A stretch of DNA of 64,000 nt. Source: Heptranchias perlo (Eukaryota). Location of the stretch: assembly GCF_035084215.1 (NCBI RefSeq), contig NC_090330.1, forward strand, positions 105,834,001 through 105,898,000, given 5' to 3'. Both the position numbers and the translations under genes were made by a program. The stretch's first letter is position 1. Every line of letters begins with the position of its first letter. Positions 1 through 64,000 of this stretch are shown here, one piece after another. The notes under the pieces are model-generated. The model was not told the origin of the DNA and searched no databases. It was given only the letters and a program-made list of their open reading frames with translations.

Positions 1-169
1 ACTCTCCTCCAGATGATGGATGATCAACATACGATGGTAGTGTTCCTCCCTTAGACAAAATGTTATTTGTGTTTTGTACATAACAACAGTCATTGAATTT
101 CAATGTAATTCACTGTATGTGAAGCACTGTAATAAGATGCTATTTAAATACAAGGATTAATGTAGATGA

Positions 170-530
170 ACAATAAATTGCATTTATATAACGCCTTTAA
201 CATGGTAAAACGTCCCAAAGTGCTTCACAGCAGCATTATCAAAGAAAATTTGACACTGAGCCACATAAGGAGATATTAGGGCAGGTGAGGTGGTTTAGAA
301 GGAGAGAAAGGTGGAGAGGTGGAGAGGTTTCGGGAAGGAATTCCAGAGTTTTAAGCCTAGACAACTGAAGGCACGGCTGCCAATGGTGGTGCGATGAAAA
401 TCGGAGATGCGCAAGAGGCCAAAATTGGAGGAGCGCAGAGATCTCGAAGGATTGTAAAGCAGGAGGAGGTTGCAGAGATAGGGAGGGCTGAGGCCATGGA
501 GGGATTTGAAACCAAAAATGAGAATTTTAA
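170..530 (-). mobile_element. L2-clade LINE 3' fragment
   Basis: Reverse complement matches the L2 3' end at 13697-14270 (ORF2 C-terminus and tail); boundaries approximate. Confidence 0.75.
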
Positions 531-1228
531 ATCAGTATTAATCACATCCATTGTAAGCAATATAAAATGTATATAAATACAAATGTGCCTTCCTTAGAGT
601 GTAGGAGCTCCAGGCCTGGGTATACTGATTCATTACCACGAGAGCGTATTGAGATTGTATGTATGATTTCAGCTGAAGACAAAGCTGCAAGTTTATAATG
701 AAAGCTCCCTTCCCCCTGCCCCCAAGCCAGCTCACACACTGATCGGGATGTAGTAAATTACCTGCTTGACATATGTGCTGACTTTTGATTTTCAGTTTAA
801 CTCTGCAGGAGGATTTATGTGAGATGCTGTTTTCTACTAGTCTCCTGCTTGGCAATCCCTGATAAGGCCAAGGGAAAGAGACGAGAGCTTTTTTTTTTCT
901 GTGAAAATCTGATTGGATTAAAGCGCTCCATTGCCATTTGTGCTGGCTCAGTTACTGCATTGTGTTGAAGGTGCACAGCAAATGTAAATCTGGAGCACAG
1001 GGAGGAAGGATATGAAGGAAACAAATGCTCACTTATCAGAGGAAAACCAGAGAATTGCCCTGCTCAGTAACGATCAGAGCTTATTTTGAGCCTCGCAGGA
1101 ACAGGAGTAGGCCATTCAGCCCCTCGAGCTTGTTTTGCTATTCAATGAGATCATGGCTGATCTGTATCTTAACTCCAGCTACCCGCCTTGGTTCCGTAAC
1201 CCTTAATACCCTTGCCTAACATAAATCT

Positions 1229-1445
1229 GATGTGGAGATGCCGGTGATGGACTGGGATTGACAAATGTAAGGAATCTTACAACACCAGGTTATAGTCCAA
1301 CTGTTTTATTTGAAAATCACAAGCTTTCGGAGGCTTTCTCCTTCGTCAGGTACACTCACCTGACGAAGGAGCAAGCCTCCGAAAGCTTGTGATTTTCAAA
1401 TAAAACAGTTGGACTATAACCCGGTGTTGTAAGATTCCTTACATT
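1229..1445. mobile_element. Penelope-like pseudo-LTR fold-back with two hammerhead motifs
   Basis: 89-bp inverted arms 1263-1351 and 1358-1446 (2 mismatches); family tail at 1229-1262 on the minus strand; TSD taacataaatct/taacaaaaatct at 1217-1228 and 1446-1457. Confidence 0.85.
1356..1392 (+). ncRNA. Minimal type I hammerhead ribozyme motif (Penelope-associated)
   Basis: TCAC-CTGACGA-A-GGAG caagc CTCC-GAAA-GCTT-GTGA: stem I, catalytic core, stem II and palindromic AGCT stem III. Confidence 0.8.
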
Positions 1446-2431
1446 TAACAAAAATCTATCAATCTCAGTTTTGAAATTTTCAATTGACCCCCAGCCTCAA
1501 CAGCTTTTTGGGAGCGAGAGTTCCAGATTTCCACTCCCCTTTGTGTGAAGAAATGCCTCCTGACATCACCCCTATGGCCTAGCTCTAATTTTAAGGTTAT
1601 GCTGCCTTGTCCTGGACTCCCCCCACCAGAGGAAATAGTTTCTCTCTATCTACCCTATCAACTCATTTAATCACCTTAAACACCTCAATTAAATCACCTT
1701 CATGGGAATACGAGCTTAGTCTATGTCACCTGTCCTTATAATTTAACCCTTTTAGCCCAAGTATCATTCTGATGCAATGAAATTTGCCTCAAATTTGGTT
1801 TTGACTTTGGAGGGTCTGCAATTTGTATCCTCTGAAGCCAACTTTGAATCGTAATATAAAAAGCAAAGTATGCAAGTCAAGTGTGGCACGCTTTGTGGAA
1901 CTTTGCGTATTTCCTGCAGAAAATTTTGATTTCAAACCTCCTTCCCTCCCCACCAAATGTTATCTCAAAATATCCCACAATTTCTGTTTCAGTTTTAAGA
2001 CAAAAATGATTGAGTTGCACAAAATTGATGCACTTTCTCAGATCATGGTCGAATGTGGATCATGGTGTAGGTTACAGAACGCAATGCATATATTGATAAT
2101 CTGATCAATTTGGCATATTTGATTCTTAGGTATGTTGGGGGGGGTGGTGACAGGGGATCCTTGGGTATTTATTTTTAGGTTAAGTACCACATGTCATTTC
2201 TGTACAGTACATTTTTTCTAAAATTGGGTTCAGGGTGCTGCTGGTTGTAAAAGTATAGTTTCAGTACCCAGTCGAGCACATGAGAAATGGGTTGTCTGGT
2301 GGAGTGGCAGGAGTGTGCCTTTGAAATTCATTCTTGATTCCTTTTCAAATTGGGGAGTTTAAAAATACATAAATACTTGTGAACTTAGTGCATTGCTAGT
2401 GGTTGTAAGTAATAGTAGATATCACTAACTG

Positions 2432-3290
2432 CATAGAATTTACAGCACAGAAACAGGCCATTCAGCCCAACTGGTCCATGCTAGTGTTTATGATCCATAC
2501 GAGCCTCCTCCCACCCCTCTTCATCTAATTCTATCAGCATATCCTTCTGTTCCTTTCTCCCTCATGTACTTCCTCTTAAATGCATCTCTGATATTCACCT
2601 CAAGTACTCCTTGTGGTAGCGAGTTCCACATTCTAACCACTCTCTGGGTAAAGAAGTTTCTCTTGAATTCCCTATTGGATTTATTAGTGACTATCTTATA
2701 TTTATGGACCTTAGCTTTGGTCTCCCCCACAAGTGGAAACATCTCCTCTACGTCTACCCGATCAAACCCTTTCATAATGTTAAAGACCTCTATCAGGTCA
2801 CCCCTCAGCCTTCTCTTTTCTGGAGAAAAGAGCCCCAGCCTGTTCAATATTTCCTGGTAGGTATAACCTCTCAATTCTGGTATCATCCTTGTAAATCTTT
2901 TTTGCACCTTCTCTAGTGTCTCTATATCCTTTTTATAATATGGAGACCAGAACTGTGCACAGTGCTCTCACTTGTGGTCTAACCAAGGTTCTATACAAGT
3001 TTAACATAACTTCTCTGCTTTTCAGTTCTATTCCTCTGGAAATGAACTCCAGTGCTTTATTTGCTTTTTAATGGCCTTATTAACCTGCATTGCTACTTTT
3101 AATGATTTCTGTTTTTGTGCCCCTAGATCTTTGCTCCTCTACTCCATTTAGACTCTTATTTTTTCAAGGAATATGTGGCCTCCTTATTCTTCTTATCAAA
3201 ATGCACCACCTCATAGTTATCTACGTTGAAATTCATTTGCCAATTACATGCCCATTCTGCAAGTTTATTAATGCATTCTTGCATTTTGTC
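2432..3290 (-). mobile_element. CR1 LINE 3' fragment (RT C-terminus and 3' UTR)
   Basis: ORF 2521-2907 QKRFTRMIPELRG...RRLRGDLIEVF...FFTQRVVRMWNSLP. Confidence 0.9.
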
Positions 3291-4599
3291 ACATAAAGAT
3301 GCCTTTTTGAATATCTCCAGCCTTGTAGTGGTGGTAATGTGTAGAAGAGGAACTGGAGAAGATTTCTAATTCTTGCACCTCTATACAATATACAAAGGGG
3401 ACTATCTTATTCTTGTGGAATGCAGAATACTTGGGTTGGGGGGGGCGAGGGGAGTCTGATGTTACTCAAAAAGGAAACCTCAGGTGACATCATCCTGAGA
3501 GGTATATGCCGAGACTGAACAAGAAATTGCAAACTTGTTGACCTTGTCAAAGAACCAGTGCTGTTTCATAGACTGCTTTCAAAACATACTCCGTGTACAC
3601 TCATAGTAATGTTGGCAGTGACAAGCTTCTATTAAAGATGCGTGGCCACCAGGAGGTTGGGTAAGTATTCCAATGGACAATGTAGCCTCAGAGTGGAGTC
3701 AGCTTGGATTATGATTCTAGTACCAGAGATGGAAGTAAGGTTACAAAAAAGGTCATTGTATTTTTTTACAGACAAGTAATTTGATTCCTGTTTGAATACT
3801 CTGCCTGATTTGTGATTTCCAATCCCACAGTACACTCCAAATCCCACAGTGACCTGCTTATATCAAACAGTAACCAGACAATTCACAAGAGCAAGAGGTG
3901 ACCATAGCATAAAGCAAACAGCTGTACTAGGCTCTCCCACAGTACTCTTCCCTCCTCCTCTGGGATTCATGTTTACACTTGGCCTAACACTGAAACGTCT
4001 ACAGTGCTTTGTGCAGGGTTCTGCAGAAAGAGAATGGAAACATCTTTTCAGAACTCTTCTACACTTGGAGATTAGAGTCTGGTGTTATGGTAACCTTTGT
4101 GGTTTTTGGAGGTGCCAAATTTTCCCAGCTTTGGAGAACCCCCGCGTGCCTTTTATATGAGATTGCAGGACATGGTCTTGTTTTCAGGGGTGTGGTCATT
4201 CCAATATGTGGGAAAGTTTGATCCATTTATTCTTCAGTCCCTGCCAGCAGCTATCCCGAGTCAGTTTACTTCCTTGGAAGAGAAGTGACCATAAATATCT
4301 CACCCCACGGGTTCTCCTTTTGGTTCACTAATGGCTCAATCCTGTTTCAAAGCTGCTCCACCATGCCAACTTATTTCAGGGCCTCCATTTTGAGTCGGAC
4401 ACCATTTTAAAATAAATCTCTTGTCATTCCAAAGAAGAATCCTATTTACATTAGGGTGGACAGAATTGTTTTGTGGGTGCACAGGATCAGTTCAAGGGAA
4501 ACTGAAATAACTAATGGTGCTAATAAAACTCCATTTTCAGAATGGTGTGCTGGATCAGTTTCAAAAATATAGTTTTGATTGAATGTTGAAACAAATATA

Positions 4600-4895
4600 A
4601 ACAAAGACTTGCACTTACATAATGCCTTTCATGATCTCAGGACATCCCAAAGCGCTTCACAGTGAAGTACTTTTCAAGTGTAGTCACTGTTATAAAGTAG
4701 GAAATGCGGCAGCCAAAATTGCACAGCAAGGTCCCGCAAACAGCAATGTGATTTAGTGATGTTGGTTGAGGGCTAAATATGGGCCAGGACACAGGGGAGA
4801 ACTCCCCTGCTCTTCTTCAAAATAGTTCCATGGGAGCTTTTACATCCACCTGAGAGGGCAGACGGGGCCTCGGTTTAACGCCTCATCCGAAGGAC
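4600..4895 (-). mobile_element. Deu-domain SINE fragment with L2-like tail
   Basis: Matches the Deu core and tail of the full copy at 33160-33585. Confidence 0.75.
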
Positions 4896-6011
4896 AGACG
4901 ATACCATTCCTGCTTAAATTGGTGTCATGTTTCCATCCAGGATTTTCTGTTGGCTCCAAAAGATATTTGTGGTAACATGTAGCTAAATGTTACAGGCAGA
5001 TCTGTCTCAACAGAAATAAATGTAAAAGATTTGGACAACTTAATTTTCTCCAATTAATGATGAAGCAAAATGTATATCTAGAAATGCTGTCCAGATCAAT
5101 TATTTTGCAGCAGGTTGGAATCAGCATAGTGACAAAGCAGATCAGGCGTAACAGCAAGACAGTCAGACAGTGAGGTGAGTTTATTGGTGAACTGATTTCT
5201 GCACCTTTCTCAGATACCGAGCCCAGCTTTTTGACAAATGGATTTGCCTTGTTTCATTTGAGACCAATTTTTAAGACCTGGACACCACACTTTCCCTCTG
5301 AAACCCAATTAACATTCAAGATATTGTATTTGTGTCAATACCAATGCAATACTGTATCTAAATACACAAATGAATTAAAAAACAATAATCTAGAATTGTA
5401 TGAATAGGGTTCAAAGGTAATTATCCCCGTCCCCCAGCCACAAAACAATAACAGATTAGAGCAGACTAGCATATAAATATTCATGTTCCACAATTATTTA
5501 ATTGAACTGTAAATAATAGCACAGTCGAGACCTGTTATTTTCATACTTCGTTTTAACTTAATTTGATAATTAACATAAAATGACTGTGTCGTTTCTCCCT
5601 CTCTCAAATTATGCATAAAGCCTCATTGCAATAAAACATGATTACCTACAACCCATTAAAGGCAGCATTATAATCTATTGCCAATAAGGACTCACACCCG
5701 CAGCCATTTCTTCATTCCTAATAGATCATGAACTATAAACCACATAACAAATGCAGTGAATTTAATAATGGCGAGGCCTGACCACAATTCTTTCCCCACT
5801 GTGTCTCAGAAACTGTAGATAGCAAGATAGTGCACAGAATACTGAAATTTAGAAGCTGAGGGATCAGTGGCTTTTAAAGTTATGGAATACGAACTATTCC
5901 CAGTTAAACTTGACCATAGTATCTTCTCAGAAAGTGTTGTAATATCAAAATTAGATTTTTTCTATATGTTGCACTTTTCCCTTGAGGGTAATCCCAAGGA
6001 TATCTCCTTTG

Positions 6012-6557
6012 AGACCTCACCTGGAGTACTGTGTACAGTTTTGGTCTCCTTATCTAAGGAAGGATACACTTGCCTTAGAGGCGGTGCATCGAAGGTTCAC
6101 TAGATTAATTCCTGGGATGAGAAGGGTTGTCCTTTGAGGAGGTTGAGTAGAATTGTCCTATACTCCCTGGAGTTTAGAAGAATGAGAGGTGATCTCATTG
6201 AAACATATAAGATTCTGAGGGGGCTTGACAGGGTAGATGCTGAGAGGTTGTTTCCCCAGGCTGGAGAGTCTAGAACTAGAGAGCAGAGTCGCAGGATAAG
6301 GGGTCGGCCATTTAAGACTGAGATGAGGAGGCATTGTGAATTCTCTACCCTAGAGGGCTGTGGATGCTGAGTCATTGAGTATATTCAAGACTGAGATAGA
6401 TAGAATTTTGGACTCTAGAGGAATCAAAGGATTATGGGGATCAGGCAGGAAAGTGGAGTTGAGGTTGAAGATCAGGCACGATCTGATTGAATGGCGGAGC
6501 AGGCTCGAGGGGCCATATGGCCTACTCCTGCTCCTATTTCTTATGTCCTTATGTTCT
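6012..6557 (+). mobile_element. CR1 LINE 3' fragment
   Basis: ORF LYSLEFRRMRGDLIETYKILRGLDRVD; 3' repeat ttcttatgtccttatgttctt. Confidence 0.9.
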
Positions 6558-6727
6558 TGTAACTCCCTTTCACTTAATAATTTCCCTGTGTAAATGCAAG
6601 AGCAGGAAGACAGCTGCAAAAGAAATAGGAACAGTGAAACTATTAAACTATTTTCTGCACTATGGCAGTTCCTAGAATGATACCAGGAATGTGATGTTTT
6701 AGTTATGAAGAAAGGCTCAAAAGTTAG

Positions 6728-7317
6728 TGGGGGTGAAAATCCCTCTGGGCCCGATCTTGACATGGGGCAGGCAGCGCGGCCAAAAGCGGGAGGCCGTGGC
6801 CCATGGCCCGAGGCCCTCCTATAATTTGGCCTCGGGCCTCATCTAATTAACGTGGGCAAGCTGTGGCGCCTGCCGCGCTTCCACAGATGCCCATTGCTGG
6901 CAGGTTAGTGCCTCAGGTTAGTGCCGTGGCGGGCGGTAGGACCGCGTTGGGGGGGGGGAGGCGCGGTGATCACGGCAGGAGTCCTGTGGAGTCGGGAGAA
7001 GCATTCCTGCTCCTCCTGGCTCCACATCAATTATATAAAAAAAAATTCAGCTTACCCTTTTAGTGGCGGCCGCTTACTAGGTTGCGTTCAAGCATAAGAA
7101 ACCTGAGGCTTTGAATCCTGCTCCATTAAAGGGCAGCCCAATTTATCATAGGGGTCCTAAAACAGGCATCAGGCCCTTAGTTAGACTACGTAAAGGGCCT
7201 AATGCCTGCTTCAGATGGCCACCATGGACGTCCGAAAATCGTCCACAGCCAATATGGCGTCAGATGTTTTACAGGTGGACATGGTGCGCAGGGCATAGCC
7301 CAGCGAAATTGGTCACT
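6728..7317. mobile_element. GC-rich non-autonomous DNA transposon (MITE-like, probably Harbinger)
   Basis: GC-rich block with ggggtgaaaat.../...gaaattggtcac ends; shares gcattcctgctcctcctggctccac with 14670-14715. Confidence 0.4.
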
Positions 7318-7988
7318 ATTGTCTCCCATTTTCTGTTAGGAAAACGGGTGCAATGATGAACAATTTCTATCCCATTATTTTTCTTGCACTGGTTAAAGGG
7401 AATGTAACGGAGGTTGTCAACATTCTGAAAGGTTTTGAGACGTTAGGTGGTGAAAGATTGCTTCCTCTGTTTTGGGCTTATTGGTAACAAGAGAGCATAG
7501 GTTCAGGATGATCACTAGAAGAACAAAGAAAGCATTCAGAGGACACTCCTGTACACAGACGGTTATCAGAACACAGAATGCTTTACCTCAGGTGGTACTG
7601 AGGTAAAGACAATGGCCTGGGTCTGCCACTTGTGTCCAACAGCCTCCAATTACCTGCCCTTCCACTTCGATGACTGGCTGACTCAGGTGCAGGAAACTCC
7701 AGCCAATGACCTCATTTTAATAGGAAACTGGACATGTATTTGAAAAGGAAGAATGTAAAAAGAATTCATGGAGATGCTCTGGCAAAGGTGCGATGGGCTA
7801 AACAACCACCTTCTGCGTTGTAATTTCTATGATTCTATCCTAACCCTCAGCAATATGAAACATAAAAGGGGGGGTAGGGATTTTTAACCCCCAAGAACGG
7901 GTGGGTTGGGGTCAGTCGGGACCTTAATTAGTTCAAATGTAAGGAATCTTACAACACCAGGTTATAGTCCAACAAATTTATTTTAAAA

Positions 7989-8025
7989 TCACAAGCTTTC
8001 GGAGATTATCCCCTTCGTCAGGTGA
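7989..8025 (-). ncRNA. Minimal hammerhead ribozyme motif
   Basis: TCAC-CTGACGA-A-GGGGA taa TCTCC-GAAA-GCTT-GTGA. Confidence 0.8.
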
Positions 8026-8259
8026 ATGAGTGAAAGGTTCTCAAATCGCATATCTTATATTAGGCTGGGACAGCATCACACCAATCAAAAGGTGTCGTTG
8101 TTGTTCAAACAGGCCAGTCACGGAGAACAGCATGTCCCAGTACACTGGATATACATTGTGTCAATTACACAGACAAAGAAAGAGACCCAAATGGCAGTGA
8201 GAGAGAGAGAGAGAATATTAAAACACATAACTTTTTTTTTCCCCTTTTTGCTGGTGGGG

Positions 8260-8400
8260 TTACGTGTAGCGTGACATGAACCCAAGATCCCGGTTGAGGC
8301 CGTCCTCATGGGTGCGGAACTTGGCTATCAACTTCTGCTCGACGATTTTGCGTTGTCGTGTGTCTCGAAGGCCGCCTTGGAGAACGCTGACCCGAAGATC
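8260..8400 (-). pseudogene. Penelope GIY-YIG endonuclease C-terminal fragment
   Basis: Manual translation DLRVSVLQGGLRDTRQRKIVEQKLIAKFRTHEDGLNRDLGFMSRYT*, with the E..LI...GLN motif that ends PLE GIY-YIG domains. Confidence 0.85.
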
Positions 8401-8749
8401 CACCCCAGTCCATCACCAGCACCTCCACATCTTAATTAGTTCAGGCAGGTGGGTAGTTATCGCAACAAATAATGTCCTTACGAGACGTTAGCTAAGCCTT
8501 TTTAAATTGATTTTCATCGACCTTTAAATTTAACGCCTCCGGCGCGGGCTTCCCTGGGTTCGTCAATCTCGCCAGTAAAAAGGAGGTGAGAAGAGACTGA
8601 TCATGAGGTACGTGCCTTTATTGCACTGCTTGTAGGCCAGGTGGAGCAGGAGTGTTTCCTCCAGGCCCAACAAGCTTACCTGCTGCAATCAGGCCCCCAC
8701 GATGGGCCAACCCCCTCCTCCACGTCCGAGAGCCCCCCCTGCCGGTGTC

Positions 8750-8970
8750 CAAGATCATCCCCGATCTCTGAGACACCCCGATCTCCGAGATACCCCCTGA
8801 TCTCAAGACCCCCCTCAATCTCTGAGACACCCCTCAATCTTTGTGAACCCCTCCCGATCTTCATGAACCCCCCCCCCGATCTCCGAGACCCCCCCACCGC
8901 GATCTCTAAGAACTTCCCGATCTCCAAGACCCCTCCGATCTCCGAGGCCCTCCGGTGACTGAGACCTCCA
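8750..8970 (+). repeat. Degenerate ~17-18-bp minisatellite (ccccgatctccgagac-like)
   Basis: About 10 imperfect units of gatctc(c/t)(g/a)agac-cccc. Confidence 0.75.
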
Positions 8971-9414
8971 CCCCCAGCGACCAAGGCACCACCCCCGGTG
9001 ACCGAGACCAAACCCTCCCTCCCCGGCGTCCGATTTCACACCTCCCCAACTTCATACTAGCCCAACGATGTCCAATTCCCTCCCCACCTCCCCAACCCCG
9101 CGATCGTCACCCCCATCCAACCCTCAAAGATCCCAATCTCTCCCCGACCCCCACCCCCCCACCCCCATCCGACTTACCTTCCATCCGCTCTCCGGCTGCT
9201 TTCCCCCATGAAAAGCAACTGGCCTGTCAATCAAGCTGGCTAGTGGGCAGGAAACCCTTTGAAAGATTTTAAACTAGGTTCTACTGTTAAATCCAGTACG
9301 ACTGCGGGAGATGCTTACTTCTGGGTTTTCCATACGCAAAACCCTGCCCCCCACTCCTTGCTCTCTTCCCAGCTCCAAATTAAAATCCAGGCCAACGAGT
9401 GGAACATGTCTTAG

Positions 9415-9850
9415 AGTCACACAGCACCGAAGGAGGCCATTCGGCCCATTGTGCCTGTGCCGGCTCTTTGAAAGAGCTGTCCAATTAGTCCCACTCCCCT
9501 GCTCTTTCCCCATAGCCCTGTAAATTTTTTTCCTTAAAGTATTTGTGCAATTCCCTTTTGAAAGTTACTATTGAATTTGCTTCTACCACCCTTTCAGGCA
9601 GCGCGTTCCAGATCATAACAATTCACCACGTAAAAAAATTCTCCTCATCTCCCCTCTGGTTCTTTTGCCAATTCCCTTAAATCTGTGTCCTCTGCTAACC
9701 GACCCTCTTACCACTGGAAACCGTCTCTCCCTATTTACTCTATTAAATCCCCTCATAATTTTGAACACCCTCTATTAAATCTCCCCTTAACCTTCTCTGT
9801 TCTAAGGAGAACAATCCCAGTCTCGCCACATAACTGAAGTCCCTCATCAT
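9415..9850 (-). mobile_element. CR1 LINE 3' fragment
   Basis: aggaggccattcggccc...ctctttgaaagagct 3' end plus RT C-terminal remnant. Confidence 0.85.
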
Positions 9851-10135
9851 TTCTTCATCAATATTAGTCTTCAAATAAGAAAAAAAAGAACCATAGCACC
9901 AACCACAGTCTCAGGACATCCCAAAGCACTTAACAGGCATGAAGTACTACTTAGAATTGCTGTCACTGTTGTAATGTAGGAAACATAGCAGTCAATTTAA
10001 TTGTTTATTTTCCTAAAATGCATTAGCGATAGAAAGAAGGACTTAATTCAAGGGGGTAATTTAGCCAGATCTTTATTAAATAAATACTTGCTGAGCATTA
10101 GCACGTTTGTGCTTTGTGCTACTTAGTGTTCTGGG

Positions 10136-10276
10136 ACATTTTCACATCGTTCACCTGACGAAGGAGGAAGCCTCCGAAAGCTTGTGAATTTAAAATAAAA
10201 TTGCTGGACTATAACTTGGTGTTGTAAAATTGTTTACCATTGTCAACCCCAGTCCATCACCGGCATCTCCACATCA
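10136..10276 (+). mobile_element. Solo Penelope pseudo-LTR unit with hammerhead (10151-10187)
   Basis: Perfect 12-bp TSD tagtgttctggg at 10124-10135 and 10277-10288; TCAC-CTGACGA-A-GGAGG aag CCTCC-GAAA-GCTT-GTGA; ends in the family tail. Confidence 0.9.
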
Positions 10277-11745
10277 TAGTGTTCTGGGCACTGTTGTTTG
10301 TTTTCCTTCACTTTCCGTTTATTCTGTTTTCACTTTTAGTTGTTCTTTCTTTAGTCATACTTTTTCCGTGGTTTGATTGCTTTAACTTTTCAGTATTTGT
10401 GAAAGAAAACGATTTTTTGGCAACTGTAGGACACTGGAATTTTACAAAACAAAACCCCCCAAAATATTTACATTTTTACCAAACTGAGAAACACACATAC
10501 ACACACACATACATAAAAACTCTGAAACCTAAATATACCTGATATGAGAGACATTGGAAAGCTGGTGACTCTTTCACATAATCTGAATGTCTGCAGGCCC
10601 AACCATACTGGATTACTATGAGGGAGAGGTCGAGTCCTTGACTGAGATTAATATTGAACTCAGCCCGATTCACTGCCTTTGGGTTTCCCACTGGAGACTC
10701 ACTTGTATCCAGACGCGAAACATCTTATTAACCTTCTTCGCTTTGCTGCATGTCAGTGCAATTCAGTCATATGGTGATAGGCAGTACTGGCGGTGTGATC
10801 TGCCTGGATCCAGGAACTCTGTAAATTGGTTCAGTCAGAGATTTATGTGCATTCTCTGATTAAATCAGGCTAAATTCTTCCAGGTTTGCTTTGATTCCCC
10901 TTCCCGAGAGCATTGTCTGACAGGACATGCTTATTCAGATGAAATGGTTGTGCAACCCCTGTCAGCTTCAATGACAGGGCGCGACAGGAGTTGGTTGATC
11001 TTGACGATTTGTGTTGATAGCCTCTCCTTTCCATAGTTGGTGCTGTGACTCTTATGCCCTATGCCTTCGTTAGCCTGGTTGCTCCTTCTTGAACAATGGT
11101 GGTCGGCCTTCAACAAGCTTATGTTGTACTAACGCTGGTCAAATTCTGAGTGGTGATAACCTATACCTTCTTGGGATTGATGAATGATAAGTCTGGTGTC
11201 ACTGCTGTGACTGTGGACTTTGATTAGTCAACATTCGTACATTACCTAGTCTGATTTCTCCTGTACCATTGCTGTACATTGATGGAACCTGCCACCCTAT
11301 GTTTAGGTGCATTTGTCCCTGTTCTCTTTATTGCCTCCTTGTTTGTTTCGTAATCTGAAAAAAAAAAATTACAATAAGAAAGTTTCAAAACAAGAAAAAA
11401 AAATCAAGCAGGAAATATTTGTCATAATACAACAATGAGCAGCCAGTAGACAAGTGTAGACAAAAGCATTTCACAGGATAATCATACGGTCACACAGCTT
11501 TGGGGCATAAAATGATTACAAGCCTTTCAAATATTACTATGGGCCTTATATGAGAAAGGGAAAGAAAGAACTTGGATTTACATGGAGCCTTTCATGACCT
11601 CAGGACGTCCTGAAGCGTTTTACTGCCAATGAAGTACCTTTGAAGTGTCGTCATTGTTGTAATGTAGGAATATAGAACAAGTTATCAGATTATAACATAT
11701 GTATTACTAATAACTCTCCTTATAAAACAGTTATTCAGACCTTTA

Positions 11746-12368
11746 TGTTGGCCTTTATTACAAGAGGATTTGAGGACAGAAGTAAAGATGTCTTACTGCA
11801 ATTATATAGGGCCTTGGTGAGACCGCACCTGGAGTATTGTGTACAATTTTAGTCTTCTTATCTAAGAAAGGATATATTTGCCATAGAGGGAGTGCAACAA
11901 AGGTTCACCAGACTGATTCCTTGGATGGTGGGATTGTCGTATGAGGAGAGATTGAGTAGACTGGGCCTGTATTCTCTAGAGTTTAGAAAAATGGGAGGTG
12001 ATCTCATTGAAACATACAAAATTCTTACAAGGCTCGACCGGGTAGGTGCAGGGAGGATGTTTCCCCTGGCTGGGGAGTCTAGAACCAGGGGTCACAGTCT
12101 CAGAATAAGGAGAAGGCCATTTAGGACTGAGGTGAGAAGACATTTCTTCACTCAGAGGGTGGTGAATCTTTGGAATTCTCTACCCCAGAGGGCTGTGGAG
12201 GCTCAGTCATTGAGTACATTCAAAACAGAGAGCGATAGATTTCTAGACATTAAAGGCATCAAGGGATATGGGGATGGTGCAGGAAAATGGCGTTGAGATA
12301 GAAGATCAGCCATGATCTTGTTGAATGGCGGAGCAGGCTCGAGGGGCTCCTATTTCTTATGTTCTTAT
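11746..12368 (+). mobile_element. CR1 LINE 3' fragment
   Basis: ORF 11892-12296 QQRFTRLIP...GDLIETYKIL...FFTQRVVNLWNSLP. Confidence 0.9.
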
Positions 12369-13696
12369 GTAGGACAAGTCAGTACTCCCCCCTTCCAGAA
12401 TCACCCTACTTCCAGGCTAAAGTTTAATGCCCAAACAGAATTATTACGACAAAGACTTCTATTTAAATTGCCTCACAAATAATATGTTGGCGACATTTTG
12501 TGTTTACAGTTTCATATCGGAAGTGATTAGGTTGCTATTTCTGGCATAGCGGAATAGCTAATACATCTATGAAAATCTCACCCTTTCTTATCTTCTGTTG
12601 ACCCACATATTTAGAGCCTGTAAGAGGGATTTTTTTTTCTCTAGCAGATATAGAGTAAATGATATGCTCTATACAAGCATGCTTAGACACAGCCACAAAC
12701 AACACCAAAGGAAAAACAATGAATAATGTAAAGATGCAACTAACAAACAAAACCTTGCTCTGTCGCTCTCCAATTTGTACAGGAGTTTTAAATGCATCTG
12801 TGGATCCTTCTCTATTCCCAGACTCCCACTTTTCATGCAGAGGAGTTAATGGGGTTATAATCTCATAATTAAACCAGATAATTTTAATTTCTCCAATGAC
12901 ACTTTATTATGATAATCTTGTTAAGATTGTAGTGTTCATTTGTAGCCACATATTACGATTTGGCTTGCATGGATGTTTTTATAGCTACCAAGCCACTAAA
13001 TAATTAAACAGGCAGGAAAATAGAAGCTGAAAAGACTTGCTGTTTACGAGGAACAAAGTCATTTTTTACCCTGCATGAATCTATTAAGGGACTCAGCCGG
13101 CAAAGACATCGTAGATTTATCGTAAGTCACCAAAGAGAAGATGAAGCTTCATTAACTGAACCTTTAATTTCCAATTTAATGAAGAAACTTTTGTCGATAA
13201 CAAACTTGAATTGTACACCAATTACACAATTTGACAAACAAGTGAAAGAAAACACAAAGTAAATCTCATTAGCCCTAAATGAAATGAATGGAATTGATAC
13301 TTACTTCAAAAGGTAAATGCTTGAATGAAATCTTATGGCAGCTGTCGGCAAACTCTATTGTTCTTTAGCTGGTATTTGGTGTGTGAGGTTTTCTTTATTA
13401 GAAATAAAATATAATAAGCTTGACTTTCAAGGTCTACTGGCTTTTTAAAGCATTTTGACCTACATGTACCCTGTGTTTGTATGTACAGTTGTTCTTTTCT
13501 TAACCTTACATAGCTAAATCATTTTGAACTTTTATTTCAGGAGCATTATATTGCCTTTTAAAATAGATTTTCAAAGAATAAAGTATGATTCAGTTTTGCT
13601 TATGAGTTATTGATCACACCTGACTGCTTAAATGCAGCATGCCTTTATGTCGGGTGCATGAACACTGGAGCTGAATGAGGAGCATAAGGATTTGCC

Positions 13697-14270
13697 TTTG
13701 TAACCTCCATACTCGACTATTCCAATGCTCTCCTGGCCGGCCTCCCACTTTGCACCCTCCGTAAACAGGACCTCATCCAATGCTCTGCTGCCCATTTCTT
13801 AACTCACAGCAAGTCCCGTTCACCCGTCACTCCTGTGTTCACTGACCTACATTGGCTCCCAGTCTGGCGACGTCTCGATTTTCAAATTCTCATCCTTGTG
13901 TTCAAATCCCTCCAAGGCTGCAATCCTCCCTATCCCTTTAGCCTCCTCCAGCCCGACAACCCTCCGAGATCTCTGCGCTCCTCCAATTCTGGCCTCTTGC
14001 GCATCCCCGATTTTAATCACCCCACCATCCCAGGCCATGCCTTAAGCTGCCTAGGCCCTAAGCTCTGGAATTCTCTCCCTAACCTTCTCCGCCTCTCTAC
14101 CTCTCTCTCCTCCTTTAAGATGCTCCTTAAAACCTAACTCTTTGACCAACTGTCCTAATATCTCCTTACGTGGCTCAGTGTCAAATTTTGTTTGATAATC
14201 GCTCCTGTGAAGCGCCTTGGGACATTTTACTACATTAAAGGCGCTATATAAACGCAAGTTGTTGTTGTTT
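13697..14270 (+). mobile_element. L2-clade LINE 3' fragment
   Basis: ORF LHWLPVWRRLDFQILILVFKSL...GPKLWNSLP...FKMLLKT; tail gcgctatataaacgcaagttgttgttgtt. Confidence 0.85.
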
Positions 14271-16021
14271 ATCAACAGATTAAAAACATTGGGATGTCCC
14301 TTTGTTTAGTTGTCAACTAACTGTGACATGTATTGTTGTATGGAGCTGTATGACTAGGAAGGTTTGAGGTTCAAATCTTATGGGGCAATTTTAACCCTGG
14401 CTGCCTGGTAGAAAATCACCCATTGAGACTTACTAGCTGAGGTCCCGATCTTTTCCGATTCCGATTCCGATTATAATCTGCTCTTCTCAGGTCCTTCTTT
14501 GAATGTGCAGAGCAAGCTCCGATGACGTCATTGTGACCTGAATGCTATTTTAACCAGAGGCCTGCGTGGGGAAGCGGTTGTGGCTTCTCCACCGGATCAA
14601 CCTAGCGCAAAGCGGAGTCGGGCCCAAAAAGATAAGTCGTTTTCCTTTTTCCTTACTCTCCTTGTGGAGCCAGGATGAGGAGGAAGAGGAGGAAGAGTGC
14701 TCCTCCTTGCCCCACAAGGAGACTTTAGGCTCCTCTCCCTCTCGTGTGGGCCTCCTGAATCTCTTCCCCGCCACTTACCTGAGTGCCGAGGGTCCGTGCC
14801 TTCAGTCCCTAGCGATGGCCTCTTGCCCTCCATCATTGCGTTCACGATCGCTGGCCAGGGGATGATGTTTCCCACCAATTTCAGGCGGGAGACTGACTAA
14901 GGCTCTGCCGGTGAGGCCTCTGAGTTAAACTCTCCCGGGATGGTTTACCTCCCACCCTGAATCCTACATTGCAATAGTGACTATGTTTCAAAAGTACTTC
15001 ATTGGCTGTAAAGCGCTTTGGGACGTCCTGAGGTTGTGAATGACGCTGTATAATTTCAAGATCTTTCTTTCTTTCTTTAGTCTCTGTTGAGTTGGCTGAC
15101 CACTGCCAAAGAAGTGGTGAGGGGGCTATAACCGACTTCAGTATTCTCAAGTTAAACTGGCCGTGATTCCTGATACTGATCACATCCAGTGTGTCCCACT
15201 TACAATTAGGCTCACTGTGGAGAATCTGAATGGTTTGGATCCTTGACTTTGATCTTCAAATAGTGTCTTTGATCTTGGATCAGACTGACCCCTTTATTTA
15301 ATTAGCAGATTTGTTTTCTTTAAGCAAAAGATCTGAGTCATTGTACTGTGAAGACATTGATCCAATTATCTAACAACCAATTTGACATATACATGCAAAT
15401 TGTTTAGACACCTCCTTTATATGTCTACTAAATTGAAGGGAAGTTTGCCAAGTGTGGTTAAATGCACTTATACTTGCAGCATTGTTTTGATTTCTTTTGA
15501 CAACGTTAAGTGGAAAATTGTGTTTAATTTTATCTGGGACAGCAAATGGTTTTCTCCCAGAAGTGTTGATTTTAGGCAGTTAAAGAGTTAAAAAGCAGAC
15601 ATAAGAGTACAGTTCTTCTGAATCCTGGTTTATATAAAAAAAATGTGTTAGGTGATGATGGGGCTGCTGACAGAGCAGTAATGTGAAAGATAGCAGCAGG
15701 CAGATTAAGTCTGCCCCAATTTATACCCGAAACATCATTTTGGACAGCCAGGAGAGCGGGATATCATATAAACATGTCAAAATTGATGTTTAGTGTAAAA
15801 ACGGCAGTGGACTCCCATCTGTCTCCCACCGTCTTTGCCATTACTGAACCAGTAGCTCTCTCAGCTGCCACATCATATCATAATGAATTCTTGTAAACAG
15901 GAATTTTATCCTACATGATAGGAATTCATGGTGGCGTATAACTTTAAAAACTGAGAGGTAACAAGGGACTGGAGAGCCAGATCGGCTTACTACTGATGTT
16001 TGGAAATAAAATCTCACTTAC

Positions 16022-16545
16022 TTGAGCACCACACTTGGGAAGGATGACAAGGCCTTAGAGATGGTGCAGAAGAGATTTACTAGAATGGTACCAGGGATGA
16101 GGGACTTCAGTTATGTGGAGAGAGTGGAGAAGCTGGGGGCTATTCTCCTTAGAACAGAGACGGCTAAGGGGAGATTTGATAGAGGTATTCAAAATCATGA
16201 ACGGCTTTGACAGAGTAAATAAGGCAAAACTGTTTCCAGTGGCAGATGAGTCGGTAACCAGAGGACACAGATTCAAGGTGATCGGCAAAATAGCCAGAGG
16301 CGACATGAGGAAACATTTTTTCTTGCAGCAAGTTGTAACGGTCTGGAATGCGCTGCCTGAAAGGGTGGTGGAAGCAGATTCAGTAGTAACATTCAAAAGG
16401 GAATTGGATATATACTTGAAGGGAAAATATTTACAGGGCTAGGGGAAAGGGCAGGGGAATGGAACTAATTGGATAGCTCTTTCAAAGAGCCGGCACGGGC
16501 ACGATGGGCCGAAAGGCCTTCTCCTGTCCTGTGCCTACTATGATA
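16022..16545 (+). mobile_element. CR1 LINE 3' fragment
   Basis: ORF GLFSLEQRRLRGDLIEVFKIMNGFDRV...WNALP. Confidence 0.9.
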
Positions 16546-16658
16546 CTTTGGCTCTTTTGCTGAGGTTCATATTTTCACTTGAAATATTAAGATTCTACCT
16601 ATGTAGAGGTCACTGTGTGCAGTGAAACCATAAACGCATTCTTTTTTAAATACATTGA

Positions 16659-16862
16659 CATAAGAACATAAGAAATAGGAGCAGGAGTAGGCCAATCGGC
16701 CCCTCGAGCCTGCTCCGCCATTCAATAAGATCATGGCTGATCTGATCCTAACCTCAAATCTAAATTCATGTCCAATTTCCTGCCCGCTCCCCGTAACCCC
16801 TAATTCCCTTTACTTCTAGGAAACTGTCGATTTCTGTTTTAAATTTATTTAATGATGTAGCT
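16659..16862 (-). mobile_element. CR1 3' UTR fragment
   Basis: cataagaacataagaaataggagcaggagtaggcc terminal repeat and hairpin. Confidence 0.8.
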
Positions 16863-16920
16863 AACAGATCACCCGTGGCATTGCTCGGAGTGAGTCAGGT
16901 GGTTCTCTGTTTTAAAACAA

Positions 16921-17517
16921 ATGTAAGGACTTGCACAACACCAGGTTATAGTCCAACAGTTTTATTTGAAATCACAAGCTTTCGGAGCTTACCTCCTTCA
17001 TCAGGTGAGTGAAGGGTTCTAAAAACGCAAAGCATATATAGTCAGAGAACAATGCCTGGTGATTACAGATAATCTTTCCAACTGCCCCCTATCACACCTC
17101 GGCTGGGAGATGATCACAGCAATCAAAGGAGTCGTTGGTGTTCAGACAGGTTAGCCACGGAAAACATTACATCCCAGAATACTGAATACACAATGGGTCA
17201 GATCACAAAGACAGAGAGAGAAAGAGACCCAAAAGGCAGAGCGAGAGAGAGAGAATGACCAGTTGTATTAAAAACAGATAACTTTTTTTCGCTGGTGGGG
17301 TTACATGTAGCGTGACATGAACCCAAGATCCCGGTTGAGGCTGACTTCATGGGTGCGGACTATATATGCTATGCGTTTTTAGAACCTTTCACTCACCTGA
17401 CGAAAGAGGTAAGCTCCGAAAGCTTGTGATTTCAAATAAAACTGTTGGACTATAACCTGGTGTTGTGCAAGTCCTTACATTTGTCCACCCCAGTCCATCA
17501 CCGGCATCTCCACATCA
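16921..17517. mobile_element. Penelope-like element with inverted pseudo-LTRs, two hammerheads and a GIY-YIG remnant
   Basis: 127-bp inverted arms 16917-17043 and 17358-17484; hammerheads at 16972-17008 (-) and 17393-17429 (+); RTHEVSLNRDLGFMSRYM* at 17301-17357 (-); 13-bp TSD with 1 mismatch at 16908-16920 and 17518-17530. Confidence 0.9.
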
Positions 17518-17812
17518 TGTGTTAAAACAATAGAAGCAAAGTGTGACAAAGGAAAGAAAGAACTTACATTTATATAGGGTCTTTCATGACCTCAGGACGT
17601 TCCAAAACGCTTTACAGCTAATGAAAATTATTTGAAATGTAGTCACTGTTCGAATGTAGGAATTTAAAAAGGCATTGTGATGTGGAAAGTGCCATGGGAA
17701 GTAAGTGTGACACTTACAGAAGTACATGCTGTATGCAAGACTTTTAATATATTACAGATTTACGATGACATTGCACACAGTCATCAGGCAAGCTTTCCAT
17801 CACTGACATGTT

Positions 17813-17986
17813 GGGGTAGATTTTATTTTTCACCATCCGGCAGAAAACTGGCAGTAGCATATCCGCTGCCCATTATATACCCAAACTTAAATGGAAAGGA
17901 CAATCGGGGGAGAGTTGGAGTGGGTGTGTATAATGGGCGGCTGATCCATTACTTTGTGTTCAGTGTTGAAAGTTAAAACCCAGCCC
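17813..17986. mobile_element. Small palindromic MITE
   Basis: Ends ggggtagatttta / taaaacccagccc; inner inverted pair gctgcccattatataccca / tgggtgtgtataatgggcggc. Confidence 0.55.
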
Positions 17987-18220
17987 ATTATTTCATTTAA
18001 AGTGTATTTAAGCAGCACAGAGATATTCCCAATTATTAGTGCTAAATTGCATTACAATCGTGAATGACCTGATTTGGACTAGTTCAGATTGACTTTTCAA
18101 ATACCTGAAGTTCATACGCTCAGGTTTGGCCGTGACTTTAAAAGAAGTTGCGGATAATATATGTCGATGTTTTCTGTATCCTGCCATGGTTCCTGTCTGA
18201 TATCCAGCCCTTGACTTTCC

Positions 18221-18347
18221 ACTCACCTGACGAAGGAGGAAGCCTCCGAAAGCTCGTGATTTCAAATAAAACTGTTGGACTATAACCTGGTGTTGTAAGA
18301 CTCCTTACATTTGTCCACCCCAGTCCATCACCGGCATCTCCACATCA
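18221..18347 (+). mobile_element. Solo Penelope pseudo-LTR unit with hammerhead (18223-18259)
   Basis: TCAC-CTGACGA-A-GGAGG aag CCTCC-GAAA-GCTC-GTGA followed by family body and tail; no clear TSD. Confidence 0.85.
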
Positions 18348-19369
18348 TTTCTAATGTGAGGCAGCTGCTCTTTACTGTTCTCGCAGTGTTGCAGGATGGA
18401 AGGGGTCTGCTAGTTTACTGGAAGTCCTCAATCCCCTGGCGTTCCATTGTGGAGAACATCCAAAGCCGCTGGTTTTGTGTGGAGTACTAGGCCCTTGGCC
18501 ATCTCCAGATAGGTTATTGGATCTTTGACGGTCTAATTGTGGTGCTTTTTGTCCCCTGATAACATCACGGAGAAGATGCTTCTGTATCTCCTTACAGTCT
18601 TCACAGGAATGCAGAAGCCTGTGTTTATTTAGGATTATGCTTTTGCTTCATGATTACTTAGAGATAAGAAATCCAAAGGCTGAGCCAAAAAAACACTGTG
18701 CTGCTTCCTACAAACGCTAAATTGGCTGGAGAAAAAATGCATTTGTTCCAATAATGATTTTTGTTGTTAGTTATAATCTTCAATCAAATGGGTGAGAATT
18801 ATTGACCAGTAACTATGTAACTATGACGCTTCAAAAACATAACTTTCAATTTCACATCATGTTCGCCTCATCCAAACAGAAAAGACTGCAGTGTTTGCAA
18901 TACATTGAATAAATGAGCATCACTGTAACACTTCACTTTCACCCTTTTAACAGCTCACAAATCTCGTCTCAGGCACTTAGAGTAAATTTGCACTGTAACT
19001 ACCTAACTGTTTACAAAGATGGGAACGGATCAAAGCAGAATGTTCCACATTAGCCGTTGAGTGTTTTAGGATAGAATGAAAGCAAGATTTCTGAAAGAGA
19101 AATAGACGTTTTAAATAACAGTATTTAGGACAGGCCAGACTCCTCTACAAGCTAAGATTGGACCATGTTCTTGACTGACATTCCCACCTACATTTCATCC
19201 AGAACGTCAGTTTCACAGGGTTTGAACCATCTCGGGAAGGAGACAGAATTGGTGTCGGAAGGATATCCCGTCCTATACCACTCAAATGCCTTTCCTTGTG
19301 GATCTGGAGGTTCCACTGACTGCATTTGTTGAACTGACTGCGAGCTTGGAACATTTTACCCTCTTGACT

Positions 19370-20020
19370 ACAACAACTTCTATCAATATAGTGCCGTTAA
19401 CGTAGTAAAACATCCCAAGGCGCTTCACAGCAGCGTTATCAAACAAAATTTGATATTGAGCTACATAAGGAGTTATTAGGACAGGTGACAAAAAGTATGG
19501 TGTGGAGATGCCGGTGATGGACTGGGGTTGACAATTGTAAACAATTTTACAACACCAAGTTATAGTCCAACAATTTTATTTGAAAATCACAAGCTTTCGG
19601 AGGCTTCCTCCTTCCTCAGGTGAATGTGAAAGTATGGTGAAAGTGGTAGATTATAAGGCGGGTCATAAAGGAGGAGAGAGAGGTGGAGAGGTTTAAGGAG
19701 GGAATTCCAGAGCTTAGGGCCTAGGCAGCTGAAGGCACGGCCGCCAATGGTGTGGCGATGAAAATTGGGGATGCGCAAGAGGCTAGAATTGGAGGAGCGC
19801 AGAGATCTCGGAGGGTTGTAGGGCTGGAGGAGGTTACAGAGATAGAGAGGGGTGAGGCCATGAAGGGATTTGAAAACAAGGATGAGAATTTTAAAATAGA
19901 GGCATTGCTGGACCGGGAGTCAATGTAGGCCAGTGAGCACAGGGGTGATGGGTGAACGGGACTTGGTGTGAATTAGGATTCAGGCAGCAGAGTTTTGGAT
20001 GAGCTCAAGTTTACAGAGGG
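19370..20020 (-). mobile_element. L2-clade LINE 3' fragment interrupted by a Penelope unit
   Basis: ORF RIPNFHRHTIGGRAFSCLGPKLWNSL; caacaac tail. Confidence 0.85.
19501..19628 (-). mobile_element. Solo Penelope pseudo-LTR unit with hammerhead (19587-19623)
   Basis: TSD aaagtatggtg at 19492-19502 and 19629-19639; core CTGAGGA...GAAA-GCTT-GTGA on the minus strand. Confidence 0.88.
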
Positions 20021-22638
20021 AAAGATAAGCTAATTGCAGCCACGAATTCAGGGGAGAATTGATAAAATGTAGAGATCAGATTGTTTTTAAACTTTCCAGC
20101 AGTTAAATGTGGGGTTTGACACAACTCTTTGTGCAGTCAAATCCAAAAGAGGTTCTGCAGCTTTATTGCTGATGTACCCTGCTGACCAAGACTCATTATA
20201 ACCAACGAGAGCTATCAGTCTCAATATGCTTTCTGTTGAAAGAATCTTCCAATCCTTACATTTTTCTGTCTTCCAATTGGTGAGATAGATTGAAAGTTCG
20301 ACTTCAACCATGGGTTCCCTTCTAATGTGTCACTTTATTATCAGGTGGATCTCACAACAACAACAACAATAACAACAACAACTCCCATTTATATAGCGCC
20401 TTTAACGTAGACACAGATACATTTTTTGGCTCAAGTCAATTATGAATGAAAATCAATGTGAGATTGTGCGAATTAGAACCAGAATGCTGCAAAGTGCATC
20501 CATGGATTCAGCAACGATGCCAGGGAGCGAAAAATTAATGTTCACATAATTTATTAACTGCAGAATTAGCAATGCTGTAATGTAAATGAAGGCAATTACT
20601 GGTAATTAGGACAGTTGTCAATTGTGCAAACTCTGCCTGATTTGTATTTTTCTGGTAATTAATTAATCCCAGATAATAACACAATAACATTGTCTATCAT
20701 TTTTCTGTGGTGATAATTCCCATGTGTTGGCTGGAGATCTAAATACGCGACCATATTGATCATCCAAATGATCATTTGCGCAGCGATAATTGGAAGATTT
20801 GCCCTTCATTATCTGAATGCTCTTTACTGGCACCTTTTCCTTTGCTTCATACTGTGCACCCGTCTGTGCTAAGTTTTCAAAATTGCCTCAAAAGAATAGA
20901 ACTGTTATAATCAGCAGTAATCCGTAGGAAGAAATCATTGTGCAAAATCCCGGCAGCTTTTCCCTTTGTTCAATAATGCACTTGTTGTGTTAAACGTGAT
21001 TAAAATTGCTGTACTTTTTTTTTGGTTTCGTTTCACATTTCAGAGTATAAAAGATACATGTGTCTTGTGACCTATCGATAGCTATGATATGCAGGGGGTG
21101 AATCGGGCAATTGCAAATTGCCAGCCCTCTTTACTCTTTGCCTGATTTCCGTTACCATTGACTAGGAATCAAGAGTGGGAACTGTGGCTGATTTTTCCCA
21201 TCCCCAGCTCAGGATGTTGAGGGTAATTACAGTGGCTGGCTGAGATCATATCAAATTCAGCACAGACCAAGAATAAACCTGGGACCGCCCTTAGCTTGTA
21301 TGGTTCAGTTACACAGTGAGCAGTACATTAACTAACTGAGCTGTTGGAGCAGCTTAACACACTCAACTGGCTTACAACACTTTTGTATGCATTGCATTCT
21401 GTTCCTCAGACTTGCATTTCTATCAGCTGAAAATAAAATAGGTTTTTGTTGCAGAACTTACACCGCAGGTCTGTCAGGATCTGAAGATAAACAACAGATT
21501 AATGACTCGGTTGTAGATCCTTTGTCAGAGTTGGAAGCTGGAAGATAAGCAAGCTCATTAATAGGAATAAACAAAAAGCAAGCTTCAGGATCATATCTCG
21601 TTTTTCTCCAGACACTCTGTGTATTTTATGGGCTGTAAAGCGCTTTGGAACACCTTGACGTCGTGAAAGGCACTATATAAATGCAAGATTTTTCTTTCTT
21701 AATTGATAGAATTCTCAGCTTTTATTTCATATTTTTGCAGCTATTGCTTGCAGTCCACCTGGGCTGGCAACAAAAGTATACAACACGAGGCAGTGAGGAG
21801 AAAATATACCAGTGCGTCTGATAGGAGAAGCAGTTAATACATGATTAATAGTTAGCACTGCATGCGGAAATCTGGTCCTAGCTCATGAACGTGGCATCTT
21901 TATCTGCACAAAAAAAGCTGCCTGTTGGAGTGCTATAGGAGCCCCATTAAGCTGCTGAGTGCAATGGTCTTGTGTAATGCCATGAACTGTACCCGTCTGA
22001 GCCTGAAGTGGGAATTAGTTTCTGAAAGGAATATTCATCCACAAGGAGAGCAGCCATTAATTTTGGATGAACTCAGAAATTGAGCAAGCTTCGTGGGGGC
22101 TTTAATTAGAAACGCTAAGATGGTTTCCTCTGGATGCTCAATGAGACATGCATATGGTTTAAATGTGTTAATCCTGCAACTGAACAAATGCATTAAATCA
22201 TCCTTTACTCAGACACAGGGAATAAGAGGACATTTTGTAACATGTTCCCAATGCAGTTGTATTAATAGTCAAGTAACTATAAAGAATGATGCTCTCATTT
22301 CATTCAGTTACATACTGAATGAAACGTGCCTGTCAAGACCTTAGGGGTTTGTAGTTACCAGTGTCCCTGCTGGGAATTTTCAAAGTCGAGTTCAATCATT
22401 TAAAGGGACAGTGTTACAAAATGAGGGGTGCAAGTTCCTATCATGACCAAAATCAACTTGCTCTGCAAACGTAGCAACACGCACTACTGCGGCAAGTTTA
22501 TGTTGCAACACAGATTGTGTTTGCTGTAACGGAAACGTTTCCAGTGTAGTTTTATTATTATTTTCTCAATTTTTGTATTCATTAGGACTGCCAAGGAAGG
22601 GAACTTTCTTTCCACTTTGCAACCAGTGTCAGCACTGT

Positions 22639-22966
22639 CCTTGAGAAGGTGATGGCGGGCCACCTTCTTGAACTGCGTGAAGCAGTTTGATACAACTGAG
22701 TGGTTTGCTCGGGCCGTTAAGTGTCAACCATGTTGGCGTGGGACTGGAACCATACGTAGACATTCGTGAACCAGTTGGGTTTTAATGACAATCTGACAGC
22801 TTCATGTTCACTTTTACTGATACCGGCATTTTCTTTCCAGATTTTTTAAACTGAATTCAAGTGCTTAAACTGCCACGAAGGCGATTTGATCTCACATCCT
22901 CCAGATTATTAGTCCAGGCCTCTGTATTACTAGCCCAGTAACATAACCACTACACCGCTGTGCCCC
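22639..22966 (-). mobile_element. tRNA-headed SINE-like deletion derivative of the LINE at 51722-55183
   Basis: 5' part aligns to the LINE 5' UTR (tagtggttatgttactgggctagtaat...ccactcagttgta) and joins the LINE 3' end (ttcaagaaggtggcccgccatcaccttctc). Confidence 0.8.
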
Positions 22967-23467
22967 TGGATGCACAGTGGTGCTGCAGCTGTTGGAGGAA
23001 GCCAGAGTGCCCTATGTATGTAATCTGTTACACTCACCTTAAATCTCCTCACCAGCAGAATTGCGAGACTTGCAGTGACAAGTAGATAGAGCAGTTCCAT
23101 TGTGCAGCATGACACCACAATTCTAGGACAATATGTCAGACTTCAACTGTTGCCTTTGAGATGAGACAGTTCTACTTCAATGTTGAACCACTGAGTCTTG
23201 GTGATATAGGAACAATTGAATTCAATCTGTGAGGTCCATAAATTTGGTGCAAAAATCCTAATATGGTTCTGACATAAACTTCTTTTGCAATACTCCATCA
23301 ATGTGCTTTAGCCACCATCTTAAAGAAGTTCTAAATACGGAAATGTGATACTTCCATTTCATGCGCATCACCCTATGGCTCCTGAGTGAGAAGAGAAATT
23401 TTGTAATAATTATTGCTGAACTATGGGAGGTCTTGTAATATGGGCCCACACCATTATGTATCTGAGA

Positions 23468-23855
23468 GCATAAGAAATAGGAGCAGGAGTAGGCCATACG
23501 GCCCCTCAAGCCTTCTCCGCCATTCAATAAGATCATGGCTGATCTTCAACCTCAACTCCACTTTCTCACCCGATCCCCATATCCCTTGAATGCCTTAGAA
23601 TCCAAAAATCTATCGATCTCAGTCTTGAATATACTCAACGACTAAGCATCCACAGCCCTCTGGGGTAGAGAATTCCAAAGATTAACAACCCCCTGAGTGA
23701 AGAAATTTCTCCTCATCTCAGTCTTAAATGGCCAACCCCATTATCTTGAGACTATGCCCCCTAATTCTAGACTCTCCAGCCAAGGGAAACAGCCTCTCAG
23801 CATCTACCCGGTAAAGCCATTTCAGAATCTTATATGGTTCAATGAGATCACCTCT
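23468..23855 (-). mobile_element. CR1 LINE 3' fragment
   Basis: LRGDLIEPYKIL...RLFPLAGESRIRGHSLKI and CR1 3' UTR. Confidence 0.85.
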
Positions 23856-23869
23856 CAAACTCTTTTTGG

Positions 23870-24510
23870 AGTTAAACCAAGGCCCCACTGCCCTCCAAAG
23901 TGGATGTAAAAGATCCCATTGCACTATTTCGAAGAAGAGCATGGGTGTTTCTCCCCGGTATCCTGGCCAATATTTATCCCTCAACCAATATCACCAAAAC
24001 AGATGATTTGGTCATTATCACATTGCAGTTTGTGGGACTTTGCTCTGCGCAAATTGGCTGCCACGTTTCCAGCATTACAACAGTGACTACGCTTCAAAAG
24101 TAGTTAATTGGCTGAAAGGGACATCCAGAGGTTGTGAAAGGTGCTATATAAATTCAGTGCCGTGCTGAGGGAGCGCTGCATTCTCAGAGAGGCTGTCTTT
24201 TGAATGAGACAATGGACTGAGGCCTTTTCATTCTCAGGTGGATGTGAAAAATCCCATGGTACAATTTGAAGATGAAGAGGGAGTTCTCCCAATGGCCTGG
24301 TTGACATTCTTCCCTCAACCAGCAGCAACAAAAACTGATTATCTGATCACCCATCCATTTGCTGTTTGCGTGACCTTGCTGCGTGAAGATCGGCTGTCGT
24401 GTTTGCCTACATAACAACAGTGACTGCATTTCAAAAGTAATCCATTCATTGTAAAAGTGCTTCAGGACAGCCTGAGAAACTAAATGTACTTTTTAATGCA
24501 AGCTATTTTT
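23870..24510 (+). mobile_element. Two tandem Deu-domain SINE fragments
   Basis: Two Deu cores (tggatgtaaaagatcccattgcactatttcgaagaagagca and a diverged copy), each followed by an L2-like tail. Confidence 0.75.
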
Positions 24511-25964
24511 TCCTTACTGACTTCACACTCTATATTTTTGGTCAAAAATATCTAGGAAAAACAAATTGGTGCCTCACTGTGCCATTGCCTGTGAACACAT
24601 GCTAACTGATAGCCTATGGTCGAGGTTAATGCGACAGTGCCAAACTTGAAAAGCATTGAAAGCATTATAAACATCGTAAAGTTTGAAGTGACCTTTTCCA
24701 AATGACTTTCCATTTTGAGAGTAGTTTCGCATATTTGTTGCCTTGGGCACCTTTAGAGAATTGACTGTCTAGTTATATGAAGGAGTGCAATGTCATCAGA
24801 TGCCCAGTAGGCTTAAAGCTGTTGAAAATCTAGCCTGTGCATCTTACTCTATCAAAACCCGTTTGAGCCCATCCCCAGTGAACTGTAGCATTAATAAAGT
24901 ACCTTGGTCTCATAGCACAGCAGTGCAATTTCCTGCACATTTTGTACCATAATCAGTGAATATATTTTCAGGGAACGGTCACAGGCCATTACCTTTACAA
25001 ATATTGCAGCCACTGTCCTTTAGCACAAGGGATGGCTTTGACATTTGAACATCAACACTGGAAATGAAGACATTTAATATTATCTTAAGGCAGAGGCTGA
25101 AATGGCCTCCTAACTACCGTAAAGAGATTACAGTCAGAAATATTTCCTTGGGACAATAATACTGAGACATATTCATTTATCTGTGAGAAGAAGCTCAATA
25201 AAGTGATCCCTTCTCTGTAGGTGGTAGACAATGCAATTAATTTATTCACAGCATTAAAATGAGTCTAATCTTATGTTAGAGATTTCTGGGAAGCTAACGT
25301 GCCTCATTGCAAGCAGAAAAGCTTTTATCATCCGTAGGTTCTACACTGTAGCCTCTTCAAATAATAATCTGGAAAAAATTGCCATTAAACAAATATTATC
25401 AACAAAAATAAATGTCAACCATTGTCAAGCACTCTGCACTTCAGGGAATGCCACTGTCTAAAGAAGGTCACTGTTCTTCTGTTGTTTTCATTTTCATCTT
25501 TCTATCCCACAAATTTCCAAAAACTAAGATAATTAACAAACATCAGTAAAACAAATTATCTGGTCAGTGCCACATTGCTGTTTGTGGGACCTTGCTGTGC
25601 GCAAATTGGCTGCTGCGTTTCCTACATTACAACAGTGACTACACTTCAAAAGTACTTCACTGGTTGTAAAGCATTTTGGGACGTCCTGAGGTCATGAAAG
25701 GTGTTGTATAAATGCAAGTCTTTCTTCTTTCTTTGCTATACTGCAAATGGGTGGAGGTGGCTTTCATTTCAGATGAAGTGAAAACTAGATCGGAGCAAGC
25801 AGTTAAATCCACATATACACAGATATGAAACAAACAGATCCGTCGGTATTTCAAATGCAAACACCAAGCTCCATTTAAAGTACACTTCTAGTTAAATGCA
25901 CTCATTGTGCTTTGCTGTACTGCAGACCCATTGAATGGTTAACAGAACTGCACTGGATGTGAAA

Positions 25965-26066
25965 TGAAAACAGTAAATGCTGGAAAACGCTCAGCAGGTC
26001 AGGCAGCATCTGCGGCAAGAGAAACAGAGTTAACGTTTCAGGTCGATGACCTTTCGTCAGAACTGG
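25965..26066 (-). mobile_element. Short repeat of a second hammerhead-bearing (probably Penelope-derived) family
   Basis: Hammerhead at 26028-26064 followed on the minus strand by gatgctgcctgacctgctgagcgttttccagcatttactg. Confidence 0.7.
26028..26064 (-). ncRNA. Minimal hammerhead ribozyme motif, family 2
   Basis: AGTT-CTGACGA-A-AGGTC atc GACCT-GAAA-CGTT-AACT. Confidence 0.75.
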
Positions 26067-26699
26067 AAGGTCGTCAACAAATAAATGGTGCAAGTTATTA
26101 GAATTTGAATTCGATGTCACTGAAAAAGTGGTTATTAATCTGCAGCAGGCCAGAAAAAGTCATGAGAGAAGCTGTTCTCACAGATGCTTTTTAAAGAAAC
26201 TAAAACTGGATCTAATTTTTAAAGGCGGAATTGAATTAGGCAAAGGTTTTGTGCATTCTCAGGTTATAGGTGCCTGCAGAGACAAATATTGAGGCCAGCA
26301 CATTTTAAAATACAACAAGGAAGAAATGCTGATGTCTGGTGTAATGGCCAAAGATGCATTTTCTATCCTCAAGGATATGCAATAATAACTGGTTACTTGT
26401 CGGTCCTTGAAAGTTTATTGATAACTTACATTTGGTTCGCTTCACTAATTGTATGTTTAATGAACAACAAACATTCCAAACAATATGGTTATTTCCTTTG
26501 CTTGAATTATATATCATCCTTCTGGCAGTACTTTTACAATGTAGCATTTGAAGCCCTAGATTCTAATATATTAATCGCAGACTGTTCAGTAATTGAGAAA
26601 TGCAAAGTACCCAGTGAAGAGATGTAAAGAATAATCCTTCTTCCAAAGTGAACTGAATTGAGAAACTAGGGAAGAAATTATAAAGGTTTTTCAAATCCA

Positions 26700-27240
26700 C
26701 AACAATTTACATTTATATAATGCCTTTAACAGGGTGCTCCACAGAAGGATAATTAGACAAAAATGGACATCAAGCTAAAGAAGGAGATATTAGGAGGCAT
26801 GACTAAAATCTTGGTCAAAAGGTGTGGGTTTTAAGGAGGGTCTTAAAGGAGGAGAGGGAGATAGAGAGGTGTATGGAGGGAATTCCAGAGCATAGGGCCT
26901 GGATGACTAAGGGCTCGGCTGCCAATTGGTGGGGCAAAGAAAAGGGGGGCAAGGGGTTGCCACAAGAGGCCAGAGTCAGGACAATGCAGAGTTCTTGGGG
27001 AGTTGTAAGGCTGGAGGAGTTCACAGAGATAGGGAGGGATGAGGCCATGAAGGAATTTAAACACAAGGATGAAAATTTGAAATTTAAGTCATTGGGGAAC
27101 TGGTATCACAGAGGTGATGGGTGAGCAGGACTTAGTGTGGGATAGGATATGGCCACAGAATTTTGGATGAAGTGAAGTTTATGGATGGTGGCCATTCAGG
27201 AGAGCATTGTAATAGTCGAGTCTGGAGGTGAAAAAGGCAT
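26700..27240 (-). mobile_element. L2-clade LINE 3' fragment
   Basis: ORF FKFLHGLIPPYLCELLQPY...GPMLWNSL. Confidence 0.8.
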
Positions 27241-27779
27241 TAACTTGGATAAGAACATATAGGTGGCATTCACATCATGTCCCATTGTTAAACACTTCTG
27301 AAAATATTGTGGTACATTGCTCGGTGTAGGTCTTTCCTCAGAAGATACCAGCTAAGGTTAATGAGTAAACGGATGGGCGCCTTGATCACCAAACAGTTGG
27401 GACTCCTTTAAGAATCACTTTCTGCAACTGATAAACAATATCACCTCAATAGGCTAATGAAAATAAACACAACTGTGAATGGTTTGATATATTAATAAGA
27501 TTTAAGGTCCAAAGGGAGTGTACAAATAATCAGCTTTTCATGCAGTTATGCTGGTCTTCCAGCCATCTGATCCTAATTCTATTTAAGATGCAATCTGTTC
27601 CATTAAATATTATGCTTGCTGGTGAATCATTCATTTTCTTGCTGATGGGAATTTAGAGGATATAACGTTTTATAAGGAAACTGGTGGGGCAAAGAGATGA
27701 ATTTAACGCAAACGATTTAATGTACTAATTTATAAAAGGAATAGAATTATATTTTTTATAAAATCCGAGTAAACTACAT

Positions 27780-28531
27780 GGGCATAATTTTATCATGCTG
27801 GCGGGAGGAGAGTGGTGGGGGGGGGCGTGATTTTCGTGTGCGAAACCTGGAAGGGAAGTAGACGGGCTGTGATCGCGGCCAATCAACGCCTCTTCCGGGT
27901 TTCGCGCCCGGCAGAGAGGAGCTACACATCCAGGAGTCGGGGTGGGGGTAGAGAAAGAGAGAGAGAGAGAGATCTCGTCGGCCGTTGAAAGAAAGATCGG
28001 AGATCGTGGGGGGGGCAGCTCCAGGCTACATCGGCAATCAGAGTCAGTGGGGGGGAGGGCGCGTCCAGGCAACATCGAAGGTCAGGGCGGGGGGTGTCCT
28101 GGCAGCATTGGTTTTAAGGTATGTTTGTTAACTTTTTTTTGTAATGGAAAATGTCATTTTATTTAATTTATTTAGTGTATTTTTCACTCGTCCAGCCCTT
28201 CCCGCCTGCTTTCACCAGGTCTGAATCGGAAGCGATGGGAAATCCGCCCAGGTAAAGTTAAAATCAATTTAAGTGTCCAATACACAAAATATAAAGTACC
28301 TTAAGTACCTCAGTGAGGTACATTGCCCCTTTAAGTAATGGCCCGCCGGATTTAAGTGGGGACGGGACTTCCTGGTGACTGCTGTGCACACGCACACAGA
28401 TTTGCCTGAGTCTAATGCAAAAATGGGCGGGTTCCAGCCGGGATGTCTGCCCGCTCCCAAAAACAGCAATTTTGTCTGCCCCCTTCCCCCTGCTCCCAAC
28501 CCATCCGATCTTGGGGGCTAAAATTGAGCCT
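27780..28531 (-). mobile_element. Harbinger-type MITE
   Basis: Imperfect TIRs gggcataatttta / taaaattgagcct; 3-bp TSD CAT at 27777-27779 and 28532-28534. Confidence 0.7.
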
Positions 28532-29128
28532 CATCTATCCAAGTTCTGGTCAGTGAGTGTGGGGTGCCAGTGAATGAATCATTTATTTTTATTTAATATT
28601 TAGAGATATAGAGTATGATCAGAAAATTAGAATAGCAGATGAGTTGAAGATTTGGAGTGAAGATAGAATTTTTAATTATTTGATTTTATAACATTAAATT
28701 TAAGAAAATAAACCTAACAAAATAGGAACGTTTACTTAAAAAGGATTACAAATTAGAATTAGTTTAGTTTTATAAAACAGCAAATAGACAAAAGTAACTC
28801 TTAATTTGTTTTATATTGAAAAAGCTGTTAAAAATAAAAGTCAGAAACTTTATTTAAGCAACATTAAACAGAGAAACTACACCTGATCAAATATAACTTG
28901 TATGTAAAAATGGATTAAAAATAACCATTAGCAACTGAATTTTCTAAAAGAAAATTAAATGGCACAATAATTAAATGACATAATAAAGGTTTTAAAATAA
29001 AGATTACATACTTATTTTCGGGAAGTAACCAGGACCCAGCATCTCAGCAGCCAGCTGCAGATCTGACCTCGCCTGCTTTCACTATATTTCTTTGTTGGAT
29101 GGGTTGATGGCATTGAGAAGTTTACATT

Positions 29129-29902
29129 GGGCCAGATCTTGCTGGAAAAATAACAGCGTGTTAATGATGCTCGCCGTTATTAATGCACAAATCGGCCGGC
29201 GAGTTCAGGGGATTAAGAGATACGCCGTGAGTTGCGGATCTCCAGAATTTGCCGGCCGATTTACGCCGCTCCACCTTTTGCTTCGCACAAACGGCATCTC
29301 GCCCTCAACCTCCCCGTTATTTTGAAGAACTGGCTGCATTTGAACATTAATTGCCCATTAAACTCACCACAGAAATGTAAGTCTGGTAATTAAGAGCGTA
29401 AGTACCCTATTAGTGACATGATAATTATTGATGCAATGCCAATCAACCTCTCTGGCCCAGAAAGGGAACAATTTAAATGGTTCAATCTTATTCCTGCATC
29501 TAGTAAATTATTGTTAGCGCTTTTAAAAATGTCAACTTTAAGAGTTTTACATTTTTTTCATAATTTTTCTTTCTTTCCCTTTTTTCTCTCTCTCTGAATC
29601 CAATTTTTCCTTCCCTCTCTTTATTTCACATTCTGTCCATGATTTGACTCTTATTCACCCTATTTCCTTCTCCAGCTTTCCTCTGTTTCTTTCTCATTCC
29701 TTAAATCTCATTGATTAAGGAGATAGACTGTTGGTCCCATCGTTCACTGAGGTCCCAGATGCCCCGTTCCCCTCACCGCCCCGTTATCAGCTCGCACTTC
29801 CAGCAAGTTAGGGCGCAAAAAATATTCGAGCTGAAGGGTGAGGGAAAAAGTCCAACTAACGACCTATGTTGCGAGATGCCCCAAACCAACAAGATCAGGC
29901 CC
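29129..29902 (+). mobile_element. Harbinger-type MITE (774 bp, uninterrupted copy)
   Basis: TIRs gggccagatcttgct / aacaagatcaggccc; 3-bp TSD ATT; related copies at 38691-42622 and 47724-49821. Confidence 0.85.
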
Positions 29903-30319
29903 ATTGTCTTTGGGGGAGAACAGCGGGTTGTGATGATGGCAGCATGGGCAAGCAGTGCATTATCCATGTGTTGGCAGTGACCCCCCTTGGGAGCTGTGCT
30001 GGTGGGTACTGCAGAATAGGCTGAGAATTCAGAATTCATGGGCTGGGGCTTGGGCGTCGAATACGGTAAGTGAAGTGAAGGGAAGGGCAGAGAGGTAAAG
30101 AGGCCAGGCCCGGACAGTGAATGAAACCCGTGAAGAGAGTAGGCTGAGATTAAAAGGAGCTGGGCAGGGGCAGTGAGCAGAGTGGGTGAAGTGAGTGGAC
30201 AGAAGTGAAATTTCCCTCACAGTGGTCCAAAGAGAGCGTTTTGAAGAGAGCAGTGGGATTCACCTCAGCAAGGCCTGAAGGGAGGTTGGGCCAGGAAGTT
30301 TCAACCACAAGAGGGAGGC

Positions 30320-30685
30320 AGTTCAGGGAGGGAATACCAGACCTTAGGGCCTAGACAGCTGAAGGCACGGCCGCCAATGGTAAGGCAAAGGAAATCGGGG
30401 ATGCGCAAGAGGCCAGAATTGGAGAAGCGCAGAGATCTCGGAGGGTTGTAGGGCTGGAGGAGGTTACGGAGACAGGGAGGGGGAGGCCATGGAGGGATTG
30501 GAGGACAAGGATGAGAATTTTAAAATCGAGGCGTTGCCAGACTGGGAGCCAATGTAGGTCAGCGAGCACAGGGGTGAAGGGTGAACGGGACAGGGTGCGA
30601 GTTAGGATATGGGTAGCAGAGATTTGGATGAGTTCAAGTTTACAGAGGGTGCAAGGTAGGAGGTTGACCAGGAGAGCCTTGGAAC
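30320..30685 (-). mobile_element. L2-clade LINE 3' fragment
   Basis: ORF LADLHWLPVWQRLDFKILILVLQSLHG. Confidence 0.85.
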
Positions 30686-31004
30686 AGGCAGAGAGTGAGA
30701 AATTAAGCCAATTCTAAACTGGCCAACAAAACAACTTTTAAATCAAAACAGATAATGAATTAAATTAAGGAAGAAAGCCATAATATAATGGAAGAATGGG
30801 CTCTGAATTGACCTGTATCTGAGCTGTCAAGCTGGAATGCTAGTTGTGCTCTGGAGCTCCATCTAGTGCTAGAGGTGGACCTGGACTTGCTGGTGTGACT
30901 GAAATCATGACGGCTGATAGCTTCTCACTTAACGATGGGACAAACTATTGAGGGTTCACCTAGATGCAAGATAAGGAATGATGACAGCCAAATGTTGCAT
31001 TTGA

Positions 31005-31345
31005 TAGAATAGATGGGGAGAAACTGTTTCCACTGGCAGGAGCATCGATAACCAGAGGACACAGATTTAAGGTAATTGGCAAAAGTACCAGGTGGGAAAT
31101 GAGGAGATTTTTTTTTTTACGCAGCGAGTTGTTATGGTCTGGAATGCACTGCCCAAAAGGATGGTGGAAGCAGATTCAATAGTAACTTTCAAAAGGGAAT
31201 TGGGAACATACTTGAAAAGGAAAATTTTGCAGGGTTATGGGGAAAGAGCAGGGTCATGGGACTAATTGGATCGCTCTTTCAAAGAGCCAGCACAGGTTTG
31301 ATGGGCCAAATGGCTTCCTTCTATGCTTTACGATTCTATGATTTT
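31005..31345 (+). mobile_element. CR1 LINE 3' fragment
   Basis: gagaaactgtttccactggcagg...aaccagaggacacagatttaaggt...ttctatgatt. Confidence 0.8.
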
Positions 31346-31792
31346 AACATACCTCTAGGTGAACTCCATAAGAGACGTGTATCTATATATAAAATGCAGG
31401 CCATGACATGTGCCAAGGTTAATATATTGTAGCTATGAATTAGTCATTGTGTGGAATGAAATTGTGCTGTGTGATATTAATACTACATCTGCCCAGATGG
31501 ATCGCAACCTATTGGACATATTTGAGGAAGTAACTAAGTTATTGATGAGGGTAATCCAATAGATGTCGTTTACTCATATTTTAAAAGCCTTTCATAAAAT
31601 TTCCCATGTGAGACTAGCTAGAAAGGTCACAGCTCATGAAATAGATGAAAAATTGTTTAGAGGGATTAAAAATTGTCTCAATGACACAAGACAAAAACAT
31701 GTTGATTAATAGAAAATGCTTTGCTGGGGAAAAAGTAATCAATTGTGTTCCATGGGGATCTGTTCTTGAACCTTTTGCCATTCACAATATTA

Positions 31793-31950
31793 CATAGATT
31801 CTACAGCAAAGAAACCAGCCTTTCGATCCAACTGGTCTGTGCCGATGTTTATGCTCCACATGAGCTTCCTCCCATCCTTCTTCATCTCACCCTATCAGCA
31901 TATCCTTCCATTTCTTTCTCCCTCATGTACTTATCTAGCTTCCCCTTAAC
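31793..31950 (-). mobile_element. CR1 3' UTR fragment
   Basis: Similar to 2432-2580. Confidence 0.65.
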
Positions 31951-32479
31951 ATTCGAATATTTATAAGTAACATGTAACAGGATGTCTGCAGTGTTGTTAA
32001 ATAAAGATGGCACAAAGTAACCTGGGTAGGTAATGAGTAAAAGGTGATTGACTATCTTCAGAGAGACTCCGACCAATTAAATTCTTGCGCTAATGGATTT
32101 TTAATATGAATAAATGTAGGATGTTTCATTCAGGATCAGGTAACAGTAAACATGTCTATAACTTGAAAGGGACTCCACCTGGCAGAGGGTGAAAAGGACA
32201 AGGATTTATAAGTGATCATTGATAAATGTGAGTTATATAAACACACACTCACGCAATGAAAATTCTACTTTTGTCACACAAGCCTCATTTACAGCGTTTT
32301 TCATTAATAGTCAACCCTTAGGAATTTAGGGAAAAATCCTTCAATTGCTCCTTAACAAGTCCCTAAAAAGCAAAAACATGGTTAAGACAGTGCCCACACT
32401 TACTTACTCCTAGGGGCAATATAAGGGGTGTGGACAAAAGTTAGAGTTTACCCTATTAATGCTAACTCAAAAAATGACT

Positions 32480-32790
32480 ACAACAACTTGCATATATATG
32501 GCACCTTTAACGTAATAAAACATCCCACAGGAACGGTACCGGACAGAATTTTGACACCGAGCCTTATAAGGAGACAGTGGGACAGGTGATCAAAAGCTTT
32601 TTCAAAGAGGTAGGTTTTAAGGAGTGTCTTAAAGGAGGAGAGAGAGAGGTAGAGAGGCAGAGAGGTTTAGGGAGAGACTTCTAGAGCTCAGGGCCTAGGC
32701 AGCTGAAGGCACGGCCATCAATGGTGGAGCGAAGGAAATCGGGGATGCACAAAAGGCCAGAATTGGAGGAACGCAGAGATCTTGGAGGAT
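32480..32790 (-). mobile_element. L2-clade LINE 3' fragment
   Basis: caacaacttgcatatatatggcacctttaacg tail and gggcctaggcagctgaaggcacggcc body. Confidence 0.8.
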
Positions 32791-33159
32791 TATAGATCTG
32801 GAGGAGGACTATTATCTAATGCATATTTAGCAGATGGACCAGTTGTATCCCATAACGCTCAAACAAATAGAACAAGCGTTTTAAATGTAATGTATTATAC
32901 AGAGCACCCAGACAGTAGTGTGACCTCCAGGGGTTGTGCCAATCCAATCAACTCTCCTTTGAATAGTTACTAACTAAAAGAGTGACGACGTTTTGATGAA
33001 GTTTCACCCCTGAAAAATTTACGGTTTTTATTTTTCAAATGGTGACAGACCTGCTGTGCTTTTACAATATTCTCTGATTAAAGTTCAGATTTGCAACATT
33101 CACAATTTTCTTTGTCTCTCTACCTTCAGAATATATTTCCCATATGTACTTTTTTTTTA

Positions 33160-33585
33160 CCTTTCATGACCTCAGGACGTCCCAAAACACTTTACAGCCA
33201 ATGAAGTACTTTTGAAATGTAATCACTGTTGTAATGTATGAAATGTGGCACTCTGTAAGGTCCCACAAACAGCAATGTGATAATGACCAGATCATCTGTT
33301 TTAGTGATGTTGGTTGAGGAATAAATATTGGCCAGGACACTGGGGAGAACTCCCCTGCTCTTCTTTGAAATAGTGCCATGGGATCTTTCACATCCACCTG
33401 AGAGGGCAGACGGGGCCTCGGTTTTAACGACTCATCCGACAGATGGCATCTCCGACAGCGCAACACTCCCTCAGTGCTGCACTGGGAGTGTCAGCCTAGA
33501 TATTTGTGCTCGAGCCTCTGGAGTGGGACTTGAACCAACAACCTTCTGACTCAAAGGCGAGGGTGCGACCAACTCAGTCACGGCT
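33160..33585 (-). mobile_element. Full-length tRNA-derived Deu-domain SINE (SacSINE1/AmnSINE1-like)
   Basis: tRNA-like head (B box ggttcaagtccc), Deu core ggtggatgtgaaagatcccatggcactatttc..., L2-like tail. Confidence 0.85.
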
Positions 33586-36524
33586 AACAAATTTTTAAAA
33601 AATCAACTAGTAATAAAATTTGAAGTGTTGGGAAGAACAGTTTACGTTCTGGAAAAGTGTCCCGTTCCACGCATAGCGACACTCCAACCTGGGAATTACT
33701 GTGACAGAGGTGATCTTCTGAAACCTTAATACATATGTGTCAAATTGCTCTCCCTGCTATTTTAATGGTGGTGTTAACCCATTTATTTGAACTGGCTTAA
33801 TCCTCCATTGAAGTAGCAGAGAGAGGAATTTGGTATGAACATGTCTGTGCGATGACAATAATTTCCAGGCTATGTGTTCTAAGATTTGTTTAACTCTGCC
33901 TGTAATTAGTATGAATATTTTCTAAGCAGCTAATCAAATGGTAAACTGCTCGATTAAAAAAAAATACTGTTATATTTTTCCTCCATAAATAAAAAAAAAC
34001 AATGAAATATTCCCTTCTACTCTTGCCAAAACGTGCCCAGAAATTGCCATTAACAATAAATTTGATATACAGATTCAGTAGAAACACTAGGGCCTAAATG
34101 GCTTTCTTGCTCTCAATGCACAATAATATCCTTTTTATCACTGTGTTTATGTTATTTTAAGTGTACAGGAACCTTGTGTCTATTGTGATAAGCTTACTTA
34201 TGAAATAGTCTTCGTATTACACTAAATTAGTCATATAATTTGTGTGGGAAATTGAAGTTCAAAGAGTGCCTCTGTGAATTCCAAACCTACTGGTACATTT
34301 TCCACAGTACTAATGATTTTCATTAAATTCTCAGCAGATAAAATCCATCTCAAAAACTAATAATCTCCTTAAATCCACTGAGCCACAAATTGCTCATTAG
34401 AGTAAATTTTCAAAGATCATTACCTTTGTCATAGATTTCAGTTCCCAATTTTCCAAATCTTCCATTCTAATAGAACCTTTAATAAGAATGGGTCGGCTGA
34501 TACAAATGGCTGGTTCTCATAATGTGTGAATAAACAACACATTCACTTACTGCAATAAGTCATTATCCAATATCGATAAATCCATCTAATGTGTTGCCTG
34601 CTACTGTTAATGTTTCCTGATGGTGGTTAACATTTCCTTCAAGATATTGCAAGAATTTTCTGAGGGAATAGGATCTGAATTACGTTTGTGAAAAGATTGA
34701 AGTCCCATTACAAATCACCCATGGTGAAAAAACAAAATGCAATCATGCACTGAAAAAAAATAAACACAATTGTGTTTGGGTGACCAATGGAAGTAGGTTA
34801 TGTCATGGGTCTTGTGACTAGCCTTGCATTGAGTTCCTGATTTGGGACATCTCGGGGAGGCTACATTCTTGTCCAAAGGGGTGGGTGCAGAAAGGGAGGA
34901 AAAGAATTTGTCATGTGTCGGAGGAGAATGTCTAGGCTGAGGAATAGCATGTGGCAGGAAGAAGACTTAAAAGAGGGGGAAAAAATGGCTAACAAATGAG
35001 GCATTCAAATGATATTTAAAATTTGGAGAAAGCAGATACATACCTACATGAGAGCTTTAAAATGATCAGAGTGTACAATTTGTTTTGCAGATCTTGTTGA
35101 ATGCAGTGAAATTTCTTCTTCAGTCATTATGGAATTCATTTATGCTCATAACTTGAAAATTACATAATTGCATCAAGAACTGCTCTTATTTCTGTAAACT
35201 GTAGGACAACGAAGGCTTTTCCATCACAGTTCACTTTACTGCATATTATTAGGTTGGAATGTGCAATATTATGTTCAACTAGAAATAAATACCTGCAACA
35301 AGTAAAAACAATTAAATAATTGGTGAGATGTATGAAGCAGTATTTAATATGACTTGTATCACATCAGTAACTGCAAAGAAGGGATTGTTGCACGTCTCCA
35401 AACCAACATATCTTGAGAAATCATCTCAAAGAAATGTTCTTACAATTTCACTAAATTTAACAAGGGTAAGCTTTAACAATGAAACTAAGAGGGTTTTCAT
35501 TCATTCAAAGCTTCTTAGGATTCTCCGTGCATAATATATTTGATCAGATATGAGGAATCTAGACATTTCCAGCATGGTTAGAATCAGTTATAATGTGGGG
35601 AGTTAACACCAGTGTCTTTAGTTTGGGACATGCATAAGCTACTGCTTGATGACTTTAGTTTCCATTCTTGTCGTTAGTTAAATTTGTGTTCATTCAGTAT
35701 CAACATGATCTGCTGTGCGGTTCAGTTATTGATCTCTATGCTTTGACATTTTTCTTACAACCATGTACTTGCAGTGAGCTACTGCCTTAGCAGAGCTACA
35801 TGGGGCAGGATCTTGGCCCAGGGACTCATGTGTGACCTTGTATTCAACATCCACTTTCTCATAATCATCCTCATCATCATAGTCCACCAGAACTGATTTA
35901 TTTTCTCCTGCTCGTCATCATCATCTTTCTCCTCTTCGTTATCCTCTGCCTCCTCCCCCTCCCCCTTGTTGCTGTGATGGATTTGCAGGGAATGGGTAAG
36001 CATGGCCTCCCTGGGATTAAGGAGACAGAGAAGGATGTGTAAGGTTCTGGTTGTCCGCTGCTTCACAGGGATGCCCTGGCAACTGTCTAGTTGTGTGCCC
36101 ACTAACCTGTTGCCTGTATTACCCCATCAATCTTGCCGTCCCCTACGGCAAGAGCAGACTGCCTTCCTAGCAGTTTGATGGCTTGCTCTTTATAAGACGG
36201 TCATCTACCCTCTGATTCCCTATCTTTCACAGGCATCATCTGCAAATTCCTCCTGTAACAAAATTGAGGGAATTGGGTTAACAGTTGAGGGATGTCTCCT
36301 AGATGACATCAAACAGATGGTTTCACCCTGTTCAAGTGAAGGAAGAAGTCTTAAACTTCTGCATACAGGGAATTGTTGTTAAGAAAGTAGTAACACATAT
36401 TTTAACATCCTGAGTTAGTGACCCCCTTAACCACAAAGCAGTGTGAAGGGTAAATTATGCAGCTATTAATTTTAGATTAAGAGTGAATTGGTGCCCAAGG
36501 AAGAAATAGGACAATGGCTGCTCT

Positions 36525-36790
36525 TCTACCTTACTTGTCCTTATCAGTCGTTGAACTTTTTACAGCACTGATCTGCAGCTCTGATGGTGAGAGAGGTGGC
36601 ACTCAGTGCGACTGCCACTTCCCTCCATATTGCATTTCTGAGGTCTTCGTCCCTTGGGAATTCAGCAGTCTCTCTCCCCTTTTCTGCATCTCATTCAGGA
36701 AGGTCAGTCTTATTCAAATTGTGTGCACCTCTTTCCTGCCTCCTTCCGATGCACTTCTTCTTTCCTCGGGTGCCTCTGTTAGGGAATGGA
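36525..36790 (-). pseudogene. Harbinger Myb/SANT-like (trihelix) gene remnant
   Basis: Manual translation RNAIWREVAVALSATSLTIRAADQCCKKFND followed (after a frameshift) by K and a GT donor; acidic segment downstream at ~35850-35970. Confidence 0.65.
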
Positions 36791-37480
36791 TGTTCTTACT
36801 TATAAATCGATAAGTTATTCCACAAGATAATAGGGTTCGAAGACATTTATTGGCTTTCATAGGAAATAAGTATACAATGATAACCATTATTACCAATAAC
36901 CACACATATACAATGATAATTACACATATGCTTGAGACATTTACGGTACCAGGTACCGGAGAATGTATCACGTCACAGGTTTTGAGCTCAAGGGGATCGG
37001 CTGGCCAAGCCTTGTCGAATTCTGAAGTATCTATTCTAACATTCCTTTTTGTACACCTTTCTTTCACTCTGGCTACACGAGAAACTGCGTGTTTCAAAGT
37101 ATTATCTCATCTAATTAGCTGGACTTCATTTTCAACTCTCCAAGCCTGACTCACACTCCCTAATTTTCCAGATTTATGGCAGGTGCCTTTTCAAGGCTGG
37201 AGCTAACAGAGACAGTTTATCAGCCCTCACCTTATCAGCTAAAATACTGTCTGACTGGAATCCCTTTTACTAACTGAACATTGCTAACAGAAATTCACTT
37301 AAAAGCTAAAGTTAATATAAAGAATTTAACCGTTTCATTACACCTCCAGTTGCAGACACATTTTAAAAGTGTCACTAAATCTCACGAGCTGTCTATCATA
37401 TATACCTGAAAGTTATCCCAGTTTTGCAAAATGTTCACTTCTTATCTGTTGCTCGCCTAGCCTGCTGCCACAATCTTCAC

Positions 37481-37700
37481 TGATAAATCCAATAAGGAAT
37501 TCAGGAGAAAGATCTTTACTCAGAGACTGGTTAGAATGTGGAACTCGTTACCACAAGGAGTGGTTGAGGCCAAATAGCATAGATGCATTTAAGGGGAAGC
37601 TGGATAAGCACATGAGGGGGAAAGGAATAGCAGGATATGCTGATAGGGTGAGACGAAATAAGGTCGGAGGAGGCCCGTGTGGAGCATAAACATCGGCACA
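37481..37700 (+). mobile_element. CR1 LINE 3' fragment
   Basis: SIDAFKGKLDKHMRGKGIAGYADRV and CR1 3' UTR. Confidence 0.8.
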
Positions 37701-38690
37701 GACCAGATGTGCAACACAATTTTCCAACCAAGGAAATGAATGGTTGGAAAATCATGTACAGCGTGCTGTCGAATTTCCAACACGCGTTGTCAGTGGATAA
37801 TACTCCCCACTGGGAACATGAAGTGAGAAAATTACCCTTGTCTATTTTTATGAATATGTGTTGACAAAACACACCAAATTAATAACGTCTTGCTTGGGCA
37901 CACTGTGCATTGCTCTATATTGTAATAATGAGTTTGACAGCCCTTCAACACCTACCCCTAACAATCTCTCACACAGCACCACAGATGTTTCTGTCCAGTA
38001 CCCTTTGATGTTGGGACCTTGTGTTTTGATAGCAGAAATGCAGCAGAATTTCTAATTCTGGCAGCAGCAGAACAGGGTGTGATTTTTCTCACTTACGATT
38101 TCTGACAAGCGGTAAGATCACAAAACGAGGATTACAGTATCTGTTCCACCAAAGTAAACCTATTCGGGTCCGCAGCAGTGTTCCTGGAAGCAAAACAACA
38201 GAGAGAACTGTTCACAGGCTCTCCCACTGACTGATAGAAGCATTGGGAAAGTGAAAAGAGCACACATGCAAATGTCACTGTGAACCATTAGTGCAAACTG
38301 TGCTGAAAACTTTAAAAACAGCAAATACTGAAAACACACAGCAGGCCAGTTAGCATGTGTAAAATCAAAAGACGTGTTGTGAGTGTGCAATCCTTCATGA
38401 GGACTGAAAACTGTAAGATTCCGATGAAGGATTACACCCACAGCGTTAGCTTGTCTTTTCTTTTTACAATTGCTGATGCATTTTTCTGTTTTTGTTTCAG
38501 ATTACCAGTATTTGCAAGCTTTTTTTTTCTCTCACTTTTATTCATGCCGAAGACGTTGCCTCCTTTCATTTCTAGAAGGCACATGTAAGACATATTATTT
38601 ATTGGTGGGCAAGAGAAGCAGTTGAGTGATTCAGTTGACAGCTTCCAAAGAAATATACACGGAAACCCAATAGAAAAAAGAAAATTATAT

Positions 38691-41600
38691 TGGCACAGAT
38701 GGTGCTGAAAAGATAACAGTGTGTGAACGACACACGCCATTATTAATGCGCCAAACAGCCAGCAACTTGTGGCGAGGAAGAGATACCCCGTGAATCGCGA
38801 ATCGCCACAAGTTGCTGGCCGATTTGCGCCACTCCACCGTTAGCTTCGTGAACACAGCATCTCGCCCTTCACCGTCTCCTGAGTTTCATGAAGTTGCTGC
38901 ATTTGCACATTAATTGCCCATTAAACTCACCACAGGAAGTTAAGTCTCGTAATTAATAAGCACAAGTACCCAATTAACGATGTGATAATTATTAATGACT
39001 GCCAATCAACTTCTCTTACCCAGAAAGTGAACAATTAACTAATTCCTTCAGGTTGTGAATTGTTCAAAGACATTTTAAAAAAGTCAACTTATAAATCTTT
39101 ACACTTTTTTCTTACTTTTCCTTTCTGTCTCTTTTTTTCTTTTTCTCTTCATCCAATCTTTCTTTTCCTCTCTTTATTTCTCTTTCTCATCGTTATCATA
39201 GTAGGTACCGCTGAAGAGGAGGCCATTCAGCCCATCGTGCCTGTGCCGGCTCTTTGAAAAACCTATCTAATTAGTCTCATTCCCCTGCTCTTTCCCCATA
39301 GCCCTGTAAAAGTTGCCCCTTCAAGTATTTGTCCAATTCCCTTTTGAAAGTTACTATTGAATCTGCTTCCACTACCCTTTCAGTTCATTACAACTCGCTG
39401 CATAAAAAAATGTTTTCTCATGTCGCCTCTGGCTCTTTTGCCGATCACCTTAAATCTGTGTCCTCTGGTTACCGACCCTTCTACCACTGGAAACAGTTTC
39501 TCCCTATTTACTGTGTCAAAACCGTTCATGATTTTGAACACCTCTATCAAATCTCCCCTTAACCTTCTCTGTTCTAAGGAGAACAATCCCAGCTTCTCCT
39601 GTCTCTCCACATAACTGAAGTCCCTCATCCCTGGCACCATTCTAGTAAACCCCTTTTACACTCTGTCTAAGGCCTTGACATCCTCCCTAAAGTGTGGTGC
39701 CCAGAATTGAACACAATACTCCAGCTGAAGCCTAACCAGTACTTTTTAAAGGTTTAGCATAACTTGCTTGCTTTTGTACTCTATGCCTCTAAATAAAGCC
39801 CAGGATCCCATGTGCTTTTTTAACAGCTTTCTCAACTTGTCCTGCCACCTTTAAAGATTTGTGTATGTGCAGCGCTAGGTCTCTCTGTTCCTGCACCCCC
39901 TTTAGCATTGTACCATTTAGTTTATATTGCCTCTCCTCATTCTTCCTACCAAATTGTATCACTTCATACTTCTCTGCGTTAAATTTCATCTGCCATGTAT
40001 CTGCCCATTTCATCAGTCTGTCCGTGTCCTCCTGAAGTCTGTTACTATCCTTCAAATTGCAAAAATTGGATAGCCAGGTGGTGAGGGATAGAATACTAGA
40101 GCCTAATCTTTAGTTGCTTCCAAGCCTTTATTCATAGAAATTCCCTTTGCACACACACCACACCCTAGATAAGCTCTCCTGTAAAAAGGGTATAAGCGAG
40201 TCCCCAATTGATAACCACCACCTGAATACAATTAACACTCATTGATTTAAATCATATTGTTTACTACATTTCCGAGTTTCATGTCATCTGCAAACTTTGA
40301 AATTATATTCTCTATACCCAAGTCCAGGTCATTAATATATATCAAAAAGAGCAGTGGTCCTAATACTGACCCCTGGGGAACACCACTGTATGCTTCCCTC
40401 CAGTCTGAAAAACAACTGTTCACCACTACTCTCTGCTTTCTGTCCCAAAGCCAATTTTGTATCCACACTGCCACTGTCCCATTAATCCCATGGGCTTTAA
40501 TTTTGCTAACAAGCCTGTTATGTGGTACTTTATCAAATGCGTTTTGAAACTCCATATACACAACATCAACAACACTACCCTCATCAACCCTCTCCATTAC
40601 TTCATCAAATAACTCAATCGAGTTAGTTAAACACGATTTTCCTTTAACAAATCTGTGCTGACGTTCATTTATTAGCCCGTACTTTTCCAAATGTCAATTT
40701 ATTGCGTTCCAGATTACTGTCTCTAAAAGTTTCCCCACCACCAACGTTAGGCTGACTGGCCTGCAATTGCCGGGTTTATCCCTCTCCCCTGTTTTGAACA
40801 GGAGTGTAACATTTGCAATCTTCCAGTCCTCTGGCACCATCCCCATATCTAAGGAGGATTGGAAGATTGTGGTCAGAGCCTCCGCAATTTCCACCGTTAC
40901 TTCCCTCAGTAACTGAGGATGCATCCCATCCGGACCGGGTGACTTTTTTACTTTGAGTACTGCCAATCTTTTAAGTACTTCCTCTTTATCTATTTTTATC
41001 CTATCCAATATTGCTACCAGCTCCTCCTTTACTGCTACAATGGCAGCATCCTCTTCGCCAGTGAAATATTTAGTGCCTCAGCCATGCCCGCTGCCTTTAC
41101 AAGAGGATTTCCTTTTTTGTCCCTAATCGACCCCAGGCTTCCTTTGATTACCCTTTTACTATTTATATGCTTATACAAAACTTTTGGGTTCCCTTTTATG
41201 TTAGCCACCAATCTATTCTCTCTCTTTGCCTCTCGTATTCCCACTTTTTAGATCTCCTCTGTACTTTTTGTATTCAGTCTGGTTCTCTACTGTATTATGA
41301 ACCTTACATTTATCATAAGCCTCCTTTTTCTGTTTCATTTCAATCTCTATATCTTTAGTCATCCAGGGAGCTCTAGATTTGGGTGTCCTTCCTTTTTCCC
41401 TCGTAGGGATGTGTCTACTCTGTACCTGAACCAACTCCTCCTTGAAGGCCTCCCATGGTTCAATTATTGTTTTGTCTACCAAGTTTTGATTCCAATCCAC
41501 CCGGGCAAGACCCCTTTTTAACTCACTGAAATTTGCCCTCCTTCAGTTCAGCACTTTTACATTTGATTGTTCTTTGTCCTTTTCCATAACTATTCTAAAT

Positions 41601-42622
41601 CTAATGATATTATGATCACTGTTCCCTAAATGCTCCCCCACTGAAACATGCTCCACCTGCCCCACTTCATTCCCCACAACAAGATCCATCACTGTTTCCT
41701 TCCTGGTTGGGCTGGAAACACACTGTTCAAGAAAGTTCTCTTGAACACATTTCAGGAATTCCTCCCCCTCTTTGCCCTTTATACTGTTACTATCTCAGTC
41801 TATATTGGGACAATTGAAGTCCCCCATTATCACTACTCTATTGTGCTTGCATCTTTCTGTAATTTGCCTGCAAATTTGCTCCTCTATCTCCTTCCCACTA
41901 TTTGGCGGCATATAGTAGAGTAATAGCTCCTCTATTGTTCCTTAATTTTAACCAAATAGATTTTGTCTTTGAGCCCTCAACTACATCATCCCTTTCCAGT
42001 GCTATAATAGTTTCTTTGATCAATACTGCCACCCACCCTCTTTTCTTTCCTTCCCTATCTTTCCTGAATATCTTGTAGCCAGGAATATTTAGTTCCCAAT
42101 CCTCCCTTTCTTTGAGCCAGGTCGTTGTTATTGCCATGACATCATAGTCTCACGTGGCAACTTGAGCCTGTAGCTCACCAACTTTATTTACCACACTACG
42201 TGCATTTACGCGCATGCACACCAATCTCATCTTGGACTGTCTCACGTTTGCCCCCTTGTCTGCTCCCTCCTATTTCTGAACTATTCTTTACTCTAGCGCT
42301 ACATGTCCCTCCCAGTCCTCTGTACACCTTGTTTCTCCTCTCTAATGTTTCATCCTGGTGCCCATCCCCCTTCTGTACCTGATTTGACTCTAATTCACCC
42401 TCCTTCTCAATCCTTCCTCTCTTTATTTCTCAATCCTTAAATCTCATCGGTTAAGGAGATACACTGTTGGTCCCGTTATTCACCAAGGTCCCAGCTGCCC
42501 TGTTTCCCTCACTGCGCCGTTATCAGCTCGGACTTCCAGCAACTTTGCGGGCAAAATTTTTTAAAATCTAAGTATGCATGAACAAGTCTAACTAATAGGG
42601 CACGCTGAGCAAAATCTGGGCC
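38691..42622 (+). mobile_element. Harbinger-type MITE (29129 family) split by a long CR1
   Basis: 38691-39188 and 42370-42622 align to the two halves of 29129-29902. Confidence 0.8.
39190..42370 (-). mobile_element. CR1 LINE covering almost all of ORF2 (APE endonuclease + RT), frameshifted
   Basis: Endonuclease GYKIFRKDREGKKRG; RT KSPGPDGMHP, AFDKVPH, GVPQGSVLGPLLFLIYINDL, KFADD; C-terminus RRLRGDLIEVF. Confidence 0.95.
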
Positions 42623-43236
42623 TTTGATTTAGTCAAGCCATATATTATATATATATATTTATTTTTGCAGGGCAAGGTGAAGCATGTCAGTGATAGGGAA
42701 TGGCACCAGCTATCAGCATCAAACATGCTCAGGTCATGTATGGTGTGGCCAGATGGAAAGAAGATTTGTTTTTATTCTGCCCTAACAATATGGCTTACCA
42801 CAGTCTCAGTAAATTACATCCTTTGTGAATTGTGTTGCATTCCAATGTCAGCCGTCGCTGTGGCTTTTACGATGATACGAACATACAAACAATGACGGAC
42901 AGGAAAAGACACTCTGGCCCATCCAGCCTGTCCCAGACAATTGCGATGCCTTGTGTGTCACGATATATACACTCCCCACCCCACCCAAAACCATGCGATC
43001 TTGTGGGAGAGGAGAGAAACCAAATAAAAACACAGGCCAATTTGGGGAAATTCATCTCCGACCCACCAAAGCGATCGAAAATAGTCCAAGAGCTCACTCT
43101 GGCCCTGATAATTCTATAAATGCTTTGAGTGAGGTTTACCAAGTTAGTGGCAACATGTGCCGATTATTGATAGTTGGATTGACTCATGGCCAATAGAAAC
43201 AAGTTGAAATTTCCTTCAATTGGCAGAGACTTAACA

Positions 43237-43535
43237 GCAACAACAACAACTTGCATTTATACAGCACCTTTAATGTAGTAAAACGTCCCAAGGCGCTTCA
43301 CAGGAGCGATTATCAGACTAAATTTAACACCGAGTTATGTAAGGAGGTATTAGGATAGGTGACCAAAAGCTTGGTTAAAGAGGCAGATTTTAAGGAACAT
43401 CTTAAAGGAGGAGAGAGAGCGAGAGAGGCAGAGAGGTTTAGGGAGGGAATTCCAGAGCTTTGGGCCCAGGCAACCGAAGGCACGGCCACCAATGGTGGAG
43501 CGATGGGAATTGGGGATGCATAAGAGGCCACAATT
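43237..43535 (-). mobile_element. L2-clade LINE 3' fragment
   Basis: STIGGRAFGCLGPKLWNSLPKPL...FKMFLK; (caa)n tail. Confidence 0.85.
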
Positions 43536-43644
43536 TGTACTGATATTGTGTTGAGTGAGGTGCGAGGGCTGCCAGCTCACTACTCACAAGTCGGAGGCAA
43601 CCCGAGAGTAAACATTTAGGATCTACTGAAGCCAGACTCCAGGA

Positions 43645-44462
43645 TAGAATCATAGAATCCTTGAAAGGTTACAGTACGGAAGGAGGCCATTCGGCCCATC
43701 GGGTCTGCGCGGCTCTATGCAAGAGCAATCCAGCTAGTCCCACTCCCCTGCCTTATCCCCGTAGCCCTGCAAATTTTTTCCTTTCAAGTACTTATCCAGT
43801 TCCCTTTTGAAAGCCATGATTGAATCTGCCTCCACCACCCCCTCGGACAGTGAATTCCAGATCCTAACCACTCGCTGTGTAAACAAGTTTTTCCTCATGT
43901 CACCTTTGCTTCTTTTGCCAATCACCTTAAATCTATGCCCTCTGGTTCTTGACCCTTCCGCCAATAGGAAAAGTTTATCTCTATCTACCCTGTCTAGACC
44001 CTTCATGAATTTGAATACCTCTATCAAATCTCCTCGCTACCTTCTCTGTTCCAACGAGAACAACCCCAGCTTCTCCAGTCTATCCACGTAACTAAAATAC
44101 CTCTTCCCTGGAATCATTCTGGTAAATCTCTTCTGCACCCTCTCTAAGGCCTTCACATCTCTCCTATAGTGCAGTGCCCAGAACTGGACACAATACTACA
44201 GTTGTGGCCGAACCAGTGTTTTATAAAGGTTCATTGTGACTTCCTTGCTTTTGTACTCCATGCCTCTATTTATAAAGTCCAGGATCCCATATGCCTTTTT
44301 AACCACTTTCTCAACCTGCCCTGCCACCTTGAACAATTTGTGCACTTTTACCCCCAGATCTCTCTGTTCCTGTACCCCTTTTAGAATTGTGCTCTCTAGT
44401 TTTTATTACCTCTCCTCATTTTTCCTACCAAAATGTATCACTTCACATTTTTCTGGGTTAAA
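43645..44462 (-). mobile_element. CR1 LINE 3' fragment
   Basis: ORF 43734-44027 IEVFKFMKGLDRVDRDKLF...FTQRVVRIWNSL. Confidence 0.9.
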
Positions 44463-44804
44463 GGATGACCCAGCAAAAAAAAAAGATTCTTCCTGGTGGC
44501 CGGCCTTAGCAAATCTGGCGAGTTCACTCGGGGGATTGCTGGCAGTTGTGCGAGACCCCTGCGTCAGGAACTGGTCGTCCGAGCGGTCCTCGGAATTAAA
44601 CTTTAGAAATCTATCAACTCAAACTAAATTGAATCCCAGGTCTTGATGCTCGGAGCACAGTGTTGCTCTGTTCAGAAGGTGACTGCGGCTTTTGTCACAG
44701 TCCATTCATTCCCACAAAATGAACAAATGTCAAACCATCGAGAAGATTGGTGTCATTGCAGGGCTTTCAGAAGTGGAGGCCATGCTTGACTGCACAGATA
44801 TTGA

Positions 44805-45562
44805 TATCCGTCTTTCGGATGAGACGTTAAACCGAGGCCTGGTCTGCCCCTCTCGGGTGGACGTAAAAGATCCCATGGCACTATTTGAAGAAGGGCAGGA
44901 GAGTTCTCCTGGTGTCCTGGCCAATATTTATCCCTCAACCAACATCACTAAAAAACACAAAAGAAAGACTTGCATTTATATAACGCCTTTCACAACCTCA
45001 GGACATTCTAAAGTGCTTTACAGCCAATGAAGTACATTTTTTTGCAGTGTAGTCGCTGTTGTAATATAGGAAATGTGGCAGAGCAAGCTCCCACAATATG
45101 ATAATGACCAGATAGTCTGTTTTAGTGGTGTTGGTTGAGGGACAATTCCCTTGCTCTTCTTTGAAACAGTGCCATGGGATCGTTTACATCCATCTGAGAG
45201 GGCAGATGGGGCCTCAGTTTTAATGTCCCATCCAAAAGACGGCACCTCTGACAGTTCAGTGCACCCTCAGTACTGCACTGGAGTATCAGCCTGGATTTTA
45301 TGCTCAGGTCCCTGGAGTGAAACTTGAGCCCACAATCTTCTGATTCAGAGGCGAGAGTAGCTGCCCACTGAGCCACACCCGACACGTGACCTGGTCATTG
45401 TCTCATTGCTGTTTGCGGGATCTTGCTGTTTGTAAATTGGCTGCCACGTTTCCTACATTACAACAATGGCTACACTGCAAAAGTGCTTCATTGGCTGTAA
45501 AGCACTTTGGGACGTCCTGAGGTCATGAAAGGAGCCGTATAAATGCAACTCTTTCTTTCTTT
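44805..45562. mobile_element. Nested Deu-SINEs: a plus-strand copy interrupted by a minus-strand full copy (~44960-45385)
   Basis: Deu core on + at 44805-44950, full SINE on -, then the + tail resumes at ~45388-45562. Confidence 0.75.
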
Positions 45563-46534
45563 CAGGCATCCTCTGAAAATTCTGGATGGTTCTCAATGTG
45601 CAGTACGCGAAATATCAGAAAGCTGAGTACTGCAAAATTCCCTGAATCTATGCAAGATTCCTTTATTCCATGCAGTTTATGTGACCTAGCCTTGTTTGAG
45701 GAGGATGATCATGTTAAAGGTTGGCTCTTAAGTGAACGAGGTAATGGTCCAAAACACTGACTGACAGCAGTTCAAATCCCAAAGAAGTAAAGTAAAATTA
45801 CAATCAAACACTTAAGGGCCTCAGGTCAGTTGGAGAATATATCTTTGGAATGATGAAATAGAGTTGGCTGCGACTGGAAATATTTCTTGGTTCCTTCTTA
45901 TATTAGCCTGTAAAAGTGTACTGCTTCACACTGACAAGGACCGAGTCCATGTAATGGAAGCAGAGACTGCAGAATTTCAAAAACCTTCCCCATGGGGTAT
46001 GTGGTGTCTTTGTAAATACTTGTGCAATAAAGAGGACAGAAAACAAGTTCGGAATTTTTCTTAATGATGAATTAACTTTTTTTATACTGTTTACAGTTTT
46101 CATAACACAGTGATGCTTTGGTTAGTGATACTTACCATGAATCATATGCAATAGCTGCATGGTATGACAGTCATTATCTGAGCTCTTACAGATCTTTAAG
46201 ATGGACAAGTGAACACAAAGAATGAAGTACCAAATTGTAATTAATGAAACGTGTGTTTGTATCTAATATTTGTGTTGTGGTGGTTTCTCCCTTGTAAGCC
46301 TAGAATTTCTGTTCACCAGTTCCACATTAGTGAAAGACTGAGGTACAGTGAATACCCTGTAAGAACAGTACTGGTCGAGAAGCTACATCAGCAGCTTGAT
46401 GCTCAATTTGTGGGTGTGGATAATTAACGCAGCAGCAGTGCTAGCTGATGTCCATGTATCATAGCAAGACACACATGGGAGAATCAATATCTTCTTCATC
46501 GACCTCTGTGGATATAAGATTCCAGCCGGGCATC

Positions 46535-47002
46535 AGAAAGAAAGAAAGACTTGCATTTCTATTGCACCTTTCACAACCTCAAAACATCCCAAAACACTTT
46601 ACAGCCAATGAAGCACTTTTGAAGTGTCGTCACTGTTGTAATGTAGGAAATCTGGCAGCCAAATTGCGCACAGCAAGATCCCACAAACAGCATTGTGATA
46701 ATGACCAGATTATCTGTTTTAGTGATGTTGGTTGAGGATAAATATTGGCCAAGACATCGGGGAGAACGCCCTGCTCTTCTTCGAAATAGTGCCACAGGAT
46801 CTTTTGCGTCCACTTGAAAGGGCAGACGTCCTTGGTTTAATGTCTGATCCGAAAGACGGTGCCTCTGGCAGAGCAGCGCTCCCTCAGTACTGCACTGGGT
46901 GTGTCAGTGTAGATTTTGTGCTTAGGTCCCTGGATTGGGACATGCACCCGCAACCTTCTGACTCAGAGATGAGAGTGCTACCCACTAAGCCAAGGCTGAC
47001 AC
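46535..47002 (-). mobile_element. Full-length Deu-domain tRNA SINE
   Basis: tRNA head, Deu core and tail as in 33160-33585. Confidence 0.85.
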
Positions 47003-47723
47003 TGCGACATCAGCAAAACAAGTCGCTGACAAAAGTGTCACCATCCTGACTTTGTCCCAAGGTACGCTCCAGTCTTATCTGTAGTTGTTTAAAGCAGCAG
47101 TCCAACTGGTTGAAACCAGTAAGCATGATATCTGTGAACTCTGAGAAACTTACCCCGCCAAATAACTTACTCCAATTCCTCTGAGATCTACAGGGGCAGC
47201 ATTTAGAATTGGCAAAAGTTGCTCAGTATTAGGGTCACAGAGGATTGTGCAGTAGTAGTCATTATGCCTGAACTATCTAATGCAGAGCACTGCATTGCAC
47301 CTATTCTGGCATCCAATGCTCCAAGAAAAGAATTCCTCTGAGCATTGTGTGTCATGTCATTGGGCCAAATTTATGTCTTTACCACTCCCAGCACAAAGCT
47401 TCAGGAGCGCTTATCAGGGCAGCTTCTGTGGTCAGGTGCTCACGGTGATGAGAGGTGCTTTATCCCTTAACCAACAGATTACTTGGTCATTTATCTCATT
47501 GTTGTTTGTGGGATCTTGCTGTGTGTAAATTGGCTGCTGCATTTCCCGACATTACAACAGTGACTACATTGCAAAAATTCCTTCATTGGCTATAAGTTGC
47601 TTTGGCACATACTAATGTTGTGAAAGGCACTACACAAATGCAAATTCTTTCTTTTCTTTCTAACATGTCTCAATTTTATCCAGCCAAGGAGCTGTTTTAA
47701 CAGTCAGTTATAACAGAAATATT

Positions 47724-49821
47724 TGGCCGGATCTTGCTGTAAAAACAACGGTGTTTTAACAACGCACGCCGTTATTAATGCACAAATCGGCCAGCAGGTT
47801 CAGGGGATGAAGAGATGTGCCATGAGTTGTGAATCTCCAGAACATGCTGCTCGATTTATGTCGCTCCCCTGTTTGCTTCGCACAAACTTGCCCGCAACCT
47901 CCCCGTTATTTATAAGAAGTTACTGGACTTACACATTAATTGGCCATTAAACTCACCGCAGAAAGTGAGGGCTGGAACTTAACAGCGTAAGTACCCTTTC
48001 AATGGCATGATAATTGTTGATGACTGCCAATCAACCTCTCTGGCCCAGAAAGGGAACAATTTAAACTGCTCAATCTCACTTTTGCATCTAGTAAATTGTT
48101 GGAGTTTTGAAAAATTTGAAATTTGAAATTTTTGCATTTTTTTCTTACTTTTTAATTTCTGTCTTTTTTCTCTCTCTCTTAATCCAATCTTTCTTTCCCT
48201 CTCTTCATTCCTCTTTCTGATTTGACTCCAATTCACCCTACCTCTCATTCCTCTGTTTATTTCTCAATCCTTAAATCTCATTGATTAAGGAGATAGACTG
48301 TTGGTCCCGTCGTTCACTGAGGTCTCAGATGCCCTGTTTGCCCTCACCGCACCGTTATCAGCTCGCACTTCCAGCAAGTTACGGCGCAAAAACATTTTGA
48401 GCTGAAGGGTGAGGGAAAAAGTCTAACCAACAATTAATGTGCAAATCCAGTAACTTCTTACAAATAATTTATAAGTAGAGGCGTAGAGTACAAAAGCAAG
48501 GAAGCCATGATGAACCTTTATAAAACACTGGTTCGGCCACAACTGGAGTATTGTGTCCAGTTCTGGGCACCACACTTTAGGGAGGATGTGAAGGCCTTAG
48601 AGAGGGTGCAGAAGAGAGTTACTGGAATGATTCCAGGGATGAGGGACTTAAATTATGTGGATAGACTAGAGAAGCTGGGGTTGTTCTCCTTGGAACAGAG
48701 AAGGTTGAGAGGTGATTTGATAGAGGTATTCAAAATCATGAAAGTGTCATGAACAGGTGCAGAAAATAATCAATAAGGCTAATGGAATGCTGGCCTTTAT
48801 ATCTAGAGGACTGGAGTACAAGGGGGCAGAAGTTATGCTGCAGCTATACAAAACCCTGGTTAGACCGCACCTGGAGTACTGTGAGCAGTTCTGGGCACCG
48901 CACCTTCGGAAGGACATATTGGCCTTGGAGGGGGTGCAGCGTAGGTTTACTAGAATGATACCCAGGCTTCAAGGGTTAAGTTACGAGAAGAGATTACACA
49001 AATTGGGGTTGTATTCTCTAGAATTTCGAAGGTTAAAGGGGTGATCCAATCGAAGTTTATAAGATATTAAGGGGAACAGATAGGGTGGATAGAGAGAAAC
49101 TATTTCCGCTGGTTGGGGAGTCTAGGAGTAGGGGGCACAGTCTAAAAATTAGAGCCAGACCTTTCAGGAGTGAGATTAGAAAACATTTCTACACACAAAG
49201 GGTGGTAGAAGTTTGGAACTCTCTTCCACAAACGGCAATTGATACTAGCTCAATTGCTAAATTTAAATCTGAGATAGATAGCTTTTTGGCAACCAAAGGT
49301 ATTAAGGGATATGGGCCAAAGGCAGGTATATGGAGTTAGATCACAGATCAGCCATGATCTTATCAAATGGCGGAGCAGGCATGAGGGGCTGAATGGCCTA
49401 CTCCTGTTCCTATGGTCCTTTGTCTCGACAGAGTAGATAGAGAGAAATTGTTTCCATTGGTGGAAGGGTCAAGAACCAGAGGGCATAGATTTAAGGTGAT
49501 TGGTAAATGAACCAAAGGTGACATGAGGAAAAACTTTTTTAAGCAGCGAGTGGTTAGGATGTGGAATGCACTGCCCGAGGGAGTGGTGGAGGCAGATTCA
49601 ATCATGGCCTTCAAAAGGGAACTGGATAAGCACTTGAAAGGAAAAAATGTGCAGGACTACGGGGATAGAACGGGGGAGTGGGACTAGCTGGATTGCTCAT
49701 GCATAGAGCCGGCACGGACTCAATGGGCCGAGTGGCCTCCTTCCGTGCTGTAACCTTTCTATGATTCTATGATTCCAATGGGGCGGGTCACGAGGTGTCA
49801 CACCCGAGCAAAATCAGGCCC
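47724..49821 (+). mobile_element. Harbinger-type MITE (29129 family) carrying nested CR1s
   Basis: Starts tggccggatcttgctg and ends agcaaaatcaggccc; body aligns to 29129-29902. Confidence 0.8.
48473..49775 (+). mobile_element. CR1 3' fragment with a second CR1 subfamily fragment (48749-49420) inserted in it
   Basis: First ORF stops at IEVFKIMK and resumes at tcgacagagtagatagagag after a complete second CR1 3' end; tgtc duplicated at the junctions. Confidence 0.88.
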
Positions 49822-50704
49822 ACTTTCTTTTATATACTGCCTAATCACATTAAAATGTCTCAAAGCACTTGTATGGACTTCTGTTGAAGTGCTCCAGCGT
49901 TCTTTGTAGTTGTTTAAGGCAGCTGTCCAACTGGTTGAAACCAGTAATCTGTTACGTAGTCCAAAGTTGCAACCCAGAACATTGTCACCTCACCTCAGGA
50001 GAAAAATTCCACTCAGCCTTCGCGACACCTATCCCACATTTAATGAGGGCTGTACCATCTCATTTGCAGAGCAACCTCTTGAGGACTGCAAAAGTTGCAC
50101 CTCTTATCTCCATCCCCCAAAACACATTGCTTTGATTTAGCTGCCCTAATAAATCTCAAACCTACTCCATCAAATCCTGTGCTGCAGTGGTATAGGATAC
50201 ATTGGTCAGCATTCAACAATAGAAATGACTGCGGAGCTGCCATGGTTGAATTTTCTTAAAAATGCACTGTGGATAATGTCTGTGGATGGTCTGATCAATT
50301 CAATCTTTAATTTTTATGCATAAAGAAGGGAGTTAAAGAAGGAATATGGCATAATTCCACGGTTTCCTTGTGCCTCGGTACGATAATTTCTGCTTGTTTT
50401 AGGTCAGTTTTTATGTTCTGCCGTAAGCGAATGAATTTCTCAGGACGTTCCAGCGTAAGTTGCCAACGGCAAGATCGGTGTAAATTTGGAAGTAGATTTT
50501 GGCATAACTTGCCAGTTATGCTGTTGCCTGAAATTCTGCCTAACAGTATTTTAATAAACCTGATCACGAGCTCAGAACATCCCAAAGTGCTTTACAGAGT
50601 ATGAAATACTTTTGAAGTGTAGTCACTGGCTGATTTTCCTCTTGCACCTGCCCTGATACCATCTGAAAATGGATGGTAAAGCATATAAGATATGCTTCTT
50701 TAGA

Positions 50705-50960
50705 CTGTCAGCTGCAGCTCAGTTGGTGGCAGTCTTGCCTCTTGCACTCTCGCCTCTGAGTCAGAAGGTTGTGGCCTCAAGTCCCACTCCAGAGACCTGA
50801 GAGCACATAATCTAGGCTGACATTCCAGTGCAGTACTGAGGGAGTGCTGCATTGTCAGAGGTGCTGTCTTTCAGATGAGATGATAAACCGAGGCCCCGTC
50901 TGCCCTCTCAGGTGGACGTAAAAGATCCCATGGCAATATTTCAAAGAAGAGCATGGGAAT
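50705..50960 (+). mobile_element. Deu-domain tRNA SINE 5' part
   Basis: gcagctcagttggtggc head and Deu core caggtggacgtaaaagatcccatggc. Confidence 0.8.
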
Positions 50961-51729
50961 TATTTTTCTTCTTATTTGGAAAAATATGAGAACAGTTTCA
51001 TTGTTCCCAATATTTCTCAGTAAATTTTCACTTGAGGGTATATAGGGCAATAGGTGATGTGGTGGCAAGTGCATTGACATACTTCTGTGTAATTGTAAAC
51101 CTTGTAAATAAATTTGACGACTACTTTCGGTTTGAAATATACAATCTAAAACAATGTTGCTGTCTATCTTTTGCAGATGACAGGAGTACATGGTGAGTAA
51201 CCTGAGCAACCTCGGGTGCAAAGTAACTTGGTAAAAGGGCAATTTTCAATTCTGCAGCATGCTACTGAATAAAGGGGGTGTGGATCTGCTGATGGAAAAT
51301 GCTTTTTACTGTGAACATGGATAAAGGGAGTTGGGAGGTGGCCTGAATTCTATCAGCTCTGTTCTTTCCCATCTAGCAAAGTTCTTGGTCTCACAATCTC
51401 TTCTGATCTCAAGAGGACTCCCACATCTCCATTGCTAACGCTGCTTCCAAAAAGCTTGATATCCTTTTTCATGCCAGATACTTTTTTTCTGCTCAATAAC
51501 TCTTAATTCTCTTTAAAGCCCAAGTCTGTGTAAGATTGAATATTGTTTCTATACCTGGGGAGACACTTTTAGCATCTCTTTGACATGCCTGGAAAAGATG
51601 CAAGAAAAAGCTTTGAGGTTATAGCTCACTTCTGACCTCCAACCTTTCTTGTCTTTGTTTAATTGATAGTACTATAGTTAGTATCCTCGGAGCATTCCTT
51701 ACTTCCTTGTAAGTGTTCTTAGGGTACGG

Positions 51730-51803
51730 TAGCATAGTGGTTATGTTACTGGGCTAGTAATCCAGAGGCCTGGACTAAAATCCAGAGTCATGAGTTCAAA
51801 TCC
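51730..51803 (+). promoter_or_regulatory. Pol III type 2 internal promoter (A box and B box)
   Basis: A box TAGCATAGTGG 51730-51740 fits TRGCNNARYGG; B box AGTTCAAATCC 51793-51803 approximates GGTTCGANTCC. Confidence 0.7.
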
Positions 51804-52046
51804 CGCCACGGCAGCTGGCGAATTTAAATTCAATTAATTAATTAAAAATTCAATTAATTAAATAAAAATCTGGAATTAAAATACTAGTATCAGTAATGAT
51901 GGCCATGAAACTACCGGATTGTCGTAAAAACCCATCTGGTTCACTAATGTCCTTTAGGGAAGGAAGCCTGCCGCCCTTACCCGGTCTGGCCTATATGTGA
52001 CTCCAGACCCACATCAATGTGGTTGATTCTTAATTGCCCTCTGAAA

Positions 52047-52168
52047 TAGAGTCATAGAGTTATAGAGTTATACAGCACGGATAGAGGCCATTCGGCCCAT
52101 CGTGTCCGCACCGGCCATCAGCCCTGTCTACTCTAATCCCATATTCCAGCATTTATAGAGTCATAGAG
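52047..52168 (-). mobile_element. Short CR1 3' tail inserted in the LINE leader
   Basis: atagagtc/atagagtt octamer repeats and gaggccattcggcccatcgtgtc; flanked by gaaat duplication. Confidence 0.7.
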
Positions 52169-52197
52169 AAATGGCCAAGCAAGCCACTCAGTTGTAA

Positions 52198-55119
52198 AAT
52201 CTCACTACGAAAAGTCATCATAAGAATAAAACCGGACGGACCACCCGGCATCGGACCACTAGGCACCGGACACGACAACGGCAAAACACCAAGCCCAGTC
52301 GACCCTGCAAGGTCCTCCTCACTAACATCTGGGGACTTGTGCCAAAATTGGGAGAGCTGTCCCACAGACTAGTCAAGCAACAGCCTGACATAGCCATACT
52401 CACAGAATCATATCTTTCAGCCAACGTCCCAGACTCTTCCATCACCATCCCTGGGTATGTCCTGTCCCACCGGCAGGACAGACCCACCAGAGGTGGCGGT
52501 ACAGTGATATACAGTCAGGAGGGAGTGGCCCTGGGAGTCCTCAACATTGACTCTGGACCCCATGAAATCTCATGGCATCAGGTCAAACATGGGAAAGGAA
52601 ACCTCCTGCTGATTACCACCTACCGTCCTCCCTCAGCTGATGAATCAGTCCTCCTCCATGTTGAACACCACTTGGAGGAAGCACTGAGGGTAGCAAGGGC
52701 ATAAAATGTACTCTGGGTGGGGGACTTCAATGTCCATCACCAAGAGTGGCTCGGTAGCACCACTACTGACCGAGCTGGCCGAGTCCTGAAGGACATAGCT
52801 GCTAGACTGGGCCTGCGGCAGGTGGTGAGCGAACCAACACGAGGGAAAAACTTACTTGACCTCGTCCTCACCAATCTACCCGTCGCAAATGCATCTGCCC
52901 ATGACAGTATTGGTAGGAGTGACCACCGCACAGTCCTCGTGGAGATGAAATCCCGTCTTCGCACTGAGGACACCATCCAACGTGTTGTGTGGCACTACCA
53001 CCGTGCTAAATGGGATAGATTCAGAACAGATCTAGCAGCTCAAAACTGGGCATCCATGAGGCGCTGTGGGCCATCAGCAGCAGCAGAATTGTATTCCAGC
53101 ACAATCTGTAACCTCATGGCCCGGCATATTCCTCACTCTACCATTACCAACAAGCCAGGGGATCAACCCTGGTTCAATGAGGAGTGTAGAAGAGCATGCC
53201 AGGAGCAGCACCAGGCGTACCTAAAAATGAGGTGCCAACCTGGTGAAGCTACAACTCAGGACTACATGCATGCTAAACAGCGGAAGCAACATGCTATAGA
53301 CAGAGCTAAGCGATTCCACAACCAACGGATCAGATCAAAGCTCTGCAGTCCTGCCACATCCAGTCGTGAATGGTGGTGGACAATTAAACAACTAACGGGA
53401 GGAGGAGGCTCTGCAAACATCCCCATTCTCAATGATGGCGGAGTCCAGCACGTGAGTGCAAAAGACAAGGCTGAAGCGTTTGCAACCATCTTCAGCCAGA
53501 AGTGCCGAGTGGATAATCCATCTCAGCCTCCTCCCGATATCCCCACCATCACGGAAGCCAGTCTTCGGCCAATTCGATTCACTCCACGTGATATCAAGAA
53601 ACGGCTGAGTGCACTGGATACAGCAAAGGCTATGGGCCCTGACAACATCCCAGCTGTAGTGCTGAAGACTTGTGCTCCAGAACTAGCTGCGCCTCTAGCC
53701 AAGCTGTTCCAGTACAGCTACAACACTGGCATCCACCCGACAATGTGGAAAATTGCCCAGGTATGTCCTGTCCACAAAAAGCAGGACAAATCCAATCCGG
53801 CCAATTACCGCCCCATCAGTCTACTCTCAATCATCAGCAAAGTGATGGAAGGTGTCGTCGACAGTGCTATCAAGCGGCACTTACTCACCAATAACCTGCT
53901 CACCGATGCTCAGTTTGGGTTCCGCCAGGACCACTCGGCTCCAGACCTCATTACAGCCTTGGTCCAAACATGGACAAAAGAGCTGAATTCCAGAGGTGAG
54001 GTGAGAGTGACTGCCCTTGACATCAAGGCAGCATTTGACCGAGTGTGGCACCAAGGAGCCCGAGTAAAATTGAAGTCAATGGGAATCAGGGGGAAAACTC
54101 TCCAGTGGCTGGAGTCATACCTAGCACAAAGGAAGATGGTAGTGGTTGTTGGAGGCCAATCATCTCAGCCCCAGGACATTGCTGCAGGAGTTCCTCAGGG
54201 CAGTGTCCTAGGCCCAACCATCTTCAACTGCTTCATCAATGACCTTCCCTCCATCATAAGGTCAGAAATGGGGATGTTCGCTGATGACTGCACAGAGTTC
54301 AGTTCCATTCGCAACCCCTCAGATAATGAAGCAGTCCGAGCCTGCATGCAGCAAGACCTGGACAACATCCAGGCTTGGGCTGATAAGTGGCAAGTAACAT
54401 TCGCGCCAGATAAGTGCCAGGCAATGACCATCTCCAACAAGAGAGAGTCTAACCACCTCCCCTTGACATTCAACGGCATTACCATCGCCGAATCCCCCAC
54501 CATCAACATCCTGGGGGTCACCATTGACCAGAAACTTAACTGGACCAGCCATATAAATACTGTGGCTACGAGAGCAGGTCAGAGGCTGGGTATTCTGCGG
54601 CGAGTGACTCACCTCCTGACTCCCCAAAGCCTTTCCACCATCTACAAGGCACAAGTCAGGAGTGTGATGGAATACTCTCCACTTGCCTGGATGAGTGCAG
54701 CTCCAACAACACTCAAGAAGCTCGACACCATCCAAGATAAAGCAGCCCGCTTGATTGGCACCCCATTCACCACCCTAAACATTCACTCCCTTCACCACCG
54801 GCGCACTGTGGCTGCAGTGTGCACCATCCACAGGATGCACTGCAGCAACTCGCCAAGGCTTCTTCGACAGCACCTCCCAAACCCGCGACCTCTACCACCT
54901 AGAAGGACAAGGGCAGCAGGCGCATGGGAACAACACCACCTGCACGTTCCCCTCCAAGTCACTCACCATCCCGACTTGGAAATATATCGCCGTTCCTTCA
55001 TTGTCGCTGGGTCAAAATCCTGGAACTCCCTTCCTAACAGCACTGTGGGAGAACCGTCACCACACGGACTGCAGCGGTTCAAGAAGGCGGCTCACCACCA
55101 CCTTCTCGAGGGCAATTAG
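52198..55119 (+). pseudogene. APE endonuclease-reverse transcriptase ORF with an in-frame stop at 52702-52704
   Basis: Continuous frame with LLTNIWGL, ILTES, YRPP, GDFN, LDL, SDH (APE) and KAMGPD, NYRPISLL, QFGFR, DIKAAFD, GVPQGSVLGP, FADD (RT). Confidence 0.92.
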
Positions 55120-55323
55120 GGATGGGCAATAAATGCCGGCCTTGCCAGCGACGCCCACATCCCGTGAACGAATAAAAAAAAAAGAAACTCAAAATTGTGG
55201 AACTTATGTCCTATGTCTCTCTCTCTTTTGTCCCTTTAACAATCTTCAGGATTTTAAAACCAACACTTGTTGTCACCTATTTTTTGATTTACCTTGTCTT
55301 TGTCTTTTTCCCCTTTCAACTTT

Positions 55324-55412
55324 TGTAAGGAATCTTACAACACTGGGTTATAGTCCAACAGATTCCTTACATTTGTCTACCCCAGTCCATCACCGGCATC
55401 TCCACATCATCT
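55324..55412. mobile_element. Minimal Penelope-family remnant without hammerhead
   Basis: Inverted tgtaaggaatct/agattccttaca plus family tail; 10-bp TSD tttcaacttt at 55314-55323 and 55413-55422. Confidence 0.8.
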
Positions 55413-58106
55413 TTTCAACTTTGGTGGTGTTCCCTTCAACTTGGGGAAATGATATATATTAGTAAATCTCATGATGTTGCTTTTTTCCTGTAACTATCTG
55501 CTCATCTCCCACTCTCTAATTATTTCTATTTCCTGCTCTTGGTCTTGTTTTACTGCTTGTCTTTCTTTCTTTCTGCCTCCCTTTTCTCTCTCTATCTTTT
55601 TTGACTTTCATTCTTTCTCTCAATCTCTCCTTCACCTCTTTCTACTTGATGTCTCCCAGTCTGTGTCATTCACATACTCGTTCTCTATCTTCCTGCATGT
55701 CTGCCACTCTCTCCTTTTCTTCTCACTTACAAAAGAGACTAGAACTGATTCATGACTTCAACCCTGAAATGATCTTGTCTCCATGGGTATGAAGCCATGG
55801 ATCTTCACTCAAACATCACTTTGGAAGAGCATGGGCACTGGAGAAACACTAGTCAGATGTATCACTATGTGTTGGTGATATTGTAAACATGGCAGGAAAA
55901 TTTACTATGTTAGTTATTTCTAGCAAAATCTTGAAAGTATTCTAAAAAAAAGGTTTATGGTATTGGTAAAGATAGAAATCACAGGAAATCTTCCTGCTAT
56001 GTTTACGTTGTTGATAGCACATAGTAACCGGAAGAGATCTTCTTGCCAGTAGATTGCTTTCAATCTTGGGCAGTACCCCTGAACTTGCATCCAACAGCTC
56101 TCACTGGTCTGTTTGTAAAGGCCTTCTTTTCGAACCTATTTATGATTTTGCGAGAGATAGCAAACAGACGGGGATCCTCACATATGCATTCACAATGTCG
56201 CTCTACACAGAATCCAGAGGCACTATTCCCCCAGTATTATCAGGGATGTTAGAAGATATGGGGTAGGTTCTATAAACTTGTCCTCTTGCTCTTGTCTTTC
56301 TGTTTGTCTGCTGGGAATATGAATGACCTCACTGGTGCCGTCAATGCCATTCTGTGGAATGACATGACAGTTCGGTGACAGAATTCCCAGTGGATTTTCC
56401 TGCCCCTGAGATGGAGTGCGTAGAAATGCCACTGTAGAGAAATCACTAACTTATAACACAGAACACAAACGAATTCCCTGTACTCTACAGGCAATAATGA
56501 ATACATTGGTGTTACTGTAATCAAGAGACCAGTTTGTCTTGACTGATTAAGTCAAATTTTGTTTTTATTACCATGGATTCTGGATTTTGGGGATCGCATT
56601 ATTTGATTCTATCTGTAGTCAGTAAAAACTGAATACCAGCACCCTTGAAGAGAACTCCAGTCACATAGAACTAGAAATTACTGTTGGTTAGTGTCAGTGG
56701 GAGAACATTTAGGGAACAGCGATCATAGTATCATAAGGTTTAGAATAGTTATGGAAAAGGACATGGACCACTCTAAAGTAAAAATACTCAATTGGACTCA
56801 ATACTCAACAGTTGTTTTTTGGACTGGGGGGAGGTGTACGGTGGTGTTCCCCAGGGATCGGTGCTGGGACCACTGCTTTTCTTGATATATATTAATGACT
56901 TGGACTTGGGTGTACAGGGCACAATTTTCAAATTTGCAGATGACACAAAACTTGGAAGTGTAGTGAACAATGAGGACGATAGTGATAGATCTCAAGTGGA
57001 TATAGACAGGCTGGTGGAATGGGCAGGCATGTGGCAGATTAAATTTAACGCAGAAAAGTACGAAGTGATATATTTTGGTAGGAAGAAAGAGGAGAGGCTG
57101 TATAAACTAGAGGGCACAATTCTAAAAGGGGTACAGGAACAGAGAGATCTGGGGGTATATGTGCACAAGTCGTTGATGGTGGCAGGACAGATTGAGAAAG
57201 TGGTTAAAAAAGCAGACGGGATCCTGGGCTTTATAAATAGAGGCATAGAGTACAAAAGCAAGGAAGTCATGATGAACCTTTATAAAACACTGTTACGACC
57301 ACAACTGGAGTATTGTGTCCAGTTCTGGGCACCGCACTTTAGGAAAGATGTGAAGGCCTTAGAGAGGGTGCAGAAAAGATTTACTAGAATGATTCCAGGG
57401 ATGAGGGACTTTAGTTACGTGGATAGACTGGAGAAGCTGGGGTTGTTCTCCTTGGAACAGAGAAGACTGAGAAGTGATTTGATAGAGGTATTCAAAATCA
57501 TGCAGGGTCTAGACAGAGTAGATCGAGAGAAACTGTTCCCATTGGCGGAAGGTCAAGAACCAGAAGACATAGGGCTCGATATTAGCACCCGCTATCGGGT
57601 GCGTTCCTGCCGGGGGGGGCTCCGAAAATCGGGGAATCCCGGAGCGGGTCAGGAGCCCGGCTCCAACCCGCCCACTTCCGGGTTCCCCACAGACGCGCTG
57701 ACGTGCGCGCGCAGCCCCCGCATGTGGGACTCCCGCAGGCAATTAAAGCCGGCGGGGTGCCACTTAAAAGTATTTTTTCTGGTATTTCAGGTCGTTAACA
57801 GACCTGATTAAGGAGATATTTTACATGGGGTGGGATTTTACAAACAGCTAGGACTGTTTCCCGTACTGGGGGAAACACTCCCAGTTCAAATGGACGTGTT
57901 GCAGCCATCAGCCTGTGGCAGCTGCAAAGGTCCATTTGACAGGTGGTGGAGGGGGGAGACCCTCACTCATTGCAGGAGGCCACTCTGTTACTTGGGACAA
58001 AGTTTGGCCTCCACCACCCTCCTCCCAGCAATCAAATTCACAAACTTGCACACTTACCCCGGGGTCCAGAGACGTGTACCTACCTTGCGGACCCCCTCAG
58101 ATGTAC

Positions 58107-58583
58107 ATCTTCCGGATGGGGGCCGCTGTAGCTTCAGTCATGACCTCCTCGGAGGACGAACAGCTTCGGCGGCCACGCCGTCCACCTCTGACACGTGGAA
58201 CTCCACAACACAGTGCTGTGACACATCCACCTGCACAGCAGGAGGGAGGGCAACCACAGAGAGAGATGCGTCGCAGAGGGCACTACCCTCGCCACAGGGT
58301 CCACAGACCGAGGCTCAGCTTCCTGGACCTCTCTGAGCAGCAGTGCACACGGAGGCTCAGAGTCACTCGACATGTAGTCGTGGACATCTGCAGCCTCCTT
58401 CATGCCGAGCTGCTCCCAGCTGGCCCGAGCACCATCTTCTTACCTGTCACTGTCAAAGTCACCACTGCCCTCAACAACTTCTCCTCCGCATCCTTCCAGG
58501 GTGCCACTGGGGACATCGCCGACATCTTTCAGTCATCTGCACAAAAGAGCCCTGTAAATACACCTACACCCACTCTGCAGTGA
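58107..58583 (+). pseudogene. Harbinger (HARBI1-like) transposase N-terminal fragment
   Basis: RVHRPRLSFLDLSEQQCTRRLRVTR...LPVTVKVTTALNNFSSASFQGATGDIADIFQSS; catalytic DDE region absent. Confidence 0.8.
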
Positions 58584-59112
58584 CACAATGGGTGGCATCA
58601 GTTGTGGGTCTTCATAGTGATCCACAGGAAAGGGCATTATTGCACAAACCAGACAAAATTCGCAAAGACGTGACAGTAGTGGTGACAATATATTATGTGA
58701 TGTGAGTTGCTCCGAAATTAAGTATAAGTAAAAACCATGACAAACCCTCAAACACCCTTGTGCACCCCCTTCATGCTCACGACACGTTTGCCTTACGCTG
58801 CCTACTGCACATATGTGATGCATGCCCTGTGGCTGCAGCACAGGTAGTGGCAGGTTGAGTGAGGCTGACCGTGAAACAGATGCACGAGAGGGTGAGTATG
58901 AGATAGAGCCATGAGATTGTATGAGGATTGGGTTGAGTGGTAGTGGCGGGATGAGTACTGGCGAGGTGAGTAAGTGCAGGTAAGATGAGGATGAGGTTTG
59001 AGTGGGTATGAGGGGTGATGTGACAGAGTAGTGTTGGCAATGCAGAAGGAGAAGTAGGGTGGGGGCAGTGATGTGGCAGACGGAGTGTAGGGGAATGAGT
59101 AAGTGTACTCAC

Positions 59113-59359
59113 TTTGGCTGACCTCCTTTGGTCATTGCAGCGCCTCCTGCACTGTATGCAGGTGGGCGATATGTTGGTGGTGCAGGTGACCTCCTCTGCC
59201 ACCTTGAGCCAGGCCTTCTTGGTGGCAGAGGCAGGCCGCTTCCTCCCGCCCGCCGGGGGGGAATATCTCTGTCCTCCCCCTCCTGCTCACCCCATCCAAT
59301 GATACCTGGAGTGAGGCATCATTAAACCTGGGAGCAGCCTTCCCCCTGGGCTGCTCCAT
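59113..59359 (-). pseudogene. Harbinger Myb/SANT-like DNA-binding protein, first exon (frameshifted)
   Basis: MEQPRGKAAPRFNDASLQV...ATKKAWLKVAEEV...QCRRRCNDQRRSAK then gtgagt donor. Confidence 0.8.
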
Positions 59360-61140
59360 GCTGTAATTTTTCCTATTTCTTGCAGCACCTGTCAGTGGAG
59401 GACTGCCCCTTTAAATAGAGCTCCTCCAGCTGACAAAGCTTACTGGGCATGCACAGCCCGCCCGCCGCGCAGATCAGCAGCGGGGAACCCGGAAGAACAG
59501 GTAAGTGGATCCAATTAGGCTGCGATCGCGCGCGGGGCAGACTGATTTCACCGGGCGCGTTACCCACGCGCCCAATCGCCCCCCCCCACCGCGAACCCGC
59601 CGCCCTGGTAATATAGAGCCCATAGAATTAAGGTGATTGGCAAAAGAACCAAAGGTGACATGAGGAAAAACTTTTTTACGCAGCGAGTGGATATGACCTG
59701 GAATGCACTGCCCGAGGGGGTGGTGGAGGCAGATTCAATCGTGGCTTTCAAAAGGGAACTGAATAAGTACTTGAAAGGAAAAGAATTGCATGGCTAAGGG
59801 GATAGTGCAAGGGAGTGAGACTAGCTGGATTGCTCTTGTGTAGAGTCGACACGGACTCGATGGGTGGAATGGCCTCCTTCCGTGCTGTAACCATTCTATG
59901 ATTCTATGATATTAATAAAGAAATGTTTAACACATTCGAATAACATGAATCTGTCTAAAATATCAGATAGCGGAAGGTCAAATGATAGATTCTGCCCTGC
60001 CCTAACACGATTAGTTCCCCTAGATTGCTTCATTTACTGGCGATGGATTCCTCCTGCAGATCAGGCATATGCAGCATGTTTTGGGAGATATTCTGCATAT
60101 GGGTTCGATGCTCCATTAGTATTCTTTTTTTGAATGCACGTCCTGTGAGAACTGTGTCCCAAAGATCCTCAGGCAACGTCTGACACCTCTGGACCCTCGG
60201 GTCAGAGCTGTCATCATCCTTTCTCTCAATCTCCTCTTCCTCCTGGCAACCTGAACTTTGTGTGTCACCTGACGCAGTCCTCGCCCCTATCACTAGTCTG
60301 GAGCCCCCAGGCGCTTGTTGTCTGGGCTGGCACTTGGAAGTGATGGAATTAATGACTGTGTGCGTGATGGTGTCTGGACAGGGCAGCAGCCGGAGTGGGA
60401 GGGCTCCTCCTCTTCCACGTCATCAGGCTCAACAGGCTGCGTTTCATCTGGATGGAGGCCAGAGTAAGAGAAATGAACATAAAGCCATTTGCAATGAATC
60501 TTCCAGGCTGCAGTACAATTGCCGTGGGCTAGCTGAGGGCACATATTACCCGCTGAAGCCTCAAACGTCAGAGATGCTTCCCCTCTGTGAAAACCTGTTG
60601 GTGCCACCAATCTCTCCATCTCCAATTGCTTTTGCCACTGGGTGTCCTGTAACTCTGAGTGTCTGTCACCTCCTTATAGGCAGTCAACTGGTGTACACTT
60701 GTCACTTCTCACCCCATCGTGGGCTTTCTTTCAGATTACGTGCCGACTTTCCATGCAGCACAAATGCAGCCGAGGTTGCTCGTCAGTCCCGTTCTGTTCA
60801 TTTGGCTGTAGTGATTCGATGTGCTCTCTCCCTGTGCTCTGTATCACTGTGTGTCTGTAAACTGGCCGTTCCCAGCTCCCCCGCAACACGTTCAGGAAGA
60901 TTCATAACTATGACACTCAGAGACCTGGCAGTAACCGTTTCAGTGGGAGGCATATGGAGTGCTGTTGCTCAAGCATTATCCAGCAGGGTGTCGATGAATT
61001 AACAACTGTGCCTGCGAGCATTGTTGCTTCACAGTGCTTGCATTGGCAGCACGTGCAAGAATCAGGTATTGATTGTGCCCCGAGGCAGAAATACAAGTTG
61101 GTGCATGGAGGACAATTAATTGGGCGGGTGGTGAACTTAC

Positions 61141-61369
61141 CTTGTCCATTCTGGTAAAGTCATTAAATTCTTTCCGGGCACTGAGTTTCTGATCTGGGGG
61201 TTGTGAAGATGGTACTAACTGCTTCAGCCTCGTCCCTCCACTGTGCACTCGTTGTTGCATGAGATGGTCTCTCCCCCAGTGTGCCACACAGCCTGGCCAA
61301 CTTGGCCCTCATTGCATTCAGTAGAACTTCCATCTCAGCATCGGTGAAGTTGGAAGCTTTCTTTCCCAC
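61141..61369 (-). pseudogene. Myb/SANT-like (trihelix) gene remnant of an older Harbinger element
   Basis: KKASNFTDAEMEVLL...QWRDEAEAVS...RSETQC.RKEFNDFTRMDK then gtaagt donor. Confidence 0.75.
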
Positions 61370-61943
61370 AGGTTTTCACACTGCTATGACTTTTCAGCTC
61401 CTTTCCTATGCTGCAATTGCAGTCACTTTCCATTTAACCTGCTGCAGACCTTTAAATCCCATAGCATTATGTCAGTTTTTCGCCCCCATGGGAGAATGCA
61501 GCTATTCCCAGGCAAGTCTCCAGTGGGAGCCGAGTAAAACATGTGCTACTGGACTGATGCCAGGAAATCTCCTGGGGTCAACGGTAGGTGGAAATGCACG
61601 TTGGCCGACAGAATGGGAACCTCAGGAAATCCAGGTTTTCCCTCATTGTCATATACATTTTTTCAAAAAAAAAACTGTTCAATTTTGAAGCAAATTTTTG
61701 CTTATTATCACCTGATTATCAATCTGCATTGAGTTGAGTTAGAAAATGTGAACATTCTAAATCTCAACGGTGGTAAGATACAGTCATAGAAACAGAGGCA
61801 ACCATTCCATCATAGCTCCCATGGAGACGGTGGAAATGGCTGTTACCCTTGCCAGTCAACTTGGTCTCGCACTGGAGTAATGGTGGGAGACTGGACATCA
61901 ATACATGGAGGAAATCATCAAAGACAACAAACTGTGGTGATAA

Positions 61944-62200
61944 ACAACAACAACTTGCATTTATATAGTGCCTTTAACGTAGTAAAAACGTCTTAAGGAG
62001 CTTCACAGATGCGTAATCAGACAAAATTTGACCCCGAGCCACATATTAGGACAGGTGAGCAAAAGCTCGGTCAAAGAGGTAGATTTTAAGAAGCTTCTTA
62101 AAGGAGGAGAGAGAGGTAGAGAGGCGGAGAGGTTTAGGGAGAAAATTCCAGAGCTTAGGGCCTAGGCAGCTGAAGGCACGGTCGCCAATGGTGGAGCGAT
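61944..62200 (-). mobile_element. L2-clade LINE 3' fragment
   Basis: STIGDRAFSCLGPKLWNFLP...FKKLLKIYLF; (caa)n tail. Confidence 0.85.
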
Positions 62201-63831
62201 CCATGTGCATGCAGGGAGTTAACGTATTTGAACAAACAAGGATTGCCAAAGAAGAGGAGAAACGTAGGAAGAGGAAAGAGTGTCAGTCTGCTGCGACCAC
62301 ACCATCATCTGGGTGGTCTTTCGTATGTCAGTTTTGTGGTAAAATATATCTCTTTAGGATTGGTTTACAAATCCATCTAAATATTCACTAAAGACGTGGA
62401 CAATCTTAAAACTTGTATCTCTTTTTTTTGTATGGTGAGAAACAATCTTACTCGATTATCGATGGATTGCTGCCGTAAAATGTAATCATTTATGTAACCA
62501 GCCCCCATCTGATTTTCATAATTTTAGATGTGTCTCTTCAAGATGTGGGAGAAAGTGGAACAAAGTTAAGCATTTGGTGGCCGATGATATCTATTGACAG
62601 TTTCACACATTAGACTGGCATCAGCATCCTGATCTAACTTTGTCTGCACTGAGAACGCACATTGCCTTGTCAAATTATGTTTATAACCACATCTGTCATT
62701 CATTGATTGAGTCAGTCACACCGGTACAGATCGGATACAATGGAAAATTTATGGTTCGCAGGTAGAATTTAATAAAGATTCCTGTTCTGGTACACGGCAT
62801 GGAAGAAATAAATGAACACTTACGATGGTTTCTTAATACCTTGTGCTAACTTCTGTCCCTTCTCAAAGCATATCTATTTTAAGGTTGTTAAATAACTGTT
62901 AGATAAGTTGCTTTTTAGTGTGAATTAAGGGCTGGGTCCACTCAATGATAATCTGCTGAAAAGGTCAGAAAATGCACAGTTGGGATGAGTGGCATTGGCC
63001 AGCCACTGTCTTGTAAGAATCTGACGATTTTATTAGTAGCCATTATCATGATTTGATGAGTGCACAAGGGAAATGAAAAGGTAACGCACGGTGTATCACC
63101 ACGTTGTCCCCCTACCATAAACTAATTATATAGAGACTGATACGAGGGAAGGGAGCAGAAAATGAATTGAGCTTGATGAAATCCACTAAATATTGGCTGA
63201 CCTTTACTTTAATAAGGATGGATTTTCTTTGCCTGTATTGCTATCGTGAAAAGGTTTATTTTTATTCGGGGTTATACTAGAAATGAATTCCTTCTACATA
63301 TATATTTATTAAAATAGTAATCCTCCTGCCTCCATCACACATATATTTTCACATATATATCGCACACGTGTATTTTAAGTTACCAATCGTGACCTCTCAA
63401 AAAAGATCATTAAAATTAATGCGGTCGCACATATTTGATATATTGAATGACTCACGATAGCAAACTGTCAAAGTCACAGTTATTTAATTTATATTTACAC
63501 CTGCCAGACATAATTTTGTGCTTTTCTTTGGAATAAGTGAAATTGACAAACATGGGGCCATGTGAAATTGATCAGGTTCAGATTTGGACAGTTGAAATTC
63601 AAAGACTTAAATTGAATCACAAAAAAAAAATCATCAATATAAAATAAGTAGAATAAATTGCCATTCGTTTCAATGGAATTTCCAGCATTTTTATGCCATT
63701 TATTTTTAAGACCTGTTTTTTTCTGAAGAAACTGGAAAATCTCCCATGGCATGAATGAGAGATTATGCTGTGATAAGGGGAAGGGAAGGGGTATGCTGGG
63801 GTGTAGAAATGGGGGAAATGTGCACACTTAC

Positions 63832-63884
63832 CTTGAAAGGAGTTTGTAGTGGCACAACTCAGGAATAATGCTTTTGTTTAGCTC
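63832..63884 (-). CDS. Candidate 53-nt host-gene exon, product unknown
   Basis: ttttctag acceptor, AAG/gtaagt donor, one open frame ELNKSIIPELCHYKLLS; unique sequence context. Confidence 0.35.
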
Positions 63885-64000
63885 CTAGAAAATTAATGTT
63901 TTCCTTACCCACTGACGGTTGATAAATAGGTATCACAATTACAGAAATAAATCACTGCACGCAACAAAGGGGAAGTTACTCTTTATCCTGAAAGGGTAAT

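Follow-up and report, generated by a model that had tools for sequence, protein, structure and literature searches.

Hammerhead ribozyme motifs in a Heptranchias perlo locus lie in Penelope-like element copies, most of them likely run-off cDNAs of uncut RNA

Eight hammerhead ribozyme motifs lie within 18.4 kb of a 64,000-nucleotide stretch of the Heptranchias perlo genome (the whole stretch is called the window here), which raises the question of whether they are working ribozymes or residues of the element that carried them. Our analysis makes it quite probable that they are minimal type I hammerheads from the pseudo-LTR (pLTR) of a Neptune-type Penelope-like element (PLE), and that most copies are dead stubs, likely run-off cDNAs of uncut transcript primed near the start codon. 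All eight motifs are present on the strands and at the coordinates claimed by the initial annotation (Table 1). A loose search for the core in the 64 kb returns 14 matches, and stems I and II are found in only these eight. The strict motif pattern has 50,764 exact matches genome-wide against 0 for the reversed control, so the window motifs are not due to chance. The Rfam check that had been proposed for them gave no support, as the scan of the window returned no hammerhead family at E<=1; a match to MIR8562 reflects only the inverted repeat at 1306-1403 and was discarded.

The core CUGANGA and GAAA with U16.1-H17 is present in all eight window motifs, and an intact core is found in 138 of 184 sampled copies. 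The additional base separating position 9 from 10.1 is A in 135 and G in 3 of these 138. The extra A pointed out by the initial annotation is thus consistent, but it is a published general trait of minimal PLE hammerheads (PMC4209133) and not peculiar to this family. Stem II pairing, described as kept throughout, holds in seven motifs but not in the one at 17393, where A replaces G10.1, the conserved G10.1-C11.1 pair is thereby broken and the lowest-energy fold is not a hammerhead. Variation at N7 between C and G is true subfamily variation, but U7 occurs in only 2 of the 138 intact cores and the CUC triplet, listed beside CUU, in only 1; being so rare, both look like private mutations.

The eight motifs belong to six insertions, because those at 1317 and 1356, and likewise those at 16972 and 17393, are head-to-head arms within single inserts flanked by target-site duplications (TSDs). 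TSDs of 11-13 bp flank five of the six; one was looked for around insertion 5 and none was found. In insertion 1 the minus arm carries a 34-nt tail and the plus arm stops at the inner reverse transcriptase (RT) start site. Its minus motif has a predicted cut between 1321 and 1320, and the copy begins 31 nt upstream of that cut, while the copy with the plus motif begins 37 nt upstream of its own. The plus arm of insertion 4 runs from the TATA box through the hammerhead to the tail. TSDs in the family measure about 12 bp. Roughly half of the arms occur in head-to-head pairs, and the 3' ends are bimodal, at about +34-44 and +69-83 from the anchor.

Table 1. Features of the hammerhead-bearing PLE family in the window.
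Feature	Position	Strand	TSD	Description
Insertion 1	1229..1445	.	1217-1228 / 1446-1457 (12 bp, 1 mismatch)	head-to-head pair of short pLTR copies
Hammerhead motif	1317-1353	-		stem I shortened to 3 bp by inversion junction
Hammerhead motif	1356-1392	+		predicted cut after 1388
Insertion 2	7936..8431	-	about 7924-7935 / 8432-8443	minus strand: endonuclease C-terminus, 3' UTR, hammerhead; plus strand: tail alone (8398-8431)
Hammerhead motif	7989-8025	-		stem II with G-U pair; predicted cut between 7993 and 7992
PLE GIY-YIG endonuclease	8251..8397	-		last 45 codons and stop; in insertion 2
Insertion 3	10136..10276	+	about 10124-10135 / 10277-10288	solo 141-nt copy with tail; starts at TATA+28 of its subfamily
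Hammerhead motif	10151-10187	+		6-bp stem I; in insertion 3
Insertion 4	16921..17517	.	16908-16920 / 17518-17530	two arms head to head, the long minus arm reaching about 17358
Hammerhead motif	16972-17008	-		on long minus arm of insertion 4
Hammerhead motif	17393-17429	+		G10.1-C11.1 broken; on plus arm of insertion 4
Insertion 5	18220..18348	+		solo short copy with tail
Hammerhead motif	18223-18259	+		single CUC triplet; in insertion 5
Insertion 6	19503..19628	-	19492-19502 / 19629-19639 (11 bp, exact)	solo 126-nt copy with tail
Hammerhead motif	19587-19623	-		in insertion 6
Ninth fragment of the family	55327..55412	.	55314-55326 / 55413-55425	inverted inner segment and tail; no hammerhead

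A full-length relative (L051) contains an intact ORF of 891 amino acids, composed of RT, a CX4CxxC linker and GIY-YIG, and carries hammerheads in both repeats, at 3721 and 6760, 3,039 nt apart. This physical linkage bears out the assignment of the motifs to Penelope-like elements, and the C-terminus encoded in insertion 2 is the same as that of this ORF. The 'one family' of the initial annotation is Penelope-like, but its window copies come from several subfamilies. The RT domain matches RVT_1 (E=3.4e-10). No match to Pfam GIY-YIG is found in the 891-aa ORF or the 45-aa window fragment, although that domain is listed for many homologues; the GIY-YIG with its CCHH residues was read from the sequence, in which two Cys lie between VVY and YIG and are followed downstream by two His. 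The CX4CxxC linker is present in the ORFs of both L051 and a second element (L013), and a CX2-5CxxC linker is common to Neptune and Nematis (PMC8557442). By its linker the element appears to be of Neptune type. The named proteins nearest to it are uncharacterised ones from sharks, at 96% and 86% identity, and turtle sequences, at about 45%. In the full-length element a TATA-like box is followed by the hammerhead, then by AATAAA about 10 nt past the predicted cut, the inner 3'-end site, the 34-nt tail and the ATG. The hammerhead lies wholly within the 5' UTR, 93 nt ahead of the ATG, and the outer site is at the ATG. The pLTRs, inverted 5' copy, 30-40 nt tail and variable TSD of endonuclease-positive PLEs are all present.

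Conservation of the ribozyme is evident in 67 long copies, in which core positions are 91-100% constant and the bases between TATA and stem I vary among subfamilies. Stems I and II covary between subfamilies: in 16 hand-picked related sequences 91.4% of cells are paired and four pairs show two-sided change, against 28-47% paired in slid controls. The fifth stem II pair is seen as G-C, A-U, C-G and G-U, and the changes in stem I preserve pairing. In place of stem III all eight motifs have an AGCU palindrome at 15.2-16.2 with a self-duplex of -2.5 kcal/mol. The palindrome is actually six bases long, taking in A14 and U17; the predicted stability of the six-base duplex is -4.3 vs -2.5 kcal/mol, and this more stable duplex could trap an inactive form. 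Activity as a dimer through the palindrome is a published model (PMC4209133). The promoter-less stubs of the window are unlikely to be working ribozymes.

We mapped 5' ends against 72 long references in 124 copies that had been selected through a motif lying 3' of the cut. The set includes the two arms of pairs together with a few duplicated loci, so the copies are not independent. The 5' end falls at -55..-27 in 52 copies, at -175..-56 in 18 and inside the ribozyme in 4, none begins at the cut or +1, 10 begin at +2..+16, and 40 extend to the analysed limit. With TATA at -75/-76 the peak lies at -45..-48, and with TATA at -69 it lies at -39, so that ends pile up at TATA+29/30 in two subfamilies. 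Genome-wide junctions number 15, 317 and 111 at -49, -46 and -43 in subfamily A, and 6 and 568 at -42 and -39 in subfamily B. Numerous ends fall 1-19 nt downstream of the predicted start; in the group with TATA at -68, 6 of 12 copies begin 2-15 nt upstream of TATA+30. A splice acceptor was rejected as source of the edge, there being no AG ahead of it in either subfamily. The promoter of the D. virilis Penelope has been described as internal and TATA-less (PMC2377424), so the use of a TATA box is not universal. A small excess of ends is also seen at 0..+16.

Most short copies start just upstream of the ribozyme, likely at the transcription start of the element, which suggests that their template was RNA uncut by the ribozyme. 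The stubs are likely cap run-off cDNAs from uncut 5' UTR RNA. By analogy with a lizard PLE (PMC11167929), the RT-endonuclease would nick the two strands of the DNA at points about 12 bp apart, and the cDNA would be primed internally at the two sites. If the pile-up at TATA+29/30 marks the transcription start, as we infer, cDNA primed in the 5' repeat would copy only about 90-140 nt and would always span the hammerhead; the head-to-head pairs would arise when microhomology joins two of these cDNAs. In source lineages selection would keep the hammerhead, which may cut only slowly, as a palindrome dimer probably aided by the protein of the element, and cut RNA would be a minor template at most. 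The main substrate of the lizard PLE in vitro is likewise uncut RNA (PMC11167929).

An extension of this proposal, which we regard as unlikely, is that the pLTR resembles a retroviral U3-R-U5, with transcription starting at TATA+30 and ending after the AATAAA that directly follows the hammerhead, and a strong-stop cDNA, made by reverse transcription primed near the ATG, having to jump to the 3' repeat for its extension. The tens of thousands of stubs would then represent strong-stops that failed, and the main role of the palindrome would be to hold together the two repeat copies, or two RNAs on a dimeric protein, for the jump and not for cutting. Frequent jumps of cDNA between different RNAs should give mosaics of upstream and downstream repeat types; congruence is near-complete in the 72 long copies, with one possible mosaic. 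Among 47 pairs compared, only one TSD-sharing pair has arms from two subfamilies (a second candidate proved to be two distinct insertions of the window), so that an origin of pairs from two RNAs is not established.

It is decidedly unlikely that the pile-up reflects the hammerhead structure, through stalling of the RT there or through fold-back and microhomology of the cDNA, rather than the RNA 5' end. Recurrent head-to-head joints with microhomology of 2-3 nt make up the majority of the peak junctions listed (about 65 of 100 in A and 74 of 100 in B) and could favour the peak positions, and self-priming has been proposed for inverted PLE junctions (PMC3846280). However, the edge follows the TATA box (-46 vs -39) and not the hammerhead, and stalling should put ends within the stems or immediately 3' of them, where few are seen. 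The same step is found among non-recurrent junctions, the remaining 35 and 26 of 100 listed being, when scaled up, still above upstream controls. In roughly half of the unequal pairs, as read by eye, the tail-bearing arm is the shorter, an arrangement not obtainable by simple fold-back.

We give little credence to efficient in vivo cutting with cut or circularised RNA as main template, the model proposed in PMC4209133. The core is conserved across subfamilies, and genome-wide junctions number 62 precisely at the cut and 27 at -3. However, A-rich flanks would by our estimate give about such a difference, no sampled copy begins at the cut, and predicted-start junctions are 5-9 times more numerous in single subfamilies. 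A circle would leave no cut-site junction, and copies longer than one unit need a special template, but it would have no barrier at TATA+30; circles may account for a share of the long copies. We give equally little weight to the idea that the short copies are a SINE-like or retrozyme-like mini-element that has an internal promoter, propagates itself and is mobilised by the PLE in trans. They are flanked by TSDs of their own and show a preferred 5' end, the promoter of Penelope is internal (PMC2377424), and non-autonomous hammerhead PLE derivatives have been described (bioRxiv 10.64898/2026.07.22.740005). However, short and long copies of each subfamily differ by 0-7 positions, in parallel in many subfamilies; 18 of 86 tailed copies have a 3' end reaching into the first ORF codons; and the window contains no head-to-tail tandem units or monomer arrays, only solo or head-to-head copies.

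The clustering is a mild enrichment that needs no special explanation. The repeat family has over 100,000 copies in several subfamilies with different TATA-to-hammerhead distances; a uniform model predicts about 8 runs of six insertions in 18.4 kb over the whole genome. An equal cluster occurs within the initial 4 Mb of contig C1, and a special cause was rejected. That the host has selected a group of active ribozymes within one transcript is scarcely credible in spite of the local enrichment (P ~0.04 against 16 insertions in the surrounding 244 kb), given the mixed strands, several subfamilies, separate TSDs and one broken core pair.

If the pile-up is indeed the transcription start, it would account for the abundance of solo hammerheads in PLE-rich genomes, the in vitro finding of an uncut RNA template would gain a genome-wide record, and the regeneration of pLTRs would become a testable question with the intact 891-aa element. 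The U3-R-U5-like reading, if true, would account for this regeneration. The family is also a natural dataset in which insertion junctions are readable at base resolution across subfamilies.

Minimal PLE hammerheads, their extra A and the dimer idea are already published (Cervera & De la Pena 2014, PMC4209133); the 5'-end result is what is added here. The minimal hammerheads of metazoan PLE pLTRs are likewise of type I with a palindrome at 15.2-16.2 and no further stem III, an extra nucleotide between 9 and 10.1, G10.1-C11.1 and a stem I of 4-6 bp. They too lie in both pLTRs about 3 kb apart, with numerous solo copies and with pairs on opposite strands 100-700 bp apart. Stem II has 4-5 bp here vs 7-8 there, and more than 50,000 exact matches compare with about 4,000 in coelacanth and about 9,000 in Xenopus, obtained by other methods; the text consulted neither names sharks nor maps the 5' ends of solo copies. 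Neptune and Nematis (Craig et al. 2021, PMC8557442) likewise have a C-terminal GIY-YIG with CCHH and the linker described above, together with 5' truncation, inverted 5' copies, tail and variable TSD. Animal non-LTR retrozymes, reported from one chondrichthyan (bioRxiv 10.64898/2026.07.22.740005), are likewise PLE-derived non-coding units with a type I hammerhead, but they are head-to-tail tandem repeats, whereas the window copies are solo or head-to-head and have TSDs. Poseidon PAc of Anolis carolinensis (Frangieh et al. 2024, PMC11167929) similarly has a hammerhead near the pLTR-ORF junction and two internal RT start sites bounding a 30-40 nt tail; it cleaves both strands of AT-rich DNA and uses mainly uncut RNA as its substrate. 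In PAc, however, the start of the ORF falls within the hammerhead and RT begins about 111-118 nt into the ORF, whereas the shark element has its hammerhead in the 5' UTR, 93 nt before the ATG, its outer site at the ATG and a Neptune-type linker.

All eight minimal hammerhead motifs claimed in the initial annotation are present at their positions, each in the order stem I, CUGANGA, one extra A, 4–5 bp stem II, GAAA, GCUY and stem I; the extra A, described as consistent, is seen in every one. The feature is real and belongs to an already known kind. However, the eight motifs represent only six insertions, five of them with target-site duplications (TSDs) of 11–13 bp. The reported variation also has to be qualified: CUC and U7 occur, but as rare private changes (1/138 and 2/138 intact cores, respectively), and subfamily changes keep stem II pairing, but the copy at 17393 has lost the G10.1-C11.1 pair. 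The suggested check with Rfam hammerhead models gave no hammerhead match to the window motifs at E<=1. Rfam also returned MIR8562, a reading which we rejected, as the region is merely a long hairpin made by a head-to-head pair of copies. Such pairs could give double-stranded RNA if transcribed.

Coordinates of features in the window and at related loci
Location	Strand	Feature	Remark
1306-1403		MIR8562 match	57.7 bits, far under gathering 211
1397-1402		AATAAA	window example
7936-8431	-	Insertion 2	one arm is tail alone
8251-8397	-	translation is the C-terminus of the L013 ORF
17393	+	hammerhead copy	without G10.1-C11.1 pair
55327-55412		fragment without hammerhead	one arm is tail alone
2521-2967, 11853-12296, 40247-41077, 56777-57811		presumed CR1/L2-like fragments
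52198-55119	+	long endonuclease and RT frame of non-LTR retrotransposon	frames of 168 aa and 804 aa, one stop between
57852-58705	+	frames presumably resembling a Harbinger-type transposase fragment
L051 3846-6521		uninterrupted 891-aa ORF	flanking repeats look identical
L133 (G000:C1:4023050 and 4023207)		head-to-head pair	one exact 12-bp TSD
L129-L132 (G000:C1:3.93-4.00 Mb), L120-L121		copies lying within duplicated (AG)n-rich units

Sequence common to the copies extends ~90 nt beyond each motif, and Insertion 2 contains part of the ORF found at a related locus, L013, where the ORF combines a YIDD-bearing RT, a linker of the form CX4CxxC and an endonuclease of GIY-YIG type. In L051, a complete Penelope-like element (PLE), both flanking repeats contain a hammerhead, the two being 3,039 nt apart, and the ATG lies directly after the 34-nt tail, 93 nt past the predicted cut. 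The 891-aa ORF of L051 matches RVT_1 of Pfam (E=3.4e-10); among named proteins its best homologues come from sharks (96% and 86% identity) and turtles (near 45%). Linkers of the CX2-5CxxC type between RT and endonuclease are assigned to the Neptune and Nematis clades in PMC8557442, and the linker therefore points to one of these two clades. The family is young. ORFs of L012/L013 and of L001, L004 and L005 are ~94% identical while their TATA-box surroundings are very different, which suggests promoter turnover among subfamilies.

Across the genome (3.25 Gb), the strict hammerhead pattern matches exactly at 50,764 sites and its reversed control at none; an anchor motif lying 3' of the ribozyme matches at 105,204. 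A 244-kb region that surrounds and includes the window holds 20 hammerhead cores, eight of them in the cluster; for six insertions in 18.4 kb, P is ~0.04 against local density. A uniform model predicts ~8 such runs of six insertions genome-wide, and a second such run, with partly duplicated loci, lies in the first 4 Mb of another contig, C1. Nearest relatives differ from one window copy to the next (0–7 differences each). In the cluster, a very common repeat is locally dense. The duplicated (AG)n-rich units represent passive amplification of hammerhead stubs through local duplication.

Across 67 long copies, core positions are 91–100% constant and the bases from the TATA-like box to stem I vary among subfamilies. 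Subfamilies have G-C, A-U, C-G or G-U as the fifth pair of stem II, and stem I tolerates several swaps with pairing kept. In 16 hand-picked sequences 91.4% of cells are paired, against 28–47% in slid controls, and 4/11 pairs show two-sided change; because these rows are related, the shuffle counts are not probabilities. It is the source lineages, rather than individual stubs, that are under this constraint. The palindrome has six bases, taking in A14 and U17, and the greater predicted stability of its duplex (-4.3 vs -2.5 kcal/mol for four bases) may lower ribozyme activity.

We mapped the 5' ends of 124 copies against 72 long copies. The 124 were selected by a motif downstream of the cut site, taking exact hits from the initial 4 Mb of C1 together with all copies in the 244-kb region (contig C6). 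Relative to the predicted cut, 40 extend to the analysed limit, while 18 start at -175 to -56, 52 at -55 to -27, four inside the ribozyme and 10 at +2 to +16; none of the 124 starts at 0 or +1. End density is ~1.8 per base in the peak vs 0.15 on either side, and the peak takes in five of the eight motifs of the window. The peak tracks the TATA-like box: starts lie at TATA+28 to +30 in 9/20 short copies with TATA at -75/-76 and at TATA+30 in 4/4 with TATA at -69, while the -68 group is more scattered (6/12 ends upstream of +30).

Genome-wide counts, restricted to junctions at which all four preceding bases differ from the element, confirm the sharp upstream edge, with 15, 317 and 111 at -49, -46 and -43 in one subfamily; in another, 6 junctions lie at -42 and 568 at -39. 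Recurrent inverted joints with 2–3 nt microhomology make up, by eye, ~65 and ~74 per 100 listed peak junctions; the remainder, scaled up to roughly 110 and 150, is still well above 15 and 6. The cut site has 62 junctions vs 27 at -3, a difference most of which flank composition can, by estimate, account for.

At the other end, 122 copies with enough flank form two groups of 3' ends ~35 nt apart. A TSD-like match of 8–16 bp, mostly 12–13, is present in 49/56 head-to-head candidates, in which usually one arm is tailed and the other ends at the inner site. The arms of L133 match different subfamilies, with five differences between them and one between each arm and its nearest relative; a two-RNA insertion or gene conversion is possible.

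Element layout, two 3' sites, TSDs and a 5' edge at TATA+29/30 are direct observations. Because this distance agrees with that usually found between TATA box and start site in RNA polymerase II promoters, we read the edge as the probable transcription start. If RT were primed near the ATG of such a transcript, just ~90–140 nt would be copied, so that the product would always span the hammerhead and the stubs would record uncut RNA. AATAAA follows the predicted cut by 9–11 nt in 157/163 copies with a GU-rich stretch behind it; this looks like a candidate poly(A) site immediately downstream of the ribozyme and suggests that the pseudo-LTR (pLTR) is a U3-R-U5-like repeat. Long copies would then need a template jump, tandem read-through or a circle. 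Neither arm comparison in pairs nor a mosaic test in long copies pointed directly to jumps from one RNA to another.

Shark-directed searches, with subscription papers mostly outside reach, found no paper on this family. PMC4209133 documents minimal hammerheads in the pLTRs of Neptune, Xena and Poseidon elements from fish. Its account also covers the nucleotide that sits between 9 and 10.1, the palindrome, solo copies as well as pairs on opposite strands, and weak cleavage by dimers. A review (PMC6765202) cites Lunse et al. for dimer cleavage, and bioRxiv 10.64898/2026.07.22.740005 reports that one chondrichthyan carries retrozymes derived from PLEs and that 1/9 Xenopus dimers cleaved. For rotifer pLTRs, PMC3846280 notes a TATA box accompanied by an initiator-like sequence, whereas the D. 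virilis Penelope promoter is described as TATA-less (PMC2377424). We found no account of PLE copies beginning at the transcription start in the accessible literature, mostly without subscription papers, and the same pattern may already show in the genomic coverage of PMC11167929 Supplementary Fig. S2; the 5'-end result adds modestly, and testably, to what is known of PLE mechanism. In that study, the tail of a lizard PLE is bounded by two internal RT start sites, matching our two 3'-end groups. There, insertion in vitro does not need hammerhead cleavage, and cleavage needs the element's protein, in agreement with stubs that would record uncut RNA.

Follow-up and report, generated by a model that had tools for sequence, protein, structure and literature searches.

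The stretch of DNA analysed here, referred to as the window, comprises 64,000 nucleotides of contig NC_090330.1 of the shark Heptranchias perlo. It contains a LINE with a tRNA-like head and a single open reading frame (ORF), as well as a short, decayed element on the opposite strand that is built of related parts (Table 1). Three further short elements in the window match the published Deu motif. At 57890-58583 (+), two overlapping ORFs of 148 and 160 codons lie in a GC-rich repeat, which by eye resembles a Harbinger-type transposase fragment; a stretch similar to it flanks locus L007.

Table 1. Positions of the short element, the LINE and the Deu-bearing copies in the window.
Feature	Position	Strand	Remarks
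Decayed old short element, junction type J1	22639..22966	-	comprises tRNA-like head, leader of the LINE and beginning of its 3' end
tRNA-like head of element	22882..22966	-	A and B boxes; weak Rfam tRNA match on the head of the LINE
A box of element head	22957-22947	-	motif read from the letters
Anticodon-like loop CTAGTAA (AGT, Thr) of element head	22933-22927	-
B box of element head	22893-22882	-	core base altered
Old-subfamily LINE leader in element	22679..22881	-	gaps of ~40 and ~12 nt; not a Deu domain
LINE 3' piece (last ORF codons) in element	22639..22678	-	blastn match to window LINE
Deu-domain SINE match	44805-44826	+	published Deu motif
Deu-domain SINE match	45224-45245	-	published Deu motif
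Deu-domain SINE match	50861-50882	+	published Deu motif
Full-length young tRNA-headed single-ORF LINE	51722..55184	+	ends in poly(A); no TTTT run on + strand
LINE head and leader	51722..52197	+	split by insertion 52048-52167
A box of window LINE head	51730-51740	+
B box of window LINE head	51792-51803	+
Inverted CR1 3' end, later insertion in LINE leader	52048..52167	-	120 nt
Endonuclease and reverse-transcriptase frame of window LINE	52198..55119	+	no ATG ahead of endonuclease domain

Anatomy of the short element

In blastn, the element is collinear with the window LINE, the head and leader being 72% identical over 219 columns (E 2e-27). Two extra leader matches (E 0.004 and E 4e-4) extend this alignment, and the second ends at CCACTCAGTTGTA. 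The leader part stops a few codons inside the open frame of the LINE. The 3' piece matches the last codons of the window LINE at 83% over 41 nt (E 2e-7), with a score of 47 compared with a best score of 30 among 500 shuffles. The jump to these codons that had been described earlier is not direct, because about 16 nt between the leader match and the 3' match have no counterpart in the window LINE. These nucleotides correspond to the leader of an older LINE subfamily, which continues TCAAACCGCTAC, followed by the start of the 3' piece. Relative to the window LINE, the junction at 22679/22678 omits about 2.86 kb, equivalent to positions 52209-55071.

The short, tRNA-headed family to which the element belongs (J1) has a full length of ~440 nt. 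In the window copy, the terminal ~65 nt and the poly(A) that are typical of its family are missing, and the two internal gaps listed in Table 1 are present as well. Due to the changed core base of its B box, the promoter of this copy is likely dead. The element is confirmed as a copy of a tRNA-headed short element that has decayed and has lost its 3' terminus.

A LINE family with a tRNA-like head

The leader-to-ORF join of the young LINE has 2,579 exact matches in the genome, compared with none for the control. When the genome was searched with this join, the leader stood directly before the ORF in the best 29 of 29 other copies; 18 of them start within 7 nt of the tRNA +1 position, and the remaining 11 are truncated within the head or leader. 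With the head as query, the best 29 of 29 other matches continue into the ORF as well, which means that the head does not occur in SINE form only. That head and ORF came together at 51722 by chance, against which the sequence-only reading had argued, is ruled out by these 29 copies and the exact joins. The tRNA-like head is thus shown to be the LINE family's own 5' end in this genome, the contig pieces listed for other organisms not bridging the join.

Of 20 long young copies that were fetched, 19 span the distance from head to poly(A), most of them at about 3.3 kb. A frame of 973 codons is intact in two of the 20 (L092 and L106) and contains the Pfam domains PF03372, PF14529 and PF00078, which represent endonuclease and reverse transcriptase. 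The parent-type LINE family accordingly combines both activities in one intact frame, as expected of an autonomous APE-type LINE. The frame of the window copy carries a stop at 52702-52704. Its CR1-tail insertion is private, being absent from the 29 other copies among the 30 compared, and is apparently flanked by a 5-nt duplication. Target-site duplications were found in one of 20 young short copies and in none of 20 long copies; consequently, it is the shared junctions and the poly(A) ends that speak for insertion as a unit. Young full-length copies (L115, L123, L022 and L013) often adjoin copies of the same LINE or sit inside them.

The proteins nearest to the ORF are 34-44% identical to it and mostly unnamed, the named ones coming from sponge and crab. 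A shark aldo-keto reductase gene model (P0032) contains ~220 residues of the ORF, which probably reflects either an erroneous annotation or the exonisation of a copy. A head with both A and B boxes is absent from all 80 distant metagenome LINE loci (23-44% identity, often 5'-incomplete, from 1/64 of the collection), and most of these loci have many runs of four T. Among these distant and often incomplete loci, a tRNA head common to the whole clade found no support. Since the distant loci are headless, the lineage must have gained its head by some fusion at some time, to judge from these sequences, either from a tRNA or from an earlier SINE. The statement of the sequence-only reading that fusion was not involved consequently applies to the birth of the short subfamilies discussed below, but does not extend to how the head first arose. 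The leader motif gave no matches in prokaryote and viral contigs.

The head is a putative tRNA relative. ARAGORN called no tRNA in the window, and the match of the LINE head to the Rfam tRNA model is weak (18.7 bits against a gathering score of 29, E 0.3-0.53). Both the A box and the B box were read from the sequence as motifs, and the anticodon loop is of Thr type. Neither an IRES nor a ribozyme was found in the leader with Rfam, and its predicted fold is only mildly stable (z -2.07).

A putative use of this head as an RNA polymerase III (Pol III) promoter can be approached through T runs, since four T are the usual vertebrate Pol III stop according to the available text of PMC3141230. The coding strand of the LINE contains five runs of at least three T, compared with 12 expected from codon shuffles (p 0.002). 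It contains no run of four, compared with 3.5 expected (p 0.013) or, under a stricter null, 2.0 expected (p 0.08), at which the deficit of T4 alone is not significant. Runs of A, C and G are not depleted under the codon shuffle. Among the long copies, which are not independent of one another, 16 of 20 are free of any T4. Old LINE copies follow the same trend (29 T4 runs vs 71), and CR1 pieces of the window show no depletion (24 vs 17.5). The avoidance of T runs suggests Pol III transcription, and transcription of the whole LINE by this polymerase would be the simplest reading of the depletion combined with the usual stop signal. The odds that the LINE is a Pol III unit are put at about even.

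Translation of such a transcript would be unusual. In the intact frame, Met does not occur before residue 250, which lies beyond the endonuclease domain; consequently, a non-AUG start or reinitiation would be needed. A basic N-terminal extension precedes the endonuclease in L106 (658-1410) and in L092, as it does in P0002 and P0003, which start with Met. The short upstream ORF in the leader that the sequence-only reading mentions is not a fixed feature, as a TAG at its third codon interrupts it in 11 of 20 young LINE copies; a functional uORF is unsupported. At this codon, which follows ATG-GCC in the leader (L091-L110), TAG is replaced by AAG in six of 20 copies and by GAG in three of 20, and the codon is more variable than neighbouring sites.

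Parentage and birth of the short forms

The element's best 29 other genome matches include 23 short head-plus-tail elements, four matches to the head only, one unscored match and one long LINE (L045). The latter led to an older LINE subfamily, whose identity to the young subfamily is about 80%. At all 30 loci of this older subfamily the sequence continues into the ORF, and at 12 or more it extends back as far as the tRNA part. The older leader continues with exactly the bases found in the element's otherwise unmatched gap, and J1 joins that point of the older leader directly to the LINE 3' end. Copies with this deletion junction were counted, and J1 is exact at 55 loci (control 0).

Sites that discriminate between the two subfamilies allow the parentage to be assessed. 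At 21 such sites in the head, with the search motifs excluded, the window copy carries 18 old and two young alleles; its tail is too short to sort, with one old and one young allele. As far as these alleles tell, the parent of the copy is the older subfamily, which shares its head with the young LINE, and the LINE at 51722 belongs to a sister subfamily of that parent. Derivation of the element from the LINE at 51722 is ruled out by the 18 old vs two young alleles. In the groups as a whole, with the columns of the search patterns removed, 25 of 25 J1 heads and one of 25 young short heads lie nearer to the old LINE, although the short-form sets were chosen by subfamily-specific junction motifs and clean cases may still be favoured. 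At tail sites, the corresponding counts are 22 of 25 and 0 of 25, with only six old tails available for comparison. At both ends, short forms go with the LINE subfamily of the same age.

The families were dated by divergence from the group majority, which is about 11-12% for the old LINE and J1 and about 2% for the young forms; these are low estimates owing to a homologous-span filter, and the order of old and young is not polarised by an outgroup. Many large private internal deletions are seen in old LINE copies (L061-L090, L278-L297). Further junction types with intermediate heads occur (L246-L252, L032-L057) and suggest additional middle-aged LINE subfamilies, each with its own short forms.

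Young short forms were found at 159 loci with a pattern that places the young leader end within 70 nt of the tail. The 25 that were fetched are mostly complete elements of ~450 nt, from the first base to the poly(A). In L106 coordinates, the commonest junction is 341>3214, which by eye accounts for about 41 of 100 among the matches listed; the 25 mapped copies also include 352>3214, 341>3225, 340>3215 and about 343>3187 or 3196. A shorter junction type has seven matches. Junctions that map cleanly show overlaps of 0-3 nt. Because 352>3214 and about 343>3187 are not nested, both require a longer parent and neither can be derived from the other by deletion. Some young junctions could nevertheless stem from one longer short intermediate and not in every case from the LINE.

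Repeated birth by internal deletion is supported by an AU test, in which a single clade of short elements was rejected in comparison with grouping by age class (delta lnL 162). The test comprised 75 of 84 head rows, nine having been dropped because of short coverage, 309 columns and 2,000 replicates, where the program advises 10,000. Assemblies of four other organisms cover the head, ORF and tail. Head-to-tail joints without inserted letters lie at several positions in three of them, and the fourth has joints with unresolved middles; the joint 653>3569 is present in 17 and 15 contigs of two of these organisms.

These observations support the sequence-only reading that the short element was born by internal deletion of a LINE; the deletion origin stands, and the parent changes from the LINE at 51722 to the older subfamily. 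With a probability of roughly 85%, the short family arose by a deletion of ~2.9 kb from an older tRNA-headed LINE subfamily and then likely spread with the enzyme of the LINE. The steps proposed for this process draw on the anatomy of the elements and on known LINE retrotransposition. Reverse transcription would start at the LINE 3' end and jump, at microhomologies of 0-3 nt, to a point just past the leader, leaving a short copy. Such a product would keep the internal A/B-box promoter as well as the 3' recognition tail for the LINE protein. It would consequently be a ready-made SINE without a new tRNA capture, and some of the short copies may have become masters. Both the LINE and its short forms would be made by Pol III, and the LINE protein would begin at a non-AUG codon. 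The wider picture of an autonomous LINE with a tRNA-type Pol III promoter, a 3.3-kb unit purged of terminators, AUG-less translation and repeated one-deletion births of complete SINE families is given only slightly better than even odds.

The order of events could also be reversed, in that an ordinary SINE with tRNA head, body and LINE tail came first, a LINE later captured its front, and the element descends from that SINE. One capture did occur, given that distant relatives of the ORF are headless, and exact J1 joins exceed the matching exact joins of the long old-LINE form (32 loci), in a comparison without an outgroup. However, the J1 bases run in frame into the old LINE ORF, the young LINE visibly yields the same kind of product, and a single clade of short elements is rejected, so that a SINE-first origin is considered improbable. 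Module swapping offers another route, by which one long-lived SINE lineage would exchange parts with LINE RNA through template switching or gene conversion and its ends would track the subfamilies without new births. The differences between old and young forms at both ends and at the junction leave no older SINE in the young forms, and a switch from the tail to the LINE 5' end would yield what a deletion yields. Even though such swapping is well documented among SINEs in the available parts of PMC5499810 and PMC5786205 and other junction types with intermediate heads exist, this route is judged slightly less probable than a SINE-first origin. Least probable of all is that the element represents one old LINE insertion whose middle was lost later in the chromosome and which was never mobile as a short element: old LINE copies often carry large private deletions and this copy has lost other parts too, but its junction agrees in position and length with J1, which is exact at 55 other places, and its best matches are mainly the 23 short head-plus-tail elements.

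Known systems and implications

The closest known case of birth by deletion is Persaeus, a SIDE that was born several times by deletion from Zenon LINEs in Lepidoptera (PMC6740152, available text). In both systems, the short elements combine the two ends, 5' and 3', of a LINE of ~3.3 kb, end in poly(A) and were born repeatedly and independently. They also cluster with the parent LINE and not with other short elements, and they show microhomology at the break. The shark LINE fits the Zenon table of that paper by its length of 3.3 kb, a likeness that concerns length and not a reverse-transcriptase tree, and CR1-Zenon-like LINEs are mentioned in the available part of a whale shark preprint. The shark element agrees with SIDEs in that both of its ends come from one autonomous LINE with nothing foreign between them, the old leader being joined directly to the 3' end. 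It was amplified after the deletion, as seen from the exact J1 junctions, and it groups with its parent LINE in the allele counts and the AU test. According to the available text, Persaeus has no homology to tRNA, 5S or 7SL and no Pol III promoter. In contrast, the shark parent LINE begins with a tRNA-like head, in which A and B boxes are present and the match to tRNA is weak, so its deletion product has the anatomy of a SINE. Like SINE2 elements, members of the shark family are short and non-coding, share their tail with a LINE and have an A-rich end, the window copy being without its terminal ~65 nt. The element therefore joins two known kinds, SIDE and SINE.

Bov-tA and the SINEs derived from RTE and Vingi have a tRNA head followed by LINE 5' and 3' parts, and the shark element shares this order (PMC5786205, available text). 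In the model of Kojima given in the same source, a bipartite LINE made by Pol II comes first and the small-RNA head is added later by template switch. In the shark, unlike these SINEs, the head is already present on the full-length coding LINE, so that one deletion is enough.

The Deu-SINEs SacSINE1 and LmeSINE1 of sharks and coelacanth resemble the element in that SacSINE1 is likewise a short element, abundant in sharks, that combines a tRNA head with a tail derived from a LINE (PMC5499810, available text). The body of the window element has no Deu domain, unlike theirs, and the element hence belongs to a different family. Identity of its body with SacSINE1/Deu was rejected, as the published Deu alignment (supplement of PMC7245038, as far as available) matches the three other window elements and not this one. 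Those three show no similarity to the element or to the LINE head (best E 0.39). They are likely the true SacSINE1-like family of this genome.

HE1 and HER1 are not known to share more than their tail, and HER1 is a CR1. The shark pair described here resembles them as a SINE and a LINE with a common 3' end, whereas its LINE ends in poly(A) and not in a CR1 microsatellite; its identity to a CR1 fragment in the window amounts to 39% over 105 residues. HE1 and HER1 are listed for sharks and rays in the available part of PMC3747384. No description of a tRNA-headed coding LINE, of this family or of this route to a SINE was found in the open literature, including the available parts of PMC10886601, PMC4824008, PMC11481361, 10.1101/443036 and 10.1101/596502, and Repbase and Dfam may hold them. 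What is new is the pairing of LINE and short forms at two ages, the series of junctions and the rejection of the Deu label.

According to the available text of PMC5786205 and PMC10886601, SINEs are usually regarded as chimeras that join a small-RNA head to a LINE tail and whose body has no known source, and LINEs are taken as Pol II units. In the present case, the head, body and tail would all come from one coding LINE. The birth of the short forms is visible at two ages in one genome, with the young forms only about 2% from their parent. SINE birth thereby becomes testable, since parent and product lend themselves to comparison in their junctions, promoter use and mobility. On this reading, a protein-coding Pol III transcript of 3.3 kb is to be expected. 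If the LINE is indeed transcribed in this way, the heads and bodies of some SINEs would be inherited 5' ends of LINEs.

Follow-up and report, generated by a model that had tools for sequence, protein, structure and literature searches.

Zenon, a CR1-group LINE, has been described in elasmobranchs from consensuses of CarCar, HypSab, RhiTyp, ScyCan and SquAca (PMC13343379, Stuart et al. 2026), and is about 3.3 kb long with one APE-RT ORF, no ORF1, and a poly(A) tail. The terms tRNA, promoter, and polymerase III have 0 occurrences in the main text of that report. SINE2 elements, including bipartite SINEs derived from RTE and Vingi, combine a head carrying A and B boxes with a conserved body, a LINE-type tail, and few T runs (Kojima 2018, PMC5786205), and the part of this source drawn upon here states that SINEs are unable to code for proteins. 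The element analyzed here, at 51722-55183 of a 64,000-nt stretch of Heptranchias perlo DNA (the window), has the layout of the former and the features listed for the latter.

Judged by its sequence, the element represents elasmobranch Zenon, a non-LTR retrotransposon with a single ORF, in a decayed copy that belongs to the same family as the published consensuses. It has a length of 3.34 kb and a poly(A) tail, the APE and RT domains lie in one ORF, and a 351-nt leader runs straight into this ORF with no ORF1 between them (Table 1). The first 400 nt of the published Zenons closely match the leader by eye, SquAca_Zenon-1 most of all. Domain searches bore out the APE-RT ORF proposed in the first-pass annotation (RT, PF00078, E 1e-37; APE endonuclease, PF14529, E 2e-9), catalytic motifs can be recognized in the ORF, and the nearest proteins, of which two are named (moth and amphioxus), are 35-40% identical, versus 25-27% for the local CR1. 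The family is abundant in sharks and rays. A strict search for target-site duplications of at least 5 nt found none in 24 of 24 full-length copies, and an exact match of a leader motif, sought in metagenome contigs, gave no hit. A separate SINE at about 50720-50950 matches the Deu domain by eye. Identity of the leader body with the Deu domain of SacSINE1 was considered and rejected, as the printed Deu alignment is unlike the leader by eye, and comparison of the leader body with the Deu and Meta alignments gave no likeness.

Table 1. Layout of the Zenon copy (window positions)
Feature	Position	Strand	Basis
tRNA-like head with A box, B box and anticodon-like arm	51722-51806	+	boxes; weak Rfam tRNA match
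Anticodon-like arm of the tRNA-like head	about 51749-51765	+	
Predicted long 5' stem, head paired with sequence past the AT-rich linker	51727-51916	+	fold prediction
AT-rich linker within the 5' stem	about 51820-51886	+	
Leader body, conserved, first part	51926-52047	+	near-identical to published shark/ray Zenon 5' ends (by eye)
Secondary insertion, CR1-type 3' tail fragment	52048-52167	-	missing in all 39 other copies
Anticodon-like hairpin and candidate first codon, putative codon-anticodon-mimic pseudoknot	52172-52206	+	hypothesis
APE-RT ORF, single, 973 codons stop to stop	52198-55119	+	domain matches, open copies
Short 3' UTR and A10 tail	55120-55183	+	AATAAA at 55128-55133 and 55171-55176
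First downstream T4, in flanking DNA	55226-55229	+	expected Pol III stop; role inferred

The copy in the window is dead and non-functional, because an in-frame TAA (52702-52704) splits its ORF and a CR1 insertion interrupts its leader. This insertion (52048-52167) is flanked by a 5-bp GAAAT duplication (52043-52047 and 52168-52172), matches other repeats in the window, and resembles printed CR1_CM tails; it is later than the element itself. The candidate first codon, GCT in the family, is ACT here. Among the other copies (n = 39) the ORF is open over 973 codons in eight and over 970 in one.

The tRNA-like head is present as first annotated, with an A box TAGCATAGTGG at 51730-51740 and a B box AGTTCAAATCC at 51793-51803, which we take to fit the type-2 Pol III consensus. 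Its Rfam tRNA match is sub-threshold (18.7 bits versus a cut-off of 29, E 0.46, 51730-51785), and ARAGORN found no tRNA gene. A head with these boxes is that of a tRNA-derived SINE (SINE2), and at 3.34 kb with a 973-codon ORF the element is neither short nor non-coding, as a SINE2 would be.

This head is the fixed 5' end of the family. On the question of whether full-length copies have it, 23 of the 39 other copies begin at the same G (G51722), while three start within 6 nt, one is headed but internally deleted, and the other 12 are truncated at scattered positions. Among 20 copies sampled for RT similarity, starting from L118, nine extend to nt 1-8, and none shows an alternative 5' end; L118 had been entertained as a second LINE family, which was rejected when it turned out to be the same Zenon family. 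An older subfamily, 73-88% identical, likewise has its leader joined to the ORF (L102, L103, L113, L118, L127, and L131), and a search for further copies of the most diverged subfamily gave the young family again. By eye, over the first 400 nt, all seven elasmobranch Zenon consensuses are headed and lack TTTT, and the hagfish and coelacanth Zenons (3/3) are headless and contain it. In the uninterrupted copy L067, the first 399 nt fold at -115 kcal/mol (z -4.2, with 0 of 100 shuffles equally stable), and the predicted fold buries the head in a long stem and contains no cloverleaf. Assembled contigs from four organisms cover all 30 bins of the element, many leaving it at the family first base, and are silent on strand, start, and level.

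The sense strand of 51722-55183 contains no TTTT, in agreement with an earlier manual scan, and the first T4 stands at 55226-55229. There are eight TTT in this interval versus 34 AAAA. The T4-free stretch around the element spans 3655 nt (51571-55225); no other in the window is as long, the runner-up measuring 1527 nt. For a complete lack of T4, a base-composition model gives a probability of 0.015 and a dinucleotide model 0.079. Permuting synonymous codons yields 0.08-0.10 (0.08-0.11 when the codon shuffle is included), and recoding weighted by composition about 0.01; a trinucleotide model, into which the TTT scarcity already enters, gives 0.68. T4 scarcity in the leader alone is not significant (P 0.26). 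Depletion of runs of T3 or longer reaches P 0.001-0.003. The T4 absence by itself is thus modestly significant, and T3+ depletion is the stronger signal, exceeding what codon usage predicts, whereas T4 absence alone does not pass the codon-permutation null.

Across the family, sense-strand T runs are selectively scarce. Forty copies (126,847 nt) contain nine private T4 runs versus 762 A4, the ORF is without four consecutive majority-T columns, and no T4 is shared between copies. T4 density is 0.05/kb in Zenon versus 3.5-3.7 in co-resident CR1 and 2.5 in a family which we take to be L2-like, and these two LINEs show no T-run avoidance; as controls, they are of another base composition and stand further from Zenon than its closest head-less relatives do. 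The use of T at synonymous sites drops as the would-be run lengthens (0.30, 0.21, 0.11, 0/6; P 0.001 from T3 upward), the control ORFs of this test being pooled, non-independent pieces of which the L2-like set may contain CR1 pieces. A and G show no comparable drop, and C runs are mildly avoided too (P 0.02). T4 density in older copies (0.03 to 0.79/kb) is in step with a simulation in which an ancestor lacking T4 decays. In many older copies, the linker directly after the B box contains T4 or a longer run, and this site could be a slippage hotspot; alternatively, an older master may have had T4 at this place. The AT-rich linker was dropped as independent proof of T4 avoidance (P 0.49).

The first ATG of the ORF (52945-52947) is codon 250 and lies downstream of the endonuclease region. 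For changes shared among copies, pN/pS over codons 39-250 is 0.20-0.34, and purifying selection acts on the endonuclease coded ahead of the first Met. The leader holds nine upstream ATGs. Shortly before the ORF stands a hairpin with AGC (52178-52180) in its 7-nt loop, followed by an in-frame TAA (52195-52197) and the candidate codon (52204-52206). The loop AGC is conserved in 40 of 40 copies of one set and 19 of 19 of another. GCT is found in 16 of the 19, a set picked independently of the hairpin-GCT junction, and is replaced by ACT, with no compensating change, in 13 of the 40, which were chosen for likeness to the window copy; conservation at this place in the “old” rows is circular because the picking pattern included GCT and the 3' arm of the hairpin. 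The frame from GCT to the ORF is kept, with 27- or 30-nt spacing, in four of five species' consensuses by eye and in seven of eight ORF-bearing older-subfamily copies, and in SquAca_Zenon-1 GCT is 1 nt out of frame.

No two-sided change was found in the loop-GCT helix, one pair of which is broken in 9 of 42 rows, and covariation within this one genome is dominated by neutral decay. A hand model of a nested PKII/PKIII domain is 93% paired, and one of its pairs differs between subfamilies in a compensatory way; the overall fold from RNAalifold is another one, with an AGGG:CCCU helix common to both. Rfam gave neither an IRES nor a ribozyme match. Pairing of the AGC loop with the conserved in-frame GCT would be the best candidate for cap-independent initiation, and taken by itself we consider it slightly more doubtful than probable.

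SINE-sized internal deletions of the element arose many times. Thirty-six exact-pattern matches join the leader to the tail at many different junctions, and these derivatives end in the same AATAAA/A tail as the full element.

We propose that Zenon is a tRNA-headed LINE whose A and B boxes likely direct its transcription by Pol III and whose structured leader possibly supports translation that needs no AUG, and from the sequence features we put the probability of this at about 0.58. TFIIIC and Pol III would start at the first G of the head, and Pol III would read 3.3 kb and stop at the first flanking T run, such read-through being conceivable because T4 has been purged. Since the RNA would be uncapped and carry nine upstream AUGs, it would need cap-independent initiation, in which the hairpin AGC loop may pair with GCT as PKI does in dicistrovirus IGR IRESs. 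The encoded protein would then copy the RNA from the A tail by target-primed reverse transcription, which is standard for this element group. The AATAAA joined to the tail is equally suited to Pol II and counts against Pol III. Of the original idea of a coding “autonomous SINE” kept Pol III-readable, the fixed head and the T3+ avoidance stood up, while T4 absence alone proved weak and the copy itself dead. In its fullest form, with a 3.3-kb uncapped Pol III mRNA, a dicistrovirus-like factor-independent IRES, and deletions that spawn tRNA SINEs, the autonomous SINE appears unlikely.

The strongest alternative, itself rather unlikely, is a Zenon transcribed by Pol II with a captured SINE as its 5' UTR, the boxes being retained for structure, chromatin, or SINE-like derivatives. 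LINEs are generally Pol II products according to a passage of PMC5786205, and the AATAAA and A tail suit this reading, as does a T4 null P of only about 0.09. T runs would then be scarce because U-rich tracts disturb elongation by Pol II, the processing of 3' ends, or reverse transcription, but the avoidance is T-specific, graded by run length, and missing from CR1, and intact boxes with a single SINE-type start have been kept in sharks and rays. Translation could proceed by leaky scanning, or by re-initiation after a tiny ATG-GCC-TAG uORF at 52171, and L1 ORF2 is a known case of re-initiation that needs no AUG. A good-context ATG close upstream is in frame in the family; in the whale shark consensus, however, the upstream ATG is out of frame and GCT in frame (by eye), and the nine upstream ATGs of the leader also speak against this reading.

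Less probable still is read-through by host Pol II with an RNase P-like cut at the tRNA-like or stem 5' end, analogous to the ribozyme processing of R2, which would yield a fixed uncapped end and cap-independent translation with no Pol III. R2 is cut from a co-transcript (PMC3414825, in the portion cited), and such processing would account for the precision of the 5' end, for the lack of an AUG, and for how strongly the leader folds, but it leaves the T-run avoidance and the intact A and B boxes unexplained and has neither a ribozyme match in Rfam nor a cloverleaf in the predicted fold to speak for it. A chance SINE upstream of an ordinary 5'-truncated LINE, lacking T4 by accident, is hardly credible: the single-copy T4 absence is only weakly significant, which would suit it, but it is refuted because the head is shared by full-length copies, and dozens of dispersed copies, the older subfamily, and five other species agree in both junction and start.

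If the Pol III reading is true, Zenon breaks both the working rule that Pol III does not make autonomous LINEs and the one that SINE-type elements never code, and would represent a natural, long-lived Pol III mRNA with a possible non-viral tRNA-mimic IRES. Even if Pol II is used, a fixed SINE-type head with an AUG-less ORF in sharks and rays was not found in the literature searched, and no mention of the head, of T-run avoidance, or of the lack of an AUG was found in PMC13343379. In likeness to the dicistrovirus IGR IRESs of types 6c-6e (PMC10516663), the Zenon leader has ~150 nt of predicted structure with a terminal anticodon-like hairpin, and no AUG, and its loop could pair with a first codon of GCU or ACU; the likeness is a functional analogy only. 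The Zenon leader differs from them in having no Rfam match, no clear L1.1 motifs, and no covariation in the key helix. SacSINE1 and the Deu-SINEs (PMC5499810) are likewise shark tRNA-headed repeats with a conserved body, although the Deu domain (PMC7245038 supplement) is unlike the Zenon leader by eye.

A single-ORF Zenon of Lepidoptera also spawns short elements with internal deletions that keep its 5' and 3' ends, such as the SIDE Persaeus (PMC6740152, as far as cited here). Persaeus is described in that part of the source as lacking both tRNA homology and a Pol III promoter, whereas A and B boxes are present in the shark deletion products, which resemble tRNA SINEs. In contrast to SINE2, the element that carries the head here is autonomous and coding, and the SINE-like forms have the look of its deletion products. 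This would constitute a direct route by which SINEs are born, with a headed LINE undergoing deletion as opposed to a LINE tail acquiring a head by fusion, and through it the origin of conserved SINE bodies becomes testable.

The window element is a copy of elasmobranch Zenon, a CR1-group LINE with a single ORF matching APE endonuclease and RT in Pfam; its closest full-length proteins are 35-40% identical. The A and B boxes of its tRNA-like head lie where the first-pass annotation had placed them (table). ARAGORN called no tRNA gene at this head and Rfam gave a tRNA match only below threshold, as expected of a SINE-type head. The copy is dead, with a premature TAA dividing the ORF and a CR1-type tail, missing from all 39 other copies, inserted in reverse orientation.

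Features of the window discussed in the text
Feature	Position	Strand	Remark
Zenon copy	51722-55183	+	
A box	51730-51740	+	tRNA-like head of Zenon copy
B box	51793-51803	+	tRNA-like head of Zenon copy
CR1-type tail	52048-52167		inserted in Zenon copy
Variable hairpin-loop site	52177		element nt 331
Premature TAA	52702-52704		Zenon ORF
Old Zenon leader copy	22636-22952	-	72% identical
Decayed CR1	40256-42224	-	control
Decayed CR1	56777-57810	+	control
Deu-domain SINE	~50720-50950		AmnSINE1/SacSINE1-like

A 251-nt query spanning the ORF start returned 2221 candidates in the genome, of which 40 were scored; the 39 non-window copies among them were picked by likeness to the window copy, ignoring the head, and most are 97-99% identical across the ORF. 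Twenty-three begin at the same G and three within 6 nt of it, one has lost part of its head, and the remaining 12 are truncated at differing points. A second sample, 20 of 40 matches to an RT query, contained nine copies extending to nt 1-8 and none with a different 5' end. The leader is also joined to the ORF in an older subfamily (73-88% identical), and in other organisms contigs of public runs, silent on expression, cover the whole element, many departing at the same first base. By eye, all seven elasmobranch consensuses from five species in the accessible supplement of PMC13343379 open with the head and body. The proposed fusion of head and ORF is real, family-wide and common to sharks and rays.

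Among full-length copies L031-L069, 8 of 24 young ones have CC immediately before their first GGG, as do 8 of 42 copies in a broader sample. A search for target-site duplications gave none, and the 5' flank of L046 consists of the element's first bases, inverted. An identity of the leader body with the SacSINE1 Deu domain (PMC5499810) is ruled out, as the Deu alignment printed in the available supplement of PMC7245038 matches another SINE in the window.

As the first-pass annotation had it, no sense-strand TTTT (T4) occurs from 51722 until 55226; at 3655 nt, the T4-free stretch containing the element exceeds every other in the window, the second longest having 1527 nt. The family behaves likewise: the 40 copies scored of 2221 candidates (126,847 nt) hold 762 AAAA runs and nine T4 runs, none common to copies (three each in the A tail, the AT-rich linker and the ORF). 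T4 density is 0.05/kb versus 3.73 and 3.47 in two CR1 control sets and 2.53 in an L2-like one, the nearest head-less Zenons being visible only in part. Both decayed CR1s used as controls in the window carry sense T4 at normal density; the presence of such runs in neighbouring CR1s had been noted. By eye, T4 is absent from the visible 400 nt of the seven elasmobranch consensuses; two hagfish and one coelacanth Zenon have unrelated 5' ends and contain it (PMC13343379, supplement as available).

Under synonymous permutation of three intact ORFs, the absence of T4 alone is weakly significant (~2 expected, P 0.08-0.10), but runs of three or more T are scarcer than permutation predicts (5-6 versus 12-13, P 0.001-0.003). 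Composition-weighted recoding predicts ~4 T4 (P about 0.01), and neighbouring CR1 shows no deficit in the same tests. T use at synonymous sites drops from 0.30 to 0.21, 0.11 and 0/6 as the resulting run lengthens; A and G show no fall and C a mild one. T4 accumulates in older copies at the rate of a decaying T4-free ancestor. Two results count against T4 avoidance: T4 scarcity is not significant in the linker or leader alone, and many older copies have a linker with T4 or longer. T/A-run boundaries are a mutational hotspot and the source of most new T4 runs; in copies L033, L038, L055, L059, L061 and L069, T runs grew after insertion at such boundaries in A tails and linker.

Transcription by Pol III is the best single account of these features, with a probability of about 0.58; it would cover the fixed SINE-type start, the intact boxes, the T-specific run avoidance and the AUG-less ORF described below. 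A plausible, though less probable, alternative is that Pol II transcribes Zenon and that its leader is a captured SINE. The head itself was likely gained by SINE capture in an elasmobranch ancestor, since head-less Zenons occur elsewhere.

Open ORFs of 973 codons occur in eight of the 39 other copies (40 scored of 2221) and of 970 codons in one. Their first Met is codon 250 (246 or 247 with codon deletions), past the whole endonuclease. The region ahead of it is coding: comparing subfamilies gives a pN/pS of 0.20-0.34 for shared changes, and the young family by itself 0.20. Ordinary scanning is unlikely, as the leader has an in-frame TAA two codons upstream of a conserved GCT and nine ATGs. 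Protein searches returned no full-length shark protein, which fits an AUG-less ORF; several annotated shark gene models (database proteins P0002, P0011, P0018-P0020) carry spliced-in ORF pieces, probably annotation errors.

Just 5' of the GCT lies a hairpin whose 7-nt loop contains AGC, complementary to GCT. The GCT-to-ORF frame is kept in the first consensuses of four of five species, as far as these are accessible, with a variable spacer ahead of the GCT. ACT replaces GCT in a sub-lineage including the window copy (13/40 copies; 1/19 in an unbiased set). In 42 aligned copies of 80 obtainable, a hand-built leader model reaches 93% pairing, and its single compensatory change, at subfamily level, lies outside the loop-GCT helix; RNAalifold favoured another fold, and Rfam gave no IRES match. 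One loop site varies among 40 copies (T 21, A 11, G 6, C 2) between invariant neighbours. Mosaic variants across copies suggest recombination or many masters. Pol III transcription combined with IRES translation is a tentative reading, less likely than not, and would, if true, be categorically new.

The Zenon family itself has already been described, without ORF1 and with a poly(A) tail (PMC13343379); the main text, as available, makes no mention of tRNA, promoter or polymerase III, and the accessible preprint none of tRNA, methionine or start codon. Nowhere in the literature searched was an autonomous LINE with a tRNA head described, subscription journals and Repbase entries lying outside its reach. 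A leader-end-to-tail pattern gave 36 matches with many different junctions (control, 0); the 30 fetched align to Zenon leader and tail only, and 32 matches to the older subfamily are mostly such short forms. The old leader copy in the window, with a tail match ~80 nt beyond, is a SINE-sized deletion derivative. The short forms look like internal deletions, resembling in this the accessible description of Persaeus, which derives from moth Zenon (PMC6740152), but they carry A and B boxes. The AGC-loop hairpin and GCT recall PKI, the codon-anticodon-mimic pseudoknot of type 6 IRESs. Translation from these IRESs often begins at GCU or ACU, and members of class 6e measure 142-154 nt (PMC10516663, available part).
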